Shown here: positions 1 through 64,000 of the stretch, one piece after another
Layout of the letters: each line of letters opens with the position of its first letter
Position numbering within the stretch: the stretch's first letter is position 1
DNA from: Selenomonadaceae bacterium
GTDB lineage: Bacteria; Bacillota; Negativicutes; Selenomonadales; Selenomonadaceae
NCBI GenBank assembly: GCA_017535925.1
Contig: JAFXTD010000028.1
Span: forward strand, 17,229 to 81,228
DNA length: 64,000 bases
Reading direction: 5' to 3'
Notes under the pieces: generated by a model
Seen by the model: only the letters and a program-made list of their open reading frames with translations
Told to the model about the DNA's origin: nothing
Databases searched by the model: none
Translations under genes and position numbers: made by a program

Positions 1-1271
1 TTGCGGTTACGGTTATCGACCGCGAGGAAAGTCAGCTTACCGCCGTGAAAAATAATTTGGATGTATTGACGATAACCGCAAACGGCGCGAGTCCGATAAC
101 AATGGACGACCCCGACGTAAACGGCGCGGATGTTTTTATCGCGGTCACGGGCACCGACGAGGTCAACATGGTTGCCTGTATTCTTGCCAAGAAGCACGGC
201 ATCAAACATACAATCGCCCGAATTCGCGACATGCAATTTATCAGCGAGGCAAAAGATTATCTCAAAAAAAATTTCGACATAGATTTGATGCTCAATCCCG
301 AAGTGATTGCCGCGCACGAAATTTATCGAATCCTCATGACGCCGGCAGCCCTCGACGTTGACGAATTCGCCGGCGGAAAAGTTCGGCTCTTCGAAGTCAA
401 AATTCACAAGGACAGCAAGTATATCGACATTCCGTTTAAGAAGTTGCGCTTGCCCGAAGGAGTCTTGGCGGGCTTAATCTTTCGCGACCACAGGATGATA
501 ATTCCTCACGGCGACGATTCGCTTCAAGTTCATGACAACGCTTACTTTATCGGCTTCCCCGACGCGATAGAAAAGTTCAGCTCAAATTTCGTTCAACAAG
601 ATTCGCGGAAATTGGAACGTGTCATGATAATCGGCGCGGGCAGAATCGGGCGGACTTTGGCGGTCATGTTGGGTAATGCGGGCGTCAATGTCAAAGTTAT
701 CGAAAAGGACAGAGACCGTTGCGAGGACATGGCGCAACTTTTGACGGGCGACAGCATTGCGATTTACGGCGACGGCACGAACGTCGACTTGCTTGCTCAA
801 GAAGGTATTGCTTCGGCGGACGTTGTCGTTTGCCTCACCGAAGACGACAAGTTGAATTTGATGATGGCACTCTTGGCGAAACACCTCGGCGCGAAAAAAA
901 CAGTCGTCAGAGTTTATCGGACGGAATATGCGGATTTGATAGAAAAGGTCGGCGTCGACGTTGTAATTTCTGCGCGGCTTTTATCGGCGGCGGAAGTCTT
1001 GGCATTCGTGAGGCGCGGCGGCGTTGTGAGCGTGTCGATATTGGAAGGAGCGCGTGCAGAGGCAGTTGAAGTTATCGTTCAAAACGGCGCGAAGGTTGCC
1101 GGAAAAAAATTAATGGACGTGCGGCTCCCGAAGTCGTGTTTGGTTTGCGCATACGTCAGGAAAAACAAGGCGGCTATCCCCAACGGCAACACAATCCTCT
1201 TGCCCGGCGACAGGACGATTTTATTTTGCTTGCGCGGCGCGGCTCAAGAAGTCATGACATGGTTTAATTAA
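1..1271 (+). CDS. trkA: Trk-type potassium uptake protein TrkA (N-terminus cut by window edge)
   Basis: ORF 45-1271 stays open in frame back to nt 3 (AVTVIDREESQLTAV...). Duplicated TrkA_N/TrkA_C layout; second Rossmann loop IIGAGRIGRTLA. Confidence 0.85.
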   Translation, partial: AVTVIDREESQLTAVKNNLDVLTITANGASPITMDDPDVNGADVFIAVTGTDEVNMVACILAKKHGIKHTIARIRDMQFISEAKDYLKKNFDIDLMLNPEVIAAHEIYRILMTPAALDVDEFAGGKVRLFEVKIHKDSKYIDIPFKKLRLPEGVLAGLIFRDHRMIIPHGDDSLQVHDNAYFIGFPDAIEKFSSNFVQQDSRKLERVMIIGAGRIGRTLAVMLGNAGVNVKVIEKDRDRCEDMAQLLTGDSIAIYGDGTNVDLLAQEGIASADVVVCLTEDDKLNLMMALLAKHLGAKKTVVRVYRTEYADLIEKVGVDVVISARLLSAAEVLAFVRRGGVVSVSILEGARAEAVEVIVQNGAKVAGKKLMDVRLPKSCLVCAYVRKNKAAIPNGNTILLPGDRTILFCLRGAAQEVMTWFN

Positions 1272-1283
1272 GGAGGCAAAGAA

Positions 1284-1940
1284 ATGTTCAATTTTGCGAG
1301 GAAAGACACGGAGTTTTTCGATTTGTTTTTGGAGAACGCAAAATTTTTTCATTTGGGAGCGGTCTTGCTTGACGACGTGATAAAAGACCCGAACAAAGCC
1401 CTTGAACATATCGAAGAAATTTTAGGATTGGAATCGGCGGCGGACGAAGTCAACGAAAAAATAATCAACAAGCTGAACTTGAGCTTTATCACGCCCATTG
1501 ACCGCGAGGACATTTACGCTATCGCGAACGAACTTGACAAAGGCGTTGACATGTTGCAAGGTGCGTTGCAGAGGATAATCATGTATCACGCGGGGCACTC
1601 GACGAAACGTTCTCACGCCTTGACGAAACTTTTACTAGACAACACCGTTGAACTTGTCAAAGCCTTTAAACTTCTGGGTGACGTGAAAAAAAATCAGCGC
1701 GAAATACTCGACGCCGTCCACAAAATTTCCGACAATGAAAGTCGCGGCGATTTGATTTACAGAGCAGACATAGGGATACTCTTCGACGAGGCAGTCGAGG
1801 CGGCTAAGGAACACGGAGCGAGCCGCGCGGTTATCCACCTTATAAAATGGAAAGATATTTTGGAAGATGTTGAAGAGGCACTCGACCACAGCAAAAGAGT
1901 GAGTGACATGATTCGCGGCGTCGTAATGAAGTACGCCTAA
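1284..1940 (+). CDS. DUF47 / PhoU-like (TIGR00153-type) protein
   Basis: 218-aa helical ORF starting 12 nt after the trkA stop, behind AAGGAGG. N-terminus FARKDTEFFDLF and the overall pattern recall the DUF47 family. Confidence 0.7.
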   Translation: MFNFARKDTEFFDLFLENAKFFHLGAVLLDDVIKDPNKALEHIEEILGLESAADEVNEKIINKLNLSFITPIDREDIYAIANELDKGVDMLQGALQRIIMYHAGHSTKRSHALTKLLLDNTVELVKAFKLLGDVKKNQREILDAVHKISDNESRGDLIYRADIGILFDEAVEAAKEHGASRAVIHLIKWKDILEDVEEALDHSKRVSDMIRGVVMKYA

Positions 1941-1968
1941 AAATTATAAACACTCGTAATAATTTGAA

Positions 1969-2037
1969 ACCGTCACGGCTGACGACTCCTCACACCGCCC
2001 GGCCTGCTCTTTGGCAAAGACGGGTGCTCCCTCCGCT
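1969..2037. repeat. degenerate fragment of the multi-hairpin dispersed element
   Basis: CCGTCACGGCTGACG resembles hairpin 1 of the 47401-47623 element. The CTCTTTGGCAAAGA core recurs at 33141-33175. An imperfect hairpin flanked by A and T runs (2042-2078) follows, between convergent genes. Confidence 0.35.
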
Positions 2038-2096
2038 AAAGAAAAAATGCCCCTCGGCTTACCGAAGGACATTTTTTTGTTAAAGTCGTCAAAGAC

Positions 2097-2765
2097 TTAC
2101 AAAATTCTGCGTGCGCCAATGTAGTGCGAGCTCCAATAAGAACTTCCCAAAGAATCAATCGTGACACCGCGGCTTGAGCTGGCATGAATAAAGTTGTTAT
2201 CGCCGAGGTAGATACCGACATGCGACGCGCCGTAGGTGTAGGTGCTGAAGAAGACCAAATCGCCCGAGACGAGGTCGGTGGTGGGAATCGGCGTGCCGAA
2301 TTCGTATTGAACATCGGCAGTGCGCGGAATGGATATGCCGGCTTTTGCGAAAACGTATTGAACATAACCGGAGCAATCAAAACCGTAAGGACTTGTGCCG
2401 CCGAAGACGTAGGGGACGCCGATATAATTCATCGACGCCGAAACGATACTTCCGGCAAGATAGCCTGCGTTGTGAGAGAGGTCAGGCATGTCTTTGCCGA
2501 GAAGTGCCGAGTAAGTTGCCGGTCCGATTAAGCCGTCCGCTTTGATGCCGCAAGACTTTTGAAAGTTTTTAATGGCATCAACCGTCGCCGCACCGAAGGT
2601 ACCGTCCGCCATGACATCATAGCCGAGCAAGACAAGTTGACCTTGAATTTCTGCAATCTCCTCGCCGTGGTCACCCACTCTGAATTGCCCCGCAGCATAG
2701 CTTGTGGAAGCACTTACCGACAGCAAAATCACCACCATCATTAACGCTCGCAAAAAACTCCTCAA
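2097..2765 (-). CDS. secreted peptidoglycan-binding NlpC/P60 cell-wall hydrolase
   Basis: Signal peptide; PG_binding_1-like segment (GQLVLLGYDV..DGTFG..TVDAIKNFQ); NlpC/P60 core GFDCSGYVQYVF ... ASHVGIYLG. Confidence 0.85.
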   Translation of the reverse strand: MRSFLRALMMVVILLSVSASTSYAAGQFRVGDHGEEIAEIQGQLVLLGYDVMADGTFGAATVDAIKNFQKSCGIKADGLIGPATYSALLGKDMPDLSHNAGYLAGSIVSASMNYIGVPYVFGGTSPYGFDCSGYVQYVFAKAGISIPRTADVQYEFGTPIPTTDLVSGDLVFFSTYTYGASHVGIYLGDNNFIHASSSRGVTIDSLGSSYWSSHYIGARRIL

Positions 2766-2845
2766 AATCAGCCACTTCCTTTCTACAGATTCTAACGTGA
2801 TTATAATCTTTCGACGTGATTAATAACTGAATTTTGGGCAACAAA

Positions 2846-2904
2846 ATTAGTGGTCAGTGATTGGCGATGAGAAAAAACTAATCCCTAATCACTAACCACT
2901 AATT
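2846..2904. repeat. tandem heptanucleotide repeat hairpin
   Basis: ATTAGTG GTCAGTG ATTGGCG .. loop GAAAAAA .. CTAATCC CTAATCA CTAACCA CTAAT. The arms are imperfect complements. Lies immediately 3' of rnpB. Confidence 0.8.
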
Positions 2905-2906
2905 TT

Positions 2907-3329
2907 GTCGACAGGCAGTCAATAAGCCGGATTCTGTTAGTGGCAATCATTTATCTTGCTTGAACGTTGCCGCTCAAGTTTAGCACCTTACCCGAGATGT
3001 CAGCGAGCAACCTCATCCATCTCCTATTTAGGCTTGCTCCGCGTGAGGTTTATCAGGCTTGCCGATTACTCGACAACCGGTAGGCTCTTACCCTGCCTTT
3101 TCATCCTTACCGTTCTATTAATTAGGAATTAGGAGTGAGGAATTAGTAATGAAATAACAATTCCTAATTCCTAATTCCACATTCCTAATTGTTAGAAAGG
3201 CGGTTTTCTTTTCTGTGACACTGTCTTTAAGATTACTCTCACCGGACGTTATCCGGCACGCTGCTCTGTGGAGTCCGGACTTTCCTCGTCGAATTGCTTC
3301 GCCGCGATTGCCTCTCCTGCCTGTCTACG
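2907..3329 (-). ncRNA. rnpB: RNase P RNA, bacterial type A
   Basis: The minus strand carries GAGGAAAGUCCGGACUCC (3270-3287) and ACAGAAUCCGGCUUAU (2922-2937). P1 pairing is GACAGGCAG/CUGCCUGUC. Also present: CAGUGUCACAGAAAAGAAAACCGCC and GGUAAGGAUGAAAAGGCAGGGUAAGAGCCUACC, as in type-A RNAs. Ends are approximate. Confidence 0.9.
3117..3191. repeat. heptanucleotide repeat hairpin occupying helix P12 of rnpB
   Basis: AATTAGG AATTAGG AGTGAGG AATTAG - loop - AATTCCT AATTCCT AATTCCA CATTCCT AATT, bracketed by the P11 strands (CCUUUCUA / UAGAACGG on the RNA strand). Confidence 0.8.
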
Positions 3330-3335
3330 TCAAAA

Positions 3336-3364
3336 ATTTTACCACTATAATTTTTTCGTGTCAA
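3336..3364 (-). promoter_or_regulatory. sigma70-type promoter of rnpB
   Basis: Minus strand TTGACA (3359-3364), 17-nt spacer, TAAAAT (3336-3341), about 7 nt before the predicted P1 5' end. Confidence 0.55.
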
Positions 3365-3422
3365 TCAGGTTTCTTCATAAAATATTCAGTTTTCTTTTCA
3401 AGCTCTTCAGCAAGGCTTGTGA

Positions 3423-4574
3423 CTATTTACGCGAACGCATCCAAGGCGGAATGTCAATTTCGACGCCGCCGGGCGGATTGTTCGTGTTGCCGAAGTCGGC
3501 ATTGAAAGTACCGAAAGGCGAACGAGGTTGTTCTTGAGGTCTGCGCGGTTGAGTTTGTTTTTCTTGGAAAGTCGGGCGAAGAGGCTCGCGTTCTCTGACG
3601 GGTTCTTCCTCTTCTTCCTCGTCGAAGCGCGTGGCAATGACCGTGACGCTGACTTTGTCGCCAAGAGATTCGTCGACGCTGACACCCCAAATAATTTCGG
3701 CGTCGGGGTGAGCTGCCTCTTGGACGGTTGTTGAAGCCTCGTTGACTTCCATCATTGAAAGCGAATCGGTCGCGCCCATGATGTTGAGCAGGACGCCGCG
3801 TGCGCCTTGCAAACTCGTCTCAAGCAACGGAGAATCAATCGCCGCTTTGACTGCGTCGACGGTTGCATTTTCGCCCGAAGCCTCGCCGATACCCATTAAA
3901 GCCGAGCCTGCATTGCTCATGATTGATTTGACATCCGCGAAGTCCAGATTGACCAGACCCGGCACCGCGATTAAATCCGAAATGCCTTTGACGCCTTGAC
4001 GCAAAATATCATCGGCGATTGTGAAAGCTTGCGTCATTGGAGTTTTCTTGTCGACGACTTGGAGCAAACGGTCGTTCGGAATTGTTATAATCGTGTCGAC
4101 GTTGCGCTTGAGGTTTTCGATTCCGATATCGGCATTTTTCTTGCGCTTGGGTCCTTCAAAGGTAAACGGACGAGTCACGACGCCGACAGTCAACGCGCCG
4201 ATTTCTCTTGCACATTCCGCAACAACCGGAGCCGCACCCGTGCCCGTGCCGCCGCCCATGCCCGCCGTGATAAACACCATGTCCGAGCCGCGCAGGGCGT
4301 TGATAATGTCTTCGCGACTTTCCATAGCCGCTTTCTGTCCGATTTCGGGACGAGCTCCCGCGCCCAAGCCTCGGGTAAGTTTCTCACCGATTTGCATTCG
4401 CTTTGGTGCCAACGCGGTTAAAAGTGCTTGAGCGTCGGTGTTCACGGCGATAAATTCCACGCCTTCCAAGCCCAAAGAAATCATTCGATTGACAGCATTA
4501 TTGCCGCCGCCGCCCACGCCGATTACTTTAATCTTCGCGAACTGGTCAAGAGTGTTGTCATCAAGTTCAATCAC
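3423..4574 (-). CDS. ftsZ: cell division GTPase FtsZ
   Basis: [17 protein letters not shown], tubulin signature [11 protein letters not shown], acidic/proline-rich C-terminal tail. Confidence 0.97.
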
Positions 4575-4724
4575 ATATCATTCCTCCACAAAATTTATTT
4601 AATCCGTCAAGGAAAATTTTTTCCGAACGCTTACCGGACATTGTACTATAAAAAAAAATTTTGTGAAAGACTTCGTGTCATAAAATTTTCAGCAAGCCGC
4701 CCGGTCAACGAGGGTTTCTTTTTT

Positions 4725-5405
4725 TTATACGCGAACTTCAAAATGCTTGCCCTTGTTTTCGTCTTTCTTCGGCGGCAATTTGACGGACTTGACGGGTTTA
4801 ATTTTTTCCTCGACGGCTTTTAATCTGTCGGTTGAGTCTTCAAAGAGTTGCGCTTTCGTGAGGCTCGGCTTGTCCGTTATCAAAAATTTTTTCACGACGA
4901 CGAACGCCGCGACCGCCACAAAAATTATCGTGAATATCCAATAAACTCCGCCGTGTCCTTCGTGATAATTTAATTTCACAACGTGAGGCGTCGACGGTTG
5001 CTCGGAGGAAGTCTGCGCGGGCATGTAAGTCGATTGAGTTTCGCGGGCGTCCATTTCTTTGAACTCTCTCAAAACGTCCTGCCCTCTGTCGTAATCGGAT
5101 TGAGTGTCGACCGGCTGCGCGGGCAACGAACTTTCTTGTCGAGCGGAAGGCGAGGCAGATTGAGTGTCGTCAGGGCGTTCGACTGTTCGTTTTGTCAAAG
5201 GTCCTGCTCCGTTCGCGACGGCATCTCTTGCCATAGTTTCGGGCGTTTCGACTTTGCGATTGACTTGCGGCGCGTCGTCGGCTTCGGAAATTTCTTCGAC
5301 AGGTTCCTTTACAAAAGGTGTCTTGTCGATTCTCGGAGGCGTGGGCGGCGTCGGTCGGACGGCGGGCGCGGGAGCAGTCGGCGGTTGCGGCGGTTGGATA
5401 TTCAT
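4725..5405 (-). CDS. hypothetical proline-rich single-pass membrane protein
   Basis: Start set at MNIQPPQPP (ATG 5405), 9 nt after AAGGAGG. Pro/Gln/Ser-rich, probably disordered N-half; one TM helix (VYWIFTIIFVAVAAFVVV); short basic C-tail. Confidence 0.6.
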   Translation of the reverse strand: MNIQPPQPPTAPAPAVRPTPPTPPRIDKTPFVKEPVEEISEADDAPQVNRKVETPETMARDAVANGAGPLTKRTVERPDDTQSASPSARQESSLPAQPVDTQSDYDRGQDVLREFKEMDARETQSTYMPAQTSSEQPSTPHVVKLNYHEGHGGVYWIFTIIFVAVAAFVVVKKFLITDKPSLTKAQLFEDSTDRLKAVEEKIKPVKSVKLPPKKDENKGKHFEVRV

Positions 5406-5534
5406 TTCAAATGCTGCCTCCTTTCTTCCAAATGAATTCGGCAGGATTATAAAAAATTTTTTCCCGAAAATCAATAACGCCGCCTCGTCTCGTGAAAGAG
5501 ATTCGGCGGCGATTTTTTTTATGAGTTAATCGGC

Positions 5535-6515
5535 TTAGAGAAGATGTGCGCGAAGTTCTGCACCGTCTTGAGCCGAAAGATAAGCGGGCGCGATATCGAA
5601 GACCGTCTTGCAACCGTTGCTGCCTTCTTGGTTGAGGCGATAAGCGGCACGAGCATAGGCGACGAGGACAGCCGTCGTAAATTCGGGATTGGAGTCAAGC
5701 TTGAGATTAAATTCGATAATATGATTGTGTTCCTTAGTTTGACCGGTCTTGCCCGAACGAATCACGAAGCCTCCGTGAGCAAGTCCCGCGTGTTTGGTAA
5801 GGAGTTCTTCCTCGCTGATAAAGTTGACAACCGTATCGTAATCGGCGAAATAATTCGGCATGGTCTTAATCGCGTTTTCGACTTCGGCGGCGTCGGCACC
5901 TTCCTCAAGCACAACGTAGCATTCGCGCAAATGTTTTTGACGAGTCGTAAGTTCGGGATTCTGTCCGCTGCGAACTGCCTCAAGCGCACCGGCAATCGGC
6001 ACGGTGTACTGCTTTGCATTCTTGACGCCTTTGACGCGGCGAATCGCATCGGAGTGACCTTGACTGACGCCCTTGCCCCAGAAAGTGTAATCGTTGCCGT
6101 CGGGAAGAATTGCGTTTGCATAAGCGCGAGCCAAGCTGAACAGACCGGGATCCCAACCGACGGAGATAATCGCGACGTGCTTGTTTGCTTTAGCCGCCGC
6201 GTCGACTTTTGCAAAGTGTTCGGGAATTTTTGCGTGCGTGTCGAAGCTGTCGACGACGTTAAAGAGTTTTGCGAATTCGGGCGTTTGAGTCGGAAGGTCT
6301 GTTGCACTGCCGCCGCAAAGAATCATAACGTCAATCTTGCCGACCCAATCTTTTGCCTCATCCACATGAACGACGGGAACATTCGGCGTTTGAATTTTAA
6401 CTTTGGAGGGGTCACGACGAGTGAAGACCGCCACAAGTTGAGTATCGGGATTTTCTTTTATGGCGCATTCAACGCCGCGTCCGAGATTGCCGTATCCGAG
6501 TATTCCTATTTTCAT
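5535..6515 (-). CDS. ddh: meso-diaminopimelate D-dehydrogenase
   Basis: 326 aa. MKIGILGYGNLGRGVE N-terminus and overall similarity to Corynebacterium-type Ddh. Confidence 0.85.
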   Translation of the reverse strand: MKIGILGYGNLGRGVECAIKENPDTQLVAVFTRRDPSKVKIQTPNVPVVHVDEAKDWVGKIDVMILCGGSATDLPTQTPEFAKLFNVVDSFDTHAKIPEHFAKVDAAAKANKHVAIISVGWDPGLFSLARAYANAILPDGNDYTFWGKGVSQGHSDAIRRVKGVKNAKQYTVPIAGALEAVRSGQNPELTTRQKHLRECYVVLEEGADAAEVENAIKTMPNYFADYDTVVNFISEEELLTKHAGLAHGGFVIRSGKTGQTKEHNHIIEFNLKLDSNPEFTTAVLVAYARAAYRLNQEGSNGCKTVFDIAPAYLSAQDGAELRAHLL

Positions 6516-6559
6516 GAGTTATTGCCTCCCGTTAAGAAGTATTTTCAAAGACAAGACGA

Positions 6560-6587
6560 ATTATAACATAAAAGTTAAGGCATGCAA
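6560..6587 (-). promoter_or_regulatory. sigma70-type promoter of ddh
   Basis: Minus strand TTGCAT (6582-6587), 16-nt spacer, TATAAT (6560-6565). Confidence 0.5.
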
Positions 6588-6693
6588 GCCTTATCCGTCA
6601 TGAATACAATATTATTGAACATGGGCAATGCTTGCAGGAAAAAATTTTCGCGGCGTCGAAAGGATTTTTCAAAACGGAAAGGGTGATTGAATT

Positions 6694-7692
6694 TTGAAAC
6701 TCGGTAAAATGATTGCGGCGGGCGTTTTGAGTTTGAGCTTGTTGACCGGCACGAGCTTTGCCGCCCCCGCTTGGCAACTTCCCTCGTCGGGAAAAGTTTT
6801 CTACGACGAAGCCAAACAGATTTACATTTCGAACACCATGAAAAGGCTTTTGAGCGAGAACTTCAAAGTAAACTTTTCCGCGCCAAACGGATGGACTTAC
6901 GAAAAATTTTCTGTCGGCAGCGTAAACATTGAGCGGCTTGTAAATCCCAAGCAGAAAAAATCTTCGCGGGTCGTCTTGCAACTTCACGGCGGCGGCTACG
7001 TAGGCAAACTTAGTGATTGGTATCGCGACTTCGCCGTCAAGCAGGCTGTCATGACCGAAGCGCGCGAAGTTTACATGGTTGATTATCGACTTGCGCCCGA
7101 ACATGTTTATCCCGCTGCCCTCGACGACGCCGAAAAAGCTTACGAGGAACTTTTGAGACGCGGTGTCGGTTCGGAAAATATTATCGTCTTCGGAGATTCT
7201 GCCGGCGGAAATTTGGCGTTGGCATTATCGTTGCGCTTGAAAGAAAACAGATTGCCGCAACCCGCAATGTTGATTTTGATTTCGCCGAGAACAACCTTTG
7301 AGCCCGATTCTCCCTCACGAACCGCAAATGCCGACCGCGATTTGGTTTTGGGCAAAATTAATACCCAAATGTATAATGCGGTTTTCAATCCCGTTTACGC
7401 CGGACAAACTCCTTTGAATGACCCGCACCTCTCACCGATTTATGCCGATTTAAAAAATCTTCCGCCGACGCTGATTCAAATCGGCGGCTATGAACTTTTC
7501 GTCGACGAGGGAATTGAGCTGCTCAAAAAGGCGACGGCTGACGAACTCAACGTGACGTTATCGGTTTATCAAGGCATGCCGCACGATTTTTCAATTCTCT
7601 TGCCCGAACTTGACGAGAGCGTAAAATCTTTCATTGAGATAAAAAATTTCGTGAACCTCTACATGCCGAAAGACAAAGGTCAACAAAAATAA
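6694..7692 (+). CDS. secreted alpha/beta hydrolase, Abhydrolase_3 (HSL-like esterase/lipase) family
   Basis: Signal peptide; oxyanion HGGGY; nucleophile elbow GDSAGGNLA. TTG start assumed. Confidence 0.85.
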   Translation: MKLGKMIAAGVLSLSLLTGTSFAAPAWQLPSSGKVFYDEAKQIYISNTMKRLLSENFKVNFSAPNGWTYEKFSVGSVNIERLVNPKQKKSSRVVLQLHGGGYVGKLSDWYRDFAVKQAVMTEAREVYMVDYRLAPEHVYPAALDDAEKAYEELLRRGVGSENIIVFGDSAGGNLALALSLRLKENRLPQPAMLILISPRTTFEPDSPSRTANADRDLVLGKINTQMYNAVFNPVYAGQTPLNDPHLSPIYADLKNLPPTLIQIGGYELFVDEGIELLKKATADELNVTLSVYQGMPHDFSILLPELDESVKSFIEIKNFVNLYMPKDKGQQK

Positions 7693-7703
7693 TTTCGGCT
7701 GAC

Positions 7704-7752
7704 AAAAAAAAAAGCGTCGGGAAAAAATCCTGACGCTTAAATTTTTTTTTTT
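7704..7752. terminator. bidirectional rho-independent terminator
   Basis: 9-bp stem AGCGTCGGG/CCTGACGCT, flanked by an A-run (7704-7712) and a T-run (7742-7752), between convergent genes. Confidence 0.75.
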
Positions 7753-8293
7753 ACTTTTCAAGCCAATCGCTCATGCCCAAATGCACGACGTATTCTTTGG
7801 CGCACTCGTAATAATGCATCGCCGAAGTCCTCAACGCAACAATTTCGTCCTCGCGAAGAGCGCGCATAATCTTTGCGGGATTTCCGAAGACCAATGAATT
7901 ATTCGGAATTTTTTTGTACTGCGTGATAACCGTGCCCGCGCCGATAATGCAGTTGTTTCCGATTTCCGAATAGCCGAGAATTATCGAGCCCATGCCAATC
8001 AGACAATCGTCGCCGATTTTGCGGCAGTGGATAATCGAGTTGTGCCCTATCGTCACGTAGTTGCCGATTTCCGTCGGCGTGTCGCCCATGACGTGCACCG
8101 TGCAGTTGTCTTGAATGTTTGTGTAGTTGCCGATTCGCACGGGTTGAAAATCTCCGCGAACCGTCACGCCGAACCAAATACTTGAGCCCGCACCGATTGA
8201 CACTTCGCCGACAATCGACGAGCCCGGCGCAACGAAAACATCTTTGGCTATCTTGGGTTGTTTGCCTTTGTAAGGAAGAATAATCGGTTCCAT
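7751..8293 (-). CDS. gamma-class carbonic anhydrase-like / hexapeptide-repeat protein (YrdA/PaaY type)
   Basis: Left-handed beta-helix hexapeptide repeats; His-containing motifs (TVHVMG, IGHNSIIH). Confidence 0.85.
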   Translation of the reverse strand: MEPIILPYKGKQPKIAKDVFVAPGSSIVGEVSIGAGSSIWFGVTVRGDFQPVRIGNYTNIQDNCTVHVMGDTPTEIGNYVTIGHNSIIHCRKIGDDCLIGMGSIILGYSEIGNNCIIGAGTVITQYKKIPNNSLVFGNPAKIMRALREDEIVALRTSAMHYYECAKEYVVHLGMSDWLEK

Positions 8294-8331
8294 TTCCTCA
8301 ATCCTTTCTTCGATTAGCTTTTTGCTTTACC

Positions 8332-8492
8332 GGAGCATGTTGGTAAGTTTTCTTCTGCTTTTCTTTTGAAAGTTTTCTTCTACTTTTTCTTTGCCGGCAC
8401 CAAAGAAAAAGTAGCAAAAAGAAAGGTGCTTTAACCGGCTGTAAAAACATCCTGTTTTTAACGCCGGCGGCCGTCATCCGTGACGGCCGGGC
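8332..8492 (-). repeat. multi-hairpin MITE-like element, partial copy (right TIR present, left end missing)
   Basis: Reverse complement aligns to 54860-55032. All three hairpins are present (GGCCGTCACGGATGACGGCC, AAAAACAGGATGTTTTT, CTACTTTTTCTTTGG..CAAAGAAAAAGTAG), plus a TIR-like GGAGCATGTTGGTAAGTT at 8332-8349. Confidence 0.7.
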
Positions 8493-8511
8493 TTTTTGCT
8501 GTATGAAGTTT

Positions 8512-8886
8512 TTAAAAAGTTTGCACGACCTCGAAGGCGTTTTCAATGTGATTAATTTCTTCGACAAGCTCGCCGCGCAGATAAACTTCCACAACGTCAA
8601 AGCGGCAGGCGCACTCGGAAAAATTTTCGTCTTGCAAGAAAACGCCGGCTGCCTCGATAATTTTTTTCTGCTTGCGAACGGTGACCGCCTCACTCGGCAA
8701 GCCGTGACGAATATCCGAACGCGCCTTGACTTCGACAAAAACAATCACGTTATCTTTCTGCGCGATTATGTCAATCTCCGCCGAACGAATCCGAAAATTT
8801 CTTGCGACGATTTTATAACCTTCCGACTCAAGAAAATTCGCCGAGCAATCTTCACCGAACTTGCCGAAAATTTTTTGACGGCTCAC
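8512..8886 (-). CDS. yraN: YraN family (UPF0102) endonuclease-like protein
   Basis: 124 aa; GEDCSANFLESEGYKIVARNFR...EIDIIA...VFVEVKAR signature. GTG start overlaps the upstream stop (GTGA). Confidence 0.85.
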   Translation of the reverse strand: MSRQKIFGKFGEDCSANFLESEGYKIVARNFRIRSAEIDIIAQKDNVIVFVEVKARSDIRHGLPSEAVTVRKQKKIIEAAGVFLQDENFSECACRFDVVEVYLRGELVEEINHIENAFEVVQTF

Positions 8887-9395
8887 AATTCGGCAACGAC
8901 CTCACTAAGCGGGCGACGGTCTTCGTGGCGATTGGAAGGCTTTGCACCTTCGGCGGGATAACCAATCGGGAAGACGGCGATTAATTCATAATCCTGCATT
9001 TCGGGGAAAAGCTCTTTGAGTTTGGGCGCGTCGAAGTAGCCGACCCAAGTCGTGCCGAGCCCCTCGTCTTGCACAGCCAACATCAAATGCGTTGCGACAA
9101 TCGCCGCGTCAATCTCCGAAAAATTTTTGTTGTCGAACGGTCTGTCGAAGGCTCCGTCTTTGTGCGCTCCTACGACGAATGCCAATGCCGCACCGAACGT
9201 GTAATTTGTTGTCTGCTTGAGTTTGTCGAGGGCTTCGGGCGATTTGAGTGCCCAGATAGTGTAGCGTTGAAGATTTTTCGCCGTCGGTGCCGCTATCGCC
9301 GCCTGCAAGATGTGTTCGATTTTTTCCGGCTCAATCGGCTTGTCCGTCAACTTCCTGCACGAATAACGCGCCTTTGCCAATTCCAAGAAACTCAT
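8883..9395 (-). CDS. nitroreductase family protein
   Basis: Start at MSFLELAKARYSCRKL (ATG 9395, behind AAAGGAGA). Nitroreductase fold signature. Confidence 0.8.
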   Translation of the reverse strand: MSFLELAKARYSCRKLTDKPIEPEKIEHILQAAIAAPTAKNLQRYTIWALKSPEALDKLKQTTNYTFGAALAFVVGAHKDGAFDRPFDNKNFSEIDAAIVATHLMLAVQDEGLGTTWVGYFDAPKLKELFPEMQDYELIAVFPIGYPAEGAKPSNRHEDRRPLSEVVAEL

Positions 9396-9481
9396 TTCAA
9401 AATCTCCTTTCAAAAATGTATATGTCAGCAGATTAACAGTTGTCAGCTCCCTTACTGCTACCCTGCCAACCTGATAAAATT

Positions 9482-10348
9482 TTAAGCCGGCAAATGCATT
9501 TCACGAGCCTGTTCGCGCAAGTGAGCAATGCGGTCGTCGGTATCGGGGTGCGTCGAAAATAAATTCTTCAAAGTTTTTTTCGAGTTCTCAAGCGGATTGA
9601 CAATGAACATGTGAGCGGTTGCAGTTCCGGCTTGAGGCATGGGCGCGCTGTGTTGAGCGTAGTATTCGATTTTTTCAAGGGCGTTTGCAAGATACATCGG
9701 GTTGCCGCAAATTTCGCCGCCGGTTTTGTCAGCGTCGTATTCCCTCGAACGAGACACGGCAAGTTGAATCAGCGAGGCAGCAATCGGCGCGAGAATTATC
9801 GTTGCCAAAAGACCGATAATCCCTCCGTTGTCGTCGTCGGAACGCGTGCCGAAAATCGCGCCCCATTGAACGATATTTGCAACCATCGAAATGACGCCCG
9901 CCATCGAGGCAGCGATTGTCCCGATTAAAATATCCCTGTGCTTGACGTGCGCCAATTCGTGACCAAGCACGCCGGAAATTTCGTTGTAGTCGAGAACTTT
10001 CATTATGCCGGTCGTGACTGCAACCGCCGCATGGTCGGGGTTCCTGCCCGTCGCGAAAGCATTGGGAACTTCGGAATCAATCACGTAGACGCGAGGCATC
10101 GGCAAGTTCGCCTTCTGCGCGAGCTTTGAAACAATTTCATAGAGTTGCGGTGCATCTTTATCCGAGACTTCGCGGGCGTTGTAACTTTTGAGGACAATCG
10201 AATCGCTGAACCAGTAACTGAAAAAATTCATGCCGATCGCAATCACGAGCATAATCATTGCCCAAGTCGAGCCGCCAATCATTCCTCCGACGGCAACCAT
10301 CAAGCCCGTCAGCAACGCCATAAGTAAAAAGGTTTTGAAAATGTTCAT
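9482..10348 (-). CDS. htpX: membrane zinc protease HtpX (M48)
   Basis: Start at MNIFKTF (ATG 10348, behind GGAGG). TM helices; HELAHVKHRD HExxH motif. Confidence 0.9.
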   Translation of the reverse strand: MNIFKTFLLMALLTGLMVAVGGMIGGSTWAMIMLVIAIGMNFFSYWFSDSIVLKSYNAREVSDKDAPQLYEIVSKLAQKANLPMPRVYVIDSEVPNAFATGRNPDHAAVAVTTGIMKVLDYNEISGVLGHELAHVKHRDILIGTIAASMAGVISMVANIVQWGAIFGTRSDDDNGGIIGLLATIILAPIAASLIQLAVSRSREYDADKTGGEICGNPMYLANALEKIEYYAQHSAPMPQAGTATAHMFIVNPLENSKKTLKNLFSTHPDTDDRIAHLREQAREMHLPA

Positions 10349-10496
10349 GCTGAAACCTCCTATCATGCAGATTATAAAAGCGATTCGATTTTTCGGCAAG
10401 ACTTAAGGATATTTTTAATTGACAGTGCGGCGAGTGCATGTTAATCTTTTCGCGTAACCTTTGAATCTCTTCGACAATCTGAAAGGGTGATTTGCA

Positions 10497-11039
10497 ATGA
10501 AAAAATTTTTTCTGTTGACGGCGATTTTTCTTGCGGCTTTTATTTCCGTTGCAAGCGCGCAGCCGAATTACAATTTCGCGCGCGTTTCTGATTTGGGAGC
10601 GCAAGAGTTCGTCGACCGCATGGGCTACGGCAACATTTATCAAAACCTCAAACAAAACGGGACAGTCGTCGCCTTCACGGCACCGGCACATCATCCCGAA
10701 TTGGAAGACCCGCAGAATTTTCCCGGCTTGAACGTTTACAGATCACTCTTCGGCATTCAAGGTACTCAAGCTCCGAACGGACAACTGCGCTTTTACGTCG
10801 ACCCCGAAGGTCATGTTTTCGTTGTTCAAATTATCAATGAAGGCAACCCTCAACTTTCGGGAATGGTTTTGCTTATGACAATGGAGGCAATCGGGCTCAA
10901 CGATCAAGAGGCTGCTCCTCTTCTTCAAACACAAGCTGCCGCTGCCGAAACGTGGTGCGCTGTTGCCGGCAGAAAAATTATTCGGCTCGTCACCGACCAA
11001 GAAGGCAATAACGTTTTCTTCTTCGGCGCGTCGAATTGA
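10497..11039 (+). CDS. hypothetical secreted protein
   Basis: Clear signal peptide (MKKFFLLTAIFLAAFISVASA). No family recognised. Stop abuts the stop of the convergent gene. Confidence 0.6.
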   Translation: MKKFFLLTAIFLAAFISVASAQPNYNFARVSDLGAQEFVDRMGYGNIYQNLKQNGTVVAFTAPAHHPELEDPQNFPGLNVYRSLFGIQGTQAPNGQLRFYVDPEGHVFVVQIINEGNPQLSGMVLLMTMEAIGLNDQEAAPLLQTQAAAAETWCAVAGRKIIRLVTDQEGNNVFFFGASN

Positions 11040-12266
11040 TTATGCTTGAGCACTCTCGACAAACCGCCAATGATAGCCGCCGGCTGTTCGATTAATTTCC
11101 TTGCAAGCTCGACGAATATGCGTATCTCTAATTTTGAGATAACGTGCCGCTTCATTTATCGACTCGTAAATTTTGTCGGTCTCAATGCAAATCACAGGTT
11201 TTTTCGTTGAATTCTTTTCGGAAAGTTTGGCTCTGTGTTCGTCACTCAAATGCCGCGCAGTCGTCGAAGAATTTTCTTCCGCTGTTTTGTCCGTATACTT
11301 CCAACGAAGACCGCCCGCCGTTTGAATAATTTTTTTGCAGGCTTTGGTTATGGAACTGCGGAGAATTTTATGAACACGTTCCGCTTCCGAAAGACTTTCG
11401 AAAATTTCACCCGTATCAATGCATGTAACGCGGCGAGATTTTGTCGTCTTGCCGTGAATTTTTTTTTCTGTATCGATTTTAACTTCCGTTGCTTCGTCGG
11501 GCTTATCGACAAACCGCCAATGATAGCCCGCCGCTGTCCGTTCGGGATTTTTGCAAGCATTTGAAATCCCCGTTCGATTTTTAAGATTATGAGCACGAGC
11601 TGCCGCTGTCAATGATTCAAATATTTCTTTTGTCTCAACGCAAATGACGGCTTGTTTATCTTTAGTTTCGGTGTCGTCTGCAAATTTCCAGTGAAAGCCG
11701 CCGGTAGTCTTGCGTTTATTTTGGCATACGCGATGAATACTTTGAAGACTGAGATTATTATGACGCGCCGCCTCCGTTACCGAATCATAAATTATTCCCG
11801 TTTCTATACATATCACTTTACGTTTATTCGGAATCACAGCAGATAAATGAGCTTTTTCTTCTTCCGTGAGCGGTCTGCCGGGTTTGCCTGTTAAACTTTG
11901 CGCGATAAGGTCTTTTGACTCGTTGCTGTGTTTCATACCGAAACGAGTCATTTTTGTGACGCTTTCGGGAGTTCGTTCCCAACCGCCTTCGCCGCCGTCA
12001 GTGTTATTGTAGCCGTTCGGCCAGCGGGTGCCGCGTGATTTAATGAAATGTCTTTCCCAACAGTTGAGCTCCTCTTGGCTTTCACAAACTTTCAAAATCG
12101 CCGTAGAAAAATTTTCTGCACCGTGTTTGCGAATCGCTCTGCCGATGTTCGACGTTTTGCAACGTTTGTGCTCTTTGAAGCGTTCCTCGACAGTTTGCGT
12201 CGTCTGCCCGACATATTCCTTGTCGTTTGTTCCGTCGATTAGCAGATAAATTACTCCGAATGCCAT
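11040..12266 (-). CDS. free-standing GIY-YIG homing-endonuclease-like protein with NUMOD3-like and four tandem HTH-like DNA-binding modules
   Basis: N-terminal GVIYLL...YVGQT...R..EH...E...N GIY-YIG core. NUMOD3-like KHSNESKDLIAQSLTGK / LSDEHRAKLSEK. Four ~50-aa repeats of the form V.CIETG.I[YF][ED]S..EAAR......I..ACK...[RK]TAGG[YF]HW[RK][FY]. Confidence 0.85.
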   Translation of the reverse strand: MAFGVIYLLIDGTNDKEYVGQTTQTVEERFKEHKRCKTSNIGRAIRKHGAENFSTAILKVCESQEELNCWERHFIKSRGTRWPNGYNNTDGGEGGWERTPESVTKMTRFGMKHSNESKDLIAQSLTGKPGRPLTEEEKAHLSAVIPNKRKVICIETGIIYDSVTEAARHNNLSLQSIHRVCQNKRKTTGGFHWKFADDTETKDKQAVICVETKEIFESLTAAARAHNLKNRTGISNACKNPERTAAGYHWRFVDKPDEATEVKIDTEKKIHGKTTKSRRVTCIDTGEIFESLSEAERVHKILRSSITKACKKIIQTAGGLRWKYTDKTAEENSSTTARHLSDEHRAKLSEKNSTKKPVICIETDKIYESINEAARYLKIRDTHIRRACKEINRTAGGYHWRFVESAQA

Positions 12267-12442
12267 AATGAATCATCCTTTCGTTTGACAGCGCGGCGCG
12301 AGCGTGTTAGAATTCAAAATGTAGATATTGCTCTGCCGTGTTTTTGATGAAGTTTTCAACGACTCAATCTTACACTGCAGGCTTTTTTTCGTCAACAAAA
12401 ATTTTCTCGGCAAGTGTATTCAAAATACCTCCGAAAAATTTC

Positions 12443-12471
12443 TTGACACTTGGCGGCAGTTATGATAATCT
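12443..12471 (+). promoter_or_regulatory. putative sigma70-type promoter of tRNA-Ser
   Basis: TTGACA (12443-12448), 17 nt, TAATCT (or the overlapping GATAAT). Confidence 0.4.
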
Positions 12472-12530
12472 ACGCAAGGTTTTTTAAATAAAATCAGGTT
12501 GGTTAAAGTAAAGCCGACTAATTTGGTGTT

Positions 12531-12624
12531 GGAGTGGTACTCAAGCTTGGTGACGAGGCCTCACTGCTAATGAGGTAGGCTGCATAAAAGCGGCGCGGAG
12601 GTTCAAATCCTCTCCACTCCGCCA
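12531..12624 (+). tRNA. tRNA-Ser (anticodon GCT)
   Basis: Acceptor GGAGTGG/CCACTCC; anticodon stem CCTCA/TGAGG with loop CTGCTAA; long variable arm; T arm GGAGGTTCAAATCCTCT; encoded CCA. Confidence 0.93.
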
Positions 12625-12718
12625 TAAAGAAAAAATTCGCTCTTCAATGAGCGATTGTTGAGAATCGTCGTGCGGAGTACCGTGCGGCGATTTAAACTTT
12701 CAAGGAGGTTTTTGTTTA

Positions 12719-13948
12719 ATGGCAAGAATTAACGAAAATTATTTGAAGCTGCCGGGCGCATATCTCTTTTCTGAAGTCGGTAAACGCGCCGCCGCTTATC
12801 AAAAAGAAAATCCCGATGCAAAAATTATTCGGCTCGGTATCGGCGACGTTACCCGCCCGCTTCCGCAAGTTTGTATCGACGCAATGAAACGCGCCGCAGA
12901 TGAAATGGGGCACGTCGAAACTTTTCGCGGCTACGGTCCCGAACAAGGCTATTCTTTCCTGCGTGATAAGATTGCCGATTTCAATTACAAGAGGCGCGGG
13001 CTCAACGTCAGCGCGGATGAAATTTTTATCAGCGACGGTTCCAAATGCGATTGCGGCAATATCCAAGAAATTTTCGCGCTCGACAGCAAAGTTGCGCTCG
13101 GCGACCCCGTCTATCCCGTCTACAACGATTCAAACGTCATGGCGGGACGCACCGGCAACTTGAAAGCCGACGGTCACTTCGAGGGCATTGTCTACTTGCC
13201 GTGCACTGCCGAAAATAATTTTGAGCCGAAACCGCCCGCAGAGAAGGTCGACATGGTTTATCTTTGCTCGCCGAATAATCCGACGGGCACCACGTTGAGT
13301 AAATCCGCGCTTGAAGCTTGGGTTGCCTACGCCAAAGAAAATGACGCCGTGATTTTATTTGACGCCGCCTATGCCGCTTACATCACCGAAGAAAATGTTC
13401 CGCGTTCGATTTACGAAATTGAAGGTGCTCGTGACGTTGCGATTGAGTTCCGCTCCTTCAGCAAGACGGCAGGTTTCACGGGCACTCGTTGCGGCTACAT
13501 TGTTATTCCCGAAGGCTTGACCGGCACGACTTCGACGGGCGAACGCGTTCCTTTTAAAAATCTTTGGGCGCGTCGTCATACAACGAAATTCAACGGCACG
13601 AGCTATATCACTCAACGCGGCGCAGAGGCGATTTATTCCGCCGAAGGTCAAGCGCAAGTCAAAGAGCTCATTAATTACTATCTTGAAAATGCAAAGATTA
13701 TCCGCGAGAGTTTGACAGCGGCAGGCTTGAAGACTTACGGCGGAATTAACGCTCCTTACATTTGGTTGAAGACGCCCGACGATATTCCGTCAAGCTGGGA
13801 TTTCTTCGACAAGCTCCTCCGCGAAAAACACATTATCGGAACGCCGGGCGCGGGCTTCGGTCCTTGCGGCGAAGGTTACTTGAGATTAACCTCCTTCAAC
13901 AGCAGAGAAAATACAATCGAGGCTTGCGAGCGTCTCAAAAACTTTTAA
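12719..13948 (+). CDS. dapL: LL-diaminopimelate aminotransferase
   Basis: 409 aa. [20 protein letters not shown]...[10 protein letters not shown]-terminus and [13 protein letters not shown]-lysine context typical of DapL. Confidence 0.9.
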
Positions 13949-13975
13949 AGCCCGTTGATAAATTTATTTGCAGAT

Positions 13976-14104
13976 GTGAGCGAAAACCCGGCCGCACAAT
14001 TTAGTGATTAGTGATTAGCTGTTAGCGGTTAGCTGTTAGAATTCTAATCACTGACCACTGACCACTTTAATTGGACAAGCAAAGAAAAAGTAGAAGAAAC
14101 TTTT
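13976..14104. repeat. chimeric repeat: MITE left fragment + heptamer array + MITE right fragment
   Basis: 13976-13998 GTGAGCGAAAACCCGGCCGCACA matches the element's left part. 14001-14066 is TTAGTGA x2, TTAGCTG, TTAGCGG, TTAGCTG, loop, CTAATCA CTGACCA CTGACCA. 14077-14104 GCAAAGAAAAAGTAGAAGAAACTTTT matches the 3' half of hairpin 3. Confidence 0.7.
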
Positions 14105-14156
14105 AAAGAGTTTTAATAAAGCTGTGATAAATTTTCGGCAAAGGAGAGTGATGGAG

Positions 14157-15278
14157 ATGAAGGTGCCAAAAATTTTTGCGGCAATCGCGGCGGCGATTTT
14201 TTTCGCGGCAAGTGCAAGTGTATCTGCCGAAACCCAAGCCGTTAATTTTGTCGACGGCGTCGATTGGAAAAACAGAATCGTGACCGTGACCGGCGAAGGT
14301 CTTTTTCCGTCCGTTGCCGTCAATCAACTGCAGGCGAGGAATTGGGCTGCCAAAGCTGCGCGGGCAGATGCTTATCGCAAACTTGCCGAAATTATCAACG
14401 GCGTGCGCGTCGAAGGCGAAACGACCGTCGAGAAAATGCTGACGACTTACGACCAAATAAAAATCAAAGTTGCGGCGACGATTCGCGGCGCGGTTGTCGT
14501 CAACGAAACTTATTTGGAAGAAGGAGGCTATCGTGTCGTAATGCAAATGCCGCTCTTCGGCACGTCGAATTCATTGGCGGGAGCCGTCTTTGAAAAATCT
14601 TCGGAAGTCGAACCTTTCCCCGACCCCGTCCTCGAAGTCGAGCCGTCCTCCATGCCGTATAACTCTTCGACGCCGCTCAAGCGCAGATTTGAAGTCACGA
14701 GGGCAACACGCGAACCCGTCACGCCCGTAACGTCTTACAAGCCGCCGCTTTCGAGAATGTCAATGCAATCGCTTGACACAATCATTTTGCAAAAGCTGGC
14801 AACAAATAATTTGACGGTGCAGGAGCCGACTTATCAGCAACCGACTTATCAACAGCCTGTCCCGAATTCGCAAACAGTCTACGATACGCCGACGACAACT
14901 CAACCCGTGCGCAGGACTGTCGCGGAATACGCTTCGATGGCTCAAGGCGATTACACCGGCTTAATTGTCGACTGCCGAGGTTTGGACTTGCAACCGGTCA
15001 TGAGCCCCGTCATTGAAAATTCCAACGGCACAAAAATTTACGGACACAAAAATCTTGACATCGACAAAATAATTTCAATGGGCATGGCGGATTATATCAG
15101 CGATACGGAAAGCGTACAGCGTGCGGGAGACAATCCGCTCGTCGTCAAGGCAATCGCCGTAAAAAATTTCAACAGCAACCCCGTCTTGACAATCCCCGAC
15201 TCGAATCGCGTTTTGATTGAAAATTACGCCACGAAATTTTTAAAAGATTTGAAGGTCGTTTTCCTCTTCGACTACTAA
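14157..15278 (+). CDS. secreted protein with N-terminal LPP20-like domain and PTYQQ repeats
   Basis: Start chosen at MKVPKIF (10 nt after GGAG). Signal peptide; LPP20-like segment (ARNWAAKAARADAYRKLAEIINGVRV); tandem EPTYQQPTYQQP. C-terminal domain unrecognised. Confidence 0.7.
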   Translation: MKVPKIFAAIAAAIFFAASASVSAETQAVNFVDGVDWKNRIVTVTGEGLFPSVAVNQLQARNWAAKAARADAYRKLAEIINGVRVEGETTVEKMLTTYDQIKIKVAATIRGAVVVNETYLEEGGYRVVMQMPLFGTSNSLAGAVFEKSSEVEPFPDPVLEVEPSSMPYNSSTPLKRRFEVTRATREPVTPVTSYKPPLSRMSMQSLDTIILQKLATNNLTVQEPTYQQPTYQQPVPNSQTVYDTPTTTQPVRRTVAEYASMAQGDYTGLIVDCRGLDLQPVMSPVIENSNGTKIYGHKNLDIDKIISMGMADYISDTESVQRAGDNPLVVKAIAVKNFNSNPVLTIPDSNRVLIENYATKFLKDLKVVFLFDY

Positions 15279-15299
15279 AATTTTTTCATGATAATTCTC

Positions 15300-15322
15300 C
15301 GCCGACTTCGGCGTTTTTTTTT
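15300..15322 (+). terminator. rho-independent terminator
   Basis: CGCCG-ACTT-CGGCG followed by T9. Confidence 0.7.
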
Positions 15323-15325
15323 GTA

Positions 15326-15402
15326 GTGACTTGGGACTGTCAGCTTTCAGCTACTGGAATTTTTTCTGACACCTTTAAAATCAATTTACCAACAGCTCTG
15401 GA
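15326..15402. repeat. MITE-derived fragment (heptamer-like TCAGCTT TCAGCTA block plus solo right TIR)
   Basis: TCAGCTTTCAGCTNNNGGAATTTTTTCTGACA recurs at 53540-53572. AATTTACCAACAGCTCT (15383-15399) matches the right TIR of 54824-55032. Confidence 0.6.
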
Positions 15403-16279
15403 AGGCACAAGTTACCATTTCTCGATAGCGGCGCAGTTCTTTTTCGTCCTTGCTTTCCATAAACGCTTTAATATACGCGAGCAATTCACTTTTGGATTCC
15501 GGCAACTTGCATTGAACATGGAAAAGGTTGGAGGCGTGTTCGTTCATAAAAATTGTGTCATTGGTCAAGCAACGTATAAATTCGTAAATCTCTTCAAGTT
15601 TTTCCGGTTCTGTAGATTCTGCATATGCGCCGTTTAGCATTGCCCTATACAGCGGTGTGCCCGGCACTATTGTCAGCATGGACGCATTAACCATAGTCGG
15701 GTGAAGACCGTCATAAAGTTCAGCTGTACGCCGAGCATTTGCAAGACCATATTCGTGCCCGCCCGCGCCGTTTAAGAAATTCACAATGAAAGGCAGTCCC
15801 GAAGCGTCGATTTTCTCCAAGACTTCACGCGCCTGCGCAGCTGTGTAGCCTTTATTTATCCGCTTTAAAACTGTGTCGTCTCCCGATTCAACACCGATAT
15901 AAGGATCTGAATAACCTGCCGCTGCCATATTCCTAAGTTGTTCTTCCGTCTTGTCGTAGAAATTGTCAATGCGTGCATAGCCGCCGATACTTTTCACCGA
16001 CGGAACATATTTATGCAAAAGCTCCGCCGTCTTCATCAGCACGTCATAATCCGCCGCAAATCCGTCTGCTCCTTGAAGGAAAATTCTTTTCGGCGCACCA
16101 AAATATTTGCTCATTTCTTTTATGTCGCTCTCGATTTCCTCAACAGATGACTTCTTAAACTTCTTGTCCTTGAAGTAAGTACAAAACAGGCAACGATTAT
16201 GGGAACAACCCTGCGTCGTTTGCAAATAGCCGTCCGCCGTCTCGTAAGGCGGGCGATTTATCCCGCTTGAAAAATGCAT
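15386..16279 (-). CDS. radical SAM protein (Elp3-like core), paralog 1
   Basis: N-terminal NRPPYE...TQGCSHNRCLFC cluster motif (CX4CX2C); GGE-like and TIM-barrel pattern. Paralogous to the neighbouring gene. Confidence 0.8.
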   Translation of the reverse strand: MHFSSGINRPPYETADGYLQTTQGCSHNRCLFCTYFKDKKFKKSSVEEIESDIKEMSKYFGAPKRIFLQGADGFAADYDVLMKTAELLHKYVPSVKSIGGYARIDNFYDKTEEQLRNMAAAGYSDPYIGVESGDDTVLKRINKGYTAAQAREVLEKIDASGLPFIVNFLNGAGGHEYGLANARRTAELYDGLHPTMVNASMLTIVPGTPLYRAMLNGAYAESTEPEKLEEIYEFIRCLTNDTIFMNEHASNLFHVQCKLPESKSELLAYIKAFMESKDEKELRRYREMVTCAFQSCW

Positions 16280-16296
16280 TTGACAGTCCTCCCGAT

Positions 16297-17187
16297 TTAC
16301 AAAGTGCCGATTTTAGAAACTCTCTTGTACAAAGTCTCGTCAACCGTTTCAATCGCTCTTTCCAAAGTAATGAGCATCCTCGACTTATCCGTCTTCAATG
16401 TTCCTTCGACACCTACCGAATCCAAAGGGTGAATCGCCCAGAAATATGTATTCGGAAGCTCCAAGCCTTTCAAGAAAGCATATTCCTCTTGCAGAATTTC
16501 CTTCTCGCCCGCAGGAACAAATTCGCCCGTCTTAATTTCCTCATCAAGTTCCGTTCCCACAAAAGCAGACATAGTATTGACGAGAATTTTGTCGGGCTTA
16601 AGTTCATTCTCCAACGCGGCTGTGACTTCGGCGACTTCCAAGCCTCTGCCCTTGCCGCCGGTGCCCAACATCAGCAAATCGCAATGACGAATACCGACTT
16701 CATTCAACCGCAAACATTGTTCCCTTGTTTCGTCAGCCGAATAGCCTTTGTTTAATTTCTCCAGCACTTCATTTGAGCCGCATTCAACACCGATATACAA
16801 ATCGTTAATGCCTGCCTCTTTCAAGCAACGCAGTTCCTCATCACTCTTACGCGCTATATTATCCGTTCGGGCATACATAGAGATAACTCCGACGTTCGGC
16901 AAATATTTTTTAATCAGCTCCACACGTTTCAAGAGGCTTTTCGCCGAAATAACAAACGGGTCTGCTCCAACCAAGTAAACCCGCTTTATTTTATCCGCAT
17001 AACTGCCATAAACGCCAATCAAGTCCGACAAGTATTCTTCAATTTCATTAAGCGACCACGCACGAAACGAAATGCCTCGATACATGTTGCAGAAAGTGCA
17101 ACTGTTATGACTGCAACCTTCCGTAATCGGTATCAGGATTGTATTTGCCTCTATCGGCGGTCTGTAAATCACTCCGTTATACTTCAA
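16297..17187 (-). CDS. radical SAM protein (Elp3-like core), paralog 2
   Basis: YRPPIE...TEGCSHNSCTFC (CX4CX2C). Collinear similarity to 15386-16279, 17-nt gap to it. Confidence 0.8.
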   Translation of the reverse strand: MKYNGVIYRPPIEANTILIPITEGCSHNSCTFCNMYRGISFRAWSLNEIEEYLSDLIGVYGSYADKIKRVYLVGADPFVISAKSLLKRVELIKKYLPNVGVISMYARTDNIARKSDEELRCLKEAGINDLYIGVECGSNEVLEKLNKGYSADETREQCLRLNEVGIRHCDLLMLGTGGKGRGLEVAEVTAALENELKPDKILVNTMSAFVGTELDEEIKTGEFVPAGEKEILQEEYAFLKGLELPNTYFWAIHPLDSVGVEGTLKTDKSRMLITLERAIETVDETLYKRVSKIGTL

Positions 17188-17388
17188 AGCAATAACCTCA
17201 TTTCTTTACTTGTTACCATTTTTATATTGCAATCAAAAGCAATTTATTTCAAGTACGCAGTTTTTTCTGCCTTGACTTTAATGTCTGTCGATAAATTCGG
17301 AAAGCAGCGGTGAGAAAAAACCATGACACCCGACCGCTAAATTTGCGTCAAAACATTTGACATATCACTTGACAATCTATAAAATATC

Positions 17389-18960
17389 TTGGTATTCAAG
17401 AGAAAAATTTTGGGGGTGAGTGTTATCGCTATTACAATCGCAGCAGTCATCATTGCAATAATTTTCGGCGCAGCGGGCGGCTACATGGCGCGCAAACGAT
17501 CTGCCGAAGCTCAAATCGGCTCGGCGGAAGAAGAGGCACGGCGTATCGTCGACGAGGCGCGAGAAAAATCCAACGCAGAAAAGAAAGAAACCATTCTTGA
17601 AGCTAAGGAAGAAATTCATAGAATGCGGCAGGAACTCGACCGCGACACCAAAGAACGCCGCAACGAACTCTCTCGGCAAGAACGGCGCGTCGTTCAAAAA
17701 GAAGAGAACTTGGACAAAAAGCTGGATTCATTGGAGAAAAAAGAAGCACTTCTAAGCAAGAAAGAAGCACGGCTTAATGAGTCTCAAGCTCAACTTGACG
17801 CAATGCAGGAAAAGGAAGACGCGGAACTTGAACGCATTGCCGAATTGAGCAGAGACGAAGCACGAACTATTTTGATGAATGAGGTTGAAGAAAGTTTAAA
17901 ACACGACAAAGCATTACGAATTAAAGAGTACGAGGTGCAAATCAAGGACGAGGCAGATAAAAAAGCGCGAGACATTTTGAGCACGGCAATTCAACGTTGC
18001 GCGGCAGACCATGTGGCGGAAACGACGGTATCGGTTGTGGCTCTTCCAAGTGACGACATGAAAGGCAGAATTATCGGGCGCGAAGGCAGAAATATTCGCA
18101 CGCTTGAAACTTTGACGGGAATTGATTTGATAATCGACGACACGCCCGAAGCAGTTATCCTTTCCGGCTTTGACCCCGTCAAAAGAGAAATCGCCCGCGT
18201 CGCCCTTGAGAAATTAATTTCGGACGGAAGAATTCATCCCGCACGAATTGAAGAGATGGTCGAGAAGGCAACCCGTGAAGTCGATAACCGCATGAAAGAG
18301 GCGGGCGAACAGGCAACCTTCAAAGTCGGCGTTCACGGAATTCATCCCGAACTTGTCAAACTTTTGGGGCGGCTGAAGTACCGCACGAGCTACGGACAAA
18401 ATGTTTTGAATCACTCAATCGAAGTGGCAATGCTTGCAGGCATCATGGCGAGTGAATTGGGCGTTGACGTAAATTTGGCAAAGCGAGCCGGACTCCTCCA
18501 CGACATAGGCAAGGCGGTTGATCACGAAGTCGAAGGTCCTCACGTGACAATCGGCGCAGACTTGGCAAAACGTTATCGCGAAAACAAAAACGTCATCAAC
18601 GCCATTGCCTCACATCACGGCGACGTAGAGGCGACTTCGGTCGAGGCAGTCTTGGTTGCGGCGGCCGACGCAGTTTCGGCAGCAAGACCCGGCGCACGTC
18701 GTGAAAGTTTGGAAATGTATCTCAAGCGACTGAAAATGTTGGAAGAAATTGCCGAGAGTTTCGAGGGCGTCGAACGTTGCTTTGCGATTCAAGCGGGGCG
18801 TGAGATTCGTGTCATGGTTAAGCCCGACAAAGTGGACGACGCGGCGGCAGTGACGCTTGCCCACGAAATCGTCAAGAAGATTGAAAAAGATTTGGATTAT
18901 CCCGGACAAATTCGGGCGACAATCATTCGCGAAGTTCGAGTCGTCGACTACGCAAAATAA
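17389..18960 (+). CDS. rny: ribonuclease Y
   Basis: N-terminal TM helix, coiled-coil, KH domain ([15 protein letters not shown]), HD domain (LLHDIGKA). The exact start is uncertain; a GTG at 17416 is possible. Confidence 0.93.
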
Positions 18961-18973
18961 TAAACCAATAAGA

Positions 18974-19041
18974 AATGCGTAATGCGTAATGCGTAATCAA
19001 AACGTCTTCATTGCGCATTGCGCATTATTCATTCCGCATTG
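18974..19041. repeat. tandem heptanucleotide repeat hairpin
   Basis: (AATGCGT)x3 - loop - ATTGCGC ATTGCGC ATTATTC ATTCCGC. The arms pair with G-U wobbles on the + strand RNA. Sits between the rny stop and the next RBS. Confidence 0.8.
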
Positions 19042-19063
19042 TTTTTCAAAGGAGGTTAGAGCG

Positions 19064-19591
19064 GTGTTTGATTTTCTGAAGAAGACGAAGAAACCCAATC
19101 CCGACGCAAGCCGGTTGTTGGCGTCGATTTTGGTAGTGTTTCCTGCAGTTCAATCAGTAACTTACGATTCAAAAGGCGAGACGCTTGAATTCTCCTTTGC
19201 ATTGAACGGGAAATTTTCTCACGACGACTTGGAAGATTTTTTATCGTATGTGGCGGAGTCTTTGGAAACTTATCATCATTTGGAAGGCTTGGGCGGCACG
19301 AAAATTCAACTCAATGTCGAAGGCGTTTACGGCACCTGTTTTTTGCATGTTCGACGAGACATGGCAACGTTGACTTGTCGGGAGCTTTCGCTTCTGACCG
19401 AATTGGCAGCAAATTATTTCGGCGACCGCTTGATTGAAGAATACGACAATAACTTTTTCCCTGACGAAGAATATTTGATAGCGCAAGAAAATTATTTGGA
19501 GCAATGCTTGAACAACATGCGGCAACTGCGTGTTGAAGGGCGGCTGGTCGGCGTGCGCGAGCATGAACGGGTTGTGGTGTATTCGCGCTAG
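19064..19591 (+). CDS. hypothetical protein between rny and ymdB
   Basis: GTG start 8 nt after AAGGAGG (VFDFLKKTKKPNP...). No family recognised. Confidence 0.55.
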   Translation: MFDFLKKTKKPNPDASRLLASILVVFPAVQSVTYDSKGETLEFSFALNGKFSHDDLEDFLSYVAESLETYHHLEGLGGTKIQLNVEGVYGTCFLHVRRDMATLTCRELSLLTELAANYFGDRLIEEYDNNFFPDEEYLIAQENYLEQCLNNMRQLRVEGRLVGVREHERVVVYSR

Positions 19592-19607
19592 GAAAGGCGG
19601 GATTTTT

Positions 19608-20399
19608 TTGCGAATTTTAATGGTCGGTGATGTTGTCGGGAAACCCGGCAGATATTTTTTTATGGAGCAAACGCCCGAACTCAAACAAATTCACAAAATC
19701 GATATGGTCGTTGTCAACGGCGAGAACGCGGCTCACGGCAAAGGTTTGACGCCGAATATTTTTGACGAGCTGATTCGCGGCGGCGCGGACGTCGTGACAA
19801 CAGGCAATCACATTTGGGACAATCCCAAAGTTTTGGAAATTATCGACACGGAACCTTTCCTGTTGCGCCCCGCAAATTATCCCGAAGACACGCCCGGCAG
19901 AGGCTTTTGCATTTTTCCCGTCGGCAAGAAAAAAGTCGGCGTGATTAACATGGCGGGAAGAACTTTCATGCAACCGCCAATGGACGACCCTTTCCGCCTC
20001 GCCGAAAAAATTTTGAACTTTATCGAAAAAGATTGCGACGTGATTTTGGTTGACTTCCACGCGGAGGCGACCAGCGAAAAACTTGCCTTTGCCAATTACC
20101 TCGACGGACGAGTTACGGCGGTTGTCGGAACACATACTCATGTTCAAACGGCAGACGAAAAAATTTTGCCGAAAGGCACCGCCTATATCAGCGATTTGGG
20201 CATGGTCGGCGCGGAGAATTCGATATTGGGCATGACGATTGAGCCCGTGATAAAAAGATTCGTGACGGGGCGACCGAGCAAATTTGATGTTGCCGAAGGA
20301 GCCGCCGTGTATTGCGCCGTGCTGATAGACACAGACAACAAAACGAACAAAGCAACCAAAATCAAAAGACTGCTTATCAAAGACAATCCTCATCGTTGA
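19608..20399 (+). CDS. ymdB: YmdB-like metallophosphoesterase (2',3'-cyclic-nucleotide phosphodiesterase family, TIGR00282)
   Basis: LRILMVGDVVGKPGR...VVVNGENAAHGKG...TTGNHIWD. TTG start assumed. Confidence 0.88.
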   Translation: MRILMVGDVVGKPGRYFFMEQTPELKQIHKIDMVVVNGENAAHGKGLTPNIFDELIRGGADVVTTGNHIWDNPKVLEIIDTEPFLLRPANYPEDTPGRGFCIFPVGKKKVGVINMAGRTFMQPPMDDPFRLAEKILNFIEKDCDVILVDFHAEATSEKLAFANYLDGRVTAVVGTHTHVQTADEKILPKGTAYISDLGMVGAENSILGMTIEPVIKRFVTGRPSKFDVAEGAAVYCAVLIDTDNKTNKATKIKRLLIKDNPHR

Positions 20400-20408
20400 C
20401 GAATTTTA

Positions 20409-20551
20409 GGAGCCGTCACGGACGACGGCTCCTCACGCCGCACTGAAACAGGATGTTTCTGCGGCGCGCCCCTGCGAGGTGCCCTTTCTTTTTGCTACTT
20501 TTTCTTTGGGCACGCAAAGAAAAAGTAGAAGACACTTGCAAAAGAAAAACC
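20409..20551 (+). repeat. multi-hairpin MITE-like element, internal copy without TIRs
   Basis: GGAGCCGTCACGGACGACGGCTCC, GAAACAGGATGTTTC, CTACTTTTTCTTTGGGCACGCAAAGAAAAAGTAG. Shares the CGAGGTGCCCTTTC variant with the 33186-33412 copy. Confidence 0.7.
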
Positions 20552-20727
20552 ATAAATCAACATTATTACCTGCCGCAATAAAATATATGACAAAATCGGT
20601 CGGGCAATGTGAAGGATTTAAAATAATTATGAAGAATTAACAGAGAAGACATTTTAGACGCAGAAGGAGCCGCAGCAAGTAGAAAACCACTACAACACCA
20701 AAATGCAACAAGGGAGGAGGATCAATC

Positions 20728-20988
20728 ATGGAAATCCTAAAGGTATCAGCCAAATCTAACCCCAATTCCGTCGCCGGCGCACTCGCGGGAGTCATCCGCG
20801 AAACCGGAAGTGCCGAGATGCAGGCGATAGGTGCCGGAGCGCTGAACCAAGCGGTTAAAGCAGTTGCCATTGCACGCGGCTTCGTGGCACCGCACGGCGT
20901 AGACCTCATCTGCATTCCTGCATTTACGGACATTGAAATTGACGGGAGTGAACGTACTGCTATCAAGCTCATAGTCGAACCGCGTTAA
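20728..20988 (+). CDS. spoVS: stage V sporulation protein S-like protein
   Basis: 86 aa. MEILKVSAKSNPNSVAGALAGVIRE...AIGAGALNQAVKAVAIARG is the SpoVS signature. Confidence 0.9.
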   Translation: MEILKVSAKSNPNSVAGALAGVIRETGSAEMQAIGAGALNQAVKAVAIARGFVAPHGVDLICIPAFTDIEIDGSERTAIKLIVEPR

Positions 20989-21071
20989 TTTCCTCACCCC
21001 GCCAAGGCACTCTTACAAAAAATTTTGAAGCCGTAGAGGCGGACATTGTTGAAGTCACGGAGGTAAGTTAA

Positions 21072-21896
21072 ATGGCCGGCGACTTGCACACCCATACGAA
21101 TTTTTCGGACGGCTCTTATTCCCCCGAAGAACTCGTTGCGGCAGCGAAGAAAATCGGTCTCCACTATCTGGGTATAACCGATCATGACACGGTTGACGGT
21201 GTTCGCCAACTTTACGAAAACGGGCTCTATCCGGGAAGAGGCATAAATATTATTCCCGGCGTCGAGCTCAGTGCCAATCACCCCGAAAGGGATATTCACA
21301 TTGTCGGTTATAACATCGATATCTACAACGAAGCCCTCTTGGAAATGATTGATAAGATTATTGAGGCGCGCTGGGAAAGATTCAGCGAGATTATTAAAAT
21401 TCTTCAAACCAAAAAGTATAACATTCGCGAAGCAGACGTTTTGAAAACCGCAGGTACAAGTCGTTCAATAGGACGCTCTCACATTGCCCGAACGCTGGTT
21501 AAAATCGGTGCCTTCAAAAATGTTCGCGAGGCGTTTGAAAAAATGCTCGGCAAGGGAACCCCTGCCTATGTGCCGCGCTACCTGCCCGAAGTCGACGAGG
21601 TTATCGACGTGATTCATCAAGCGGGCGGCTTGGCTACTCTGGCGCACCCGAAGCTCGTAGGCGACGACGAACTTGTCGAGGAGCTTTGTAAAAAATTGGA
21701 CGGGCTTGAAGTTTATTATCCCTGTCATAAACCCGACGACACGCAACATTATTTTTTCCTCGCGAAGAAATACAATCTGTTGATAACGGGCGGCAGTGAC
21801 TTTCACGGAGCGTCGTCCAGATTCGTTAACGAACTTGGAGACTTTACGATCAGCGACAAGCTTGCCGAAAAATTTTTCGTCGAGCCTCCGAAGTAG
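21072..21896 (+). CDS. PHP-domain phosphoesterase (TrpH/YciV-like)
   Basis: GDLHTHTNFSDG...ITDHDTVDG...SDFHG. Confidence 0.85.
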   Translation: MAGDLHTHTNFSDGSYSPEELVAAAKKIGLHYLGITDHDTVDGVRQLYENGLYPGRGINIIPGVELSANHPERDIHIVGYNIDIYNEALLEMIDKIIEARWERFSEIIKILQTKKYNIREADVLKTAGTSRSIGRSHIARTLVKIGAFKNVREAFEKMLGKGTPAYVPRYLPEVDEVIDVIHQAGGLATLAHPKLVGDDELVEELCKKLDGLEVYYPCHKPDDTQHYFFLAKKYNLLITGGSDFHGASSRFVNELGDFTISDKLAEKFFVEPPK

Positions 21897-21991
21897 ATTA
21901 ATTATTGAGCAAAAAATAATCCGTCACAAAATCGCGGCGGATTATTTTTTTGTGATATAATAGTTGCAGAAAATTTTGAGGAGGATTAATC

Positions 21992-23386
21992 ATGAGCATT
22001 TTGGGCGCAGCAGCAGTACCGCACCCGCCGATAATCTTACCTGAGGTCGGTCGCGGCGAGGAACAAAAAATTTCGGCAACGGCAACAGCTTACAAAGAAG
22101 TTGCTCGGCGCATCGTCGAACTTGCCCCCGACACGATAATAATCACGAGCCCGCACTCAATCATGTACGCGGATTACTTCCACATTTCGCCGGGCGAGGC
22201 GGCTGCCGACAACATGTCACAATTCCGAGCGCCGCAAGTCGAATTGGCGATAGATTACGACACGGACTTTGCAAGGAAACTTTCTGCGGACGCAATGTCA
22301 AACGGTGTTCCGGCGGGAATACTCGGCGAAAGAAATCCTTCACTGGATCACGGCACAATGATTCCGTTGTATTTTTTAAAAGAGGCGGGTCTCGACCTCA
22401 ATCACGTGAAATTTTTGCGAATCGGCTTATCGGGTTTGTCGGCGGCACTTCATTACAAATTCGGGCAGATAATTTCTCACGTGGCTGACGAACTCGGACG
22501 GCGAATTTTTTTCTTGGCAAGCGGCGATTTGTCTCACAAGTTGAAATCGGATGGTCCTTACGGCTTCGTTGAGGAAGGGCCTCAATTTGATTCGCAAGTC
22601 ATGGAAAATTTGGGCGGCGCAGATTTTTTGAAGCTCTTGACCATGAACGATAAACTTTGCTCACGAGCGGCTGAATGCGGCTTGCGTTCCTTCTGGATTA
22701 TGGCGGGCGCGCTTGATAAAAAATCCGTCCGCGCCGAAAAATTATCTTACGAAGGAACTTTCGGCGTCGGCTACGGCATTGTTTATTTCAACGTCGGCGA
22801 CGAGGATTCTTCAAGAAATTTCGCGCATCAACTTGCCGGCTTCAAAAAAAACGAGGCGGAGAAACGCAAAGCCAAAGAGGATGATTTTGTTAAGTTGGCG
22901 CGCTACAGTTTGGAGACTTTCGTCAAGACGCGCGAGTCCGCAAAACTTCCCGAAAATCTTCCTGCCGAATTGACTTCGCGGCGTGCCGGAGCTTTTGTCA
23001 GCTTGCACAAGAACGGAAATCTTCGCGGGTGTATCGGCACGATTATGGCGACGCAGAAAACTCTTGCCGAAGAAATTTTGATGAATGCAATTTCCGCCTG
23101 CTCAAGAGACCCGCGCTTCGACCCCGTGACGATTGATGAGCTTGACGACATTGAATACAGCGTCGACGTTTTGGGCGAGCCCGAAAGAATTTTTGACGTT
23201 AAGGATTTGGATGTCAAACGTTACGGCGTGATTGTCGAAAACGGCGGGCGCAGAGGTTTGTTGTTGCCCGACCTTGAAGGCGTCGACACCGTCGAGGAGC
23301 AAATTGCAATCGCCAAACGCAAAGCCGGCATTCGCCCCGATGAAAAAGTTGTGTTGTGGAGGTTTGAAGTCATTCGCCATCATTGA
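21992..23386 (+). CDS. fusion of class III extradiol dioxygenase (LigB/Memo-like) domain and AMMECR1 domain
   Basis: N-terminal half: AAVPHPPIILPE...ITSPH...SGDLSH. C-terminal half: AMMECR1 signature GAFVSLHKNGNLRGCIGT. Confidence 0.8.
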   Translation: MSILGAAAVPHPPIILPEVGRGEEQKISATATAYKEVARRIVELAPDTIIITSPHSIMYADYFHISPGEAAADNMSQFRAPQVELAIDYDTDFARKLSADAMSNGVPAGILGERNPSLDHGTMIPLYFLKEAGLDLNHVKFLRIGLSGLSAALHYKFGQIISHVADELGRRIFFLASGDLSHKLKSDGPYGFVEEGPQFDSQVMENLGGADFLKLLTMNDKLCSRAAECGLRSFWIMAGALDKKSVRAEKLSYEGTFGVGYGIVYFNVGDEDSSRNFAHQLAGFKKNEAEKRKAKEDDFVKLARYSLETFVKTRESAKLPENLPAELTSRRAGAFVSLHKNGNLRGCIGTIMATQKTLAEEILMNAISACSRDPRFDPVTIDELDDIEYSVDVLGEPERIFDVKDLDVKRYGVIVENGGRRGLLLPDLEGVDTVEEQIAIAKRKAGIRPDEKVVLWRFEVIRHH

Positions 23387-23398
23387 GGAGGCTTTGAC

Positions 23399-23620
23399 AT
23401 GAAAAAATTTTTCGCGGCGGTCGTCACGATTATTTTTGTGACAACTGCCTTTGCAACGGTGCTTGCCTCGAATTACGTCGGCAATGCCAACACGAGAAGA
23501 TTTCACTACGCAAGTTGCCGCTCCGTCAACAAGATGAATCCCTCGAACAAAGTTTACATGAACACCCGCGAAGAGGCGATTAATGCCGGCTACATTCCCT
23601 GCAAGAGGTGTAAACCTTAA
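23399..23620 (+). CDS. small secreted protein with Ada-like Cys4 zinc-binding motif
   Basis: Signal peptide, then YVGNANTRRFHYASCRSV....GYIPCKRCKP. The stop is immediately followed by the fmt ATG. Confidence 0.7.
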   Translation: MKKFFAAVVTIIFVTTAFATVLASNYVGNANTRRFHYASCRSVNKMNPSNKVYMNTREEAINAGYIPCKRCKP

Positions 23621-24532
23621 ATGGACAAGTTAAAAATAATTTTCATGGGCACGCCTGATTTTGCCGTTCCGAGTCTCGCCGCGCTCGCTGACAAGACGGA
23701 AATAATTTGCGTCGTCACTCAACCCGACAGACCCAAAGGACGCGGTCACAAACTTCAGCCGCCGCCCGTCAAAATTTTTGCCGAAGAAAACAATCTGCGC
23801 GTGATTCAACCGCTCAAAGTCAAAGCTCCCGAAGTCGTCGAAGAACTTGCCTCGCTCAAACCCGATTTAATTGTCGCCGTTGCCTTCGGACAAATCTTAT
23901 CGCAAAAAATTTTGGACATACCTCGCTTCGGTTGCATAAACGTTCATGCCTCGCTCCTGCCGAAATATCGCGGGGCGGCTCCGATTGAGTGGGCGATTAT
24001 CTGCGGCGAAAAAGTCACGGGTGTCACGACAATGCAAATGAACGCGGGACTCGACACGGGCGACATGCTTTTGAAGAGCGAAGTTAAAATTTCCGACGAA
24101 ATGATTTTGCCCGAATTGCGCGAACGATTGATGACGGTCGGCGCGGACTTGTTGCTCGAAACGCTTAACCGATTGCAAGTCGGCAAGCTTCAACCGATAA
24201 AGCAAGATGATTCGCTGTCGACGTATGCGCCGCTACTCAAAAAAGATACGGGCTTAATCGACTGGAAAAAATCTGCGCGGGAAATTCACAACCTCGTGCG
24301 AGGACTTTACGGCTCGGCACGCGCAGGCAAGTTCAAAATTTGGCGGACGAGACTTGCCGAAGAAAATCTTTCGCCTGCCGAAATAAAAATCGTCGGTGAA
24401 AAATTTTTTGTCGGAACGGGCGACGGCGCGCTTGAGATTTTGGAAATTCAAGCTCCAAATTCCAAGAAACTCAACGCGGCCGAATTTCTTCGCGGCAACA
24501 AGGTCGGTGACGATTTTTGGACGAGCGAATAA
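23621..24532 (+). CDS. fmt: methionyl-tRNA formyltransferase
   Basis: [11 protein letters not shown]...[12 protein letters not shown]...[14 protein letters not shown]. Confidence 0.95.
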
Positions 24533-25557
24533 TTTCTACGGACGAGCAGTTTGCTGACGATTGGCAATACAGTTTGCGCCCGCGCAGATTGTACGAATAC
24601 ATCGGGCAAGACAAAGTCAAAAAAAATTTATCGGTCTTCGTGAAGGCGGCACTCAATCGGCGGGAGGCACTCGACCACGTGCTTTTATACGGACCGCCAG
24701 GCTTGGGCAAGACGACTTTGGCGGCGATAATCGCAAATGAACTCGGCGTGAATTTCCGTCAAACTTCGGGACCGGCAATCGAACGAGCGGGCGACTTGGC
24801 TTCAATCCTCACAAATTTAAATGAACGCGACGTTTTGTTTATCGACGAGATTCACCGCCTAAGTCGACAGATTGAGGAAATTTTGTATTCGGCAATGGAA
24901 GACTTCGCGCTTGATATAATAATCGGCAAAGGCCCCAAAGCTCGGAGTATTCGCTTGGACATTTCGCCGTTCACGCTGATTGGTGCGACGACCAAAGCCG
25001 GAGCCTTATCGCCGCCGTTGAGAGACCGTTTCGGCGTGATAAGTCGGCTGGAATATTATTCGACGGAAGCACTGGTTGAAATTATCACGCGAGCCGCGCA
25101 GATTTTGAAAATCCCGATTGAACCTGTCGGCGCGAAAGAAATTGCACGACGTTCACGAGGCACGCCGCGCATTGCCAACAGACTTTTGAAACGTGTTCGC
25201 GACTTCGCTCAAGTCGAAGGCTCCAAAGTCATAACCGATGACATTGCCGACCGTGCACTTTCGGCTTTGGAAGTCGACCGCGCAGGACTTGACCACACCG
25301 ACCGCCGCCTCCTCGAAGCCATGATAAAAAAATTCAACGGACGCCCCGTCGGTTTGGATACTTTGGCAGCGGCGATAAGCGAGACCCGCGAGACGATTGA
25401 GGATATTTATGAGCCTTATCTTTTGCAACTGGGCTTTATCATGCGCACGCCGCGAGGTCGTGTCGTCACGGAGGCGGGCTACAATCACATGGGCATTGCC
25501 TATCCGAAACTCAACGATAATCCTCTGCCGACTCTGTTTGACTTTGAAAATGATTGA
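24517..25557 (+). CDS. ruvB: Holliday junction branch migration helicase RuvB
   Basis: [12 protein letters not shown]..., Walker [34 protein letters not shown] start overlaps the fmt end. Confidence 0.95.
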
Positions 25558-25730
25558 CGCTTGAAAAATTTTTCGACAAGCAGTAAAATGAAATTCCTCG
25601 AAGAGGTGCTCCAATGCAGTCGTAAACGAAAGACAGAACAAATCGTTACGTCTGTGGGGTGCGGAACAAGCGAAAGGATACCCCTTGCGAATGATTCGTG
25701 AGGGGCTTCGCTTTTTTCGGGCGATTTTTT

Positions 25731-25758
25731 TTGCGCGCTCTGAAAAATCTGTTATAAT
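25731..25758 (+). promoter_or_regulatory. putative extended -10 sigma70-type promoter upstream of the flagellin gene
   Basis: TTGCGC, 16 nt, TGTTATAAT (TGnTATAAT at 25750-25758). Confidence 0.35.
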
Positions 25759-25816
25759 GCTAAAAAATTTTTCGATACGTTAAAAGGATTTTGTGACTTT
25801 CAAAGGATGATGACTT

Positions 25817-27802
25817 ATGGCAATGGCAGTGAAAAACAATTTGGCGGCGACGCAAATTCTCAATCAGCTCAATCAAAACAATTCGGAGTTGAGTCGGAGG
25901 TTGGCAAGAGTTTCGACCGGCATGAAAATCGTCAGTGCACAAGACGACGCTTCGCAATACGCCATTTCCGAGAGGATGCGTGTAAAAATTCGCGCCCTCG
26001 ACCAAGATTTGCAGAACGTTCAAAACGGTTCGTCGATGCTTAAAAATGCTTCGGGCGGCGTGGAAAGAATTGTCGACATCTTGCGCGAAATGAAGGCGAA
26101 GGCAATCAACGCCGCAAACGATTCGAACACCGACGAAGACCGCCAAACCATTCAAAAAGAAATTACGCAGCTTATGAAAAGCATTAACGACGTGGCACTG
26201 GGCACCGAATACAACGGCAAGCGATTAATCGACGGCACCTACGACCCGCGAACGGAATACGCCGATATTCCCGGCACGGCTCTGCAGGTTGCAAAAGCTT
26301 TAATGTCTTCTTTGGACAAAACGACCTTATCGGGCGAGGCGGCTCTCAACGAGGCGATAAATTACGCTTCGGGCGGCAAGTTCGAAACCAAAGACGCTCT
26401 TATCGGTCAGTTCATGAACGACTTAAACAATTCCTCGTCCAGCACAGACTTTTTGAAAGATTATTGTGACATTATTCTCGGCAACGCGGACACAGGCGCA
26501 ATAACCGGCAAAGACGCGGGCGGCGACACGATTAAAACTGCCGAATCGATTGTTCCCGAAAAAATTGCCGTCTCAAGTTGGGGGCTGCCGACAAGCGACA
26601 CGACGATTAACGGCTTGACGATTCATTGGCCGACGGCAGGCGCGAACGGAAGTTTCACTGCCGAAGAGGAACACATTTTGAAAGGTTTGAATTCGGATTG
26701 GATTGAGCAATGCATTAATCTGGTCACAGAGTCTTTCGGCTTGAGCTTCACCGAAGACGGCACCTCTGTCAATGAAATCAGCGTTACATTTGAAGATGAC
26801 AGCAGCAATAATCGTTTGGCGGCTGTGGGACATTCTTATTCACTTTCAACCGGCAAAGCCACGAGCTTAGAGTTAATCGTCAACATGAACTACTACAGTT
26901 CCATTGACATGACGAGCGAGGACGGCAAAAGTTCAAACCCCAACTCAATGTATCTTGACCGAACGCTTGCACACGAATTCACGCACGCGCTCATGGCGGC
27001 GAACATTGATAACTTCAATGCGCTTCCAAAGTACATAAAAGAAGGCACGGCGGAACTCGTTCACGGTATCGATGATGTACGCAACCTTACAGGCTTGTTG
27101 GATGATAAAACCACCCTTGAAAAAGTTTTTGCGGAAGAAACATTGACTAATGAAAAAGATGAAGCTTACTCCGCCGGCTACATGCTCCTGCGCTACTTGG
27201 CAAAGCAAGGGCAAGACTCAATTAACGCAACCAACTCTCAAGCAACTGTCCTTAGCAGAAAATATAATCCGCTTGTCATTCAAGACGGGACTCAAGCCGG
27301 GCAACACAACAACTTTTATATCAAGGACATGCAGACGAATTCTTTGACGGCGGGAAAAATTTTTAAATTCGGAACGGAAAGTGCCTCGAACTTGATTAAC
27401 GCAAACGACCTCGCCCGCTACAATGCTTTGGACAACGACCCCGACAAACAAGCAGAGTGGCTTGAAACTCTTCGGGCGGCGGCAAATATGACCGTCGACG
27501 ATATTTCCGTCACGACCGTCAAGAATGCAAACATTGCGATTCGTGTGCTCGACGGCGCACTTGAATACGCCCTCGACAACGCCACGACAATCGGTTCATA
27601 TCTCACGCGGTTGGAATACGACGCCGACAACGTGACGATTTCAAGAGACAACGTTCAAGCCTCCGAATCCGTGATTCGCGACGCCGATATGGCTAAGGAA
27701 ATGACGGCTTACACCAAAGCAAATGTTTTGGCTCAAGCCGCGCAGGCAATGCTCGCTCAAGCCAATCAAAATCCCGCGAACATTTTAAGTTTGTTGCAAT
27801 AG
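25817..27802 (+). CDS. flagellin with an inserted HExxH zinc-metallopeptidase domain (flagellinolysin-like)
   Basis: Canonical flagellin N (LAATQILNQL...RLARVSTGMKI...QDDAS) and C (RLEYDADNVT...DADMAKEMTAYTKANVLAQAAQAMLAQANQNPANILSLLQ) domains. Central ~370 aa contain LAHEFTHAL (HEFTH = 26972-26986) plus EGTAE about 20 aa downstream. Confidence 0.9.
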   Translation: MAMAVKNNLAATQILNQLNQNNSELSRRLARVSTGMKIVSAQDDASQYAISERMRVKIRALDQDLQNVQNGSSMLKNASGGVERIVDILREMKAKAINAANDSNTDEDRQTIQKEITQLMKSINDVALGTEYNGKRLIDGTYDPRTEYADIPGTALQVAKALMSSLDKTTLSGEAALNEAINYASGGKFETKDALIGQFMNDLNNSSSSTDFLKDYCDIILGNADTGAITGKDAGGDTIKTAESIVPEKIAVSSWGLPTSDTTINGLTIHWPTAGANGSFTAEEEHILKGLNSDWIEQCINLVTESFGLSFTEDGTSVNEISVTFEDDSSNNRLAAVGHSYSLSTGKATSLELIVNMNYYSSIDMTSEDGKSSNPNSMYLDRTLAHEFTHALMAANIDNFNALPKYIKEGTAELVHGIDDVRNLTGLLDDKTTLEKVFAEETLTNEKDEAYSAGYMLLRYLAKQGQDSINATNSQATVLSRKYNPLVIQDGTQAGQHNNFYIKDMQTNSLTAGKIFKFGTESASNLINANDLARYNALDNDPDKQAEWLETLRAAANMTVDDISVTTVKNANIAIRVLDGALEYALDNATTIGSYLTRLEYDADNVTISRDNVQASESVIRDADMAKEMTAYTKANVLAQAAQAMLAQANQNPANILSLLQ

Positions 27803-27814
27803 ATTTTTTCTTCT

Positions 27815-27838
27815 TCGCCTTCGGGCGATTTTTTTTTT
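27815..27838 (+). terminator. rho-independent terminator of the flagellin gene
   Basis: TCGCC-TTCG-GGCGA followed by T10. Confidence 0.8.
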
Positions 27839-27840
27839 GC

Positions 27841-27928
27841 AATTCCCAATTTAGTGGTTAGTGATTAGTGGTTAGTGGTTAGAAAAACAATTCCCAATTC
27901 CCAATTCCCAATTCCTAATTCCTAATTC
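27841..27928. repeat. two adjacent non-complementary heptamer arrays
   Basis: TAGTGGT TAGTGAT TAGTGGT TAGTGGT, then AATTCCC x3 and AATTCCT x2. Confidence 0.8.
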
Positions 27929-27962
27929 AAAAAAAAACACCCCGACAATTTCTGTCGAGGTG
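27929..27962 (-). terminator. rho-independent terminator of the giant gene
   Basis: Minus strand CACCTCGACA-GAAAT-TGTCGGGGTG followed by T9, preceded by a second hairpin GAGCCG..CGGCTC. Confidence 0.7.
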
Positions 27963-28025
27963 CCGAGCCGATTATCCGGCTCAAATTATTTTATTCGGTA
28001 TCGCTTAAAGTTCAACGCTTGTATC

Positions 28026-31000
28026 TTATTCGAACTGCTGGGTCGCATGGTTGACTTTGGCAGTGGTGCCGTCGTCGAGAACGATGTTGACTTCAGCAGT
28101 GCTGTTGACTGTGAGCGAGCTGCCGTCGGTGAGTTTGATCTCAACGCCGGTTGCGGTGATGTTCGTGCCGTCGAAGTCAATCTGGTCAAGCGTCACGCCG
28201 AGCTGGATAACGTCGCCGTCATTCGCGCTCATGATTGTGTCGTTGCCGTTGTATCCTTCGAAGTAGAACTCGTTGTGACCGGTGCCGCCGTACATTACGT
28301 CGTTGACGATGCCGGAGCCGCCCCACATGCTTGCGTTGCCTGCGCCGCCGTAGATGGTGTTGGCAATTTCGTTACCTGCAGCCAAGACTTCCGCATTGGA
28401 GCCGCGTGCGTCGACAACAGTGAACTTGCTGTTGCTGAAGTCTACGCCGTTGCCGTAATCCGGAGCGTCGAGCCAAATCTCGGTCGAAGCAATGTCGCCG
28501 ACTTTGACGGTCGCGCCGTTAGCGTCGTCGGTTGCGCAGTAGAAGTCGACATAGGAGTTGTTGACGGTGACTTCCGTCGCCGCAATCTGGGCAACAGTCT
28601 CGAACTCGGTGCCGCGGTCAACCAAGAATTCATTGCCTGCCGCATTTTCGATAGTGACTTTTTCGGTTGCGCCGCCTTCGCCGCGGTTACCCTGGATAGC
28701 AAGCGTTACGCTGCCGTCAGAGTTGGCTTTGATGTCGGTTACGCCGTTTTCGCCCATATCGATCGTGAGTGCGTCGAAGGTTGCGGTATTGCCGCCGCCG
28801 TTCTCGATGAACTCGAAGCCGCTGATGGTGTTCTGCGCGCCGTTGTTGATACCAAGTACGAAGAATTCGGTGGAGCCCATCTTGTCTTCGCTGGAGGAGC
28901 CGACCAAGTTGTTCTTGCCGCCGCCGCCGTAGAGTGAGCCTTCGCCCGTGCCGGCAACGAGAGTTTCATCTGCAGAGCCGCCCTTGAACAAGGTGTTGCC
29001 GCTGCCGCCGATGAGGCTGTTCATGCCGTCGAACGTTGCGTTGTCGTCGCCGACTTTGCTTTGAGCCCAATCGCCGTCCATGTCAACGGTAACTTCGCCG
29101 GTGTATGCGCTGAAGTCAACCGCGCCGTTCGGTGCTTTGTAGAAGTTGGGAGCATCTTCGCCGACGGTGATTGTGCCGCCTTCGACAGCGATAGCCGCTT
29201 TGATCGTCTCGTTGTTGTTGACAAAGAGTTGTTCGACGAAGCCTGCTTCGGTTGTCACAGCTGCGGTTGCGCTGAACTTGTCGTTCTTGTTGCTGACAAC
29301 GAGGTTTGTGCCGTCGAAGGAAACGTCGGTGTCTGCTGCCGCGAGATCAACATTGAGGATATCGCCGTTGAAGCCGCTGACCAAACCGGTGATGGTGTCT
29401 TTGCCTTCGCCGAGGATAATCGTTGCTGCGCCGCGGTCTTCAGTTTCGGCATCGAGGATAATCTGGTTCGAACCCGCGCCTGCGTCGATAACATCGTTTT
29501 CGCCGCCGAAGAGGGTGTCGTTGCCGGTGCCGCTCTTGAGGCTGGAGCCGCCGAGTTTGTCGCTCTCTCTGTTGCCGATAAGGATGAGGTCTTCCGCAAT
29601 GTCGCTTGCGTCGAGAACGCCGCCTTCTTTATCGGTGAAGCCGACCAACTGACCGTAGTCGTCGCCGTAGGTGTCTTTGCCGTCTTTGTAGCCGAACAAG
29701 CGAATCATGTTCTGGTGGTTGCTGTTCAAGTTGTTGACGGTGATTCTGGTCTTGCGGTCTGTACCTTCTTTGCGGGATTCGTTCGCGTCGAATTCGTCGC
29801 GGTCGATAGCAGTAATTCCGCCGTCTTCGAAGAGCAACAACTCGTCTTGAATTGCATCGACGATGTTGTCAGCATACGGAATTTCAGGATCGTGGAGGAC
29901 AACGCCGGAAATGCCGGTTTCGTCGTAGTTGTTGAGGACGATGTTGGCATTGGCTGCCGCGTAGGTGTGAATCTTGTCAACGCTGTTGGTATTGGCAGTG
30001 CCGCCCATGTCAATGACGGTCTTCATGTTGGCTTGATGGACAACTTTGTCATTTTCCATGCTGCCGCCAACCCAGATCGTGTCATGACCGGAGCCGACAG
30101 TGATGTTGACTTGACCGTATTCGTCGTCGCCCTGCATGATAACCGCGTCGCCGTGGTTGCCGAGGACAATGTTCTTTTCGCCTTCAGCGGTATCAGTGAC
30201 CCAAGCAACGCTCTTGCCGGCGGTGGTGCTGAGTTTGCCGGTCGAGGTGCCGCCGGCATCAAAGATGACAAGACCCGAAGCTGCGTCGGTGGAACGATCC
30301 AAATTGTCGTTGTTGGATTCACGGAAGATTTGCTCTGTCGGGAACGGATCGAGACCAAGCCAGTTGTCTGCGTACATGATTTTGCCGGCTGTGACTTGCG
30401 AATAGAACAACGGATAATCATGATCGGTCACGAAAGAGCTGAGGGTATCTTCTGCCTTGGTGTTGTAGCCGATAATTGCTTCGTTGGTGAGGTTGGCAGT
30501 CGCAATGTCTTCTGCGGAATAGGTTGTGCCGTTGACAGTGATGGGACCTTCGGAGACTTGGAGAAGTGCATCTTCGTCAAGTCCGGTGACTACGCCGCCT
30601 GCAGTGATTGTGACGCCGTCTTTATCATTAACAACTCTGTAAATTTTGCCGTTGACGGTGTAGATGTCAGGGATTCCGTCGGTGCTGTCGCTTGCAAAGA
30701 CAAACGTCGTGCCTTCGTCGGTGCTGCTGACAACGTCGCCGTCGACAAGACCGCTGACTTCGGCAAGACCGGTGCTGGTGTCGCCCGTGACGGTAATGTC
30801 ATTGGCGGCAGTGTAAGTGAGCGTATCGCCGTTAATATCGATTTCGTAAGTGCCGTTGCGGAGAACGATTGAATCTTCAACACCGTCAAGACCCGTAATT
30901 ACACCGTTGAGGTCAAAGGTAAAGGTGTCATCTGTATCCGCTGTAAGAGTATTTCTTAAAGGAACGTTTGCGGGAACGATTGCGCCGTCGCTCATATTGC

Positions 31001-32792
31001 TGATTGTGAATTGAGGATCGGTCGGGTCGGTAACGTCGGAAAGAGTGACCGTGAAGCCTTCGGTATCCGCAATAGCAGGAACAGCAATCAAGTTGGCAGC
31101 GGTTTCAGTGAGGTAGTAGAGGTCGAGGTCTTCGGCACCGTCGGGCAACGTGACAGAGTCATCTTTCGATTCGAATACGAAGCCTTTAATGATTCCGTTT
31201 GCGGCGGTTATGAAGTGACCGTTGCCGGTGTAGCCGTAGGTGAATCCGTTGACGTTGTCGGTGACGTAGCCGGTCTTGTCGCCGGTGGTGAGCTGATCGA
31301 TTCCGGAATATGCGGCATAGACAGTTTCGCCTGCATCAACTACGAGTTGTTGATCGCCTGCCGCGCCGCCGATAAGCGTGAAGTCGCCGTCGGAAACAGT
31401 GATGTATTCCAAGGTGCCCTTCTTGCTGATAACAGGCAAGCCTTCTTCTTCGCTGTCAGCATCCGGGCCGGTGACGACCAATTTGTCGCTCGTGCTGGTG
31501 AGGTTGTAGAGACCGTCGACGCTTTCGATAACGCCGTCTTCGTCGAAGGTGATATTGATTTCTTTACCGCCTGCGAGAGCAGATTTGATTGTGAAGTCTA
31601 ACGTCGTATCGCCGATTGTAACTTCTGAGGTATTTGCAATGGTGAGCGTGTAGTTGTTTGCATTCTTGGTAACGGTGTAGCCGCTGCCGTCAACTGTAAC
31701 GAGCTTGGTGAGATCTTCGTCATAGACGTTGATATCTTGGTTATTGGCAACGGTGATCGAGTCGCCGGTAACATCCAAGACAAAGCCTTCGACCGAGCCG
31801 TTGCTATTGAGCGTGAAGTAAGCTTCGCTGTTTGCGCCGAGAACGTACTCATACGTCTTCTTGGCAATCATGATGGAGCCGCCTGCTACGTCGTTTGAAT
31901 CGGGATCGGTGGGCGGAACGAGTTTTTCGGCGTTGGCTGCCGAAGTAACGTTGATAACGTCGGTGCCGTCTTGAGCGAGGTCGCTGAGGTCAAGTTCAAT
32001 GCCGTCTGTGCCGTAAGTGAATACGACTGTGCCTGCGGCAACGTTCTTAATCTTGACTTCGTTATCGTCGACTGTAAAGTTGTAGTCGTTCTCTACGGCA
32101 ACGGAGCCGCCTTCGGTTCCTGCAGTGACTATGCTGTCAAAGCTTGTTTCGTCGCCTGTCCAAACGAGATCGTCTTCACTTTCGGGCGGATCAAAGCCGG
32201 TAACGGTAACGGTGATGTCGCCTTTGGTGTAGGCGTCGGCATTGTTGGCATCGTATTCACCCATAGTGAATTGACCTTCGCCTGCGTCAATCTTGCCGCC
32301 TGTGAGGTTGCCGTTGTTCAACGTGAACGAGAGACCTGCGCTGGCATTGAGTTCAAAGCCTTTGCCGTTTGCTTTTTCGAGAACGAGACCGGCGACTCTG
32401 GCAAGGGTCGAAATGCCGTCGAGGTTGTTCAAAGCAAGTTCAGTAACTTCATAGCCGCTGGCATTTGTCGTTGTTGTTGCGCCTGTTTGAGAGAAGAACA
32501 CGCCTGCAGTGGAAGTGCTGTTGGTGAAAGGATTGGTACCATTTTTCCAAGCATAGTATTTGCCGTCGGAAGCCAAATATCTATCGGCGTTTTGTTCGGT
32601 GATGGCATCCGCCGTGTTGGCAACCTTATTGAGTTCTGCATCGCCGTATTCGACGTCTTCATCCCAACTGTCTGCGCCTTTGCTGGTGTCGCCGTCGACG
32701 TCCAAGTTAAAAGTGCTTACACTATCCGGCTCGCCTGCCGGTACAAATTCCTCAAGCTCGAAATCGTCGAGGACGTTGAAAAAATCATTCAT
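28026..32792 (-). CDS. giant acidic RTX-like repeat exoprotein (1588 aa)
   Basis: No signal peptide. D/T/G/N/V-rich with repeated ~100-aa modules. The C-terminal third has Gly/Asp nonapeptide-like repeats (GTGNDTLFGGENDVIDAGAGSNQI; YGGAGNASMWGGSGIVNDVMYGGTGHNEFYF). Confidence 0.85.
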   Translation of the reverse strand: MNDFFNVLDDFELEEFVPAGEPDSVSTFNLDVDGDTSKGADSWDEDVEYGDAELNKVANTADAITEQNADRYLASDGKYYAWKNGTNPFTNSTSTAGVFFSQTGATTTTNASGYEVTELALNNLDGISTLARVAGLVLEKANGKGFELNASAGLSFTLNNGNLTGGKIDAGEGQFTMGEYDANNADAYTKGDITVTVTGFDPPESEDDLVWTGDETSFDSIVTAGTEGGSVAVENDYNFTVDDNEVKIKNVAAGTVVFTYGTDGIELDLSDLAQDGTDVINVTSAANAEKLVPPTDPDSNDVAGGSIMIAKKTYEYVLGANSEAYFTLNSNGSVEGFVLDVTGDSITVANNQDINVYDEDLTKLVTVDGSGYTVTKNANNYTLTIANTSEVTIGDTTLDFTIKSALAGGKEINITFDEDGVIESVDGLYNLTSTSDKLVVTGPDADSEEEGLPVISKKGTLEYITVSDGDFTLIGGAAGDQQLVVDAGETVYAAYSGIDQLTTGDKTGYVTDNVNGFTYGYTGNGHFITAANGIIKGFVFESKDDSVTLPDGAEDLDLYYLTETAANLIAVPAIADTEGFTVTLSDVTDPTDPQFTISNMSDGAIVPANVPLRNTLTADTDDTFTFDLNGVITGLDGVEDSIVLRNGTYEIDINGDTLTYTAANDITVTGDTSTGLAEVSGLVDGDVVSSTDEGTTFVFASDSTDGIPDIYTVNGKIYRVVNDKDGVTITAGGVVTGLDEDALLQVSEGPITVNGTTYSAEDIATANLTNEAIIGYNTKAEDTLSSFVTDHDYPLFYSQVTAGKIMYADNWLGLDPFPTEQIFRESNNDNLDRSTDAASGLVIFDAGGTSTGKLSTTAGKSVAWVTDTAEGEKNIVLGNHGDAVIMQGDDEYGQVNITVGSGHDTIWVGGSMENDKVVHQANMKTVIDMGGTANTNSVDKIHTYAAANANIVLNNYDETGISGVVLHDPEIPYADNIVDAIQDELLLFEDGGITAIDRDEFDANESRKEGTDRKTRITVNNLNSNHQNMIRLFGYKDGKDTYGDDYGQLVGFTDKEGGVLDASDIAEDLILIGNRESDKLGGSSLKSGTGNDTLFGGENDVIDAGAGSNQIILDAETEDRGAATIILGEGKDTITGLVSGFNGDILNVDLAAADTDVSFDGTNLVVSNKNDKFSATAAVTTEAGFVEQLFVNNNETIKAAIAVEGGTITVGEDAPNFYKAPNGAVDFSAYTGEVTVDMDGDWAQSKVGDDNATFDGMNSLIGGSGNTLFKGGSADETLVAGTGEGSLYGGGGKNNLVGSSSEDKMGSTEFFVLGINNGAQNTISGFEFIENGGGNTATFDALTIDMGENGVTDIKANSDGSVTLAIQGNRGEGGATEKVTIENAAGNEFLVDRGTEFETVAQIAATEVTVNNSYVDFYCATDDANGATVKVGDIASTEIWLDAPDYGNGVDFSNSKFTVVDARGSNAEVLAAGNEIANTIYGGAGNASMWGGSGIVNDVMYGGTGHNEFYFEGYNGNDTIMSANDGDVIQLGVTLDQIDFDGTNITATGVEIKLTDGSSLTVNSTAEVNIVLDDGTTAKVNHATQQFE

Positions 32793-33079
32793 TTAAAAAG
32801 TACTCCCTTCTTGCGCCGCAGCTTTTAAAAAGTTACGGCTCATTGAAAAAAGATTTTTCGATTGCTCGCCGTTAAAGACAAGCCTTGAAACGAATCGAAC
32901 CCCTTTTTTTGGAATAATCCCAAAAACCAAAACAGCGTTGAATTCAGAGAACCCTACACGATTCGCCAAATCCAAACGCCACAGCCCAAGATCGTCCGCC
33001 TGAGTTCCCCAACTTTCGACGAAGACCCCCCTTTACTTCGACGAGCCCGCGTCCACCAAACGCTTGACTTGTCGCGCGC

Positions 33080-33108
33080 AGAATAACGCAGGAAAGATTT
33101 TTTGTCAA
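33080..33108 (-). promoter_or_regulatory. sigma70-type promoter giving a ~280-nt leader to the giant gene
   Basis: Minus strand TTGACA (33103-33108), 17-nt spacer, TATTCT (33080-33085). Confidence 0.45.
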
Positions 33109-33185
33109 GGGTGCAAAGTTAAAAATTTCTTAAAAAGTTGGAGGGCAGTCCCCCTTCTTTGCCAAAGAGTGGGCGCGCAGAATCG

Positions 33186-33412
33186 CTGTCGTGATTCGAA
33201 TTTCCTCACTTCGATTTAACGGTTAATGAGTTTTAGTTTATTGAAAAACTTTTTCTTTGCATGCCCAAAGAAAAAGTTACAAAAAGAAAGGGCACCTCGC
33301 GGGGGCGTTCGTCGTTCATGATTCGGAGGTTGAGGTTACCCGCAACCGCTCGTCCCGCAAAAAAAACATCCATGTTTTTGTTGCGGGGGAGCCGTCATCC
33401 ATGACGGCTCCA
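33186..33412 (-). repeat. multi-hairpin MITE-like element, copy with internal insertion and degenerate ends
   Basis: The reverse complement has GGAGCCGTCATGGATGACGGCTCC, AAAAACATGGATGTTTTTT, an extra ~45-nt segment, a hairpin-3 variant, and the TCAATAAACTAAAA / CGTTAAATCGAAGTGAGG right-arm similarity. Confidence 0.6.
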
Positions 33413-33424
33413 AAGTTACCGTTG

Positions 33425-33940
33425 TTATTTCTTCTTGCGTTTCTTTGACTTGGATTTTTTTGGGGAACGTGTGGCATTGGCGAATTTGTTTTTTAATTTG
33501 GCGGCGTCTTCCTTTTGCTTTTCGGTTGATTTTTTGTCGCGTTGCATTTTGGCGTATTCCGCGCCCAAGCCGGCGATTTTGTGCTTGACTGTCATAATCG
33601 GGTGACTCAAGAGCATTTTCTTTTGTCCGCCCTTCATAATCGTGTTGAAGTCGTTGGTGAAGCGTTCGCCGAAACAGGGCGTCTCGCATTGTTCGCAGAT
33701 GGGCTTGCCGATACCGTATGGGCAACGACTGATTTTAATCAAGACGGTTGACAGGACGGCGGTGCATTTGGCGCAGAGTTTGCCGCCTTCGGTGCCGTGA
33801 TTGGCGTTGCAATATTCGCCGAAGGTATTGCGGATATGTTCTTTCTCTTTAGGGACGTTGTTTTTCAATTCGGGCTCCTTGCGTTTGGGCAGGATGCTTT
33901 TCACTTTTTCTTTAACAGTGTCGAGGATTCCCATAGTCAA
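33425..33940 (-). CDS. nitrous oxide-stimulated promoter (YgbA-like) family protein with lysine-rich tail
   Basis: Cys-rich core (C..C...C.YG..KP.C..C...C) and MLLSHPIMTVKHKI, matching the YgbA motif MLWRHPILTVRHLI. Confidence 0.7.
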   Translation of the reverse strand: MTMGILDTVKEKVKSILPKRKEPELKNNVPKEKEHIRNTFGEYCNANHGTEGGKLCAKCTAVLSTVLIKISRCPYGIGKPICEQCETPCFGERFTNDFNTIMKGGQKKMLLSHPIMTVKHKIAGLGAEYAKMQRDKKSTEKQKEDAAKLKNKFANATRSPKKSKSKKRKKK

Positions 33941-33984
33941 ACTCCTTTCTTGTGAAGTGATTAATTTTAATTGTCGCTTTGGCT

Positions 33985-35199
33985 TTATGTCAAGTCACTT
34001 GCCGCAAGTCGAGCCGCACCGAATTTTCCACGCTTAATCAAAAGCCACAGCGCGATTGAAAGAGCCGTTGAAGTCGTGATGATTATTCCGAGCCCGAAGA
34101 TAAAATTTCCCCAAGGCAACGTTCCCAGCATCATGCCGAGAGAGCCGAAGAGTGTCGGGACAAAATTTATTATCGATGAGGCGGTGCCGACGTTGTCTTT
34201 GGCTTCGTTGAGGAGGATTTCCATTGCGAACGGACGAATCACCGCGCCTATCGCCGTGAAGGGCAGGAAGGTCAGCAAAAACATTATCGCCGCCGTTTGT
34301 CCGACAGTCAAAACCAAAATGCCGCTCGCCATTGCCGCGAAGAAATTCAATTGCAAGAGGCGCACGTTCGACAAAATATTTTTCAGCTTGAGATATAAAA
34401 TCGGTCCCGCGATTGACGCCGCCGAATTCACTGCGAAAAAGTAGCTGTACTCCTGCGCGGTCAAGTCGAAAAATTCGACGTAGATAAAACTCGACGCGCT
34501 AAGGTAAGCCATGTAAGGCGCGGACAAAATCGAAAACATTATCAGCGACGCCATGAAATATTTTTTTCGCCCGACCTCGACGAGCAATGTCAGCGAACGA
34601 AAAATTCCTCCGTGATAGCGTTTGTGTTCGGGCAACGTCTCACAAAACAAAAACGCCACGAATAAATTTATCGCACCCAAAATTGTCAGCAAGCAGAAAG
34701 CCCCTCGCCAATCGGTGAAAGTCAAAAGCACGCCGCCGATTAAAGGTGCAACCATTGGAGCTATCACGCCGAGTGCCTGCGTTATCGCCAAAATTTTTCT
34801 CATGACTTGCCCGCGAAAACAATCTTTTATCAGAGCCGTTTCGACCGTGATTATCGCGCCCGAACCGACCGCTTGAAAAAATCTTCCCGCCAACAAAAAA
34901 TAAATATCTGCCGAGACCGCGCAGGCAAAGGAAGCCGCCGTATAAATTGCCGCGCCGAAAATCAAAATCGGTCGCCGCCCGAATTTGTCAGCCAAAGGGC
35001 CGAACAGAATCATACTCACCGCGAACACGAAAAAAAATATCGTCAGCGTCAAGCCGACAAGAAATTCGCTCGCCGAAAAATAATTTCCCATTTGAGGCAA
35101 CGCGGGCAAATATAAATCTGTTGAAAGAGGTATGAACGCCCCGATAAATGTCAAGTACGCTATCATTGCCGAGATTGAAAGATACTTCTGTTGTCTCAT
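33985..35199 (-). CDS. MFS transporter, Bcr/CflA-type drug efflux family
   Basis: 12-TM profile; MFS motif A GPLADKFGRRPIL. Confidence 0.85.
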   Translation of the reverse strand: MRQQKYLSISAMIAYLTFIGAFIPLSTDLYLPALPQMGNYFSASEFLVGLTLTIFFFVFAVSMILFGPLADKFGRRPILIFGAAIYTAASFACAVSADIYFLLAGRFFQAVGSGAIITVETALIKDCFRGQVMRKILAITQALGVIAPMVAPLIGGVLLTFTDWRGAFCLLTILGAINLFVAFLFCETLPEHKRYHGGIFRSLTLLVEVGRKKYFMASLIMFSILSAPYMAYLSASSFIYVEFFDLTAQEYSYFFAVNSAASIAGPILYLKLKNILSNVRLLQLNFFAAMASGILVLTVGQTAAIMFLLTFLPFTAIGAVIRPFAMEILLNEAKDNVGTASSIINFVPTLFGSLGMMLGTLPWGNFIFGLGIIITTSTALSIALWLLIKRGKFGAARLAASDLT

Positions 35200-35299
35200 C
35201 TAATCGCCTCGTTAAAATTTTTTTTATCATAGCAGAAAAATTTTTCGTTGCATAGCGGCTTGACTTCCTTTTTCGACGGTGTTTATATTTCGCGGGGTG

Positions 35300-38173
35300 A
35301 TGTTCATGCAGTTTCAATTTAAAAAGCAACTCTTCCAAGAGGAGGCGGCTGCTTCCGTCTGTGATTTGTTCATCGGGCAAGCATGTCAATCTCAATCGGG
35401 CGCGTTGAGTCTTATGCGGCTCGACGAATTTAATATCGGTTCCAATGCCGAAATTTCTCTTTCCGACGAAAAAATTTTGGAAAATCTGCGCGGCATTCAA
35501 GAGCGAAATAAATTGCCGCTGTCGAAAAATCTTGAGGGGAAAAATTTTTCTGTGGAAATGGAAACGGGCGTCGGCAAAACTTACACTTATATCAAGACAA
35601 TGTACGAGCTCAATCGCCGCTACGGTTGGAGCAAATTTATCGTCGTCGTGCCGAGTATCGCCGTTCGCGAGGGCGTCAAAAAAACTTTTGATATGACAGC
35701 CGAACATTTCAATTCCGTTTACGGAGAAAAAATCCGTCACTTCATTTACAATTCCAAAAATCTTTCCGTCATTAAAAGTTTCGTCAGCGATTCAAAAATT
35801 TGGGCGATGATTATCAACGTTCAAGCCTTCAGAGCGCGTTCGGATGATGCACGCCGCATGACGCAGGAGCTTGACGAATTCCAAAGCCAAATTCCAATCA
35901 AGGTTATCGCAAAAATAAATCCGATTATCATAATCGACGAGCCGCAATCGGTCGAAAGTGAATTGGCTTGCAAAAAAATTAAAGACTTCAATCCGCTGAT
36001 GATTTTGCGATATTCGGCGACGCTTAAAAATCCTTACAACCTCGTCATGCGCCTCGACGCACTCGACGCTTATCAACGCCGCCTCGTAAAAAAAATTTCC
36101 GTCAAAGGAATTGAAACTCGCAACGAAAATTTTTCCGGCTACATTTTTTTTGAAAGGCTCAATCTTTCAAGAGGCAACCCGACCGCCACGATGACTTTCA
36201 AGCGAAAAACGCCCGGCGGTGTCAAAAAAATTTCCCGCAAAGTTTCCGTCGGCGACGATTTGTTTATTTTATCGAACGGGCTTGAAGGCTATCGAAATTT
36301 CGTCGTGACAGAGATTGACGGCGTGAAAAGGTCTGTCGAATTTCTCAACGGCTTGGAAATTTTTATCGGTCAAGCGGTCGGTGACGTGAACGAAGAAGAA
36401 TTGAGACGCATTCAAATTCGCGAAACCATTCAATCTCATCTTGAGCACGAGGATCGGCTTTTCGGGCGCGGCATAAAAGTTTTGTCATTGTTTTTCATCG
36501 ACGAGGTCGCCAAGTATCGTCGCTACGAAGGAAACTTGCCGCTTGCCGGGATTTACGCCAAAATTTTTGAGGAAGAATACGCCGCCGCCGTTCAAAATTT
36601 CCATGCAGACAACGACTATAAAATTTATCTTGAATCAATCGCCGCGCAGGACACTCACGCCGGATATTTTTCCGTCGACAAAAAAAATCACGCCGTCGAT
36701 TCCAAAGAGGACGATGTTGACGCTTACGATTTGATTATGCGAGACAAAGAGCGGCTTTTGGATTTGAAGACGCCCGTCCGATTTATTTTTTCGCATTCGG
36801 CTTTGCGCGAGGGCTGGGACAATCCGAACGTCTTTCAAATTTGCACACTCAAGCACAGCTCAAGCGATATTCGTCGGAGGCAAGAGGTCGGGCGCGGCAT
36901 GAGGCTTTGTGTAAATCTTCACGGCGAACGCATGGACGAAGACAAACTCGGCGCGGATTTTCATGACGTGAATGTTTTGACCGTCATTGCCAACGAGAGC
37001 TATCAAACTTTCGCGGCGGGCTTGGAAAAAGAAATATCGGAGGCTGCCCGGCGCACGCCGGCTATCGACGAAAAATTTTTTGTCGGAAAAAAATTTTCGG
37101 GCATCAACGCTGACGAAAAATTTTCCCGAAAAATTTATAACGCCTTGATTCGCTGTAACTACCTTGACGACGAAGGAAACTTAACGGAAAAATTTTTCAA
37201 CGACAATTCTCAAGGCGCGATTGATTTGGGCGAGGAACTCAAGAATCACTGCGCGGCGATTGTAAAATTTCTTGACATTGATTTTAATATCGAAAACGCA
37301 CGCGACATTGACGTTGAAGCAAAGGCGGATGTCAAAAAACTTCACGACGAAAATTTTTTGAAACTTTGGGAGCAAGTCAATCGAAAAAGTTTCTACAGCG
37401 TCGAATTCGATTCGGAAGAGCTGATAAATCTTGCGGCGGACGCGCTCAACAAAAAGTTGCCCTCGTCGGAAAATTATTTCCTCGTTGAAAGCGGCACTCT
37501 CAATGACAAAGGCACCTTCGACAAGGAGCACAGTCGCAGGGAAAATTTTCAAGCGGCTGAAACTTTTTCGGAAACGGATTTAATCGCCGCTCTTGCCGAC
37601 GAAACTTCTTTGACGCGCAGAGACGTTGCCGAAATTTTGAAACGCCTCGAAATGCTCAAGCTTAACCATGAAAAATTTATTTTGAACTCGACAAAAATTA
37701 TTCGCGAAACCAAAGCCGACCGCCTCGCCGCGAACGTCACTTACACCGCCCTCGACGAACGCTTCAACATTAAAATTTTTAACGCGCCGCTGAAAGGTCG
37801 TTTCAACGTCAACGCCGCAGAGACCTCCAAAAATATTTACGATTACCTGATTTTCGATTCGACGATTGAAAAAAATTTCGCCGCCGAACTGGAGGCAGCC
37901 GACAGCGTTTCCGTCTATGTGAAGTTGCCGAAAAGTTTTTATATCCCGACGCCGTTCGGCAAGTACACTCCCGATTGGGCGATAGTACTTCGCGAAGGCT
38001 CTGTCAAAAATATTTATTTCGTCGTCGAAACGAAAGGCTCCACCGACGAAGGACAACTGCGCGGCGTCGAGGAAGGCAAAATTTTTTGCGCAGGGAAATT
38101 TTTTGACACAATCGGCGAAGGCAAGGTAAAATACCGCTTGGCAAAAACTTTTCAAGATATTTTGGAGGAGTGA
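35300..38173 (+). CDS. res: type III restriction enzyme, Res subunit
   Basis: MQFQFKKQLFQ N-terminus; Walker A METGVGKTYTY; IIIDEPQS box; helicase C motifs; C-terminal PD-(D/E)xK-like TPDW...VVETKG. The start could be 35300 or 35306. Confidence 0.92.
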   Translation: MFMQFQFKKQLFQEEAAASVCDLFIGQACQSQSGALSLMRLDEFNIGSNAEISLSDEKILENLRGIQERNKLPLSKNLEGKNFSVEMETGVGKTYTYIKTMYELNRRYGWSKFIVVVPSIAVREGVKKTFDMTAEHFNSVYGEKIRHFIYNSKNLSVIKSFVSDSKIWAMIINVQAFRARSDDARRMTQELDEFQSQIPIKVIAKINPIIIIDEPQSVESELACKKIKDFNPLMILRYSATLKNPYNLVMRLDALDAYQRRLVKKISVKGIETRNENFSGYIFFERLNLSRGNPTATMTFKRKTPGGVKKISRKVSVGDDLFILSNGLEGYRNFVVTEIDGVKRSVEFLNGLEIFIGQAVGDVNEEELRRIQIRETIQSHLEHEDRLFGRGIKVLSLFFIDEVAKYRRYEGNLPLAGIYAKIFEEEYAAAVQNFHADNDYKIYLESIAAQDTHAGYFSVDKKNHAVDSKEDDVDAYDLIMRDKERLLDLKTPVRFIFSHSALREGWDNPNVFQICTLKHSSSDIRRRQEVGRGMRLCVNLHGERMDEDKLGADFHDVNVLTVIANESYQTFAAGLEKEISEAARRTPAIDEKFFVGKKFSGINADEKFSRKIYNALIRCNYLDDEGNLTEKFFNDNSQGAIDLGEELKNHCAAIVKFLDIDFNIENARDIDVEAKADVKKLHDENFLKLWEQVNRKSFYSVEFDSEELINLAADALNKKLPSSENYFLVESGTLNDKGTFDKEHSRRENFQAAETFSETDLIAALADETSLTRRDVAEILKRLEMLKLNHEKFILNSTKIIRETKADRLAANVTYTALDERFNIKIFNAPLKGRFNVNAAETSKNIYDYLIFDSTIEKNFAAELEAADSVSVYVKLPKSFYIPTPFGKYTPDWAIVLREGSVKNIYFVVETKGSTDEGQLRGVEEGKIFCAGKFFDTIGEGKVKYRLAKTFQDILEE

Positions 38174-38179
38174 ACCCAA

Positions 38180-38947
38180 ATGAATTACAAGCTCTGGGAT
38201 TTTTTCAAAGAGTTGCAGACGAATTACGACTTGGTAGACTTGACTCACCCGCTCGACAACGACAGCCCTTATTGGTCGGGAATTCCCGAAGGCTCCGTTG
38301 AACTTTGCAAGACTTGTTTCGATTGGGGCAACCCGATGCTCGAATGCCTGATTCAAACTTTTAAATTCCCGGGACAATTCGGCACGCATATCGACTTCCC
38401 CGCTCACTTCATCAAGAATGCTCCGCGCAGTGAGGCTTACGGCGTGAGCAACATGATTTATCCTCTTTGCATCATTGACATTTCGGCGAAGGTTGCAGAG
38501 GATATTCACTACGCTGTGACGGCTGACGACATCAAGGCTTACGAAAAAATTTACGGCGCAATTCCCGACGGCGCGTTCGTTGCACTTTACAGCAATTGGG
38601 CTCGGCATTGGCCTGACATGAATAAAATTTCGGGTATCGCCGAAGACGGCAGCGAAAATTTCCCCGGCTGGTCTCTCGACGCGCTCAAATATATTTATGA
38701 AATTCGGAACGCCGCCGCAAACGGTCACGAGACACTTGATACCGATGCTTCCGCAGAGGCGTCTAAGGCAGGCGATTTGGCTTGCGAACGTTATATCCTC
38801 TCGAAAGGCAAACTCCAAGTCGAAGTCATGACGAATCTTGACAAGGTTGCTCCCGCCGGCGCAATTGTCTTTGTCGCTTGGCCGAACATCACAGGCGCAA
38901 CAGGTTTGCCCGCCAGAGTTTTGGCTATCACTCCAAAAAAATCATGA
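38180..38947 (+). CDS. putative-cyclase / kynurenine-formamidase-fold protein (PF04199-like) embedded in the R-M operon
   Basis: GQFGTHIDFPAHF metal-binding motif of the cyclase family. ATG lies 6 nt after the res stop (RBS GGAGGAG), and the stop overlaps the mod start (ATGA). Confidence 0.75.
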   Translation: MNYKLWDFFKELQTNYDLVDLTHPLDNDSPYWSGIPEGSVELCKTCFDWGNPMLECLIQTFKFPGQFGTHIDFPAHFIKNAPRSEAYGVSNMIYPLCIIDISAKVAEDIHYAVTADDIKAYEKIYGAIPDGAFVALYSNWARHWPDMNKISGIAEDGSENFPGWSLDALKYIYEIRNAAANGHETLDTDASAEASKAGDLACERYILSKGKLQVEVMTNLDKVAPAGAIVFVAWPNITGATGLPARVLAITPKKS

Positions 38948-40809
38948 ATAACATTGACAAGCTCGAAAAAATTTTTCCCGAATGCATTACCGAAGCCGAA
39001 GACTCCGAAGGCAATTTGATTCGCGCCGTCGATTTTGTTCGACTTAAACAAATTCTTTCGGATGAACTCCTCGAAGGGCGTGAGGCTTACGAATTTAATT
39101 TCGTCGGGAAGAAACGCGCCGCTCTTGAGGCTCACAAAAAAATTCGGAAGACGCTCCGCCCGCTTATCAATCAAAGCCGCAACTTCGACACGACTCAAAA
39201 TCTTTACATCGAAGGCGACAACCTCCAAGCTTTGAAAATTTTGGCGGAAAGTTATCTCGGCAAAGTCAAAATGATTTACATAGACCCGCCGTATAACGTA
39301 GGGGCGGACGCCATTTATCGCGACGACTTCACACAGGACTCCGATACTTTCGATGAGGAGGCTGCAGTCCGCGACGACGAGGGCAATCGCCTTTTCACCA
39401 ACAAGGAAAGCTGCGGGCGTTTCCATTCCGATTGGTGCGCCATGATTTATTCGAGGCTTTTAATCGCCAAACATTTTCTCTCTGACGACGGCGTCATTTT
39501 TATTTCTATCGACGACCACGAACAGGCGAACCTCAAAAAAATTTGTGACGAGGTCTTCGGCGAAAAAAATTTTGTCGCTTGTATTGCCGTGATAAATAAT
39601 TTCAAAGGACGGAGCGACGATAAATTTATCGCGACGGCTCATGAAAACTTGTTGATTTACCGTAAAGAAAACTTTAAGACAAACGGCGTGCCGATTCCCG
39701 ACGAATATCTTAAAGAATACACTTTGGAAGATGAACACGGCAAATATCGTTTGCAAGGCTTGAGGAAACGCGGCGCAAATTCAAAACGCGAAGACCGCCC
39801 AAACATGTTTTATCCTTTTTTTTATGATGAAGAGAGCGGCAAACTTTCCATTGACGAATTGCCCGCCTCGATAAAAATTTTGCCGTACCTTTCGGATGGC
39901 ACAGACGGTTGCTGGCGTTGGGGCAAAGACACTGCTCGCGAAAAAATTTCGGAGCTGACAGTTCAAAAAGTTAAAAGGCGCGGAGAATATGATGTATTTC
40001 AAAAAGATTATCTTCCAAGTGACGGTGTACGACGCGTTAAACCGAAATCTTTTTGGAGCGGCTCGGAATTTTCTGCAGAAGCAGGAACGTTGACGCTTAA
40101 GGCAATCATGGGCAAAGGAATTTTTTCGACGCCAAAATCATTGGGGCTTGTCAAATACATGTTGCAACAGGCGACGGACAAAGATTCAATCGTTATGGAT
40201 TTTTTCAGCGGCTCTGCGACGACGGCTCATGCAGTCATGGAACTCAACGCGGCGGACGGCGGGCAACGAAAATTTATCATGATACAAATTGCAGAGGCGA
40301 CGCCCAAAAATTCGGAGGCACACCGCGCCGGCTACGAGACCATTTGCGAAATCGGCAAGGAGCGAATACGTCGAGCGGGCGACAAATTAAAAGCCGCGCA
40401 TCCGAATTTGGACACGGGCTTCAGAGTTTTCAAAGTTGCCGATTCAAATTTCAAGCCGTTGCCGAAAGAGTGGACACCCCGGACAATTATGGACTTCGCG
40501 GAAAATATCAAAGCCGACCGCAACGCTTACGATTTATTTTTCGAGGCGTTGCTTGATACGGGCATGACACTTGATAAAAAATTCGCGGAAGAAGAAATCG
40601 ACGGCGTGAAAGTTTTGAGCTTCGACGGCGGAAAAATTTTGGCAAGCTTCGAAAAAAATATTTCGGCTTCGACGTTCAGGAAGTTGGCAAATCGCGGAGC
40701 GGAAAAAATTTTTTTCAGAGATGCCTCGTTTGCAAGTTCGTCTGACAAGATAAACGCTTTGGATTATTTTAAATACTTCGCGCCGGATACAAAAGTTAAA
40801 GTTTTATGA
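38944..40809 (+). CDS. mod: type III DNA methyltransferase, Mod subunit (beta-class N6/N4)
   Basis: Start at MNNIDKLEKIF. LYIEGDNLQALKIL; catalytic IYIDPPYN; later AdoMet motif FFSGSATTAHA. Confidence 0.92.
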   Translation: MNNIDKLEKIFPECITEAEDSEGNLIRAVDFVRLKQILSDELLEGREAYEFNFVGKKRAALEAHKKIRKTLRPLINQSRNFDTTQNLYIEGDNLQALKILAESYLGKVKMIYIDPPYNVGADAIYRDDFTQDSDTFDEEAAVRDDEGNRLFTNKESCGRFHSDWCAMIYSRLLIAKHFLSDDGVIFISIDDHEQANLKKICDEVFGEKNFVACIAVINNFKGRSDDKFIATAHENLLIYRKENFKTNGVPIPDEYLKEYTLEDEHGKYRLQGLRKRGANSKREDRPNMFYPFFYDEESGKLSIDELPASIKILPYLSDGTDGCWRWGKDTAREKISELTVQKVKRRGEYDVFQKDYLPSDGVRRVKPKSFWSGSEFSAEAGTLTLKAIMGKGIFSTPKSLGLVKYMLQQATDKDSIVMDFFSGSATTAHAVMELNAADGGQRKFIMIQIAEATPKNSEAHRAGYETICEIGKERIRRAGDKLKAAHPNLDTGFRVFKVADSNFKPLPKEWTPRTIMDFAENIKADRNAYDLFFEALLDTGMTLDKKFAEEEIDGVKVLSFDGGKILASFEKNISASTFRKLANRGAEKIFFRDASFASSSDKINALDYFKYFAPDTKVKVL

Positions 40810-41914
40810 CGATGCCTCGCTTGCGGAAGAAAAAGGCAAGCGGCAACCAAAGCAAAGCCCACACCGCGCAGAAAAGAGTTGCGCCGAATTCCGTCGAGAT
40901 TAAACCTTGCGTCGTGTGCTGATACAGTTGCAAATAAACGCCGTTATAAATTGTTCCATCGGGAATGATATAAAGCGTCGTCAAGAGCGCGTTGTTCGCC
41001 ACGAAGAAGAACAGCGGATTGATACCGAGTGCGCCGAACGGTAGAGAAAATTTTTTCAGTGGCGTTTCTTCATCGAAGAATTTCTTAAACATCGCAAGCA
41101 AGAGGAAATCGATACCGGCATTTATCAGCGCGTAAGGTGTCGTCCAAAGTTTTTTCGAGATAATGTCGAATTCACTCCAGACGCCTCCCGCGATTAAAAG
41201 AATCCCTGCCGCCTTGCAGAAGAGAAAAATTTTATCGCGTTCGGTCGTCGTGTTGTCGATTAAAATTTTTCCTGCCAAGAAGCCGAACAAAACGGAAGCC
41301 GTGCCCGCCAAACATCCGTAAAGACCTTCGGGGTCGTGCGTCGGTCGGTAAATGTGATTGACGCCGGGGAAAATGTAATCGACGGCTTGACTTATGTTAT
41401 GCGCCTCGTCGAAAGGATTATCGGGTGCGTAGAGGTGATAGCCCGCCGAAGAGACAATCAGCAAGACGACCGCCGCGATTAAAATTCCGCGAAAATCTTT
41501 TACGGCTCGTGCGATAAAAATTCCAAGCGCGTAAGTCACGGCGAGCCTCTGAATTATCCCGAAGAGCCGCCCGTGAATAATTGCCTCGTCAAAAAAATTT
41601 ACAGCCGTGAAGTCGTCGGCGAATATCCAAAGGAATAAGAAAGGTTGCATCTCCAAGAGGACACCGATCATAAACATGAACGCCGTCCGCTTGAGGATTT
41701 TTTTTGTCGGGAAGTCGCGCTTGGACATGGAAACAGCCGCGCCCGCTCCCATTGCGAACGCGAACATCGGCAACGCCACGTCGGGTATCGTCAAGCCTGC
41801 CCATTGCGGGTGTTCGAGTATCGAATAAATTTTGTCGGGCGGTCCGTCGAGGAAAAGCATTATCGATATTGCCACGCCGCGCAGCACGTCCAGCGAATAA
41901 ATTCTTTTCGTCAT
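40796..41914 (-). CDS. integral membrane acyltransferase-like protein (DUF1624/DUF5009, HGSNAT-like)
   Basis: Start at MTKRIYSLDVLRGVAI (behind GGAGG). About 10 TM helices. The 3' end overlaps the mod 3' end by 14 nt, convergently. Confidence 0.75.
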   Translation of the reverse strand: MTKRIYSLDVLRGVAISIMLFLDGPPDKIYSILEHPQWAGLTIPDVALPMFAFAMGAGAAVSMSKRDFPTKKILKRTAFMFMIGVLLEMQPFLFLWIFADDFTAVNFFDEAIIHGRLFGIIQRLAVTYALGIFIARAVKDFRGILIAAVVLLIVSSAGYHLYAPDNPFDEAHNISQAVDYIFPGVNHIYRPTHDPEGLYGCLAGTASVLFGFLAGKILIDNTTTERDKIFLFCKAAGILLIAGGVWSEFDIISKKLWTTPYALINAGIDFLLLAMFKKFFDEETPLKKFSLPFGALGINPLFFFVANNALLTTLYIIPDGTIYNGVYLQLYQHTTQGLISTEFGATLFCAVWALLWLPLAFFFRKRGIVIKL

Positions 41915-42094
41915 GAAGTTTCCTCCGAAAATTTTTTGCTCGGCAAATTTTATCACAGTGTGAAAAAAAAATCTGCCCTCCGATTTTCCGTTGTAAAATC
42001 ATTCGCCGCGAAATTGACAAAAAATAAAAAATAGCTATAATGAACTTCAACGAAAAAAATTTCAACGCTGTTGTTATTCAAGGAGGCGATTCGC

Positions 42095-42388
42095 ATGAAA
42101 AAGTTTTTGGCAGTTTTGACGGTGTTGCTTTTCACGTTCACGGCCGTTACTGCTTTGGCGGCCATTCAATGGAGAACTTGCACTAAATGTCACGGCACGG
42201 GCAAATGCCAAAAATGCGGCGGAACTGCCTACGTTACGGTTTGGAGATTTGTTAAAGAGCGCGACAAAGACGGAAAAAAACATATGGTAAAAGTCAGAAG
42301 GCGCGAAAGTTGTCCCGAATGCCAATTTAAAGGACGTGGAAAGTGTTCAAATTGTAAAGGCACAGGGCGCGTCGAAGTTCGGATATAA
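42095..42388 (+). CDS. small secreted protein with two DnaJ-type CxxCxGxG zinc-finger-like motifs
   Basis: ATG 8 nt after AAGGAGG. Signal peptide; CTKCHGTGKCQKCGG and CPECQFKGRGKCSNCKGTG. Confidence 0.7.
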   Translation: MKKFLAVLTVLLFTFTAVTALAAIQWRTCTKCHGTGKCQKCGGTAYVTVWRFVKERDKDGKKHMVKVRRRESCPECQFKGRGKCSNCKGTGRVEVRI

Positions 42389-42475
42389 AAATTCAAAAGA
42401 GACGATTCGCATGAAAAAAACTTTTGCGGCACTGTTCCAACACACCCTAATTAACAGAAACCGATAACAAAAAAT

Positions 42476-42507
42476 CCCGTCGTTCGGATTGAGCGGCGGG
42501 TTTTTTT
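42476..42507 (+). terminator. rho-independent terminator
   Basis: CCCGTCG...CGGCGGG stem followed by T7. Confidence 0.6.
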
Positions 42508-42584
42508 AGTGGTTAGCTGTTAGTGGTTAGCTGTTAGAAAAATATTTTCCCTAACCGCTAGCCACTAATCACTAACCACTAATC
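42507..42584. repeat. tandem heptanucleotide repeat hairpin
   Basis: TAGTGGT TAGCTGT TAGTGGT TAGCTGT - loop - CTAACCG CTAGCCA CTAATCA CTAACCA CTAATC. The last unit contains the efp stop codon. Confidence 0.8.
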
Positions 42585-43140
42585 AAGCGCGTTCGATGTA
42601 AGAGCCGGTGCGTGTGTCGATTCTCAAAACGTCGCCTTCATTTATAAAGAGCGGAACACGAACGACGTAGCCCGTTTCAAGCGTGGCGTTTTTGGTCGCG
42701 CCGGTAGCAGTGTTGCCTTTGACGGCAGGTTCGCATTCGGTGACTTTGAGTTCGACGCTGTTGGGCAAGTTCACGCCGATAATGCGCCCCTTGAACGTCT
42801 GCAGATTGACTTCCATATTTTCCATGAGGTAGTTGAGTGCACTGCCGAGTTGTTCTTTGTTGAGTTCAATCTGTTCGTAAGTCTCAACGTCCATGAAAGT
42901 GTATTGCCCGTCTGATTCGTAGAGGAATTGCATTTTTGCGGTATCAAGACGAGCGGGCGGCATCTTTTCATTCGGGTTGAAAGTTCTTTCGACGACCGCG
43001 CCCGTCTCAACGTTTTTAATTTTCGTGCGGACAAACGCCGCGCCTTTGCCGGGCTTGACGTGTTGGAACTCGACGACTTGCCAAGCCATGCCGTCAATCT
43101 CAATCGTTAATCCCGTTCTGAAATCGGTACTTGAAATCAT
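42583..43140 (-). CDS. efp: translation elongation factor P
   Basis: 185 aa; [17 protein letters not shown]...[13 protein letters not shown]. Confidence 0.96.
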
Positions 43141-43225
43141 TTTATCATCCTCCCAAAAATTTTAGCAGTGTTGAAAATTTTATCGCATTGCCGAATCTCT
43201 TTCAAGCAAAAAAATTTGCGGGCTG

Positions 43226-43672
43226 TCACCAATGATACGGTTCGTGCCGATTGATTTTGAACGCCCGATAAATTTGTTCAAGCAGAATCAATCGCGTCAT
43301 TTGATGAGTGAAAGTCATTTCCGACAAAGATAATCGGAAGGACGCTGCCCGCCGAAGTTCCTCGCTCAAGCCGAACGCCCCTCCGATTGCAAATGTCAAG
43401 TTACTCACTCCGCTCAAATTCAGCACGGAAATTTTTTTTGCGAAGTCTTCCGAAGACAAAGCCTCGCCCGAAACGTCAAGCACGCAGAGCCAAGAATCTT
43501 TCGGGACAAGTGCCAAAAGTTTTTGTCCTTCCTCCTCGACGGTGCGGCATTCGGAAATTTCGCGGACTTCAATCGTTAAAAATTTTTTTAAGCGTTTAAG
43601 ATATTCCGCGACGCCTTCGACCAAAAATTTTTCTTTGAGCTTGCCGACGACAATCAAATTTATTCTAACCAC
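43226..43672 (-). CDS. rlmH: 23S rRNA (pseudouridine1915-N3)-methyltransferase RlmH
   Basis: SPOUT fold; IVVGKLKEKF...FAIGGAFG...THQMTRLILLEQIYRAF. The GTG start lies inside a heptamer unit. Confidence 0.9.
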   Translation of the reverse strand: MVRINLIVVGKLKEKFLVEGVAEYLKRLKKFLTIEVREISECRTVEEEGQKLLALVPKDSWLCVLDVSGEALSSEDFAKKISVLNLSGVSNLTFAIGGAFGLSEELRRAASFRLSLSEMTFTHQMTRLILLEQIYRAFKINRHEPYHW

Positions 43673-43723
43673 TAATCACTAACCACTAATCACTAACAGC
43701 TAACAGCTAACAGCTAATCACTG
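43665..43723. repeat. one-armed heptamer array filling the htrA-rlmH spacer
   Basis: CTAACCA CTAATCA CTAACCA CTAATCA CTAACAG x3 CTAATCA. No complementary arm. Confidence 0.85.
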
Positions 43724-44875
43724 ATTCGACGGTTGAGGCATTTCTTCCAAAGTGACTTCGACAGTCTCTTGCTTGCCTTCTCTGTCACAAAGAACAGTGA
43801 CTTTATCGCCGACCTTGTGCGCCGCGACCTCGTTACGAACGTCAGTAACCGAATTGACTTCCTTGCCGTCGATGCTCAAGATAATGTCACCGCGTTGGAA
43901 GCCTGCGCGACCGGCGGGCGAATCGATTGCAACTTGGAAAACATAAACGCCCTTGTCAATCGACAGCTGATAACCGTAGCGAGCGGCAGTGGGCGGGTCA
44001 AAAATCGTGACGCCGAGATAAGGACGCGCAACGTAGCCTTTATCCATGAGCTCCTTAATAATCGTCTTGACGGTGTTAATCGGAATGGCAAAGCCCATGC
44101 CTTCGACGCCGTTTGTTGCAAGCTTCGCGCTGTTGATTCCGATAACTTCACCGTCAGCGTTGACGAGTGCGCCGCCCGAATTGCCGGGACTTATCGCCGC
44201 GTCTGTCTGAAGAAGTTTAACGCGCCTGTCGTTGAGGTCAAGTGTCCTGTTCAATGCACTGATAACACCGACCGTCACGGAGCCTTGAAATTCCAAGCCC
44301 ATAGGGTTGCCGATAGCGATTGCAGGTTCACCGACAACGACTTCATCCGAATCGCCCAGTTCGGCGACGGGCAAGTCTTTGGCGTCGACTTTCACAACCG
44401 CAATATCTGTCATTTCGTCCGTGCCAATCAAAGTGCCGTTAATCGTGTTGCCGTCAGAGAGCGAAACGATAATTTCCTTTGCGCCGGCGATAACGTGATT
44501 GTTCGTGATAATGTAGCCGTCGCTCTTGAAGATAACGCCGCTGCCCACGCCCGAAGTCTCAAACGTCCTGTCGAAGAAGTCGCGGGCGATAGCTTTATTG
44601 GTTATGCCGACGACTGCAGGGCCGACAGTCCGAGCCACGCGCACGGCGGGAGTATTTCTCGCGTCGGAAATTTTTGCATTGCTTTCGGGCTGATTGACGG
44701 TTTTGGGAGCCGCCTCCGTGTGTGCAGTTTGAGTTACCGATGCCGATTTCTCGACTGCCGCTTTGTCACCCTCGTCGGAACTTTCCATTCCCGTCAAGCC
44801 GCTGCAACCGCTCAACGTCAACGCCGCTGCCACTGCCGCCGCACAAATTATCTTGGTAAATTTTTTCGACCTCAT
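43718..44875 (-). CDS. htrA: HtrA/DegP-family serine protease with PDZ domain
   Basis: Lipoprotein-like signal (LSGCSG); TNNHV, GNSGGALVN catalytic motifs; C-terminal PDZ. Confidence 0.92.
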   Translation of the reverse strand: MRSKKFTKIICAAAVAAALTLSGCSGLTGMESSDEGDKAAVEKSASVTQTAHTEAAPKTVNQPESNAKISDARNTPAVRVARTVGPAVVGITNKAIARDFFDRTFETSGVGSGVIFKSDGYIITNNHVIAGAKEIIVSLSDGNTINGTLIGTDEMTDIAVVKVDAKDLPVAELGDSDEVVVGEPAIAIGNPMGLEFQGSVTVGVISALNRTLDLNDRRVKLLQTDAAISPGNSGGALVNADGEVIGINSAKLATNGVEGMGFAIPINTVKTIIKELMDKGYVARPYLGVTIFDPPTAARYGYQLSIDKGVYVFQVAIDSPAGRAGFQRGDIILSIDGKEVNSVTDVRNEVAAHKVGDKVTVLCDREGKQETVEVTLEEMPQPSNQ

Positions 44876-44952
44876 GCTTAAAGCACCTCCGTTGTCATTG
44901 TAATTTTTGCGCCGCCGATTGTCAATTCAAGTTTCGATTAGAAAAATTTTCC

Positions 44953-44981
44953 TTGAAAAATTTTCCCGCGTCGATTATAAT
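44953..44981 (+). promoter_or_regulatory. strong sigma70-type promoter with no nearby ORF
   Basis: TTGAAA (44953-44958), 17-nt spacer, TATAAT (44976-44981). Confidence 0.5.
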
Positions 44982-45129
44982 TTTTTTGCAAACAAAAATA
45001 CCTCGCGAAACTTTCTTGCGAGGTTTGAAAATGCTTGAAGGCGGTTCAGCCCCTCGTGTATGAGAAAATTACTACAAAGGTACTACGTTCAGTCGCTTAG
45101 CCGAGTCAGGGCTTAGGCGGCTGTTTTGC

Positions 45130-45288
45130 TTAGGTCGTGTTGATGAATCTAAAAGCAACGGTGAGTGAAAGCCCGGCCGTCACGGACGACGGCCGCCGGC
45201 GTTAAAAACATGGATGTTTTTATAGCCGGACTAACGCCCTTTTCTTTTGCTACTTTTCTTTTGGGCGCAACAAAAGAAAAGTAGAAAG
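45130..45288 (+). repeat. multi-hairpin MITE-like element, copy with degenerate left TIR and truncated right end
   Basis: TTAGGTCGTGTTGATGAATCT (compare TTAGGGGCTGTTGGTAAATTC), GGCCGTCACGGACGACGGCC, AAAAACATGGATGTTTTT, CTACTTTTCTTTTGGGCGCAACAAAAGAAAAGTAG. Confidence 0.7.
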
Positions 45289-45375
45289 AATTTTTCTTCT
45301 TGAGTGCGCGGGAAAATGTGTTATAATAAATCAGCTTTAAGCAACGGAATGGATTTTGTTAGGGAGGGACACATC

Positions 45376-46152
45376 ATGGCGAACACGATTAATCCAAATT
45401 TTTTCAGAGCTTATCAAACGGCGGGACAATTCAGCAAACCGACGACCTCTTCCGCCAAGACAAACAAGATTGAATCCGAGAAAAATCTTTTGGAAAGTTT
45501 CGGAGCAAATGCCAACGTCGAATTCAGCGAAGCCGGCTTGAGTGCCATGAAGTTGCAAAGCGATAACGTCGACGAAGAGGCAGGCGGTGCCGTCAAGTCC
45601 GACGAGCAGAAACTTTCACCCAAAGCGCAGAGCTATCTTGAAAACCTTCGCAAGAAATACGGCGATTATAATTTCGTCGTCTCAAATGACATGGACACTT
45701 CCAAGACGCTCGGCAGCGACAAAGAGTATTCGGTCATGTTCACGACGGAAGAGCTTGAAAAGATGGCGGAAGACGACGAATACGCCGAAAAAGTCATGGG
45801 GCAAGTCGGAAATGCCGTCGACATGCTCAAAAATATTTTGGAAAAAGATTTGGGCGAAGGCGTTCAATTCTCTCAACTGGGCGTCTCAATCGACAGCGAA
45901 GGCAACATGACTCTCTTTGCGCAACTTGAAAAACTTTCCGCCGAACAAAAAGAACGTTTCGAGGCAGCCAAAGAGAAACGCGCCGAAGAACAAAAGAATA
46001 CCGACAAGAGCCTCGACGACATGCCGCCCGAAGAAAGCACGAGTATTCTTTTCAAGAGTGCGGACGTTGAGGCGTCAACCGAAGAAGAATTGTTCGCCAA
46101 GATTTTCGGTATCAACTGGGATGACATTCCCGAAGAGGAAGCTCTCATCTGA
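45376..46152 (+). CDS. hypothetical acidic protein
   Basis: Start at MANTINPNFF (behind GGGAGGG). Glu/Asp/Lys-rich; no family recognised. Confidence 0.55.
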   Translation: MANTINPNFFRAYQTAGQFSKPTTSSAKTNKIESEKNLLESFGANANVEFSEAGLSAMKLQSDNVDEEAGGAVKSDEQKLSPKAQSYLENLRKKYGDYNFVVSNDMDTSKTLGSDKEYSVMFTTEELEKMAEDDEYAEKVMGQVGNAVDMLKNILEKDLGEGVQFSQLGVSIDSEGNMTLFAQLEKLSAEQKERFEAAKEKRAEEQKNTDKSLDDMPPEESTSILFKSADVEASTEEELFAKIFGINWDDIPEEEALI

Positions 46153-46240
46153 AACACTTTGAATCAAAAAAAATCCCCGCTTCATTTACGAGGCGGGGAT
46201 AATTTTTTTCGGGGTTACGGTAAAAGGTTCAGAGAATTTA

Positions 46241-47374
46241 TCAGAGGTTGTTCTTGATAAGCGCAAAGAGTTTGGAATAGGACGTGACGCCCGTGAAGTG
46301 AGTTATCGCGGCGTCAATGCCGTTCGCCTTGATGAAGTCTTGAACTTCGACGGCTTCCTTGTCCTCGACGTAATCAAACTTGAGAGCGGCGGCGATAACC
46401 TTAGCCAAAGCAACGGGAGTTTTGCCGCGTTCAATCAGTTGCATTGCCGGACTTACCAGACGATCTCCGGCGGAAAGTTTTCTCTTCGGGCCGCGAGCCA
46501 CACGAGTAACTTCATCGCTGATTTCGGGATTCTTGAAACGCGTTTCCGTCGTCATGACGTATTTTTGATGAACGGCGGGATCGAAATTGTATTTGTCAAT
46601 CAACAGCGCGGAAGTTTCAGCCCACACTGCACGAGCCGCCGCAACAATATCCTCGTCGCGCATGGCGGAGCTTATATCGGGCAAGCCTTTTTGATAGGCG
46701 AGGTAAGCAATCGAGGCGTGTCCCGTGTTGACCGTGAAAAGTTTGCGTTCAATGTATGCGCCGAGGTTGTCGACGAGCGTCATGCCTTTAATCGCAGGCA
46801 GTTCACCGACGACGCCTTTGGAATCAACGTCCCATTCGGCGTAGGGCTCGACCTTGACCAAAAGTTTTTCGTAATTCTTCTGGAGCGGGACAATTCTGTC
46901 GACAGCGGCGTCGGGGAAGCCGATAAGCTTTTGGACTTCGGGCTTAACGTCGTCCGCAAGATTTTCATAGACGAAATTTTTCAGCACGGTCGAGCCGCCG
47001 ACCATGTTTTCGCAAGCGATGATATTGAGCGGCGTCTTGTTCGTCGCAACGCGTTTGGTTAACCCTTTGGCGATATTCGGCGCGATGAATTTTAAAATGT
47101 TCGGACCGATAGCCGTCGTGATGATGTCCGCCTCAACAATCGCGTCGAGGAGCGCGTCAAGGTTTTCGTTGCTGTTAATCGCGCTGACGTTTTCGACAAG
47201 AGTTTTTTCAGCCTCGCCGAAGATTTGAACGTTGTACTTGCCCAGTTCGTTAATGTCATTGACGAGCGGGGCGGCAACGTCAACAAAGCTCACGTGATAG
47301 CTCGCTTGACTTAAAAGCAAACCGATAAAGCCGCGCCCGATATTGCCTGCGCCGAAGTGTACAGCCTTTTTCAT
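46241..47374 (-). CDS. mtlD: mannitol-1-phosphate 5-dehydrogenase
   Basis: Start at MKKAVHFGAGNIGRGFIG (behind AGGAGG). Full-length MtlD-like. Confidence 0.93.
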   Translation of the reverse strand: MKKAVHFGAGNIGRGFIGLLLSQASYHVSFVDVAAPLVNDINELGKYNVQIFGEAEKTLVENVSAINSNENLDALLDAIVEADIITTAIGPNILKFIAPNIAKGLTKRVATNKTPLNIIACENMVGGSTVLKNFVYENLADDVKPEVQKLIGFPDAAVDRIVPLQKNYEKLLVKVEPYAEWDVDSKGVVGELPAIKGMTLVDNLGAYIERKLFTVNTGHASIAYLAYQKGLPDISSAMRDEDIVAAARAVWAETSALLIDKYNFDPAVHQKYVMTTETRFKNPEISDEVTRVARGPKRKLSAGDRLVSPAMQLIERGKTPVALAKVIAAALKFDYVEDKEAVEVQDFIKANGIDAAITHFTGVTSYSKLFALIKNNL

Positions 47375-47400
47375 GTCGTTACCTCCTGTTGTCAGGTTAT

Positions 47401-47623
47401 TAGGGGCTGTTGGTAAATTCGAAAAGCAGCGGGTAGCGAGTGCCCGGCCGCACACGGACGTGCGGCCGCCGCGACTTAAAACCTGGAAGGTTTTATAGCG
47501 GACAAACGCCCTTTTCTTTTGCTACTTTTCTTTTGGGCGTAGCAAAAGAAAAGTAGATTCAATAAACAAAATTCATTGCAACGTTCAATCGAAGCCGACT
47601 ATTTAATTTACCAACAACCCCTA
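47401..47623 (+). mobile_element. complete MITE-like element (19-bp TIRs, flanking GGTTAT duplication)
   Basis: Left TAGGGGCTGTTGGTAAATT versus the reverse complement of the right end, TAGGGGTTGTTGGTAAATT. GGTTAT at 47395-47400 and 47624-47629. Internal hairpins GGCCGCACACGGACGTGCGGCC, AAAACCTGGAAGGTTTT, CTACTTTTCTTTTGGGCGTAGCAAAAGAAAAGTAG. Confidence 0.75.
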
Positions 47624-47655
47624 GGTTATTAGAATTTTATTTCTTTACTACTAAC

Positions 47656-48168
47656 CTACTTAAGTTTTGCAAAAAATTTTTCGTCGACGGGTTCCAACCA
47701 ATCCGTTGAAACTTCCGAGCTTGCCTGCATGATTGAAAGATGTTGCATCATTTTTCCGGGAGCCGCGCCGTGCCAATGCTTGACGCCTTCGGGAACGGTG
47801 AAGACGACGCCGGGTATCAGCTTAACGGGTTCTTGTCCCCAGATTTGAACGTAGCCCGCGCCGGACTCTGCCACGAGAATTTGACAGGTGCCGTGGTGAA
47901 TGTGCCAGAAGGTGTGCGCGCCGTCAATGAAGGTGACGTTTGCGACGTTGATTGAGTCTTTGGTTGAAAGCGGCGCAAGATAAGTTTGACCCGTGAAATA
48001 TTTTTCGTAGTTGACGTTCGGATTGCCAATCGGGAAAATGACGCCTTCGGTCTCGGTGAGCTTTTGTATAACCTCCGCCTCCGAAGGATAATCCGTCGCT
48101 TGAGCCGTCATACCGAATGTTAAGCACGCCGCCGCCAATGTTGCCAAAAATTTTTTGTACGAAATCAT
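47656..48168 (-). CDS. secreted cupin-domain protein
   Basis: Start at MISYKKFLATL (6 nt after AGGTG). Signal peptide; cupin_2 motifs (HTFWHIHHG...GVKHWHG). Confidence 0.75.
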   Translation of the reverse strand: MISYKKFLATLAAACLTFGMTAQATDYPSEAEVIQKLTETEGVIFPIGNPNVNYEKYFTGQTYLAPLSTKDSINVANVTFIDGAHTFWHIHHGTCQILVAESGAGYVQIWGQEPVKLIPGVVFTVPEGVKHWHGAAPGKMMQHLSIMQASSEVSTDWLEPVDEKFFAKLK

Positions 48169-48183
48169 TTCAATCACCTGTTT

Positions 48184-48246
48184 AAGGAACCGGGAACGAG
48201 GAACAAGTTTTTACAATTCCTAATTCCTCATTCCTAATTCCTAATT
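48184..48246. repeat. heptamer array
   Basis: AAGGAAC CGGGAAC GAGGAAC - loop - AATTCCT AATTCCT CATTCCT AATTCCT AATT. The right block is the reverse complement of 50167-50192 and of 54790-54823. Confidence 0.8.
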
Positions 48247-48250
48247 AACC

Positions 48251-50140
48251 TTAACCTTTCGTGAACATGTCGAAGAGAACTTGCGGGTCTTTGGTCGTGT
48301 AAGCTTTTTGCAAATCTGCTTCGGAATATTCCATTGTAATCGTTGCGAGGTTCGCGATAATCGCCAAGTGGTCGTCGCCTTTGCCCGCGATACCAACAAT
48401 CAAATGCGCGGTGTTTTCGTCGGAGAACTTGACGCCTTGAGGATATTGCATGACGACGAGACCGGTTTTGATAACGTGTTTCTTAACAGCATTTTCGCCG
48501 TGAGGTATCGCAATTCCTTGTCCGATATAAGTTGAAATGTCACGTTCGCGAGCCAACATGCCTTCGATATATTCTTTTTCGACGTAGCCGCTCTTGAAGA
48601 GAAGTTCGCCCGCCGCTTTGATAGCTTCTTCTTTGCTGACGGATTTCAAACCGACTTTGACATTTTCTTTAAGCAAGACGCCTTCTTTGAGAGATTGAGT
48701 TTCTTCTTCGGCAACGCCGGCATCTGCAGCGGGAGCAGACACGCCGCCGCCTTTGAGGCGTTCACTGATAACGTCGTAAACATTGTTGTTGGTGAAGTCC
48801 TTAACCCAAATGTGTTCGGCTTGCGGAGAGTCTGCTCTTGCGCGTTCGGCAAGTTTTTCGTGCGAAACGACAATCTGTGCATCTTTCGGAATGTTGCCGA
48901 TAGCGAAATTCTTAACCGTGATATTCTTGTAGCCGTCCTTGTGAAGTTTTTTGCGGAGAGCAGCCGCGCCGAGTGCTGAACTGCCCATGCCTGCGTCGCA
49001 AGCGTAAACGATGAATTTAATATCCGCGCCCGCAACTTGTTTTTCGCCTTCGACAGACTGACCTTTGGAGGCAGCCTTCATGGATTTCATGTTGGCTTGA
49101 GCCGCTTCGAGTGCGTCTTCTTTTTCTGCATCAGCCGCCGCCGTAGCTTTGATAAAGACTGAACTGATTGCAAAACTTACTGCCGCCGCCGCCACAACTG
49201 CCGCAACGTTAGCGAAGTACGCGCCGGGAGCCGTCATAGCCATGATAGCGATAAAGGAACCGGGAGCCGCAGGAGCAACCAAGCCGCCGTTGAGGAGTGT
49301 CAAAGTGAAAACGCCGGTGACGCCGCCCGCCATAACTGCAAGAATCAGAGCGGGTTTCATGAGGACGTAGGGGAAATAAATTTCGTGAATACCGCCGAAG
49401 AAGTGAATGATGACTGCGCCGGGAGCCGAACCTCTTGCGTTGCCGACGCCGAAGAGTGAATAAGCAAGCAAGACGCCCAAGCCGGGACCGGGATTCGATT
49501 CAATCATGAAGAAAACCGATTTGCCGACTTCCTGTGCCTGTTGCATGCCGAGCGGAGTGAAGACGCCGTGATTGATTGCGTTGTTGAGGAACAAAATTTT
49601 TGCCGGCTCAACCAAGATTGAAACGAGCGGAAGAAGTCCCGCGCTGACGATTGCACCGACCGCCGAGGCAAGTCCGTCCGTGATGCTTGAAACAATCGGA
49701 CCGACAAAGCTGTAAGCCGCGCAGGCGAGTATGCCGCCGATAATACCTGCCGAAAAGTTGTTGACGAGCATTTCGAAGCCGCCGGGGATTGAGTCTTGAG
49801 CTGCCTCGTCAAATTTTTTAATCGCGACGCCGCCGATAGGACCCATAATCATTGCGCCCATGAACATCGGAATATCGGTGCCGACGATAATGCCCGCCGT
49901 GGCAATCGCGCCGACGACGCCGCCTCTGTGACCGTTGACGACCTCGCCGCCCGTGAAGCCGATTAACAGAGGCAAGAGCCATTTCGCCATAGGTCCGACA
50001 AGTTCAGCCAGACCTTCGTTGGGAATCCAACCTGCAGGAATAAAAAGTGCTGTGATAAAACCCCAAGCAATGAACGCGCCGATATTGGGCATGACCATTG
50101 CGCTGAGGAAGCGACCAAATTTTTGCATCGCCTCTTGCAT
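48251..50140 (-). CDS. mtlA: PTS mannitol-specific transporter, fused IICBA
   Basis: Start at MQEAMQKFGRFLSAMVMPNIGAF. IIC membrane domain; IIB Cys (YACDAGMGSSA); IIA His (GIAIPHG). Confidence 0.95.
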   Translation of the reverse strand: MQEAMQKFGRFLSAMVMPNIGAFIAWGFITALFIPAGWIPNEGLAELVGPMAKWLLPLLIGFTGGEVVNGHRGGVVGAIATAGIIVGTDIPMFMGAMIMGPIGGVAIKKFDEAAQDSIPGGFEMLVNNFSAGIIGGILACAAYSFVGPIVSSITDGLASAVGAIVSAGLLPLVSILVEPAKILFLNNAINHGVFTPLGMQQAQEVGKSVFFMIESNPGPGLGVLLAYSLFGVGNARGSAPGAVIIHFFGGIHEIYFPYVLMKPALILAVMAGGVTGVFTLTLLNGGLVAPAAPGSFIAIMAMTAPGAYFANVAAVVAAAAVSFAISSVFIKATAAADAEKEDALEAAQANMKSMKAASKGQSVEGEKQVAGADIKFIVYACDAGMGSSALGAAALRKKLHKDGYKNITVKNFAIGNIPKDAQIVVSHEKLAERARADSPQAEHIWVKDFTNNNVYDVISERLKGGGVSAPAADAGVAEEETQSLKEGVLLKENVKVGLKSVSKEEAIKAAGELLFKSGYVEKEYIEGMLARERDISTYIGQGIAIPHGENAVKKHVIKTGLVVMQYPQGVKFSDENTAHLIVGIAGKGDDHLAIIANLATITMEYSEADLQKAYTTKDPQVLFDMFTKG

Positions 50141-50166
50141 GGATAACACCTCCAAAAAATCAATGT

Positions 50167-50218
50167 GGAATTAGGAATGAGGAATTGGGAATCGGGAAAA
50201 CGAATTTAATTCCTAATT
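50167..50218. repeat. heptamer array
   Basis: GGAATTA GGAATGA GGAATTG GGAATCG GGAAAAC .. TTCCTAATT. Confidence 0.8.
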
Positions 50219-50399
50219 GCCTTTTAAATCCTACGTTGAATTTTAAATGCCCTCGCGTCTTTTGGCAAGCAAAACAACTTGCGAGGCGTCCGTTGCCTTT
50301 GCAGACAAAATTTAACGGCGGCACATTGCAAGCAACCCGAATTGTCCGCAATGAAAAATTTATTCTTCGATAATGTCTGCAATCGTCAAGGACAAATTC

Positions 50400-50427
50400 T
50401 TGACAAGGAAAGTTTGCAAGTTATAAT
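50400..50427 (+). promoter_or_regulatory. consensus sigma70-type promoter of the GntR-family gene
   Basis: TTGACA (50400-50405), 16-nt spacer, TATAAT (50422-50427). Confidence 0.6.
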
Positions 50428-50462
50428 TGACACAAACTTTTAAAAGAAAGGACGTTGCCGCT

Positions 50463-51191
50463 ATGGAAGTCGGCGAAGTTGAAAAGAGTTTCCTGCGCCC
50501 GATTGACAATACGTCTGTCGTGCAACAAGTTATCGACCGTTTGACTTACGCAATGATTTACAAAGAACTTCGCCCGGGTGACAAGTTGCCGACTGAAATG
50601 GAATTGGCGGCTAGCTTCGGTGTCGGGCGCAATTCTATCCGCGAGGCAATAAAAATTTTGGTGTCGTTCGGCGTGCTTGACATTCGAAGACCGGAAGGAA
50701 CATTCGTGGCAAGCGGCTTTTCCGACAAAATGATTAACCCGCTGCTCTACGGAATAATCCTCGACCAATCGGATTCTCCTGACAGCCTCAAAGAATTGCG
50801 CGAGTGGATTGACTTCGGCATTTTGGAATTGGCAATGGAAAAGGCAGAGCCCGAAGATTTGTTTCAGCTTGAGGAGCAACTCAACAAACTCTTGGCGGAA
50901 ATCGACGGCGGCAACGTGGAAAACGTTTTCATTGCAGACGATCATTTTCACGAGGCAATTTCGACGGCTGCGCACAATTCATTGCTCGGACAAATTGCAA
51001 AGCTTGTTCGGACTTTGACAAGCGAAATACGCATGAGCATAATTCGCAACATGATTAATCTCGGCAAAAGCGCGGAACTCAAAAAGGCGCACGAAGATTT
51101 ATTTCACGTTGTAAAGGACAAAAACGACACTGCGGCTCGTCAAATGCTCGTCGAAGGATATTTCTATCGCTACAAAATTTTGCGCAAATAA
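50463..51191 (+). CDS. GntR-family transcriptional regulator (FadR/FCD subfamily)
   Basis: Winged-helix LPTEMELAASFGVGRNSIREAIKIL and a helical FCD-like C-domain. Start at MEVGEVEK. Confidence 0.85.
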   Translation: MEVGEVEKSFLRPIDNTSVVQQVIDRLTYAMIYKELRPGDKLPTEMELAASFGVGRNSIREAIKILVSFGVLDIRRPEGTFVASGFSDKMINPLLYGIILDQSDSPDSLKELREWIDFGILELAMEKAEPEDLFQLEEQLNKLLAEIDGGNVENVFIADDHFHEAISTAAHNSLLGQIAKLVRTLTSEIRMSIIRNMINLGKSAELKKAHEDLFHVVKDKNDTAARQMLVEGYFYRYKILRK

Positions 51192-51258
51192 TTTTCAAAC
51201 AAAAGCCTCCCGCGTCGCAGGAGGTTTTTTGATACAAATTTTTCGAGGAGGGTTAATC

Positions 51259-52086
51259 GTGTTCAAAATTTTTATCGCGCTGATTTTTTTCGTAATGCCC
51301 TTGACGGCTTGGGCACAAAGTCAAAACATTTCTATTGACGGAGACCACGGGAAACTTGCCGCTGTCTTGCAGACGCCCGACAATCAAAAAAATTATCCGC
51401 TCGTGATACTTTGTCACGGCTTCACGGGTAACAAAGAAAATTTCTTGCTGACAAAGCTTGCCGACGATTTGGAGGCGCGCGGCATTGCCTCGATTCGCTT
51501 TGACTTCAACGGACACGGCAAAAGCGACGGCGACTTCCAAGACATGACGGTGCTCAACGAAATTGAAGACGCAAAAAAAATTTACGACTTCGCCTCACGC
51601 TTGCCGAATGTCAAAAGCATTTCAATCGCGGGTCACTCTCAAGGCGGCGTCGTTGCCTCGATGGTTGCCGGCGAACTCGGCTCGAAAAAAATTAAAGCCG
51701 TCGTCTTGATGGCTCCCGCTGCTGTCCTTCGCGACGACTCTCTGCGCGGAAATTTATTCGGTGTAACTTATGACGCGCTCAATCCTCCCGAATACGTCGA
51801 AATTTTCGGCGGGCACAAAATCGGACGCAACTACATCTTGACCGCGCAGACTTTGCCGATTTATGAGACGGCGGAAAAATTTACGGGCAATGTTTTGATG
51901 ATTCACGGCACGGGCGACGTTGTTGTCCCTTACACTTACAGCTTGAGCTACAAAAAAATTTACAGGCACGGCGAAATTAAATTGCTTGACAAAGCCGACC
52001 ACAGCTTTACCGGCGAGGAAAGTCTCGTTGCAAAAATCGCCGCCGATTTTCTTGCCGAAAAAATTATCGGGAGCCGTCATGGATGA
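51259..52086 (+). CDS. secreted alpha/beta hydrolase
   Basis: GTG start behind GAGGAGGG. Signal peptide; HGFTGNK; nucleophile GHSQGG; late HGTGD / DH residues. Confidence 0.8.
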   Translation: MFKIFIALIFFVMPLTAWAQSQNISIDGDHGKLAAVLQTPDNQKNYPLVILCHGFTGNKENFLLTKLADDLEARGIASIRFDFNGHGKSDGDFQDMTVLNEIEDAKKIYDFASRLPNVKSISIAGHSQGGVVASMVAGELGSKKIKAVVLMAPAAVLRDDSLRGNLFGVTYDALNPPEYVEIFGGHKIGRNYILTAQTLPIYETAEKFTGNVLMIHGTGDVVVPYTYSLSYKKIYRHGEIKLLDKADHSFTGEESLVAKIAADFLAEKIIGSRHG

Positions 52087-52200
52087 CGCAGCAAAAGAAA
52101 ATCGGAAGCGGGCACTAAATTTTTCGAGGCGGCAGGAAAATTTTCTTCGGGCGGCGAAGTTTTGCGTAAATATTTTTCGACTTTGAAAGGAGCAACTTAA

Positions 52201-53472
52201 ATGATAGGTGTCAGAAATGTTGTTGCGATAGTTTGCGGCGGCGGTCCCGCGCCCGGTATCAACGCCGTTATCAACGCGGTAACCAACACGGCGAATCGTC
52301 ACGGCTGGGACGTTTTGGGCATGTACGACGGCTTTTCGCATCTCGGTCGCGGTGAAAAAAGTTACATTCGTCTCGACGGCGCGGCTGTCAACAGAATTCA
52401 CTTGACGGGCGGCTGTATCCTCCGCATGTCACGTTTCAATCCTACAAAAAAAGAATCCGATTTGCGCACGGTCGTCGACACGTTGACGGAATTGGGCGTC
52501 GGCTACCTCGTGACAATCGGCGGCGATGATACCGCATTCAGCTCGTCGGCAGTCAGCGAATACGCACGCAAACTCGGCAGGACGATTAACGTCGTTCATG
52601 TCCCGAAGACTATCGACAACGACTTGCCGCTGCCCGAAGGCATTCCGACTTTCGGCTTTGAAACCGCTCGCGCTTTCGGCACAACCGAAATTCAAAACCT
52701 CATGGAAGACGCTCACACTTCCAACAACCGCTGGTACTTCACAATCGCTATGGGCAGAACCGCCGGTCATTTGGCATTGGGCATGGGTCGCTCTGCAGGC
52801 GCGGCTGTCACGATTATCCCCGAAGAGTTCCCGCAAGAAAAAATCCGTCTGCAACAGGTCGTCGACATTATCACCGGCTCGATTGTCAAACGCTATCTTA
52901 TCGGCAAAAATTACGGCGTCGCGGTCGTCGCGGAAGGCGTCATTGAAAAAATCGCCGAAGAAGACTTCCAAGAGCTGGGCAACGTCGTTCTCGATGAGCA
53001 CGGTCACATTCGCTACGCGGAACTTGACTTCGGCGAAATCCTCAAGCAAAAAGTTTTGGCTGAATTGAAACGTATCGGCATTAAAATTTCTATCGTCGAT
53101 AAAGAAATCGGCTACGAACTCCGCTGCACGGCTCCCATTGCTTACGACATTGACTACGCAAGAAATTTGGGCTACGAGGCAATGCAATTCCTCATGCGCG
53201 GCGAAAGCGGTGCTCTTATCACGATTCAAGACAACAAGGCAGTGCCGCTCCGTTTCGAAGATATTCGCGACCCCGAAACCGGCAAGACTTACGTCCGCAA
53301 AGTCAATATCAACTCCGTGCATTACAGAATTGCTCGCGGCTTCATGACTCGGTTGGAAAAGGGCGACCTCGACGACGCCGGCGTTGCCAATGCCTTCCGC
53401 ATGAGCCCCGAAGAGTTCAAGAATCGTTACATGTATCTCTTCGACGACGAGCCCACTCTCGACAACGCATAA
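52201..53472 (+). CDS. pfp: 6-phosphofructokinase family enzyme, probably PPi-dependent
   Basis: GGGPAPGINAV, TIGGDDTAFSS (GGDD as in PPi-type enzymes), PKTIDNDL, MGRTAGHLALG. Confidence 0.85.
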   Translation: MIGVRNVVAIVCGGGPAPGINAVINAVTNTANRHGWDVLGMYDGFSHLGRGEKSYIRLDGAAVNRIHLTGGCILRMSRFNPTKKESDLRTVVDTLTELGVGYLVTIGGDDTAFSSSAVSEYARKLGRTINVVHVPKTIDNDLPLPEGIPTFGFETARAFGTTEIQNLMEDAHTSNNRWYFTIAMGRTAGHLALGMGRSAGAAVTIIPEEFPQEKIRLQQVVDIITGSIVKRYLIGKNYGVAVVAEGVIEKIAEEDFQELGNVVLDEHGHIRYAELDFGEILKQKVLAELKRIGIKISIVDKEIGYELRCTAPIAYDIDYARNLGYEAMQFLMRGESGALITIQDNKAVPLRFEDIRDPETGKTYVRKVNINSVHYRIARGFMTRLEKGDLDDAGVANAFRMSPEEFKNRYMYLFDDEPTLDNA

Positions 53473-53494
53473 AATCATCTCAAATAAATTTTAT

Positions 53495-53526
53495 CCCCCG
53501 CAGAATTTTGACGGGGGTTTTCTTTT
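53495..53526 (+). terminator. rho-independent terminator
   Basis: CCCCCG-loop-CGGGGG followed by TTTTCTTTT. Confidence 0.75.
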
Positions 53527-53536
53527 GTTGCGCCAT

Positions 53537-53596
53537 GTTCAGCTTTCAGCTGTAAGAATTTTTTCTAACAGCTAACCACTAACAGCTGACCGCTAA
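53537..53596. repeat. heptamer array / repeat shared with 15340-15372
   Basis: GTTCAGC TTTCAGC TGTAAG - AATTTTTT - CTAACAG CTAACCA CTAACAG CTGACCG CTAA. Confidence 0.75.
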
Positions 53597-53651
53597 ATTC
53601 ATTGACGAAACCAAAAAATTTTGCTAAAGTTTGCTTTGAGGTGATGAAAAT

Positions 53652-54734
53652 ATGCGTAAAAAAATTTTGGCAGCGATAACTGCGGGTTTGATAGCTTTTG
53701 CGCCGTTTACAGCTGTCGATGCCATGCCCCGCGACCAAATTGCCAAAATTCAAGTCAAGAAGGCGAAGGATTTCAAGTATTGGACTAAAGGCTCGGTTGC
53801 GAATCAAAAATTGGTCGAATATGTAACCGACGTGACGAACAAGAAGAGCAAAAATTTTATTCCCGTCGAGGACAGGTACGCGGTTTTCGACATGGACGGA
53901 ACTTTTATCGGCGAGAGCATGCCGTGCTATTTCGAGTGGATGCTTTATCTTGAACGCGCCCTTCACGACCCCGATTATACGCCGTCAGCCGAAGATTTGG
54001 AGTATGCAAAAATGGTTGACGCCGAAATTAAAGCGGGACACTTCATGACGGGCAAATTTCCCAAAGGAATCGACTTGGGCGAGGCAAAATCTCAACAATC
54101 GGTTTTCGCAGGCATGACGCCGAAAGATTACGAGGCTTACGTCCGCAAATTCATGAATAAACCCGTCGAAGGTCTCACGAATTTAAAATGGGGCGAAGCA
54201 TTTTATTTGCCGATGGTCGAAGTCATAAAATACTTGCAGGCGAATGACTTCAAAGTTTATATCGTCACGGGCAGCGACCGTCCCGCAATGCGCGTCATGG
54301 GTTCGGAACTTTTGAAAATCCCGTATGACAATGTAATCGGCACGAACCCGCAGATAATTGCGGCTCATCAAGGCGACGTTTCGGCGGACAACTACGCATA
54401 TCGCCACGACGATTATCTGATTCGCGGCGGACTCACTCAAAAGAACTTGAAAATGAACAAAGTCGTTGCTATCGAACACGAAATCGGCAAGCAACCTGTT
54501 TTGGCGTTCGGGAACAGCGGCGGCGACACTTCCATGCTCAATTACGCGATAACCGGCAACAAATACAAAAGTTTGGCGTTTTTTGTCATCTGCGACGACA
54601 CGGAGCGCGAACTCGGCAACATTGACAAGGCGAACGGTTGCATTAAGCTTGCCGAAAAGAACGGCTGGATAAAAATTTCCATGCGCGACGACTTCAAGAC
54701 GATTTACGGCGACAACGTTAAGCGTTCGAAATAA
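53652..54734 (+). CDS. secreted HAD-superfamily hydrolase
   Basis: Signal peptide; DxDxT motif FDMDGT; TGSDR and GNSGGD motifs. Confidence 0.8.
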   Translation: MRKKILAAITAGLIAFAPFTAVDAMPRDQIAKIQVKKAKDFKYWTKGSVANQKLVEYVTDVTNKKSKNFIPVEDRYAVFDMDGTFIGESMPCYFEWMLYLERALHDPDYTPSAEDLEYAKMVDAEIKAGHFMTGKFPKGIDLGEAKSQQSVFAGMTPKDYEAYVRKFMNKPVEGLTNLKWGEAFYLPMVEVIKYLQANDFKVYIVTGSDRPAMRVMGSELLKIPYDNVIGTNPQIIAAHQGDVSADNYAYRHDDYLIRGGLTQKNLKMNKVVAIEHEIGKQPVLAFGNSGGDTSMLNYAITGNKYKSLAFFVICDDTERELGNIDKANGCIKLAEKNGWIKISMRDDFKTIYGDNVKRSK

Positions 54735-54752
54735 AATTTGGCAAAAAAATCA

Positions 54753-54788
54753 GGGCTTGACTCCGAAAAAGAGTTAAGCCCGTTTTTT
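54753..54788 (+). terminator. rho-independent terminator
   Basis: 11-bp stem GGGCTTGACTC/GAGTTAAGCCC followed by T6. Confidence 0.8.
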
Positions 54789-54789
54789 C

Positions 54790-54823
54790 AATTAGGAATT
54801 AGGAATGAGGAATTAGGGGCTGT
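54790..54823. repeat. heptamer array interrupted by the MITE (continues at 55033-55045)
   Basis: AATTAGG AATTAGG AATGAGG AAT | element | GGAATGG GGAATG. Confidence 0.8.
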
Positions 54824-55032
54824 TGGTAAATTAAAAAGTAGCGGTTGGCGAGTGCCCGGCCGTCATGGATGACGGCCGCCGGCGATATGAACAGGATGTT
54901 CATCCGCCGGGTTAAGCACCTTTCTTTTTGCTACTTTTTCTTTGGTGCCGGCAAAGAAAAAGTAGATTCAATAAACAAAAGTTATTGAGACGCTTAATCG
55001 GTGCCGACGTTTTAATTTACCAACACGCTCTA
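54824..55032 (+). mobile_element. complete MITE-like element (19-bp TIRs, flanking GGAAT duplication)
   Basis: Left TAGGGGCTGTTGGTAAATT; the right end AATTTACCAACACGCTCTA matches in 16 of 19 positions as an inverted repeat. GGAAT at 54819-54823 and 55033-55037. Hairpins GGCCGTCATGGATGACGGCC, ATGAACAGGATGTTCAT, CTACTTTTTCTTTGGTGCCGGCAAAGAAAAAGTAG, TCAATAAACAAAAGTTATTGA. Confidence 0.75.
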
Positions 55033-55140
55033 GGAATGGGGAATGAAAAAATTTTTTCGTATCGTGTAACGAAATCGGATTTGAAACGTATAAGCTGCAG
55101 AAAACAAAATCACAATCAAAAGCAAAGGAGAATGATTAAC

Positions 55141-55365
55141 ATGACGAACGAAATCAAAATCAACAACGAGGAAATGCTCAACATGGAAGAATTGGATGCG
55201 GTGGCAGGCGGTGCAAGTGTCGGTTCATGGTTTAAAGCAATCGGCGGCACTTTACTGGGAGTCGGCGCGGCGGTGGCTTCAATCACAAATCCCGCACTTA
55301 TCGGCGTGGCAGTCGTTTCCTTAGCACAAGGTGCAAGCGGCATTATCGAGGTTACAAAAGGATGA
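55141..55365 (+). CDS. double-glycine-leader peptide (class II bacteriocin-like precursor)
   Basis: ATG 10 nt after AAGGAG. 24-aa leader MTNEIKINNEEMLNMEELDAVAGG, then a 50-aa Gly/Ala-rich hydrophobic core with GxxxG motifs. A terminator follows. Confidence 0.75.
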   Translation: MTNEIKINNEEMLNMEELDAVAGGASVGSWFKAIGGTLLGVGAAVASITNPALIGVAVVSLAQGASGIIEVTKG

Positions 55366-55386
55366 TTATCAAAAAACTTTTAAAAA

Positions 55387-55418
55387 AGCTCTTCGGCGCA
55401 TATCGGAGAGCTTTTTTT
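55387..55418 (+). terminator. rho-independent terminator
   Basis: 10-bp stem AGCTCTTCGG/TCGGAGAGCT (two G-U pairs) followed by T7. Confidence 0.7.
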
Positions 55419-55467
55419 AATTGGGAATTTGGAATTGGGAATGAAACCCCTGACCCCTGACCCCTAA
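55419..55467. repeat. heptamer arrays (two unit types, not complementary)
   Basis: AATTGGG AATTTGG AATTGGG AATGAAA, then CCCCTGA CCCCTGA CCCCTAA. Confidence 0.8.
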
Positions 55468-55537
55468 ATTTGACTTGCTTTATTTTTTCTTGTAAGGCGT
55501 GTTATAATTGCAAAAAAATTTTCTTGGAGTGATTCGG

Positions 55538-55900
55538 ATGTTCAGATTTGCGCACAACAACTTGAATGTGCTCGACTTGGAGCGCAGCAAGAAATTTTAT
55601 GCGGAGGCACTCGATTTGCACGAGGTCGGCGGGCTTGACGGCGGCGAAGATTTTAAAATCATTTATCTCGGCGATTCTTTCGGCAGTCATCACAAATTGG
55701 AGCTGACTTGGCTCAAAGAAAAGACGACGCCTTACGAATTGGGCGATAACGAAGTACATTTGGCGTTCACGACGAAAAATTTTGACGCGGCGCACGCCCG
55801 GCACGAGAAAATGGGTTGCATTTGCTACGAGAACAAAGAGATGGGAATTTATTTTATCGAAGACCCCGACGGCTATTGGCTTGAAGTTTTACCGGAGTGA
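55538..55900 (+). CDS. VOC-family protein / lactoylglutathione lyase-like
   Basis: Start at MFRFAHNNLNVLDLERSKKFY. Glyoxalase I-like pattern (HLAF, GYWLEV). Confidence 0.8.
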   Translation: MFRFAHNNLNVLDLERSKKFYAEALDLHEVGGLDGGEDFKIIYLGDSFGSHHKLELTWLKEKTTPYELGDNEVHLAFTTKNFDAAHARHEKMGCICYENKEMGIYFIEDPDGYWLEVLPE

Positions 55901-55905
55901 TTGTC

Positions 55906-57207
55906 ATGAAAAAAATTTTGGCAGCGACTTTGATTATCGGAAGTATGTTTTTCTCATCAATCGGAAACGCGGAAATAAAAACTTACACGGCGACGAGCGA
56001 GGAAGTTGCCGACAAATTCGAAGCTCAAGAGGTCGTCAAACTTCGCGCACGCGACAAGGCGATTAAAATTGCGTTGACGGAGGCGGGCAATTATCTCAAA
56101 AGCAATTCCGAATTGACCGACGATGAAATTTCCGCGATAACCTCCAACAGCTTTGAACTCGTCGGCTTGCCGCAATACAATCGCACGGACAAAAGCTCAA
56201 CTTGGTCGGCGACGGTTGAAATCAAAATCGACGACGCCGAAATTAAAAATTGGCTCAATCGCGACGAAAGAGACAAACATTCGCTGATTAATCAGACCAA
56301 AGACACGCAAAAACTTTTCGCGGCGAACGACCTTAGGCTTGAGGAATTTCGCACGCGCGCAAAAAATTCTTCCAAGCAGGAGCGCAATCAACTCAAGGCG
56401 GCTTTCGGCTACGTCGACAAAGAATTTCTTTCCAATCAAAAAGTTGCTGACGGCAATAAATTTTATTACAAGGGGCGTTTCGACGACGCGATAAAACTTT
56501 ACACGGAGGCTCTTGAGCTCAACGAGGACAATGTCGTCGCCTGCAACCTGCGCGGAAATATTTACGGTCTCTTCGCCATGAATCAGAAAAATATTCCGGT
56601 CGCCGAGAGCAATCGTCGACAGGCACTTGCCGACCTCGACAAAGCACTTCGACTCAATCCGAATTACGCCGACGCTTACGGCAATCGAGGCTTCGTCTAC
56701 TACGGCGCAAAAAATTTTTCGGCGGCGATAAAAGATTTTGACAAGGCGATTCAACTCAATCCGAACGACGCGCAGAATTATACTTATCGCGGGTTTTGCT
56801 ATCGGCAGACGGACGTTGCCAAAGCGGCAGCCGATTTCGACAAGGCGGTTGAACTTTTGCCGAACAATCCGAGCGTTTATTTCAATCGCGGCAATTTTTA
56901 CGAGCACGACGTGAAAGATTTTTCTAAGGCGGTTCAAGATTATTCGCGGGCGATTGACTTGACGACGCGTGAAGATTTGCTTGCCGTGAATTATCAAAAT
57001 CGAGGCGATGCCTATCGCAAGCTGAACATGTTCGGCAAGGCGATTGAGGATTACACGCGGGCTATTGAATTCATGGAAAAGCCGGCGCAAAAAAATCCTC
57101 TGTTGCCTTGGGTCTATCGCAGTCGCGGCGAATGTTATCGTTCACTCGGTGACGGCGCGAACGCTCAAGCAGATTTAAATAAGTTCGCAGAATTGCAACG
57201 CAGATAA
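55906..57207 (+). CDS. secreted TPR-repeat protein
   Basis: Signal peptide; ~130-aa N-domain; then at least 6 TPR units (..AI..Y..AL.L.P..A.AY..RG..Y..). Confidence 0.8.
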   Translation: MKKILAATLIIGSMFFSSIGNAEIKTYTATSEEVADKFEAQEVVKLRARDKAIKIALTEAGNYLKSNSELTDDEISAITSNSFELVGLPQYNRTDKSSTWSATVEIKIDDAEIKNWLNRDERDKHSLINQTKDTQKLFAANDLRLEEFRTRAKNSSKQERNQLKAAFGYVDKEFLSNQKVADGNKFYYKGRFDDAIKLYTEALELNEDNVVACNLRGNIYGLFAMNQKNIPVAESNRRQALADLDKALRLNPNYADAYGNRGFVYYGAKNFSAAIKDFDKAIQLNPNDAQNYTYRGFCYRQTDVAKAAADFDKAVELLPNNPSVYFNRGNFYEHDVKDFSKAVQDYSRAIDLTTREDLLAVNYQNRGDAYRKLNMFGKAIEDYTRAIEFMEKPAQKNPLLPWVYRSRGECYRSLGDGANAQADLNKFAELQRR

Positions 57208-57214
57208 TCAAAAA

Positions 57215-57313
57215 GGAGCCGCTTTGTCAATTGGGAATTGGGAATGGGGAATGGGGAATGGAAAAACAATTACTAATTCCTAATTCCTAATTCCTAATTG
57301 AATTTGCGGCTCC
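57215..57313. terminator. long composite hairpin: GC clamp GGAGCCGC/GCGGCTCC enclosing heptamer arms; probable bidirectional terminator
   Basis: CAATTGG GAATTGG GAATGGG GAATGGG GAATGG - loop - AATTACT AATTCCT x3 AATTG. Followed by T-runs, between convergent genes. Confidence 0.65.
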
Positions 57314-57333
57314 AAAATTTTTTTCGATAAATT

Positions 57334-58272
57334 TTATTCGATTTCAATCAGTTCGTATTGAGGATTGCCCATGCCTTTTTCCGCCATAGCCGAAAGTTGC
57401 CTCAAGCCGTGACGAGTTTCAATGCGCTCCTGCATGTCGTAAGAATCGTGAGCGGCGTAAATCATATCGGCGCAAGCTTGGTCGACGGCGAGGATGTCTG
57501 TCGAAACTGCAATGCCTATATCCTTCATGGTCGGTTCGGCAGCCGTGACGCCCGCGCAATCGCAATCGACACTGATTCGGCGCATGACGTTGAGGAAAAC
57601 AATGTGCTTGCCGAAGTAGTTGCAAGTCGCCTGCGCGCTGTCAGCCATGAGCTCCATGAAATATTCTTTGTCCGGCCATTCAAGATAATTTTCGGGGACG
57701 TTATTCGGGTCGACGCCGTGAACTTGTGCTTTGCCCAAATGCCCGCTCGCGTTGCCGATACCGATGTTTTTCATTGAGCCGCCGAAGCCGCCCATTGCGT
57801 GTCCTTTAAAATGCGTGAGGACAATCAGCGAATCATAATTGACGAGGTGCGCGCCCATTGCAACCTCTTTAAGATGGAAGCCGTTGCGAACGGGAAGGTT
57901 GACAACTTTTTCGTCCTCGTCCATTATGTCGACGGGGCAGAACGTCCAGCCGTTGACTTTCAAAGTTTCGCGGTGTCCTTCGGTCGTAAATCTGTCGCCT
58001 TTGTAAAGCGTGTTGCATTCGACGATAGCCGAGTTGGGAACTTGCGCTTGGAACGCTTGAACCATATCGCGAGGCAAAATGTTCGGTCCGTTTTTTTCGC
58101 CGGTGTGAAGTTTGATTGCAACCTTGCCGAAAATATTTTCGTCAATCATTTTGTAAAGCTTGATTAAATGTTCGGCGTCGATTTTTTTTGTGAAGTAAAC
58201 CTTTGCTGCCGAGCCCTGATACTTTTCGCCGGTCACGTTCTTTGAGCCGACGACGGGAGCTTGTTTAGCCAT
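57334..58272 (-). CDS. DUF362-domain protein
   Basis: 312 aa. VAIKLHTGE...NTLY... pattern recalled from the DUF362 family. Assignment from memory only. Confidence 0.6.
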   Translation of the reverse strand: MAKQAPVVGSKNVTGEKYQGSAAKVYFTKKIDAEHLIKLYKMIDENIFGKVAIKLHTGEKNGPNILPRDMVQAFQAQVPNSAIVECNTLYKGDRFTTEGHRETLKVNGWTFCPVDIMDEDEKVVNLPVRNGFHLKEVAMGAHLVNYDSLIVLTHFKGHAMGGFGGSMKNIGIGNASGHLGKAQVHGVDPNNVPENYLEWPDKEYFMELMADSAQATCNYFGKHIVFLNVMRRISVDCDCAGVTAAEPTMKDIGIAVSTDILAVDQACADMIYAAHDSYDMQERIETRHGLRQLSAMAEKGMGNPQYELIEIE

Positions 58273-58336
58273 AAAATTTCCTCCTCAACCCCGCGCAGGG
58301 GTTTTTTCTTATCATAATCTTTGGAGTTTACTCAAG

Positions 58337-58969
58337 TCAAGCTTTAACGACGCTGATTCTCTGTTGAATGTGTTTGCCGCTTGCGATTTCGTCGACCATT
58401 GCCAAAGCATAATCCGCATAACTTATGACGCTTTCGCTCGCAGAATTCAAAGTAAATTCTTCGCCCGCGAGAATGTATTTGCCGGTTCGTTCGCCGTCGG
58501 GTTGAAAATCTGCCGCAGGACTTACAAACGTCCATTTAACATCGTTGCGCTTGCGAAGTTCGTCGAGTTCATCAGCTTGAGCTTTTGCGGTCGGAAAATA
58601 TTCTGCGGGAAATTCGGGCGTCTTGAAAAGTTGCGTCGTATGTTCCTTATCGACGAAAAGACTGCCCGCACCTCCGACGATTAAAAGTCTGACATTCGTG
58701 CCGCTCAAAAGGTCGCAAAGGTGTTGGCTTGTCGTGGTGTGCAAAGGAAGAGTTTCGGGTGTCCATGCTCCGAATGCGTCGACTACCGCGTCGAAATTTT
58801 CCAAGTCGCTTTTCTTCAAGTCGAAAATATCTTTGACGATAATTTTGTTCGCGCCGTCGACTTCCGCCGCTTTACGAACGAATGCCGTGACCTCGAATCC
58901 GCGAGCCGCTGCCTCTGCAACGACTTTCCGTGCCACTCTGCCTGTTGCTGCCACTACTGCGATTTTCAT
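58337..58969 (-). CDS. NAD(P)H-binding (NmrA/atypical SDR-like) protein
   Basis: MKIAVVAATGRVARKV Rossmann N-terminus. ATGA overlap with the thrB stop. Confidence 0.8.
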   Translation of the reverse strand: MKIAVVAATGRVARKVVAEAAARGFEVTAFVRKAAEVDGANKIIVKDIFDLKKSDLENFDAVVDAFGAWTPETLPLHTTTSQHLCDLLSGTNVRLLIVGGAGSLFVDKEHTTQLFKTPEFPAEYFPTAKAQADELDELRKRNDVKWTFVSPAADFQPDGERTGKYILAGEEFTLNSASESVISYADYALAMVDEIASGKHIQQRISVVKA

Positions 58970-59931
58970 TTTGAAATCCTCCTTAAAACTTGTGCGCCGC
59001 GCTTGTCGAGGTCAAGAATCAAAGCTTTTGAATTGACATCGTGAACTTTGAACGCCTCGACCATTGCGGAGGCGATTTTTTCTTCAAGTTGAGTCCTTGC
59101 GGAGGTGAAAGCTATCAAACACGAACCCGCGCCCGATATTGCCGAACCGAATGCTCCCGCTGCTTTTGCCGCCTCGAAAACTTCCGTCATGCCCGGCACC
59201 AATTTTTTTCTGTACGGTTGATGGAGTGCGTCGTCGAAGGCAAGAGGCAATAAATCTTCGCGCCCCTCGACCAACGCCGCGATTAACATTGACGCTCGGC
59301 TGACGTTGAATATCGCGTCTTTCATTGAAACATTTTTTGGCAAGACCTTTCGCGCCAACTGCGTCGACAATTCGAAATCGGGAACGGCAACGATTAATTT
59401 CAATCTGATTCGCGGCAGGAAAGAAAAAGTTTGAACTTCGCCTCTGTCCATGACGCTGACGGTAAAGCCGCCGAAAATTGCGGGCGCGACGTTATCGGGG
59501 TGACCTTCAAGCTCCGTTGCCAATTTTAAAAGTCCGTGACGATTGAGCGGCGAACCCAAAATTTCATTTGCGGCAGTCAAGCCGGCAACAATCGCCGTCG
59601 AAGAAGAACCGAGCCCGCGCGAAATCGGGACGTTGTTTTTCGTGCGGATAATCGCGCCTTTGAATTCGTCTTCACGCCCGACTTCCTGCAAAAGTCGACG
59701 AACGGCTTGCCAAGTTAAATTTCTTCTGCCGCGAGGAATTTTTTCGGCATCCTCGCCCGTCGACTCAACGATAACTTTGCTGCTCTTTATAAGCGTCAAG
59801 TCGAGGTAATTATAAATTGACGTTGCCAAGCCGAGACAGTCGAAGCCGGGTCCGCAGTTTGCTGAAGTGCCGGGCACTCGAACGCGGGCGCGATTTTTTT
59901 TGTCCGTAAAATTTTTTTCCATAGCGTTCAC
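58966..59931 (-). CDS. thrB: homoserine kinase
   Basis: PGTSANCGPGFDCLGLA and GHMP motif PISRGLGSSSTAIVAG. GTGA overlap with the hom stop. Confidence 0.93.
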   Translation of the reverse strand: MNAMEKNFTDKKNRARVRVPGTSANCGPGFDCLGLATSIYNYLDLTLIKSSKVIVESTGEDAEKIPRGRRNLTWQAVRRLLQEVGREDEFKGAIIRTKNNVPISRGLGSSSTAIVAGLTAANEILGSPLNRHGLLKLATELEGHPDNVAPAIFGGFTVSVMDRGEVQTFSFLPRIRLKLIVAVPDFELSTQLARKVLPKNVSMKDAIFNVSRASMLIAALVEGREDLLPLAFDDALHQPYRKKLVPGMTEVFEAAKAAGAFGSAISGAGSCLIAFTSARTQLEEKIASAMVEAFKVHDVNSKALILDLDKRGAQVLRRISK

Positions 59932-61205
59932 TCAACCCGAATCACATTGAAAATTCCATCGACGACCGACAAAACCTTTAACGCCGCCTGCGCCTCCAAA
60001 ATATTTTTGTGCTTGACCTTGTGAGTTATGACGACGATCTCTACGTGGTCTTTGAGCTCCGTTCTCGTCTGCACGACCGACTTCAAGCTGACATCGACGT
60101 TGCCGAAAGTCGTTGCGATTTTTCCGAGAACACCGGGCTTATCGTCGACGAGCAAGCGAATGTAATAGGAGGAAACGGTTTCTTCGACGGGGCAAATCGT
60201 GCGTTGATGATAGCAAGTGCAACCGAAACGTCCTGCCGAGTTTCGACTAAGCCCGCGAGCAATTTCGATAATGTCACTGACGACAGCGGAGGCAGTTGGC
60301 TTGCCGGCACCCGGTCCGAAGAACATTGCCTCTTCAATCGGCCAGCCGCGAACGAAAACGGCATTGAGTACGCCGTTGACTGCAGCAAGCGGATGCTCTT
60401 TCGGCAAGAGGACGGGATTAACGCGAACGTCGACGCCAAGTTCGGTATCGCGCCCGACGGCAAGAAGTTTCACGACGTAGCCGAGTTCGTTTGCATAATT
60501 AATATCTTCGGGCGTGATATGAGTAATGCCCTCGACTGAAACATCCTCGAAGCGCACGCGGGAATTGAAAGCAATCGAGGCAAGTATGGCGATTTTGCGA
60601 GCAGCGTCTTTGCCCTCAACATCGGCGGCGGGATTTGCCTCCGCGTAACCGTGAGCTTGAGCCTCTTTCAAAACGGTGTCGTAATCTGCTCCGCTGTCAC
60701 TCATCTTCGTGAGCATGTAATTGGTCGTGCCGTTGACAATGCCCAAAACTTCCGTGATTTTGTTTGCTGTCAAGGATCGTTTGAGCGGCATGATAATCGG
60801 AATGGCTCCTCCGACCGCCGCCTCGAAGAGGAAATCGATTTGATGAGCGTCCGCCGCGTCGAAGAGTTCATGACCGAATTGCGCGACGACATCTTTGTTT
60901 GCAGTGACGACGTGTTTGCCGTGAGCCATCGCCTGCAAGATAAAATCTTTCGCGGGTTTGACGCCGCCCATAAGTTCGACGACGATTTTTATTTCGGGGT
61001 CGTTCAAAATTTCGTCGTAATCATTTGTGGCAGGCAAGCCGCGTTCTTGAAGAGCGGGAATCTCTCTCGGCAAGACAAGAATTTTTTTTATGTCAATCGC
61101 GCTGTCTGCTCTTTGCGTGATAATGTCCCGATTGTTTTTCAAAACTTCAATGACGGAGCCGCCGATTGTGCCCGCGCCGAGCAATCCGATTTTTACGCTG
61201 TCCAT
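59928..61205 (-). CDS. hom: homoserine dehydrogenase
   Basis: Real start at MDSVKIGLLGAGTIGGSV (ATG 61205); the 150 upstream codons of the 575-aa ORF are spurious. C-terminal ACT domain. Confidence 0.92.
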   Translation of the reverse strand: MDSVKIGLLGAGTIGGSVIEVLKNNRDIITQRADSAIDIKKILVLPREIPALQERGLPATNDYDEILNDPEIKIVVELMGGVKPAKDFILQAMAHGKHVVTANKDVVAQFGHELFDAADAHQIDFLFEAAVGGAIPIIMPLKRSLTANKITEVLGIVNGTTNYMLTKMSDSGADYDTVLKEAQAHGYAEANPAADVEGKDAARKIAILASIAFNSRVRFEDVSVEGITHITPEDINYANELGYVVKLLAVGRDTELGVDVRVNPVLLPKEHPLAAVNGVLNAVFVRGWPIEEAMFFGPGAGKPTASAVVSDIIEIARGLSRNSAGRFGCTCYHQRTICPVEETVSSYYIRLLVDDKPGVLGKIATTFGNVDVSLKSVVQTRTELKDHVEIVVITHKVKHKNILEAQAALKVLSVVDGIFNVIRVE

Positions 61206-61285
61206 AGTGAATCGTCCTTTCCGAATTTGATTATCAGTCGAATATTCTGCCGCCGAAAAATTTTTCCTGCAACGGGTGCACGGTG

Positions 61286-62633
61286 TCACAGCGAAATAAT
61301 TTTTATCAGCGCGGCGAAGCCCAGACAGATTATCGACAAAAGCCACGTGAAGCCGAAAGAGGCTTTGATATGTTCTTTTATGTCGACTTCGGCAAGCCCG
61401 ACGCCCAACAGTGCGGCAGGAACCATCGGGCTGATGAACGTCGCGCAGTTGCGGCAAATCAGCATGGCGGCGGTTACGCTTTCGGCACTGACGCCAAAAT
61501 TTTCCCCGATACCAATCATGACGGGCAACATGCCGTAAAAATAGCTGTTGGTGTCGAAAATCAAAGCCAGCGGTACACTGAGCGCGCCGATTATAACGGA
61601 CAGATGTTCTCCGAAAATTTCGGGCAAAATCAGCGTGACAAGATTGGACATGCAATTAATTACGCCGGGAATTTTCGCGCCGTCAACCGTCACTTCCTTA
61701 ACAAAGATGCCCATCAAAACTGCCGCAGCCAAAAGTGTCGAACACATCATGAGCGCGGGCGCGGCGTGCGCATTTATGATTTTCTTGTGAGTCTTCGCGT
61801 CGAGTCCGTAATTCGCAATGAGTGCCAACGATAAGCCGACCATGAACGGCACGTAATCGGGAATTTTTGTGACAACCAGCGTGGCGATAACGGCAAGCGT
61901 CAACAGCACATTGAAGATAAAAATTTTTTTGTCGCGTGGAGATTTATCGTCGACTTCGGGCGATTTAAAATTTTGTTCGAGAACGAGACCTGCGCCGAGC
62001 TGTTTTTCTTGAATGCCCGCAAGTACGCCGTGAGCCAAACAGATTATGACGCCGAATATTTGCACGGGCAGAATCATTTGCCAAAGGTCGCCCGCCTCCA
62101 CGCCCAAAACAGTTGCCGCACGCACCGTCGGACCTGCCCACGGCATCAAATTCATTATTCCCATCGGCAAAACCATGACACGCAAAAGTGTCGTCGTGCG
62201 CATGTTCATCTTCCGATAAATCGGCAACATTGCGAAGATAACGATTAGGAATGTCGAGGCGCCGCTGCCGTCCAAGTGCGCGACAATCGTTAAAATCGTC
62301 GTCATCATTGTCACGCCGATAACGCTTGTGCCGATATGCCGCGTCAGCCTGTCAACCATAACGGCGAACATGCCCGCCTCGTTTATCACGCTGAAATAAA
62401 GCACGCTGAACATAAACAGCGCGGCAGTCGGGGCTGTGCTGCCGAATCCCGCCTTGATTAAGTTGCCGAGGTCTGTAATGCTATAGTATCCCCCCCCACG
62501 TCGTCAGAAATATGCCGAGGATTATCGGGAACAAGATAAATGCAACGGCGGGCACGGTTTTACTTTTGAACAACGACAGCATTATTGCCGCCATGCACAA
62601 GAAGCCGCATATGCCGATAAGCGTTTGATTCAT
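61286..62633 (-). pseudogene. CitMHS-family (citrate/divalent cation:H+ symporter-like) transporter interrupted by a frameshift in a G8 tract
   Basis: The ATG at 62633 (behind AAGGAG) opens MNQTLIGICGFLCMAAIM...LTTWGG, then a stop at 62481-62483. The remaining 375+ codons continue in the next frame from the C8 run at 62490-62497. Removing one base gives a ~448-aa ORF. Confidence 0.8.
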
Positions 62634-62704
62634 TGAGCAGCACTCCTTAACTCATAAAAAATAAAAGCCGCCTGACATTGAGCGGCGCGCTTACGAAAAA
62701 ATTT

Positions 62705-63244
62705 TTACGACTGAATCAAATTCAAAAGATTTTTGTAATTATTGGCGACTTTGATAACGTAATGGACGGTCTCCGAATAATTCGGAACGCCACCGTGTTT
62801 TTCGACGGCACCGGGTCCGGCATTGTAAGCGGCAACGGCATCCGTCACGGAATAAACTCCCCAGTCTTTGAAGCGACCGAGTTGGTTCTTGATATAAATC
62901 GTGCCGCCGATAATATTTTCAAGCGGGTTGTGAGGATTGACGCCCAAGCCCGCTGCAGTCGACGGCATGAGTTGCATCAAGCCGATTGCTCCGACGGGGC
63001 TGGTTGCGTGGAAATTAAATTCGCTTTCCGCCTCCATAATCGACGTAATCAAAATCGGGTCGACTTGATATTCGCTGGAAGCGTAGAGAATCGCCCGCGT
63101 TATCCAATCGCATTCAACCTCGTTGCCGTTGTAGCGATTGACCGTTTGATAAATCGCGCTGTAATAATCAGCCGCCTCGCCCTCGCCGCCGAACAGAAAC
63201 ATAACACTCATCAACACGCCTATAAAAATTTTCTTCAATGTCAC
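62705..63244 (-). CDS. secreted lytic transglycosylase (SLT domain)
   Basis: Signal peptide; AESEFNFHATSPVGAIGLMQLMPSTA catalytic-Glu motif. Confidence 0.88.
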   Translation of the reverse strand: MTLKKIFIGVLMSVMFLFGGEGEAADYYSAIYQTVNRYNGNEVECDWITRAILYASSEYQVDPILITSIMEAESEFNFHATSPVGAIGLMQLMPSTAAGLGVNPHNPLENIIGGTIYIKNQLGRFKDWGVYSVTDAVAAYNAGPGAVEKHGGVPNYSETVHYVIKVANNYKNLLNLIQS

Positions 63245-63382
63245 GGTATCAGCTCCCTTTCAAAAAAATTTTTCAGATTATAACACAGAATTGCGCCTCG
63301 CAAAATTTATATCGACAAAAAAATTAAAAACCTCTTCAAAAAGTTCGAAGAGGCTCTTAATTTTCAAAGCTTGAGAAAAAAA

Positions 63383-63745
63383 TTATTCTTCGGTATAAAA
63401 TTTAACTTCATTGCCGAAACGAAGACGCGGAGGGCGAGGACCTTTGACAGCGATTTGACCGGGCATGGTTGCTTCGCCGTTGACGACGATTGTGCAGTGT
63501 CCTTCTTCGCGCAGATTTTTATTTGCGGCGTCACCGACGAAAACCACGTCGAATTCGCTCTTGCCGACTTTGAGTTTGTCGCCGACAGCGATTTCCGCCG
63601 CCAATTCGCCGACGGTGTGCTCGACGACCATGTCTTTCAACGCGGGGCGAATCTTCTCGTTCATCAGAATGAAACTGCTGTTGCTTTCAAGGTAGGTCAC
63701 TGCGTCCTTACCTATGCTCGTCATCTTCACTTCGTATTTAACCAT
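63383..63745 (-). CDS. srlB: PTS glucitol/sorbitol-specific IIA component-like protein
   Basis: Start at MVKYEVKMTSIG (behind GAGGAGG). Collinear with SrlB (…NLREEGHCTIVVNG…PGQIAV.G). Confidence 0.8.
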   Translation of the reverse strand: MVKYEVKMTSIGKDAVTYLESNSSFILMNEKIRPALKDMVVEHTVGELAAEIAVGDKLKVGKSEFDVVFVGDAANKNLREEGHCTIVVNGEATMPGQIAVKGPRPPRLRFGNEVKFYTEE

Positions 63746-63900
63746 ATCAATCAACCTCCTCATTGCACATAATACCACACCTGCCGAAATATTCAAGAAA
63801 AATTTGCAAGGCGGCAAGCGAATTGATTGCGATAAATTTTTTTATGAATTATAATCTGCGCGTGATTCAATGTGCGAAAATTTTAAGGAGGAATATTTTT

Positions 63901-64000
63901 TGAGCGTCAGAAAAAAAATCGTCTTGCTTATGATTTTGACGGCGATTCAATTTCCTTGTGCGAGCCACGCGGCGGAAGAGGATAAAGAACTTTCGCTTAT
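63901..64000 (+). CDS. 5' end of a secreted protein gene (truncated by window edge)
   Basis: TTG start 10 nt after AAGGAGG. LSVRKKIVLLMILTAIQFPCASHA signal-like peptide. Confidence 0.4.

Follow-up and report, generated by a model that had tools for sequence, protein, structure and literature searches.

Does the flagellin gene at 25817..27802 (+) of the window, by which we mean the whole 64-kb stretch of DNA analysed here, encode a filament subunit that is also a protease, and if so, how does it relate to the enzymatic flagellins already described? The initial annotation proposed a flagellin with intact D0/D1 termini and an HExxH metallopeptidase domain of gluzincin type between them. The coding sequence has the position and size given there (ATG start, 661 amino acids and a stop codon), and the termini were indeed complete: Pfam Flagellin_N matched aa 5-141 (115 bits, profile positions 1-137 of 139) and Flagellin_C matched aa 577-660 (68 bits, positions 3-86 of 86), both near full profile length, and flagellins in the PDB matched aa 3-146 with an E-value of about 1e-41. 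AF2 modelled the N-terminal D0/D1 region (aa 1-140; 25817..26236, +) with helices at aa 2-33, 45-100 and 106-129, and the C-terminal D1/D0 region (aa 563-661; 27503..27799, +) with a helix at aa 568-660. In the full-length model D0/D1 was intact and the protease cassette was placed between low-confidence linkers.

We next delimited the insert. An insert at approximately nt 26265-27380 had been annotated, and the insert is real, although this extent is slightly too wide: the cassette itself covers aa 155-464 (nt 26279-27208), or about 310 aa in two lobes, an N-terminal sub-domain (Nsub) followed by a peptidase core. A flexible tether leads into it (linker 1, aa 141-154; 26237..26278, +; pLDDT below 50 at aa 143-152), which is poorly conserved, with 7-57% identity to relatives of less than 70% overall identity. 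Downstream follow, in order, a second flexible tether that returns to the flagellin (linker 2, aa 465-484; 27209..27268, +; pLDDT below 50 at aa 468-482; only 10-25% identity to relatives of 60-69% identity), an ND1 beta-hairpin (aa 485-512, LVIQDGTQAGQ...DMQTNSLTAG; 27269..27352, +; AF2 strands 486-489 and 497-500) and a second insert, predicted as a helical hairpin and located at the canonical hypervariable position (aa 513-562; 27353..27502, +; AF2 helices 529-537 and 542-556). The hairpin motif is common to B. subtilis Hag and to FliA(H), the flagellinolysin of C. haemolyticum, where it reads 'IQLQVGANEGQ'; thus, the cassette is inserted upstream of the hairpin, as in FliA(H) (Eckhard et al. 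2017, PMC5595980; NF033876). The two proteins have the flagellin D0/D1 scaffold in common, and in both the insertion falls after the last ND1 helix ('..LL.G') and ahead of the 'hQhGxxxGQ' beta-hairpin; we therefore dropped the idea that insertion before the hairpin is unusual. In contrast to FliA(H), the window protein carries the additional 50-aa helical hairpin, which was found only in its closest relatives (P0001 to P0015) and is absent from flagellins of the Anaerovibrio/Selenomonas type.

The catalytic motifs lie in the peptidase core (aa 280-464; 26654..27208, +), which matched positions 40-223 of NF033876 with 150 bits. LAHEFTHAL (aa 384-392, nt 26966-26992) and KEGTAE (aa 408-413, nt 27038-27055) are where they had been placed, with E409 19 residues and E413 23 residues beyond H390. 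In HEFTH (26972..26986, +), H386 and H390 are putative zinc ligands and E387 the putative general base; these residues were invariant in alignments A1 and A3 and aligned with H233, E234 and H237 of FliA(H). EGTAE (27041..27055, +) supplies the putative third zinc ligand E409, the 'basement' residue A412 and E413, aligned with E262, A265 and E266 of FliA(H), so that all published catalytic residues were matched. Furthermore, the core was 33% identical to that of FliA(H) over about 200 aa, with a Smith-Waterman score of 213, where shuffled sequences averaged 34 (z=31.8). The top NCBIfam match of the whole protein was likewise NF033876, 'flagellinolysin' (E=2.8e-59, 201.5 bits), 3.5 bits short of the equivalog cut-off of 205 bits; relatives of the same architecture from S. 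ruminantium and Anaerovibrio (P0070, P0152 and P0016) reached 215-234 bits, above the cut-off. Sequence divergence and a match split by reversed domain order (see below) would fit the shortfall of the window protein. By these sequence criteria, the window gene is a member of the known flagellinolysin family, and the central proposal of the initial annotation is correct without being new: Selenomonas and Anaerovibrio members already appear in Supplementary Table 2 of the founding paper of 2017 (PMC5595980). The flagellins of S. ruminantium TAM6421 and A. lipolyticus in that list (PMC5595980) have the same lobe order, cassette boundaries and lineage as the window protein, and Selenomonas and Anaerovibrio flagellins are 44-50% identical to it over the full length. 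The window protein belongs to a separate clade of rumen MAGs (60-92% identity among members), which alone of the two has the aa 513-562 insert and a conserved neighbourhood of RuvB and a giant RTX-like gene.

We then asked whether the cassette is likely to be catalytic. Among flagellin copies of the same domain order, H386, H390, E409 and E413 were each kept in 149 of 150, and E387 and A412 in all 150. The HExxH is thus conserved in homologues and more than a chance motif. In free-standing copies of the cassette the zinc ligands, general base and basement residue were kept in 158-163 of 165 sequences, and this conservation spans proteins only 40-50% identical. Such a pattern is hard to explain without catalysis, which weighs against the reading of the cassette as a non-catalytic surface domain, such as an adhesin, or a pseudo-protease that serves in binding or antigenic variation, on a filament without enzymatic activity. 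Several observations do point that way. At N356 (26882..26884, +), HMM alignment places an Asn opposite Asp206, the proposed Ca2+-site residue of FliA(H); the position is Asn in 149 of 150 Selenomonadaceae flagellin copies of this domain order and Asp in FliA(H)-like sequences. Asn is also able to ligate Ca2+. In at least one flagellin with the Nsub-core order, from S. ruminantium ATCC 12561, Ala takes the place of E409, and some copies may therefore be non-catalytic. Moreover, in the comparison with a 92% identical relative, the core stands at 81% identity and the other structured regions at 94-100%, the stronger divergence that an antigenic surface would be expected to show.

The cassette also lacks a match to any solved protease structure. 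AF2 predicted it as a confident single unit (pLDDT 87.8, pTM 0.87), yet Foldseek of this model against the PDB gave no significant match and no M9 collagenase chain among the matches; the best were M1 aminopeptidase catalytic domains, themselves gluzincins, and these were weak (E=0.7-9.5, TM about 0.29). Searching PDB sequences with a profile of the cassette likewise produced no match at E<=10, and structural confirmation of an M9 or gluzincin fold was dropped on these two results. Since no solved structure was matched, the assignment of a gluzincin fold rests on sequence motifs and on homology to FliA(H). The layout resembles that of the clostridial collagenases ColG and ColH of MEROPS family M9, in which a Glu follows HExxH about 19-28 residues on; however, Pfam Peptidase_M9 (PF01752) matched only aa 383-471, over the active-site helices, at 22.4 bits and below the GA threshold of 26, and the cassette has no activator domain. 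The flagellinolysin family also lacks the collagenase double-Gly motif (PMC5595980). Two homologues are proven proteases: FliA(H), which is inactivated by the E234A mutation and inhibited by EDTA (PMC5595980), and HgrFlaMP of Hylemonella gracilis, whose activity depends on Ca and Zn (PMC7643111). Taken with residue conservation, this leaves a non-catalytic cassette improbable.

The two lobes occur in an unexpected order. Nsub (aa 155-272; 26279..26632, +; alignments A2 and A3; AF2 pLDDT about 80-97) consists of four helices with an invariant NxDTGAITGxDAGG...K..E..VPE loop and GLTIHWP. It matched NF033876 at positions 222-321 (E=2e-15), which follow the peptidase core in the model, whereas the core matched positions 40-223. 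The type member and the curated model thus have the core first and then a C-terminal lobe, and this is not the order of the window protein, in which Nsub precedes the core. Consistently, global alignment to the FliA(H) insert scored -48 in native order and +235 once permuted. By sequence, the insert is therefore circularly permuted relative to FliA(H) and to the NCBIfam model. Neither flagellinolysin paper mentions a permutation (PMC5595980, PMC7643111), and our literature search found no paper linking flagellinolysin and permutation. For HgrFlaMP, a proteobacterial protein, the published position of HExxH (aa 249-253 of 565, compared with aa 386-390 in the window protein) lies about 90-100 residues past ND1, which implies a core-first order as judged by that position. 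For Proteobacteria, Butyrivibrio and other members, the order was deduced solely from the NCBIfam model and from where the literature places HExxH.

To view the order across the family, we collected 338 proteins, among them 137 with the order FlaN-Nsub-core-FlaC, about 13 with FlaN-core-Nsub-FlaC and 160 non-flagellin proteins with Nsub-core; a word-indexed search with the FliA(H) insert returned 10 proteins. S. ruminantium ATCC 12561 has both lobe orders in adjacent flagellin genes, which belong to a tandem array of four (NZ_AUJE01000035.1), one gene of each order and two plain ones. Best-hit core identities between the two orders were about 50%, similar to those within one order. At least one protein, P0191, carries a directly tandem Nsub-core-Nsub-core arrangement (core at aa 166-369, next Nsub at 392-505), the form expected of an intermediate in permutation by duplication and deletion. 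The free-standing cassette proteins, whose named carriers are Selenomonadaceae and S. ruminantium only, have an N-terminal protease module without a signal peptide, followed by RTX nonapeptide repeats. Serralysins combine an N-terminal protease with C-terminal RTX repeats in the same way and are metzincins, with HExxHxxGxxH and a Met-turn. The layout of the free-standing proteins appears serralysin-like by analogy, whereas the cassette itself has the gluzincin pattern and not that of metzincins; the flagellin-borne cassette is predicted to leave by the flagellar system, in contrast to the type I system of serralysins. The sharing of the cassette with RTX-type exoproteins would fit a module suited to unfolded export and folding outside the cell. 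Altogether, we lean towards the view that Selenomonadaceae flagellinolysins are natural circular permutants of the Clostridium-type enzyme, sharing a portable Nsub-core cassette of about 310 aa with a much larger, unannotated population of RTX-type exoproteins as candidate ancestral donor of the flagellin protease. The initial annotation was right about the family and missed that it was known in this lineage, that the lobes are reversed and that the module is common to RTX exoproteins.

We also analyzed the genomic setting of the gene. A comparison of 62 ORFs with Pfam revealed no flagellar gene next to it or anywhere else in the window; thus, the annotated absence of an adjacent fliD, fliS, flaG or other flagellar gene, and the description as 'stand-alone', hold across all 64 kb. 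The FliA(H) gene, in contrast, lies in a flagellar cluster, while the HgrFlaMP gene likewise lies apart from flagellar genes and is surrounded by unrelated housekeeping genes (PMC7643111). A restriction-modification system was seen next to the flagellin gene. A convergent gene (28026..32792, -) encodes a 1,588-aa acidic RTX-like exoprotein with a weak Pfam HemolysinCabind match and no type I secretion genes beside it in the window; full-length orthologues (42-49% identity) adjoin the flagellin in 5 related MAG species, and its C-terminal ~530 aa share 25-38% identity with the tail regions of free-standing cassette proteins. A search for additional flagellins, as had been advised, found in the nearest MAG a 94% identical orthologue (L012) together with a second, cassette-less flagellin gene (L073), and showed that relatives at 60-67% identity have, next to a GT41 glycosyltransferase, flagellins of about 460-540 aa that lack the cassette. 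From these sequences, a role as an accessory filament subunit is plausible for the window flagellin.

The same setting bears on whether the protein, once exported by the flagellar system, is a regular filament subunit or is instead released as a soluble protease or held as a minor or cap-proximal component. Isolation of the gene from all flagellar genes, cassette-less flagellins in relatives that could build the filament, and the bulk of a ~310-aa cassette plus a second insert would all suit the latter. However, D0/D1 is complete and 55-75% identical to that of paralogous and orthologous flagellins, and bulk is no obstacle elsewhere: polymerisation is seen in flagellins whose outer domains are far larger, such as the 793-aa PDB 9au6, solved as a filament, and FliA(H), whose insert at this scaffold position is also bulky (about 300 aa), ranks second in abundance among the filament proteins of C. 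haemolyticum (PMC5595980). We consider release or a minor position unlikely, marginally more so than loss of catalysis, and favour a regular subunit of the filament.

Upstream of the gene, we found a putative promoter-like extended -10 element read from the sequence, TGTTATAAT (25750..25758, +), whose TGnTAnnAT pattern recurred in 6 of the 7 orthologous upstream regions that were aligned. Next comes a conserved 5' leader (25783..25816, +; 7 orthologous loci) containing the AAAGGA motif twice (25783-25788 and 25802-25807), the second copy being the Shine-Dalgarno sequence, 9 nt upstream of the ATG. The leader was nearly invariant in the 7 orthologous loci, even though their proteins are only 60-67% identical, and we take its two motifs to resemble the two-site CsrA-bound hag leader of Bacillus subtilis. 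A sigma-28 consensus (TAAA-N15-GCCGATAA) was not seen upstream of the flagellin gene; a candidate sigma-28 promoter was rejected, being only a partial 'TCGATAC' that is specific to the window and wrongly spaced, whereas the conserved element is the extended -10. Downstream, an intrinsic-terminator-like hairpin with a T-run follows the gene (27815..27838, +; TCGCCTTCGGGCGA then T10). The position of the gene, away from flagellar loci and with a restriction-modification system and a rapidly evolving giant gene as neighbours, might suggest a silent or decaying horizontally acquired copy without current function. Against this, the ORF is intact, promoter, leader and ribosome-binding site are conserved, GC content is in the usual range for the window, functional residues show strong conservation, and at least 5 MAG species retain the gene order Ada-Fmt-RuvB-flagellin-giant gene, so that a silent copy seems by far the most improbable of the alternatives.

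Homology, residue conservation, domain order, a confident compact fold, genomic isolation and the paralogous flagellins of relatives support reading the gene as a flagellinolysin. It probably encodes a flagellin whose D0/D1 termini form the filament core and whose ~310-aa zinc-metallopeptidase cassette lies on the filament surface, and we infer its catalysis, filament incorporation, metal dependence and substrates along the following lines. The subunit would be exported unfolded via the flagellar type III channel and polymerise beneath the cap, and the cassette would fold outside the cell, held by its two flexible linkers. H386, H390 and E409 would bind zinc with E387 as general base; as with the two enzymes characterised so far, the fold is probably stabilised by Ca2+. 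Each subunit incorporated would then add one endopeptidase site directed against extracellular rumen peptides and proteins.

The concept of enzymatic flagellins is established, and the gene mainly extends a known family to a clade of uncultured rumen Selenomonadaceae. The new detail is that the two halves of the protease module are reversed relative to the characterised examples, and that the module also occurs on secreted calcium-binding RTX-type proteins, hundreds of them in Selenomonadaceae. With two permuted topologies at the same flagellin site, the active site should be turned towards the medium in different ways; this amounts to a natural experiment on how domains are inserted and displayed, and a cultured strain carries both forms. 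The abundant RTX-linked free-standing copies offer a concrete candidate source of the flagellin protease, with one protease module using two export routes that each require unfolded substrates. As Selenomonadaceae are abundant in the rumen, filament-borne and RTX-borne copies could add to ruminal protein breakdown.

The initial annotation had reported a flagellin carrying LAHEFTHAL and KEGTAE motifs. The ORF was located at 25817-27802 on the forward strand and encodes a 661-aa protein with full-length Pfam Flagellin_N (aa 5-141) and Flagellin_C (aa 577-660) termini, and the two motifs lie at aa 384-392 and aa 408-413; the observation therefore stands as described. Pfam also gave a below-threshold Peptidase_M9 match at aa 383-471, and the top NCBIfam match was NF033876, 'flagellinolysin' (201.5 bits, E=2.8e-59), narrowly below the 205-bit equivalog cut-off of that model. 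A sequence search identified 1,707 homologues, the nearest being rumen metagenome proteins (up to 92% identity), while the named ones were all Selenomonadaceae (Anaerovibrio lipolyticus, Selenomonas ruminantium and Schwartzia; 44-50% identity, full length).

We next compared the insert between the flagellin termini, hereafter the cassette, which consists of an Nsub lobe followed by a peptidase core, with FliA(H), the flagellinolysin of Clostridium haemolyticum (561 aa; Supplementary Fig. 7 of PMC5595980). The core (aa 280-464) pairs with FliA(H) aa ~144-327 at about 33% identity (Smith-Waterman score 213; shuffled sequences averaged 34, z=31.8). The family criteria of PMC5595980 are the HExxH motif (H233/E234/H237), the third ligand E262, the basement residue A265 and the Ca site D206; in the alignment these correspond to H386/E387/H390, E409, A412 and N356 of the window protein, and E413 corresponds to E266. 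Thus, the proposed reading as a proteolytic flagellin holds, given the NF033876 match and the aligned catalytic residues, and we infer that the window protein has protease activity. Supplementary Table 2 of PMC5595980 includes Selenomonas bovis, S. ruminantium, Selenomonas sp. ND2010, Anaerovibrio sp. RM50 and A. lipolyticus; the central reading is therefore correct yet already known in the lineage, and the gene is an additional member of the flagellinolysin family previously listed for it.

Eleven residues (H386, E387, H390, E409, G410, A412, E413, H416, G417, D419 and D420) were invariant across a 23-sequence alignment, and the catalytic residues were retained in 149-150 of 150 flagellin copies sharing the domain order of the window protein and in 158-163 of 165 free-standing copies, in which the cassette lies on a non-flagellin protein. 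In S. ruminantium ATCC 12561 (L020; NZ_AUJE01000035.1), the Nsub-core flagellin of a four-gene array (ORF 5863-7761) has the sequence 'KYITAGAAELVHG' and so carries Ala at the position of the third zinc ligand (E409); this may be an inactive copy, or the counterpart of E413 may substitute as ligand. The adjoining core-Nsub copy retains all catalytic residues. Compared to P0001, the nearest relative of the window protein (92% identity overall), the core (26654-27208, aa 280-464) is 81% identical and the D0/D1, hairpin and Nsub regions are 94-100% identical, which suggests that diversifying selection or recombination has targeted the core.

The lobe order of the window protein is opposite to that of the NF033876 model: in a piecewise scan, aa 159-274 matched model positions 222-321 (E=2e-15) and aa 282-470 matched positions 40-223. 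FliA(H) is arranged as ND1, core, 'LKAVMKEI...DVGSILGSDHGHGD...IIWPDD' and beta-hairpin, whereas the window protein is arranged as ND1, 'LQVAKALM...DTGAITGKDAGGD...IHWPT', core and beta-hairpin. Global alignment of the two inserts scored -48 in the native order and +235 with the window insert permuted, and Nsub aligned to the FliA(H) tail with z=3.8, compared to -0.5 and 1.4 for cross-controls. Domain order was then assigned in 338 proteins with four sub-profiles. The order FlaN-Nsub-core-FlaC was found in 137, FlaN-core-Nsub-FlaC in 8 complete and 5 partial or fused proteins, and non-flagellin Nsub-core in 160; two cassettes were present in 4, and at least one protein (P0191; core 166-369, next Nsub 392-505) carries them directly in tandem. 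The core-Nsub flagellins of Selenomonadaceae are close relatives, with core scores of 190-238 bits versus 74 for FliA(H) and ~50% identity to Nsub-core copies. Both orders occur in the L020 tandem, which comprises an Nsub-core flagellin, a core-Nsub flagellin and two flagellins without cassette, and one free-standing protein (L074) is also core-Nsub. The term 'permut' is nowhere in the text of PMC5595980, 'circular permutation' was not found in PMC7643111, and the literature searched held no paper joining flagellinolysins with circular permutation. Reversal of the cassette topology by circular permutation is well supported at the level of sequence.

The cassette limits were sharp at aa 155-464 when trimmed against non-flagellin homologues. 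AlphaFold2 modelled the cassette alone with a pLDDT of 87.8 and a pTM of 0.87, with a lobe of four helices at the N-terminus and then a loop region; after these come a helix, a sheet of three strands, the active-site helix, the Glu helix and the helices of the C-terminus. In the full-length model, low-confidence linkers (aa 143-152 and 468-482) flank the cassette; the ND1 beta-hairpin (aa 486-500) lies C-terminal to it, and the canonical hypervariable position is occupied by a small helical hairpin (aa 529-556) present only in the closest clade. Foldseek returned no significant PDB match for the cassette (top matches M1 aminopeptidases, E=0.7-5; M9 collagenase absent), the cassette profile matched no PDB sequence, and according to the literature no flagellinolysin structure has been solved. 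Among the homologues, some flagellins of ~1,000 aa (P0016-P0024, L039, L044 and L052) combine the Nsub-core cassette with extra domains that make up ~120 aa before it and ~330 aa after it, and P0031 (1,114 aa) resembles a fusion or read-through of two flagellin genes.

In a library of 1.84 billion proteins, the cassette profile matched 1,376 representative clusters, 706 of them at E<=1e-30. Among the top 150 matches, the cassette occupied residues ~4-310 in most, in proteins of 400-2,000 aa. Free-standing examples contained RTX repeats above the Pfam threshold and lacked a signal peptide, and Pfam did not recognise their cassette; the named carriers are 'calcium-binding protein [Selenomonadaceae]' and 'Hemolysin-type calcium-binding repeat-containing protein [S. 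ruminantium]'. These matches provide good support for a large putative pool of RTX-linked free-standing copies. Among the 80 loci listed, the cassette seems to be restricted to Selenomonadaceae of the rumen and gut (Anaerovibrio, Schwartzia, Quinella, S. ruminantium and MAGs). In those listed loci that come from oral Selenomonas (S. noxia, S. infelix, S. felix, S. massiliensis and others; L067-L085), the flagellins are 440-480 aa long and all lack the cassette.

The window contig is of rumen-type Selenomonadaceae metagenome origin, and none of the 62 window ORFs scanned was a flagellar gene. A flagellinolysin gene outside flagellar clusters has already been reported in Hylemonella gracilis, and those of A. 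lipolyticus and S. ruminantium TAM6421 are likewise placed. The order Ada-Fmt-RuvB, flagellin and a convergent RTX-like gene was kept in five related MAG species, with identities of 89-91% for RuvB, 60-67% for the flagellin and 42-49% for the giant protein (full-length orthologues). The giant gene (28026-32792, reverse strand) encodes an acidic protein of 1,588 aa with RTX-like GGxGxD repeats near the C-terminus and no signal peptide; no type I secretion genes were found near it, and its C-terminal ~530 aa are similar to the tails of free-standing cassette proteins. Conservation of this predicted RTX-like neighbour is well supported. The nearest MAG (L012, 94% identical orthologue) has a second flagellin gene, at L073, whose layout matches that of a relative (L075), with a GT41 glycosyltransferase and then a small ORF ahead of a 527-aa cassette-less flagellin. 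The flagellinolysin is therefore probably not the sole flagellin. Elsewhere, the window encodes a type III restriction-modification system (35279-38173, 38180-38947 and 38878-40809, all forward) of Res helicase-endonuclease and N6/N4 methylase with a putative cyclase ORF between them, and, amid housekeeping genes, a free-standing 408-aa GIY-YIG/NUMOD homing-endonuclease-like gene (11040-12266, reverse strand).

An extended -10 element, TGnTAnnAT, is conserved upstream of the flagellin, in a region where no match to the sigma-28 consensus was seen. The ~45-nt leader 3' of this element (including 25783-25816) was near-invariant among orthologous loci (L003, L007, L008, L009, L011 and L038), although the proteins are only 60-67% identical. 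It contains two AAAGGA motifs, the second being the Shine-Dalgarno sequence, and we take it to resemble the CsrA/FliW-controlled hag leader of Bacillus. A terminator follows the flagellin stop codon, and in the intergenic stretch between the two convergent terminators lie two distinct 7-nt tandem arrays, TTAGTGG x4.6 (27851-27882) and CAATTCC x5.9 (27888-27928), which could vary by slippage.

The permuted topology, the RTX-linked copies and the RTX-like neighbour are well supported by sequence, have yet to be confirmed by structures and phylogenies, and appear unreported within the literature searched. Altogether, what these data would add to the known family is a permuted cassette topology, an RTX-linked free-standing pool and a conserved RTX-like neighbour.

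What the first reader, a model, noticed from the sequence alone, without database searches (positions are those of the whole stretch)
35260..40809. Type III R-M operon in res-first order with a cyclase/formamidase-fold gene translationally coupled between res and mod
Res and Mod are unmistakable. Res has Walker A METGVGKTYTY, IIIDEPQS, and the nuclease motif TPDW...VVETKG. Mod has IYIDPPYN followed later by FFSGSATTAHA. Two things are unusual. First, res precedes mod, whereas the canonical order is mod-res. Second, a 255-aa PF04199-like protein sits between them. That family is called 'putative cyclase' or kynurenine formamidase. It is a metal-dependent hydrolase fold, not a nucleotide cyclase. 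The metal motif is GQFGTHIDFPAHF, with Gln where the first His is expected. Its ATG lies 6 nt after the res stop and its stop overlaps the mod start (ATGA), so the three genes look like one translational unit. I know of no described type III system with such a third component. It could be an accessory effector or modifier acting on bases or nucleotides, or a regulator of the restriction/modification balance. The locus sits in an accessory-looking stretch that also holds a MITE copy, an MFS efflux gene and a membrane acyltransferase.
Basis: partly seen in the sequence, partly recalled or inferred. Interest (0 to 1): 0.72.

Follow-up and report, generated by a model that had tools for sequence, protein, structure and literature searches.

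The report
Host hydrolase gene trapped inside restriction operon
The three genes are real, but the middle one is an ordinary, widely conserved bacterial hydrolase gene caught between the two halves of a standard type III restriction-modification system by local rearrangement; nothing here indicates it is a new third component.

Summary
An intact type III res (35306-38173), a 255-aa PF04199 hydrolase gene (38180-38947) and an intact mod (38944-40809) lie head to tail with the stated junctions.

- Orthologues of the middle gene (72-92% identical) occur alone in several unrelated contexts in Selenomonadaceae and other Firmicutes.
- In relatives the same gene directly abuts the same NagX-like membrane gene with no R-M present (L017-22), or lies downstream of a canonical cbiE-mod-res (L104-106).
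- The closest res/mod relatives at the same MFS-flanked locus have res overlapping mod with no hydrolase (L103, L156).
- About 140 more distant res loci never contain it.
- R-M genes were lost while the hydrolase stayed (L001, L016, L017), and the reverse also happened. This is a double dissociation.

The architecture is still not a one-off. Res-cyc-mod-mod recurs in L192/193, where a 10-nt res-start remnant follows the last mod. This fits a series mod-res-cyc, then res-cyc-mod, then res-mod, produced by duplication and deletion.

A third gene inside such operons is common (52/150), but these are DUF1016, RhuM, HEPN, Fic or Schlafen families.

This is an ordinary R-M system with an unusual gene order and a passenger gene.

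The parts
35306..38173 (+). res, the type III restriction subunit (SF2 helicase/ATPase plus C-terminal PD-(D/E)XK endonuclease). Alternative upstream starts lie at 35279 (GTG) and 35300 (ATG).
   Evidence: PF04851 5e-14 and PF19778 2.7e-32. PADLOC REase_III PDLC03647 at 1e-274, covering residues 10-963 of the protein and positions 1-984 of 989 in the profile. NCBIfam PRK15483 at 3e-114, below its cut-off. Homologue starts MKFQFKH.
38103..38132 (+). Promoter-like site (TTGACA-18-TAAAAT, 11/12) inside the last 70 nt of res, about 50 nt upstream of the hydrolase ATG. It is inferred to be an internal promoter for cyc-mod.
   Evidence: The element is conserved in the res 3' ends of L192, L104, L103 and L156, and is retained in the res remnants of L001 and L016. 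Function is not shown.
38180..38947 (+). PF04199 'putative cyclase' family metal-dependent hydrolase (isatin-hydrolase / kynurenine-formamidase / C-PTE relatives). It is interpreted as a passenger host gene.
   Evidence: PF04199 2.2e-31. PDB 8F9X 1.7e-30 and isatin hydrolases 5NMP/5NNB/4J0N. No NCBIfam or PADLOC hit. Orthologues 72-92% identical occur in non-R-M contexts.
38944..40809 (+). mod, the type III N6-adenine DNA methyltransferase, with a variable central target-recognition region (about 39580-40150).
   Evidence: PF01555 6.3e-31. PADLOC MTase_III PDLC03634 at 9.5e-187, residues 2-620. Only the 5' and 3' thirds align to relatives.
40796..41956 (-). NagX/HGSNAT-like membrane acyltransferase gene, convergent with mod and overlapping its last 14 nt. 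In L017-22 its orthologue directly abuts the hydrolase gene.
   Evidence: NCBIfam NagX 7e-20, below cut-off. 80% nt identity to L017 6233-7414. 13/14-nt microhomology between the native mod 3' end and this gene's 3' end.
33985..35199 (-). Bcr/CflA-type MFS efflux gene, divergent from res. This left flank is shared with L001, L103 and L156.
   Evidence: TIGR00710 1.7e-57. Collinear alignment of window 33984-38168 with L103 at 76%. 92% identity with L001.
35260..35289 (+). Promoter-like site (TTGACT-18-TATATT, 10/12) in the MFS/res intergenic region.
   Evidence: This is a consensus match only.

Best explanation
The locus is a standard two-subunit type III restriction-modification system. Mod methylates an asymmetric site, and Res is an ATP-dependent helicase-like nuclease acting in a Mod/Res complex. 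This mechanism is taken from family knowledge, not tested here. The system belongs to a clade that has long resided in rumen/gut Selenomonadaceae.

The middle gene is a conserved host metal-dependent hydrolase of the isatin-hydrolase/kynurenine-formamidase family, and it works independently of restriction. It was the gene immediately downstream of a canonical cbiE-mod-res insertion (state seen in L104-106). A later duplication and deletion of mod placed a mod copy downstream of the hydrolase and removed the upstream one. This gave res-cyc-mod (window, L192/193). In a further sub-lineage the hydrolase was deleted, giving res-mod (L103, L156, L194).

The junctions lie at ribosome-binding-site/ATGA microhomologies, which explains why they look translationally coupled. 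The hydrolase, and probably mod, may be transcribed from a promoter-like element in the res 3' end (inferred).

Shown: gene identities, synteny comparisons, double dissociation. Inferred: order and mechanism of the rearrangements, promoter use.
For: 1. Independent life of the hydrolase. Orthologues 72-92% identical lie beside OPT/radical-SAM genes (L002-9), in S. ruminantium (L010) and as HD-cyc-aminotransferase (L013). Two further R-M-free contexts, LytR|cyc (L016) and cbiE-cyc|NagX-like (L017-22), appear to be former R-M neighbours (see point 5).

2. In L017-22 the hydrolase stop is followed with 0 nt by the orthologue of window 40796-41956. In the window, mod (38935-40795) sits exactly between them.

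3. L104 equals L017 plus a 4.68-kb mod-res block between cbiE and cyc. Res+cyc are collinear between L104 and the window.

4. The same MFS-flanked locus in L103 and L156 (Res 73-74% identical) has res overlapping mod with no hydrolase. L194 likewise has res-mod.

5. R-M decay with the hydrolase intact. L001 lacks res except its last 78 nt and has a shortened mod. L016 keeps a ~60-nt res 3' remnant (score 37 against shuffles 15.2±2.4). L017 lacks mod-res altogether.

6. Res tree. Mod-first loci are basal, and the window is sister (100% bootstrap) to the res-mod group.

7. Duplication footprints. Tandem mod-mod occurs in L103 and L192. 'ATGAAAATTC', the first 10 nt of res, follows modB in L192.

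8. None of ~140 distant Res loci carries a PF04199 gene.

9. No R-M-specific signature in the protein.
Against: Res->cyc adjacency with tight or overlapping junctions persists in three architecture classes with different outer flanks (window; L192/193; L104-106). A functional link would also predict this.

Mod sits immediately after cyc in two different right-flank backgrounds (NagX-like in the window, LytR in L192). So either the permutation happened twice or the flanks were exchanged afterwards.

The branching of L192 versus L104 is unresolved (41% vs 38% bootstrap), so the order of events is not fixed.

All comparison loci are metagenome contigs or MAGs. Whole genomes could not be checked for second hydrolase copies. 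Nothing was tested experimentally.
Confidence: 0.8

Rival explanations
1. The hydrolase has been co-opted as a genuine accessory of this R-M clade. For example, it could tune the Res:Mod ratio as a translationally coupled spacer, or act on a small molecule or nucleotide relevant to restriction.
For: Res->cyc adjacency is retained across Res divergence down to 64% identity in three architectures with different flanks. The junctions are 6 nt, -4 nt and -11 nt. Embedded third genes are common in this R-M family.
Against: There is a double dissociation. R-M exists without cyc (L103, L156, L194, L107-111) and cyc exists without R-M (L001, L016, L017, L013, L002, L010). There is no sequence signature of specialisation. 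The fold family acts on small amides and esters (PMC12135135). There is no PADLOC hit and no literature link.
Confidence: 0.08
2. A one-off, recent insertion of a hydrolase gene into a res-mod operon in the window's lineage only.
For: The closest relatives at the same locus (L103, L156) have res directly overlapping mod. ATGAAT microhomology at the cyc and mod starts could mediate either insertion or deletion.
Against: Res-cyc-mod-mod is found in a different flank context at Res 69% identity (L192/193). Res+cyc are collinear with L104. The cyc/NagX-like adjacency is shared with L017. L001 shares the arrangement.
Confidence: 0.04
3. The arrangement is maintained because it benefits the R-M element. 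Placing a useful host gene, and its promoter, inside the operon makes clean loss of the whole R-M block costly. This would be a form of stabilisation by entanglement.
For: Both independent res deletions (L001, L016) stop short of the promoter-bearing res 3' end. The hydrolase is under strong conservation (139/256 invariant columns).
Against: Partial losses occurred anyway (L001, L016), as did a complete mod-res loss (L017). There is no evidence that the hydrolase is essential, and promoter activity is untested.
Confidence: 0.08

Closest known systems
Canonical type III R-M systems (EcoP1I/EcoP15I type; NCBIfam PRK15483, PADLOC REase_III/MTase_III)
   Same: Res has SF2 ATPase motifs plus a C-terminal PD-(D/E)XK domain. 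Mod is a beta-class N6-adenine methyltransferase with DPPY and FxGxG motifs and a variable central TRD. The two genes are adjacent on the same strand.
   Different: The gene order is res->mod instead of mod->res (144/150 relatives are mod->res). Res is about 955 aa, against about 1015 aa in the <=51% identical group. An unrelated host gene lies between the two genes.
R-M operons with embedded accessory genes (DUF1016/YhcG nuclease, RhuM, Fic/DOC, HEPN, Schlafen/AlbA_2). These are noted between the core genes of type I systems in PMC9881135 and are seen here in 52/150 related type III loci.
   Same: A third same-strand ORF lies between the two core genes.
   Different: Those families are nuclease-, toxin- or NTPase-like and typical of defence loci. 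The ORF here is a conserved small-molecule hydrolase with orthologues in non-defence contexts, and it is absent from all distant operons.
Isatin hydrolase, cyclase-phosphotriesterase C-PTE (PDB 8F9X) and kynurenine formamidase (PF04199)
   Same: Full-length sequence similarity (8F9X 1.7e-30; 5NMP 1.6e-24). The motif residues H69, D71 and H75 and a Glu in 'QVEV' are retained. These correspond to H96, D98, H102 and E236 of C-PTE (PMC12135135).
   Different: Gln65 replaces the first metal-binding His (H92 of C-PTE) in 118/120 orthologues. The substrate is unknown. There is no NCBIfam equivalog.
R-M-linked genome rearrangements: insertion with duplication, substitution and inversion next to R-M units, as described for Helicobacter by Kobayashi and colleagues. 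This is recalled from memory and was not checked here.
   Same: R-M genes lie at breakpoints of local rearrangements. There are tandem duplications of mod and clean indels of the R-M block between host genes.
   Different: Here the outcome is a circular-permutation-like reordering that leaves a host gene inside the operon.

Membership tests
Type III restriction-modification system | Res subunit with SF2 helicase/ATPase motifs (Walker A, DEAH-like) | tested here: met
   PF04851 5.2e-14. Motifs METGVGKTYTY and IIIDEPQS are present. PADLOC REase_III 1e-274 over the full length.
Type III restriction-modification system | Res C-terminal PD-(D/E)XK endonuclease domain | tested here: met
   PF19778 2.7e-32, residues 851-954. 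Motif TPDW...VVETKG.
Type III restriction-modification system | Mod subunit: N6-adenine methyltransferase with DPPY (motif IV) before FxGxG (motif I) and a central variable TRD | tested here: met
   PF01555 6.3e-31. PADLOC MTase_III 9.5e-187. Motifs IYIDPPYN and FFSGSATTAHA are present. The central third does not align to relatives.
Type III restriction-modification system | res and mod form a cognate adjacent pair | tested here: met
   Homologues of both genes are adjacent in 150 related loci.
Type III restriction-modification system | Typical operon order mod->res (usual but not defining) | tested here: not met
   The window is res->(cyc)->mod. 144/150 relatives are mod->res. Res-first order occurs only in L077 and the window's own subclade.
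Type III restriction-modification system | ATP-dependent cleavage requiring Mod-Res complex; hemimethylation of an asymmetric site | not testable with these tools
   Requires biochemistry or methylome sequencing.
PF04199 putative cyclase / isatin hydrolase / kynurenine formamidase | Profile match above the curated threshold over the whole domain | tested here: met
   109.4 bits against a cut-off of 23.1, profile positions 1-142 of 142. PDB relatives at 1e-30 to 1e-18.
PF04199 putative cyclase / isatin hydrolase / kynurenine formamidase | Metal-binding motif HxGTHxDxPxH plus a distal Glu/His | tested here: inconclusive
   The sequence is QFGTHIDFPAH, with Gln in place of the first His. The other ligands are conserved. 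The variant is fixed in 118/120 orthologues, so it is a subfamily trait and not decay (PMC12135135).
Obligate third component of an R-M system | Co-occurrence with res/mod across homologous operons, and absence outside them | tested here: not met
   0 of ~140 distant loci carry it. In the close clade it is present in 3 of 8 architecture classes. Orthologues are common without R-M, and R-M has been lost around it in L001, L016 and L017.
Known R-M-embedded accessory families (DUF1016/YhcG, RhuM, Fic, HEPN, Schlafen) or any PADLOC defence family | Profile match of the middle ORF | tested here: not met
   The only Pfam hit is PF04199, and there are 0 PADLOC families.

The most novel reading that the evidence does not exclude
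In a Selenomonadaceae lineage a host hydrolase gene has become entangled with a type III R-M operon. It sits between res and mod, is driven by a promoter inside the res 3' end, and has been retained there across deep divergence. This could be because it modulates the system (Res:Mod dosage or a small-molecule signal), or because its presence stabilises the R-M element against loss.
Probability: 0.1. Interest if true: 0.6.

Novelty: new member of a known kind. Interest (0 to 1): 0.25.

Why it matters
Tight spacing, overlapping stop/start codons and a shared strand are not enough to call a gene a component of a defence system. Here a comparative check gives a clean double dissociation.

The set of related loci also preserves what look like successive stages of an operon permutation: mod-res-cyc, then res-cyc-mod(-mod), then res-mod. 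That makes it a small but concrete example of how R-M gene order can flip and how host genes get trapped and released.

If the minority reading were right, so that the trapped gene influences or stabilises the system, it would be an unusual case of R-M/host-gene entanglement.

Tried and rejected
- NCBIfam and PADLOC scans of the middle ORF returned nothing.
- A literature search for PF04199 together with restriction-modification found 0 papers.
- The genome-collection scan with Res found no relative above 51% identity.
- A Biopython bootstrap timed out and was replaced by a numpy NJ bootstrap. That bootstrap leaves L192 versus L104 unresolved.
- I looked for res remnants upstream of the free hydrolase genes. 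The result is significant for L016 only, not for L013, L017, L002 or L010.
- I looked for residues diagnostic of R-M-linked copies and found one conservative R/K position.
- I looked for a second PF04199, res or mod copy in the window and found none.
- I considered Campbell-type integration and inversion models for the res-cyc-mod order. I rejected them because they predict a duplicated cyc or flipped strands, and neither is seen.
- I considered that L017 arose from a window-like state by ATGA-ATGA deletion. I rejected this because that deletion would remove the NagX-like gene's last codons, and L017 retains them.

Full report
**1. The observation**

The window carries three head-to-tail ORFs on the + strand.
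- res runs from 35279/35306 to 38173.
- A 255-aa ORF runs from 38180 to 38947.
- mod runs from 38944 to 40809.

The res stop is followed by 6 nt and then the ATG of the middle gene, with GGAGGAG just upstream. The stop of the middle gene overlaps the mod ATG in ATGA.

Profile searches leave no doubt about identities.
- Res matches PF04851 and PF19778, and PADLOC REase_III at 1e-274 over its full length.
- Mod matches PF01555, and PADLOC MTase_III at 1e-187 over its full length.
- The middle ORF matches PF04199 at 2.2e-31, far above threshold.
- The middle ORF has no NCBIfam or PADLOC match.

By comparison with homologues (MKFQFKH), the res start is most likely the ATG at 35306.

**2. What the middle gene is**

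Its closest solved relatives are the Ruegeria cyclase-phosphotriesterase 8F9X (1.7e-30) and isatin hydrolases 5NMP, 5NNB and 4J0N. In 8F9X the alpha-metal is bound by H92, H96, D98 and E236, with H102 nearby (PMC12135135). The window protein has Q65, H69, D71, H75 and a Glu in 'QVEV' at the aligned positions.

The Gln is not decay. The motif PGQFGTH(I/V)DFPxH is present in 118 of the 120 best homologues.

A database search found 1945 homologues. The best 120 are 72-92% identical and come from Selenomonadaceae, Schwartzia, Phascolarctobacterium and Solobacterium. That level of conservation is typical of a vertically inherited enzyme, not of a defence accessory.

**3. Contexts of the hydrolase gene**

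Look-ups of six representative homologues gave six different neighbourhoods.

| Locus | Neighbourhood |
|---|---|
| L002-9 (oral Selenomonas) | OPT transporter \| cyc - radical SAM |
| L010-12 (S. ruminantium) | after an rRNA methyltransferase gene |
| L013-15 | HD - cyc - aminotransferase/OTCase |
| L016 | LytR \| cyc - acyltransferase |
| L017-22 | cbiE - cyc \| NagX-like membrane gene |
| L001 (closest homologue, 92%) | MFS \| cyc - short mod |

DNA comparison shows that L001 is the window's locus with positions 35257-38095 deleted. That removes all of res except its last 78 nt. L001's mod is shortened to 408 aa: it lacks the first 46 residues, a 30-residue internal segment and the last ~120 residues.

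In L017-22 the hydrolase stop is followed with no spacer by the orthologue (80% nt) of window 40796-41956. In the window, mod occupies exactly the space between them.

**4. Contexts of res/mod**

One-per-species genomes hold no Res above 51% identity. In those 80 loci and 79 of the 80 metagenome loci (all but L156, which is a close relative) no PF04199 gene is present, and mod precedes res in all but one.

The protein database does contain a closer clade (55-76% identity, about 950-970 aa, mostly rumen Selenomonadaceae). Eight architecture classes were recovered.

| Locus | Architecture |
|---|---|
| window | MFS \| res-cyc-mod \| NagX-like |
| L156 | MFS \| res-mod |
| L103 | MFS \| res-mod-mod-TnpB |
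| L194 | res-mod |
| L192/193 | GT2-res-cyc-modA-modB-LytR |
| L104-106 | cbiE-mod-res-cyc-LytR |
| L107-109 | cbiE-mod-res-MFS-dnaE |
| L110/111 | mod-res |

In L192/193 the 548-aa ORF with no Pfam hit on record is a Mod copy broken by scaffold Ns.

So the hydrolase directly follows res in three classes. The window's res-cyc-mod layout recurs in a second flank context. It is not a one-off.

**5. Why this is shared ancestry of a neighbour and not a functional triad**

- L104 equals L017 plus a 4.68-kb mod-res block between cbiE and cyc. cbiE-mod-res is collinear in L104 and L107.
- L016, nominally 'free', keeps about 60 nt of the res 3' end upstream of cyc (local alignment score 37 against 15.2±2.4 for shuffles). 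L001 likewise keeps 78 nt.
- R-M was therefore lost at least three times while the hydrolase stayed intact (L001, L016, L017).
- Conversely, the Res tree places the window as sister, with 100% bootstrap, to the res-mod group L103/L156/L194. That group shares the MFS flank (in L103 and L156) and lacks the hydrolase. R-M therefore persists without it.
- R-M-linked and free hydrolases interleave in the gene tree. They differ by a single conservative diagnostic residue.

This double dissociation is what a bystander predicts.

**6. How the order probably arose (inferred)**

Mod-first loci are basal in the Res tree. L104 (mod-res-cyc) and L192 (res-cyc-mod-mod) come next, although their order is unresolved (41% vs 38% bootstrap). 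The window (res-cyc-mod) follows, and then res-mod.

Tandem mod copies exist in L103 and L192. In L192 the last mod is followed by ATGAAAATTC, which matches the first 10 nt of res in L104. That is the footprint expected if a mod-res(-cyc) unit was duplicated and the second res deleted.

All junctions sit in short homologies.
- The res 3' end TTTTGGAGG resembles the hydrolase's own ribosome-binding region (AAATTTTGGGAGG in L017).
- The hydrolase stop AAATGA resembles the mod start ATGA.
- The native mod 3' end GTTAAAGTTTTATGA matches the NagX-like gene's 3' end TTAAAGTTTGATGA at 13 of 14 positions.

This accounts for the apparently designed translational coupling. Whether the permutation happened once or twice remains open, because the right flanks differ (NagX-like in the window, LytR in L192).

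**7. Expression (inferred)**

A near-consensus promoter-like site (TTGACA-18-TAAAAT) lies at 38103-38132 in the res 3' end. It is conserved in the clade, and both independent res deletions spare it. It may drive cyc-mod independently of res. No terminator-like signal above background separates the three genes.

**8. Calibration**

A third gene inside a type III operon is not rare in this family. Of 150 loci, 52 have more than 600 nt between mod and res, in nearly every case with a same-strand ORF. These were classified by similarity to exemplars as follows.

| Embedded family | Loci |
|---|---|
| DUF1016/YhcG nuclease | 15 |
| RhuM | 5 |
| HEPN | 4 |
| Schlafen/AlbA_2 | 3 |
| Fic | 2 |
| unclassified or other | remainder |

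Such embedded genes are also noted for type I systems in PMC9881135. PF04199 appears only in the window's own relatives.

**9. Verdict**

This is an intact, otherwise ordinary type III R-M system with an atypical res-first order and a trapped host hydrolase gene. The proposal of a novel third component is not supported (confidence in the passenger model about 0.8). A functional or stabilising entanglement cannot be excluded without experiments (about 0.1).

Caveats:
- All comparison loci are metagenome contigs or MAGs, although most patterns recur in two to six independent samples.
- Whole-genome copy numbers could not be checked.
- The direction of some events is inferred by parsimony.

Noticed in passing
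window 8379-8492, 20467-20548, 33232-33307, 45130-45285, 47399-47625, 54812-55034; also L016 8769-8887, L013 11156-11341, L107 2463-2536: A REP/MITE-like intergenic repeat of about 110-230 nt, built of three short hairpins (CTACTTTTTCTTTG...CAAAGAAAAAGTAG; AAAAACATCC.TGTTTTT; GGCGGCCGTCATCCGTGACGGCCGGGC). There are six copies in the window and copies in related MAG contigs, one directly downstream of the hydrolase gene in L016. It has no Rfam match at gathering threshold.
   Followed up: partly
window 38103-38132; L001 about 1877-1944; L016 about 7929-7989: The last ~70 nt of res carry a near-consensus sigma-70-like promoter. Two independent res deletions in relatives both retain this segment upstream of the hydrolase gene. 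This suggests the host gene now depends on a promoter inside the restriction gene.
   Followed up: partly
L103 4200-7801; L192 4963-8514: Tandem duplicated mod genes are present, with alignable 5' and 3' thirds and differing or non-alignable central TRD regions. This suggests specificity diversification by mod duplication in this clade. In L192 both copies look damaged: one has a scaffold gap and the other a C-terminal frameshift.
   Followed up: partly
L023-L191 (150 loci with both res and mod): About one third of related type III operons carry an extra gene between mod and res: DUF1016/YhcG PD-(D/E)XK nuclease, RhuM, HEPN, Schlafen/AlbA_2-HATPase or Fic. Another 18 are unclassified.
   Followed up: partly
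window 40796-40809; L017 6233-6246: There is a 13/14-nt identity between the native 3' end of mod (GTTAAAGTTTTATGA) and the 3' end of the convergent NagX-like gene (TTAAAGTTTGATGA). The two genes overlap by 14 nt with both reading frames intact.
   Followed up: yes
window 28026-32792 (-): A 1588-aa acidic, repeat-rich ORF (Gly/Asp/Thr-rich, with RTX-like GGxGxD-type stretches near the C-terminus) lies in a stretch with G+C 0.52-0.57, against about 0.48 for the window. No profile search was run.
   Followed up: no
window 2907-3324 (-), 12531-12621 (+): RNase P RNA class A (284 bits) and one tRNA. These are ordinary chromosomal markers, consistent with a chromosomal rather than mobile-element origin of the window.
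   Followed up: no
L103 7958-9211: An IS605-family TnpB/OrfB gene lies immediately downstream of the res-mod-mod block in the closest res-first relative.
   Followed up: no
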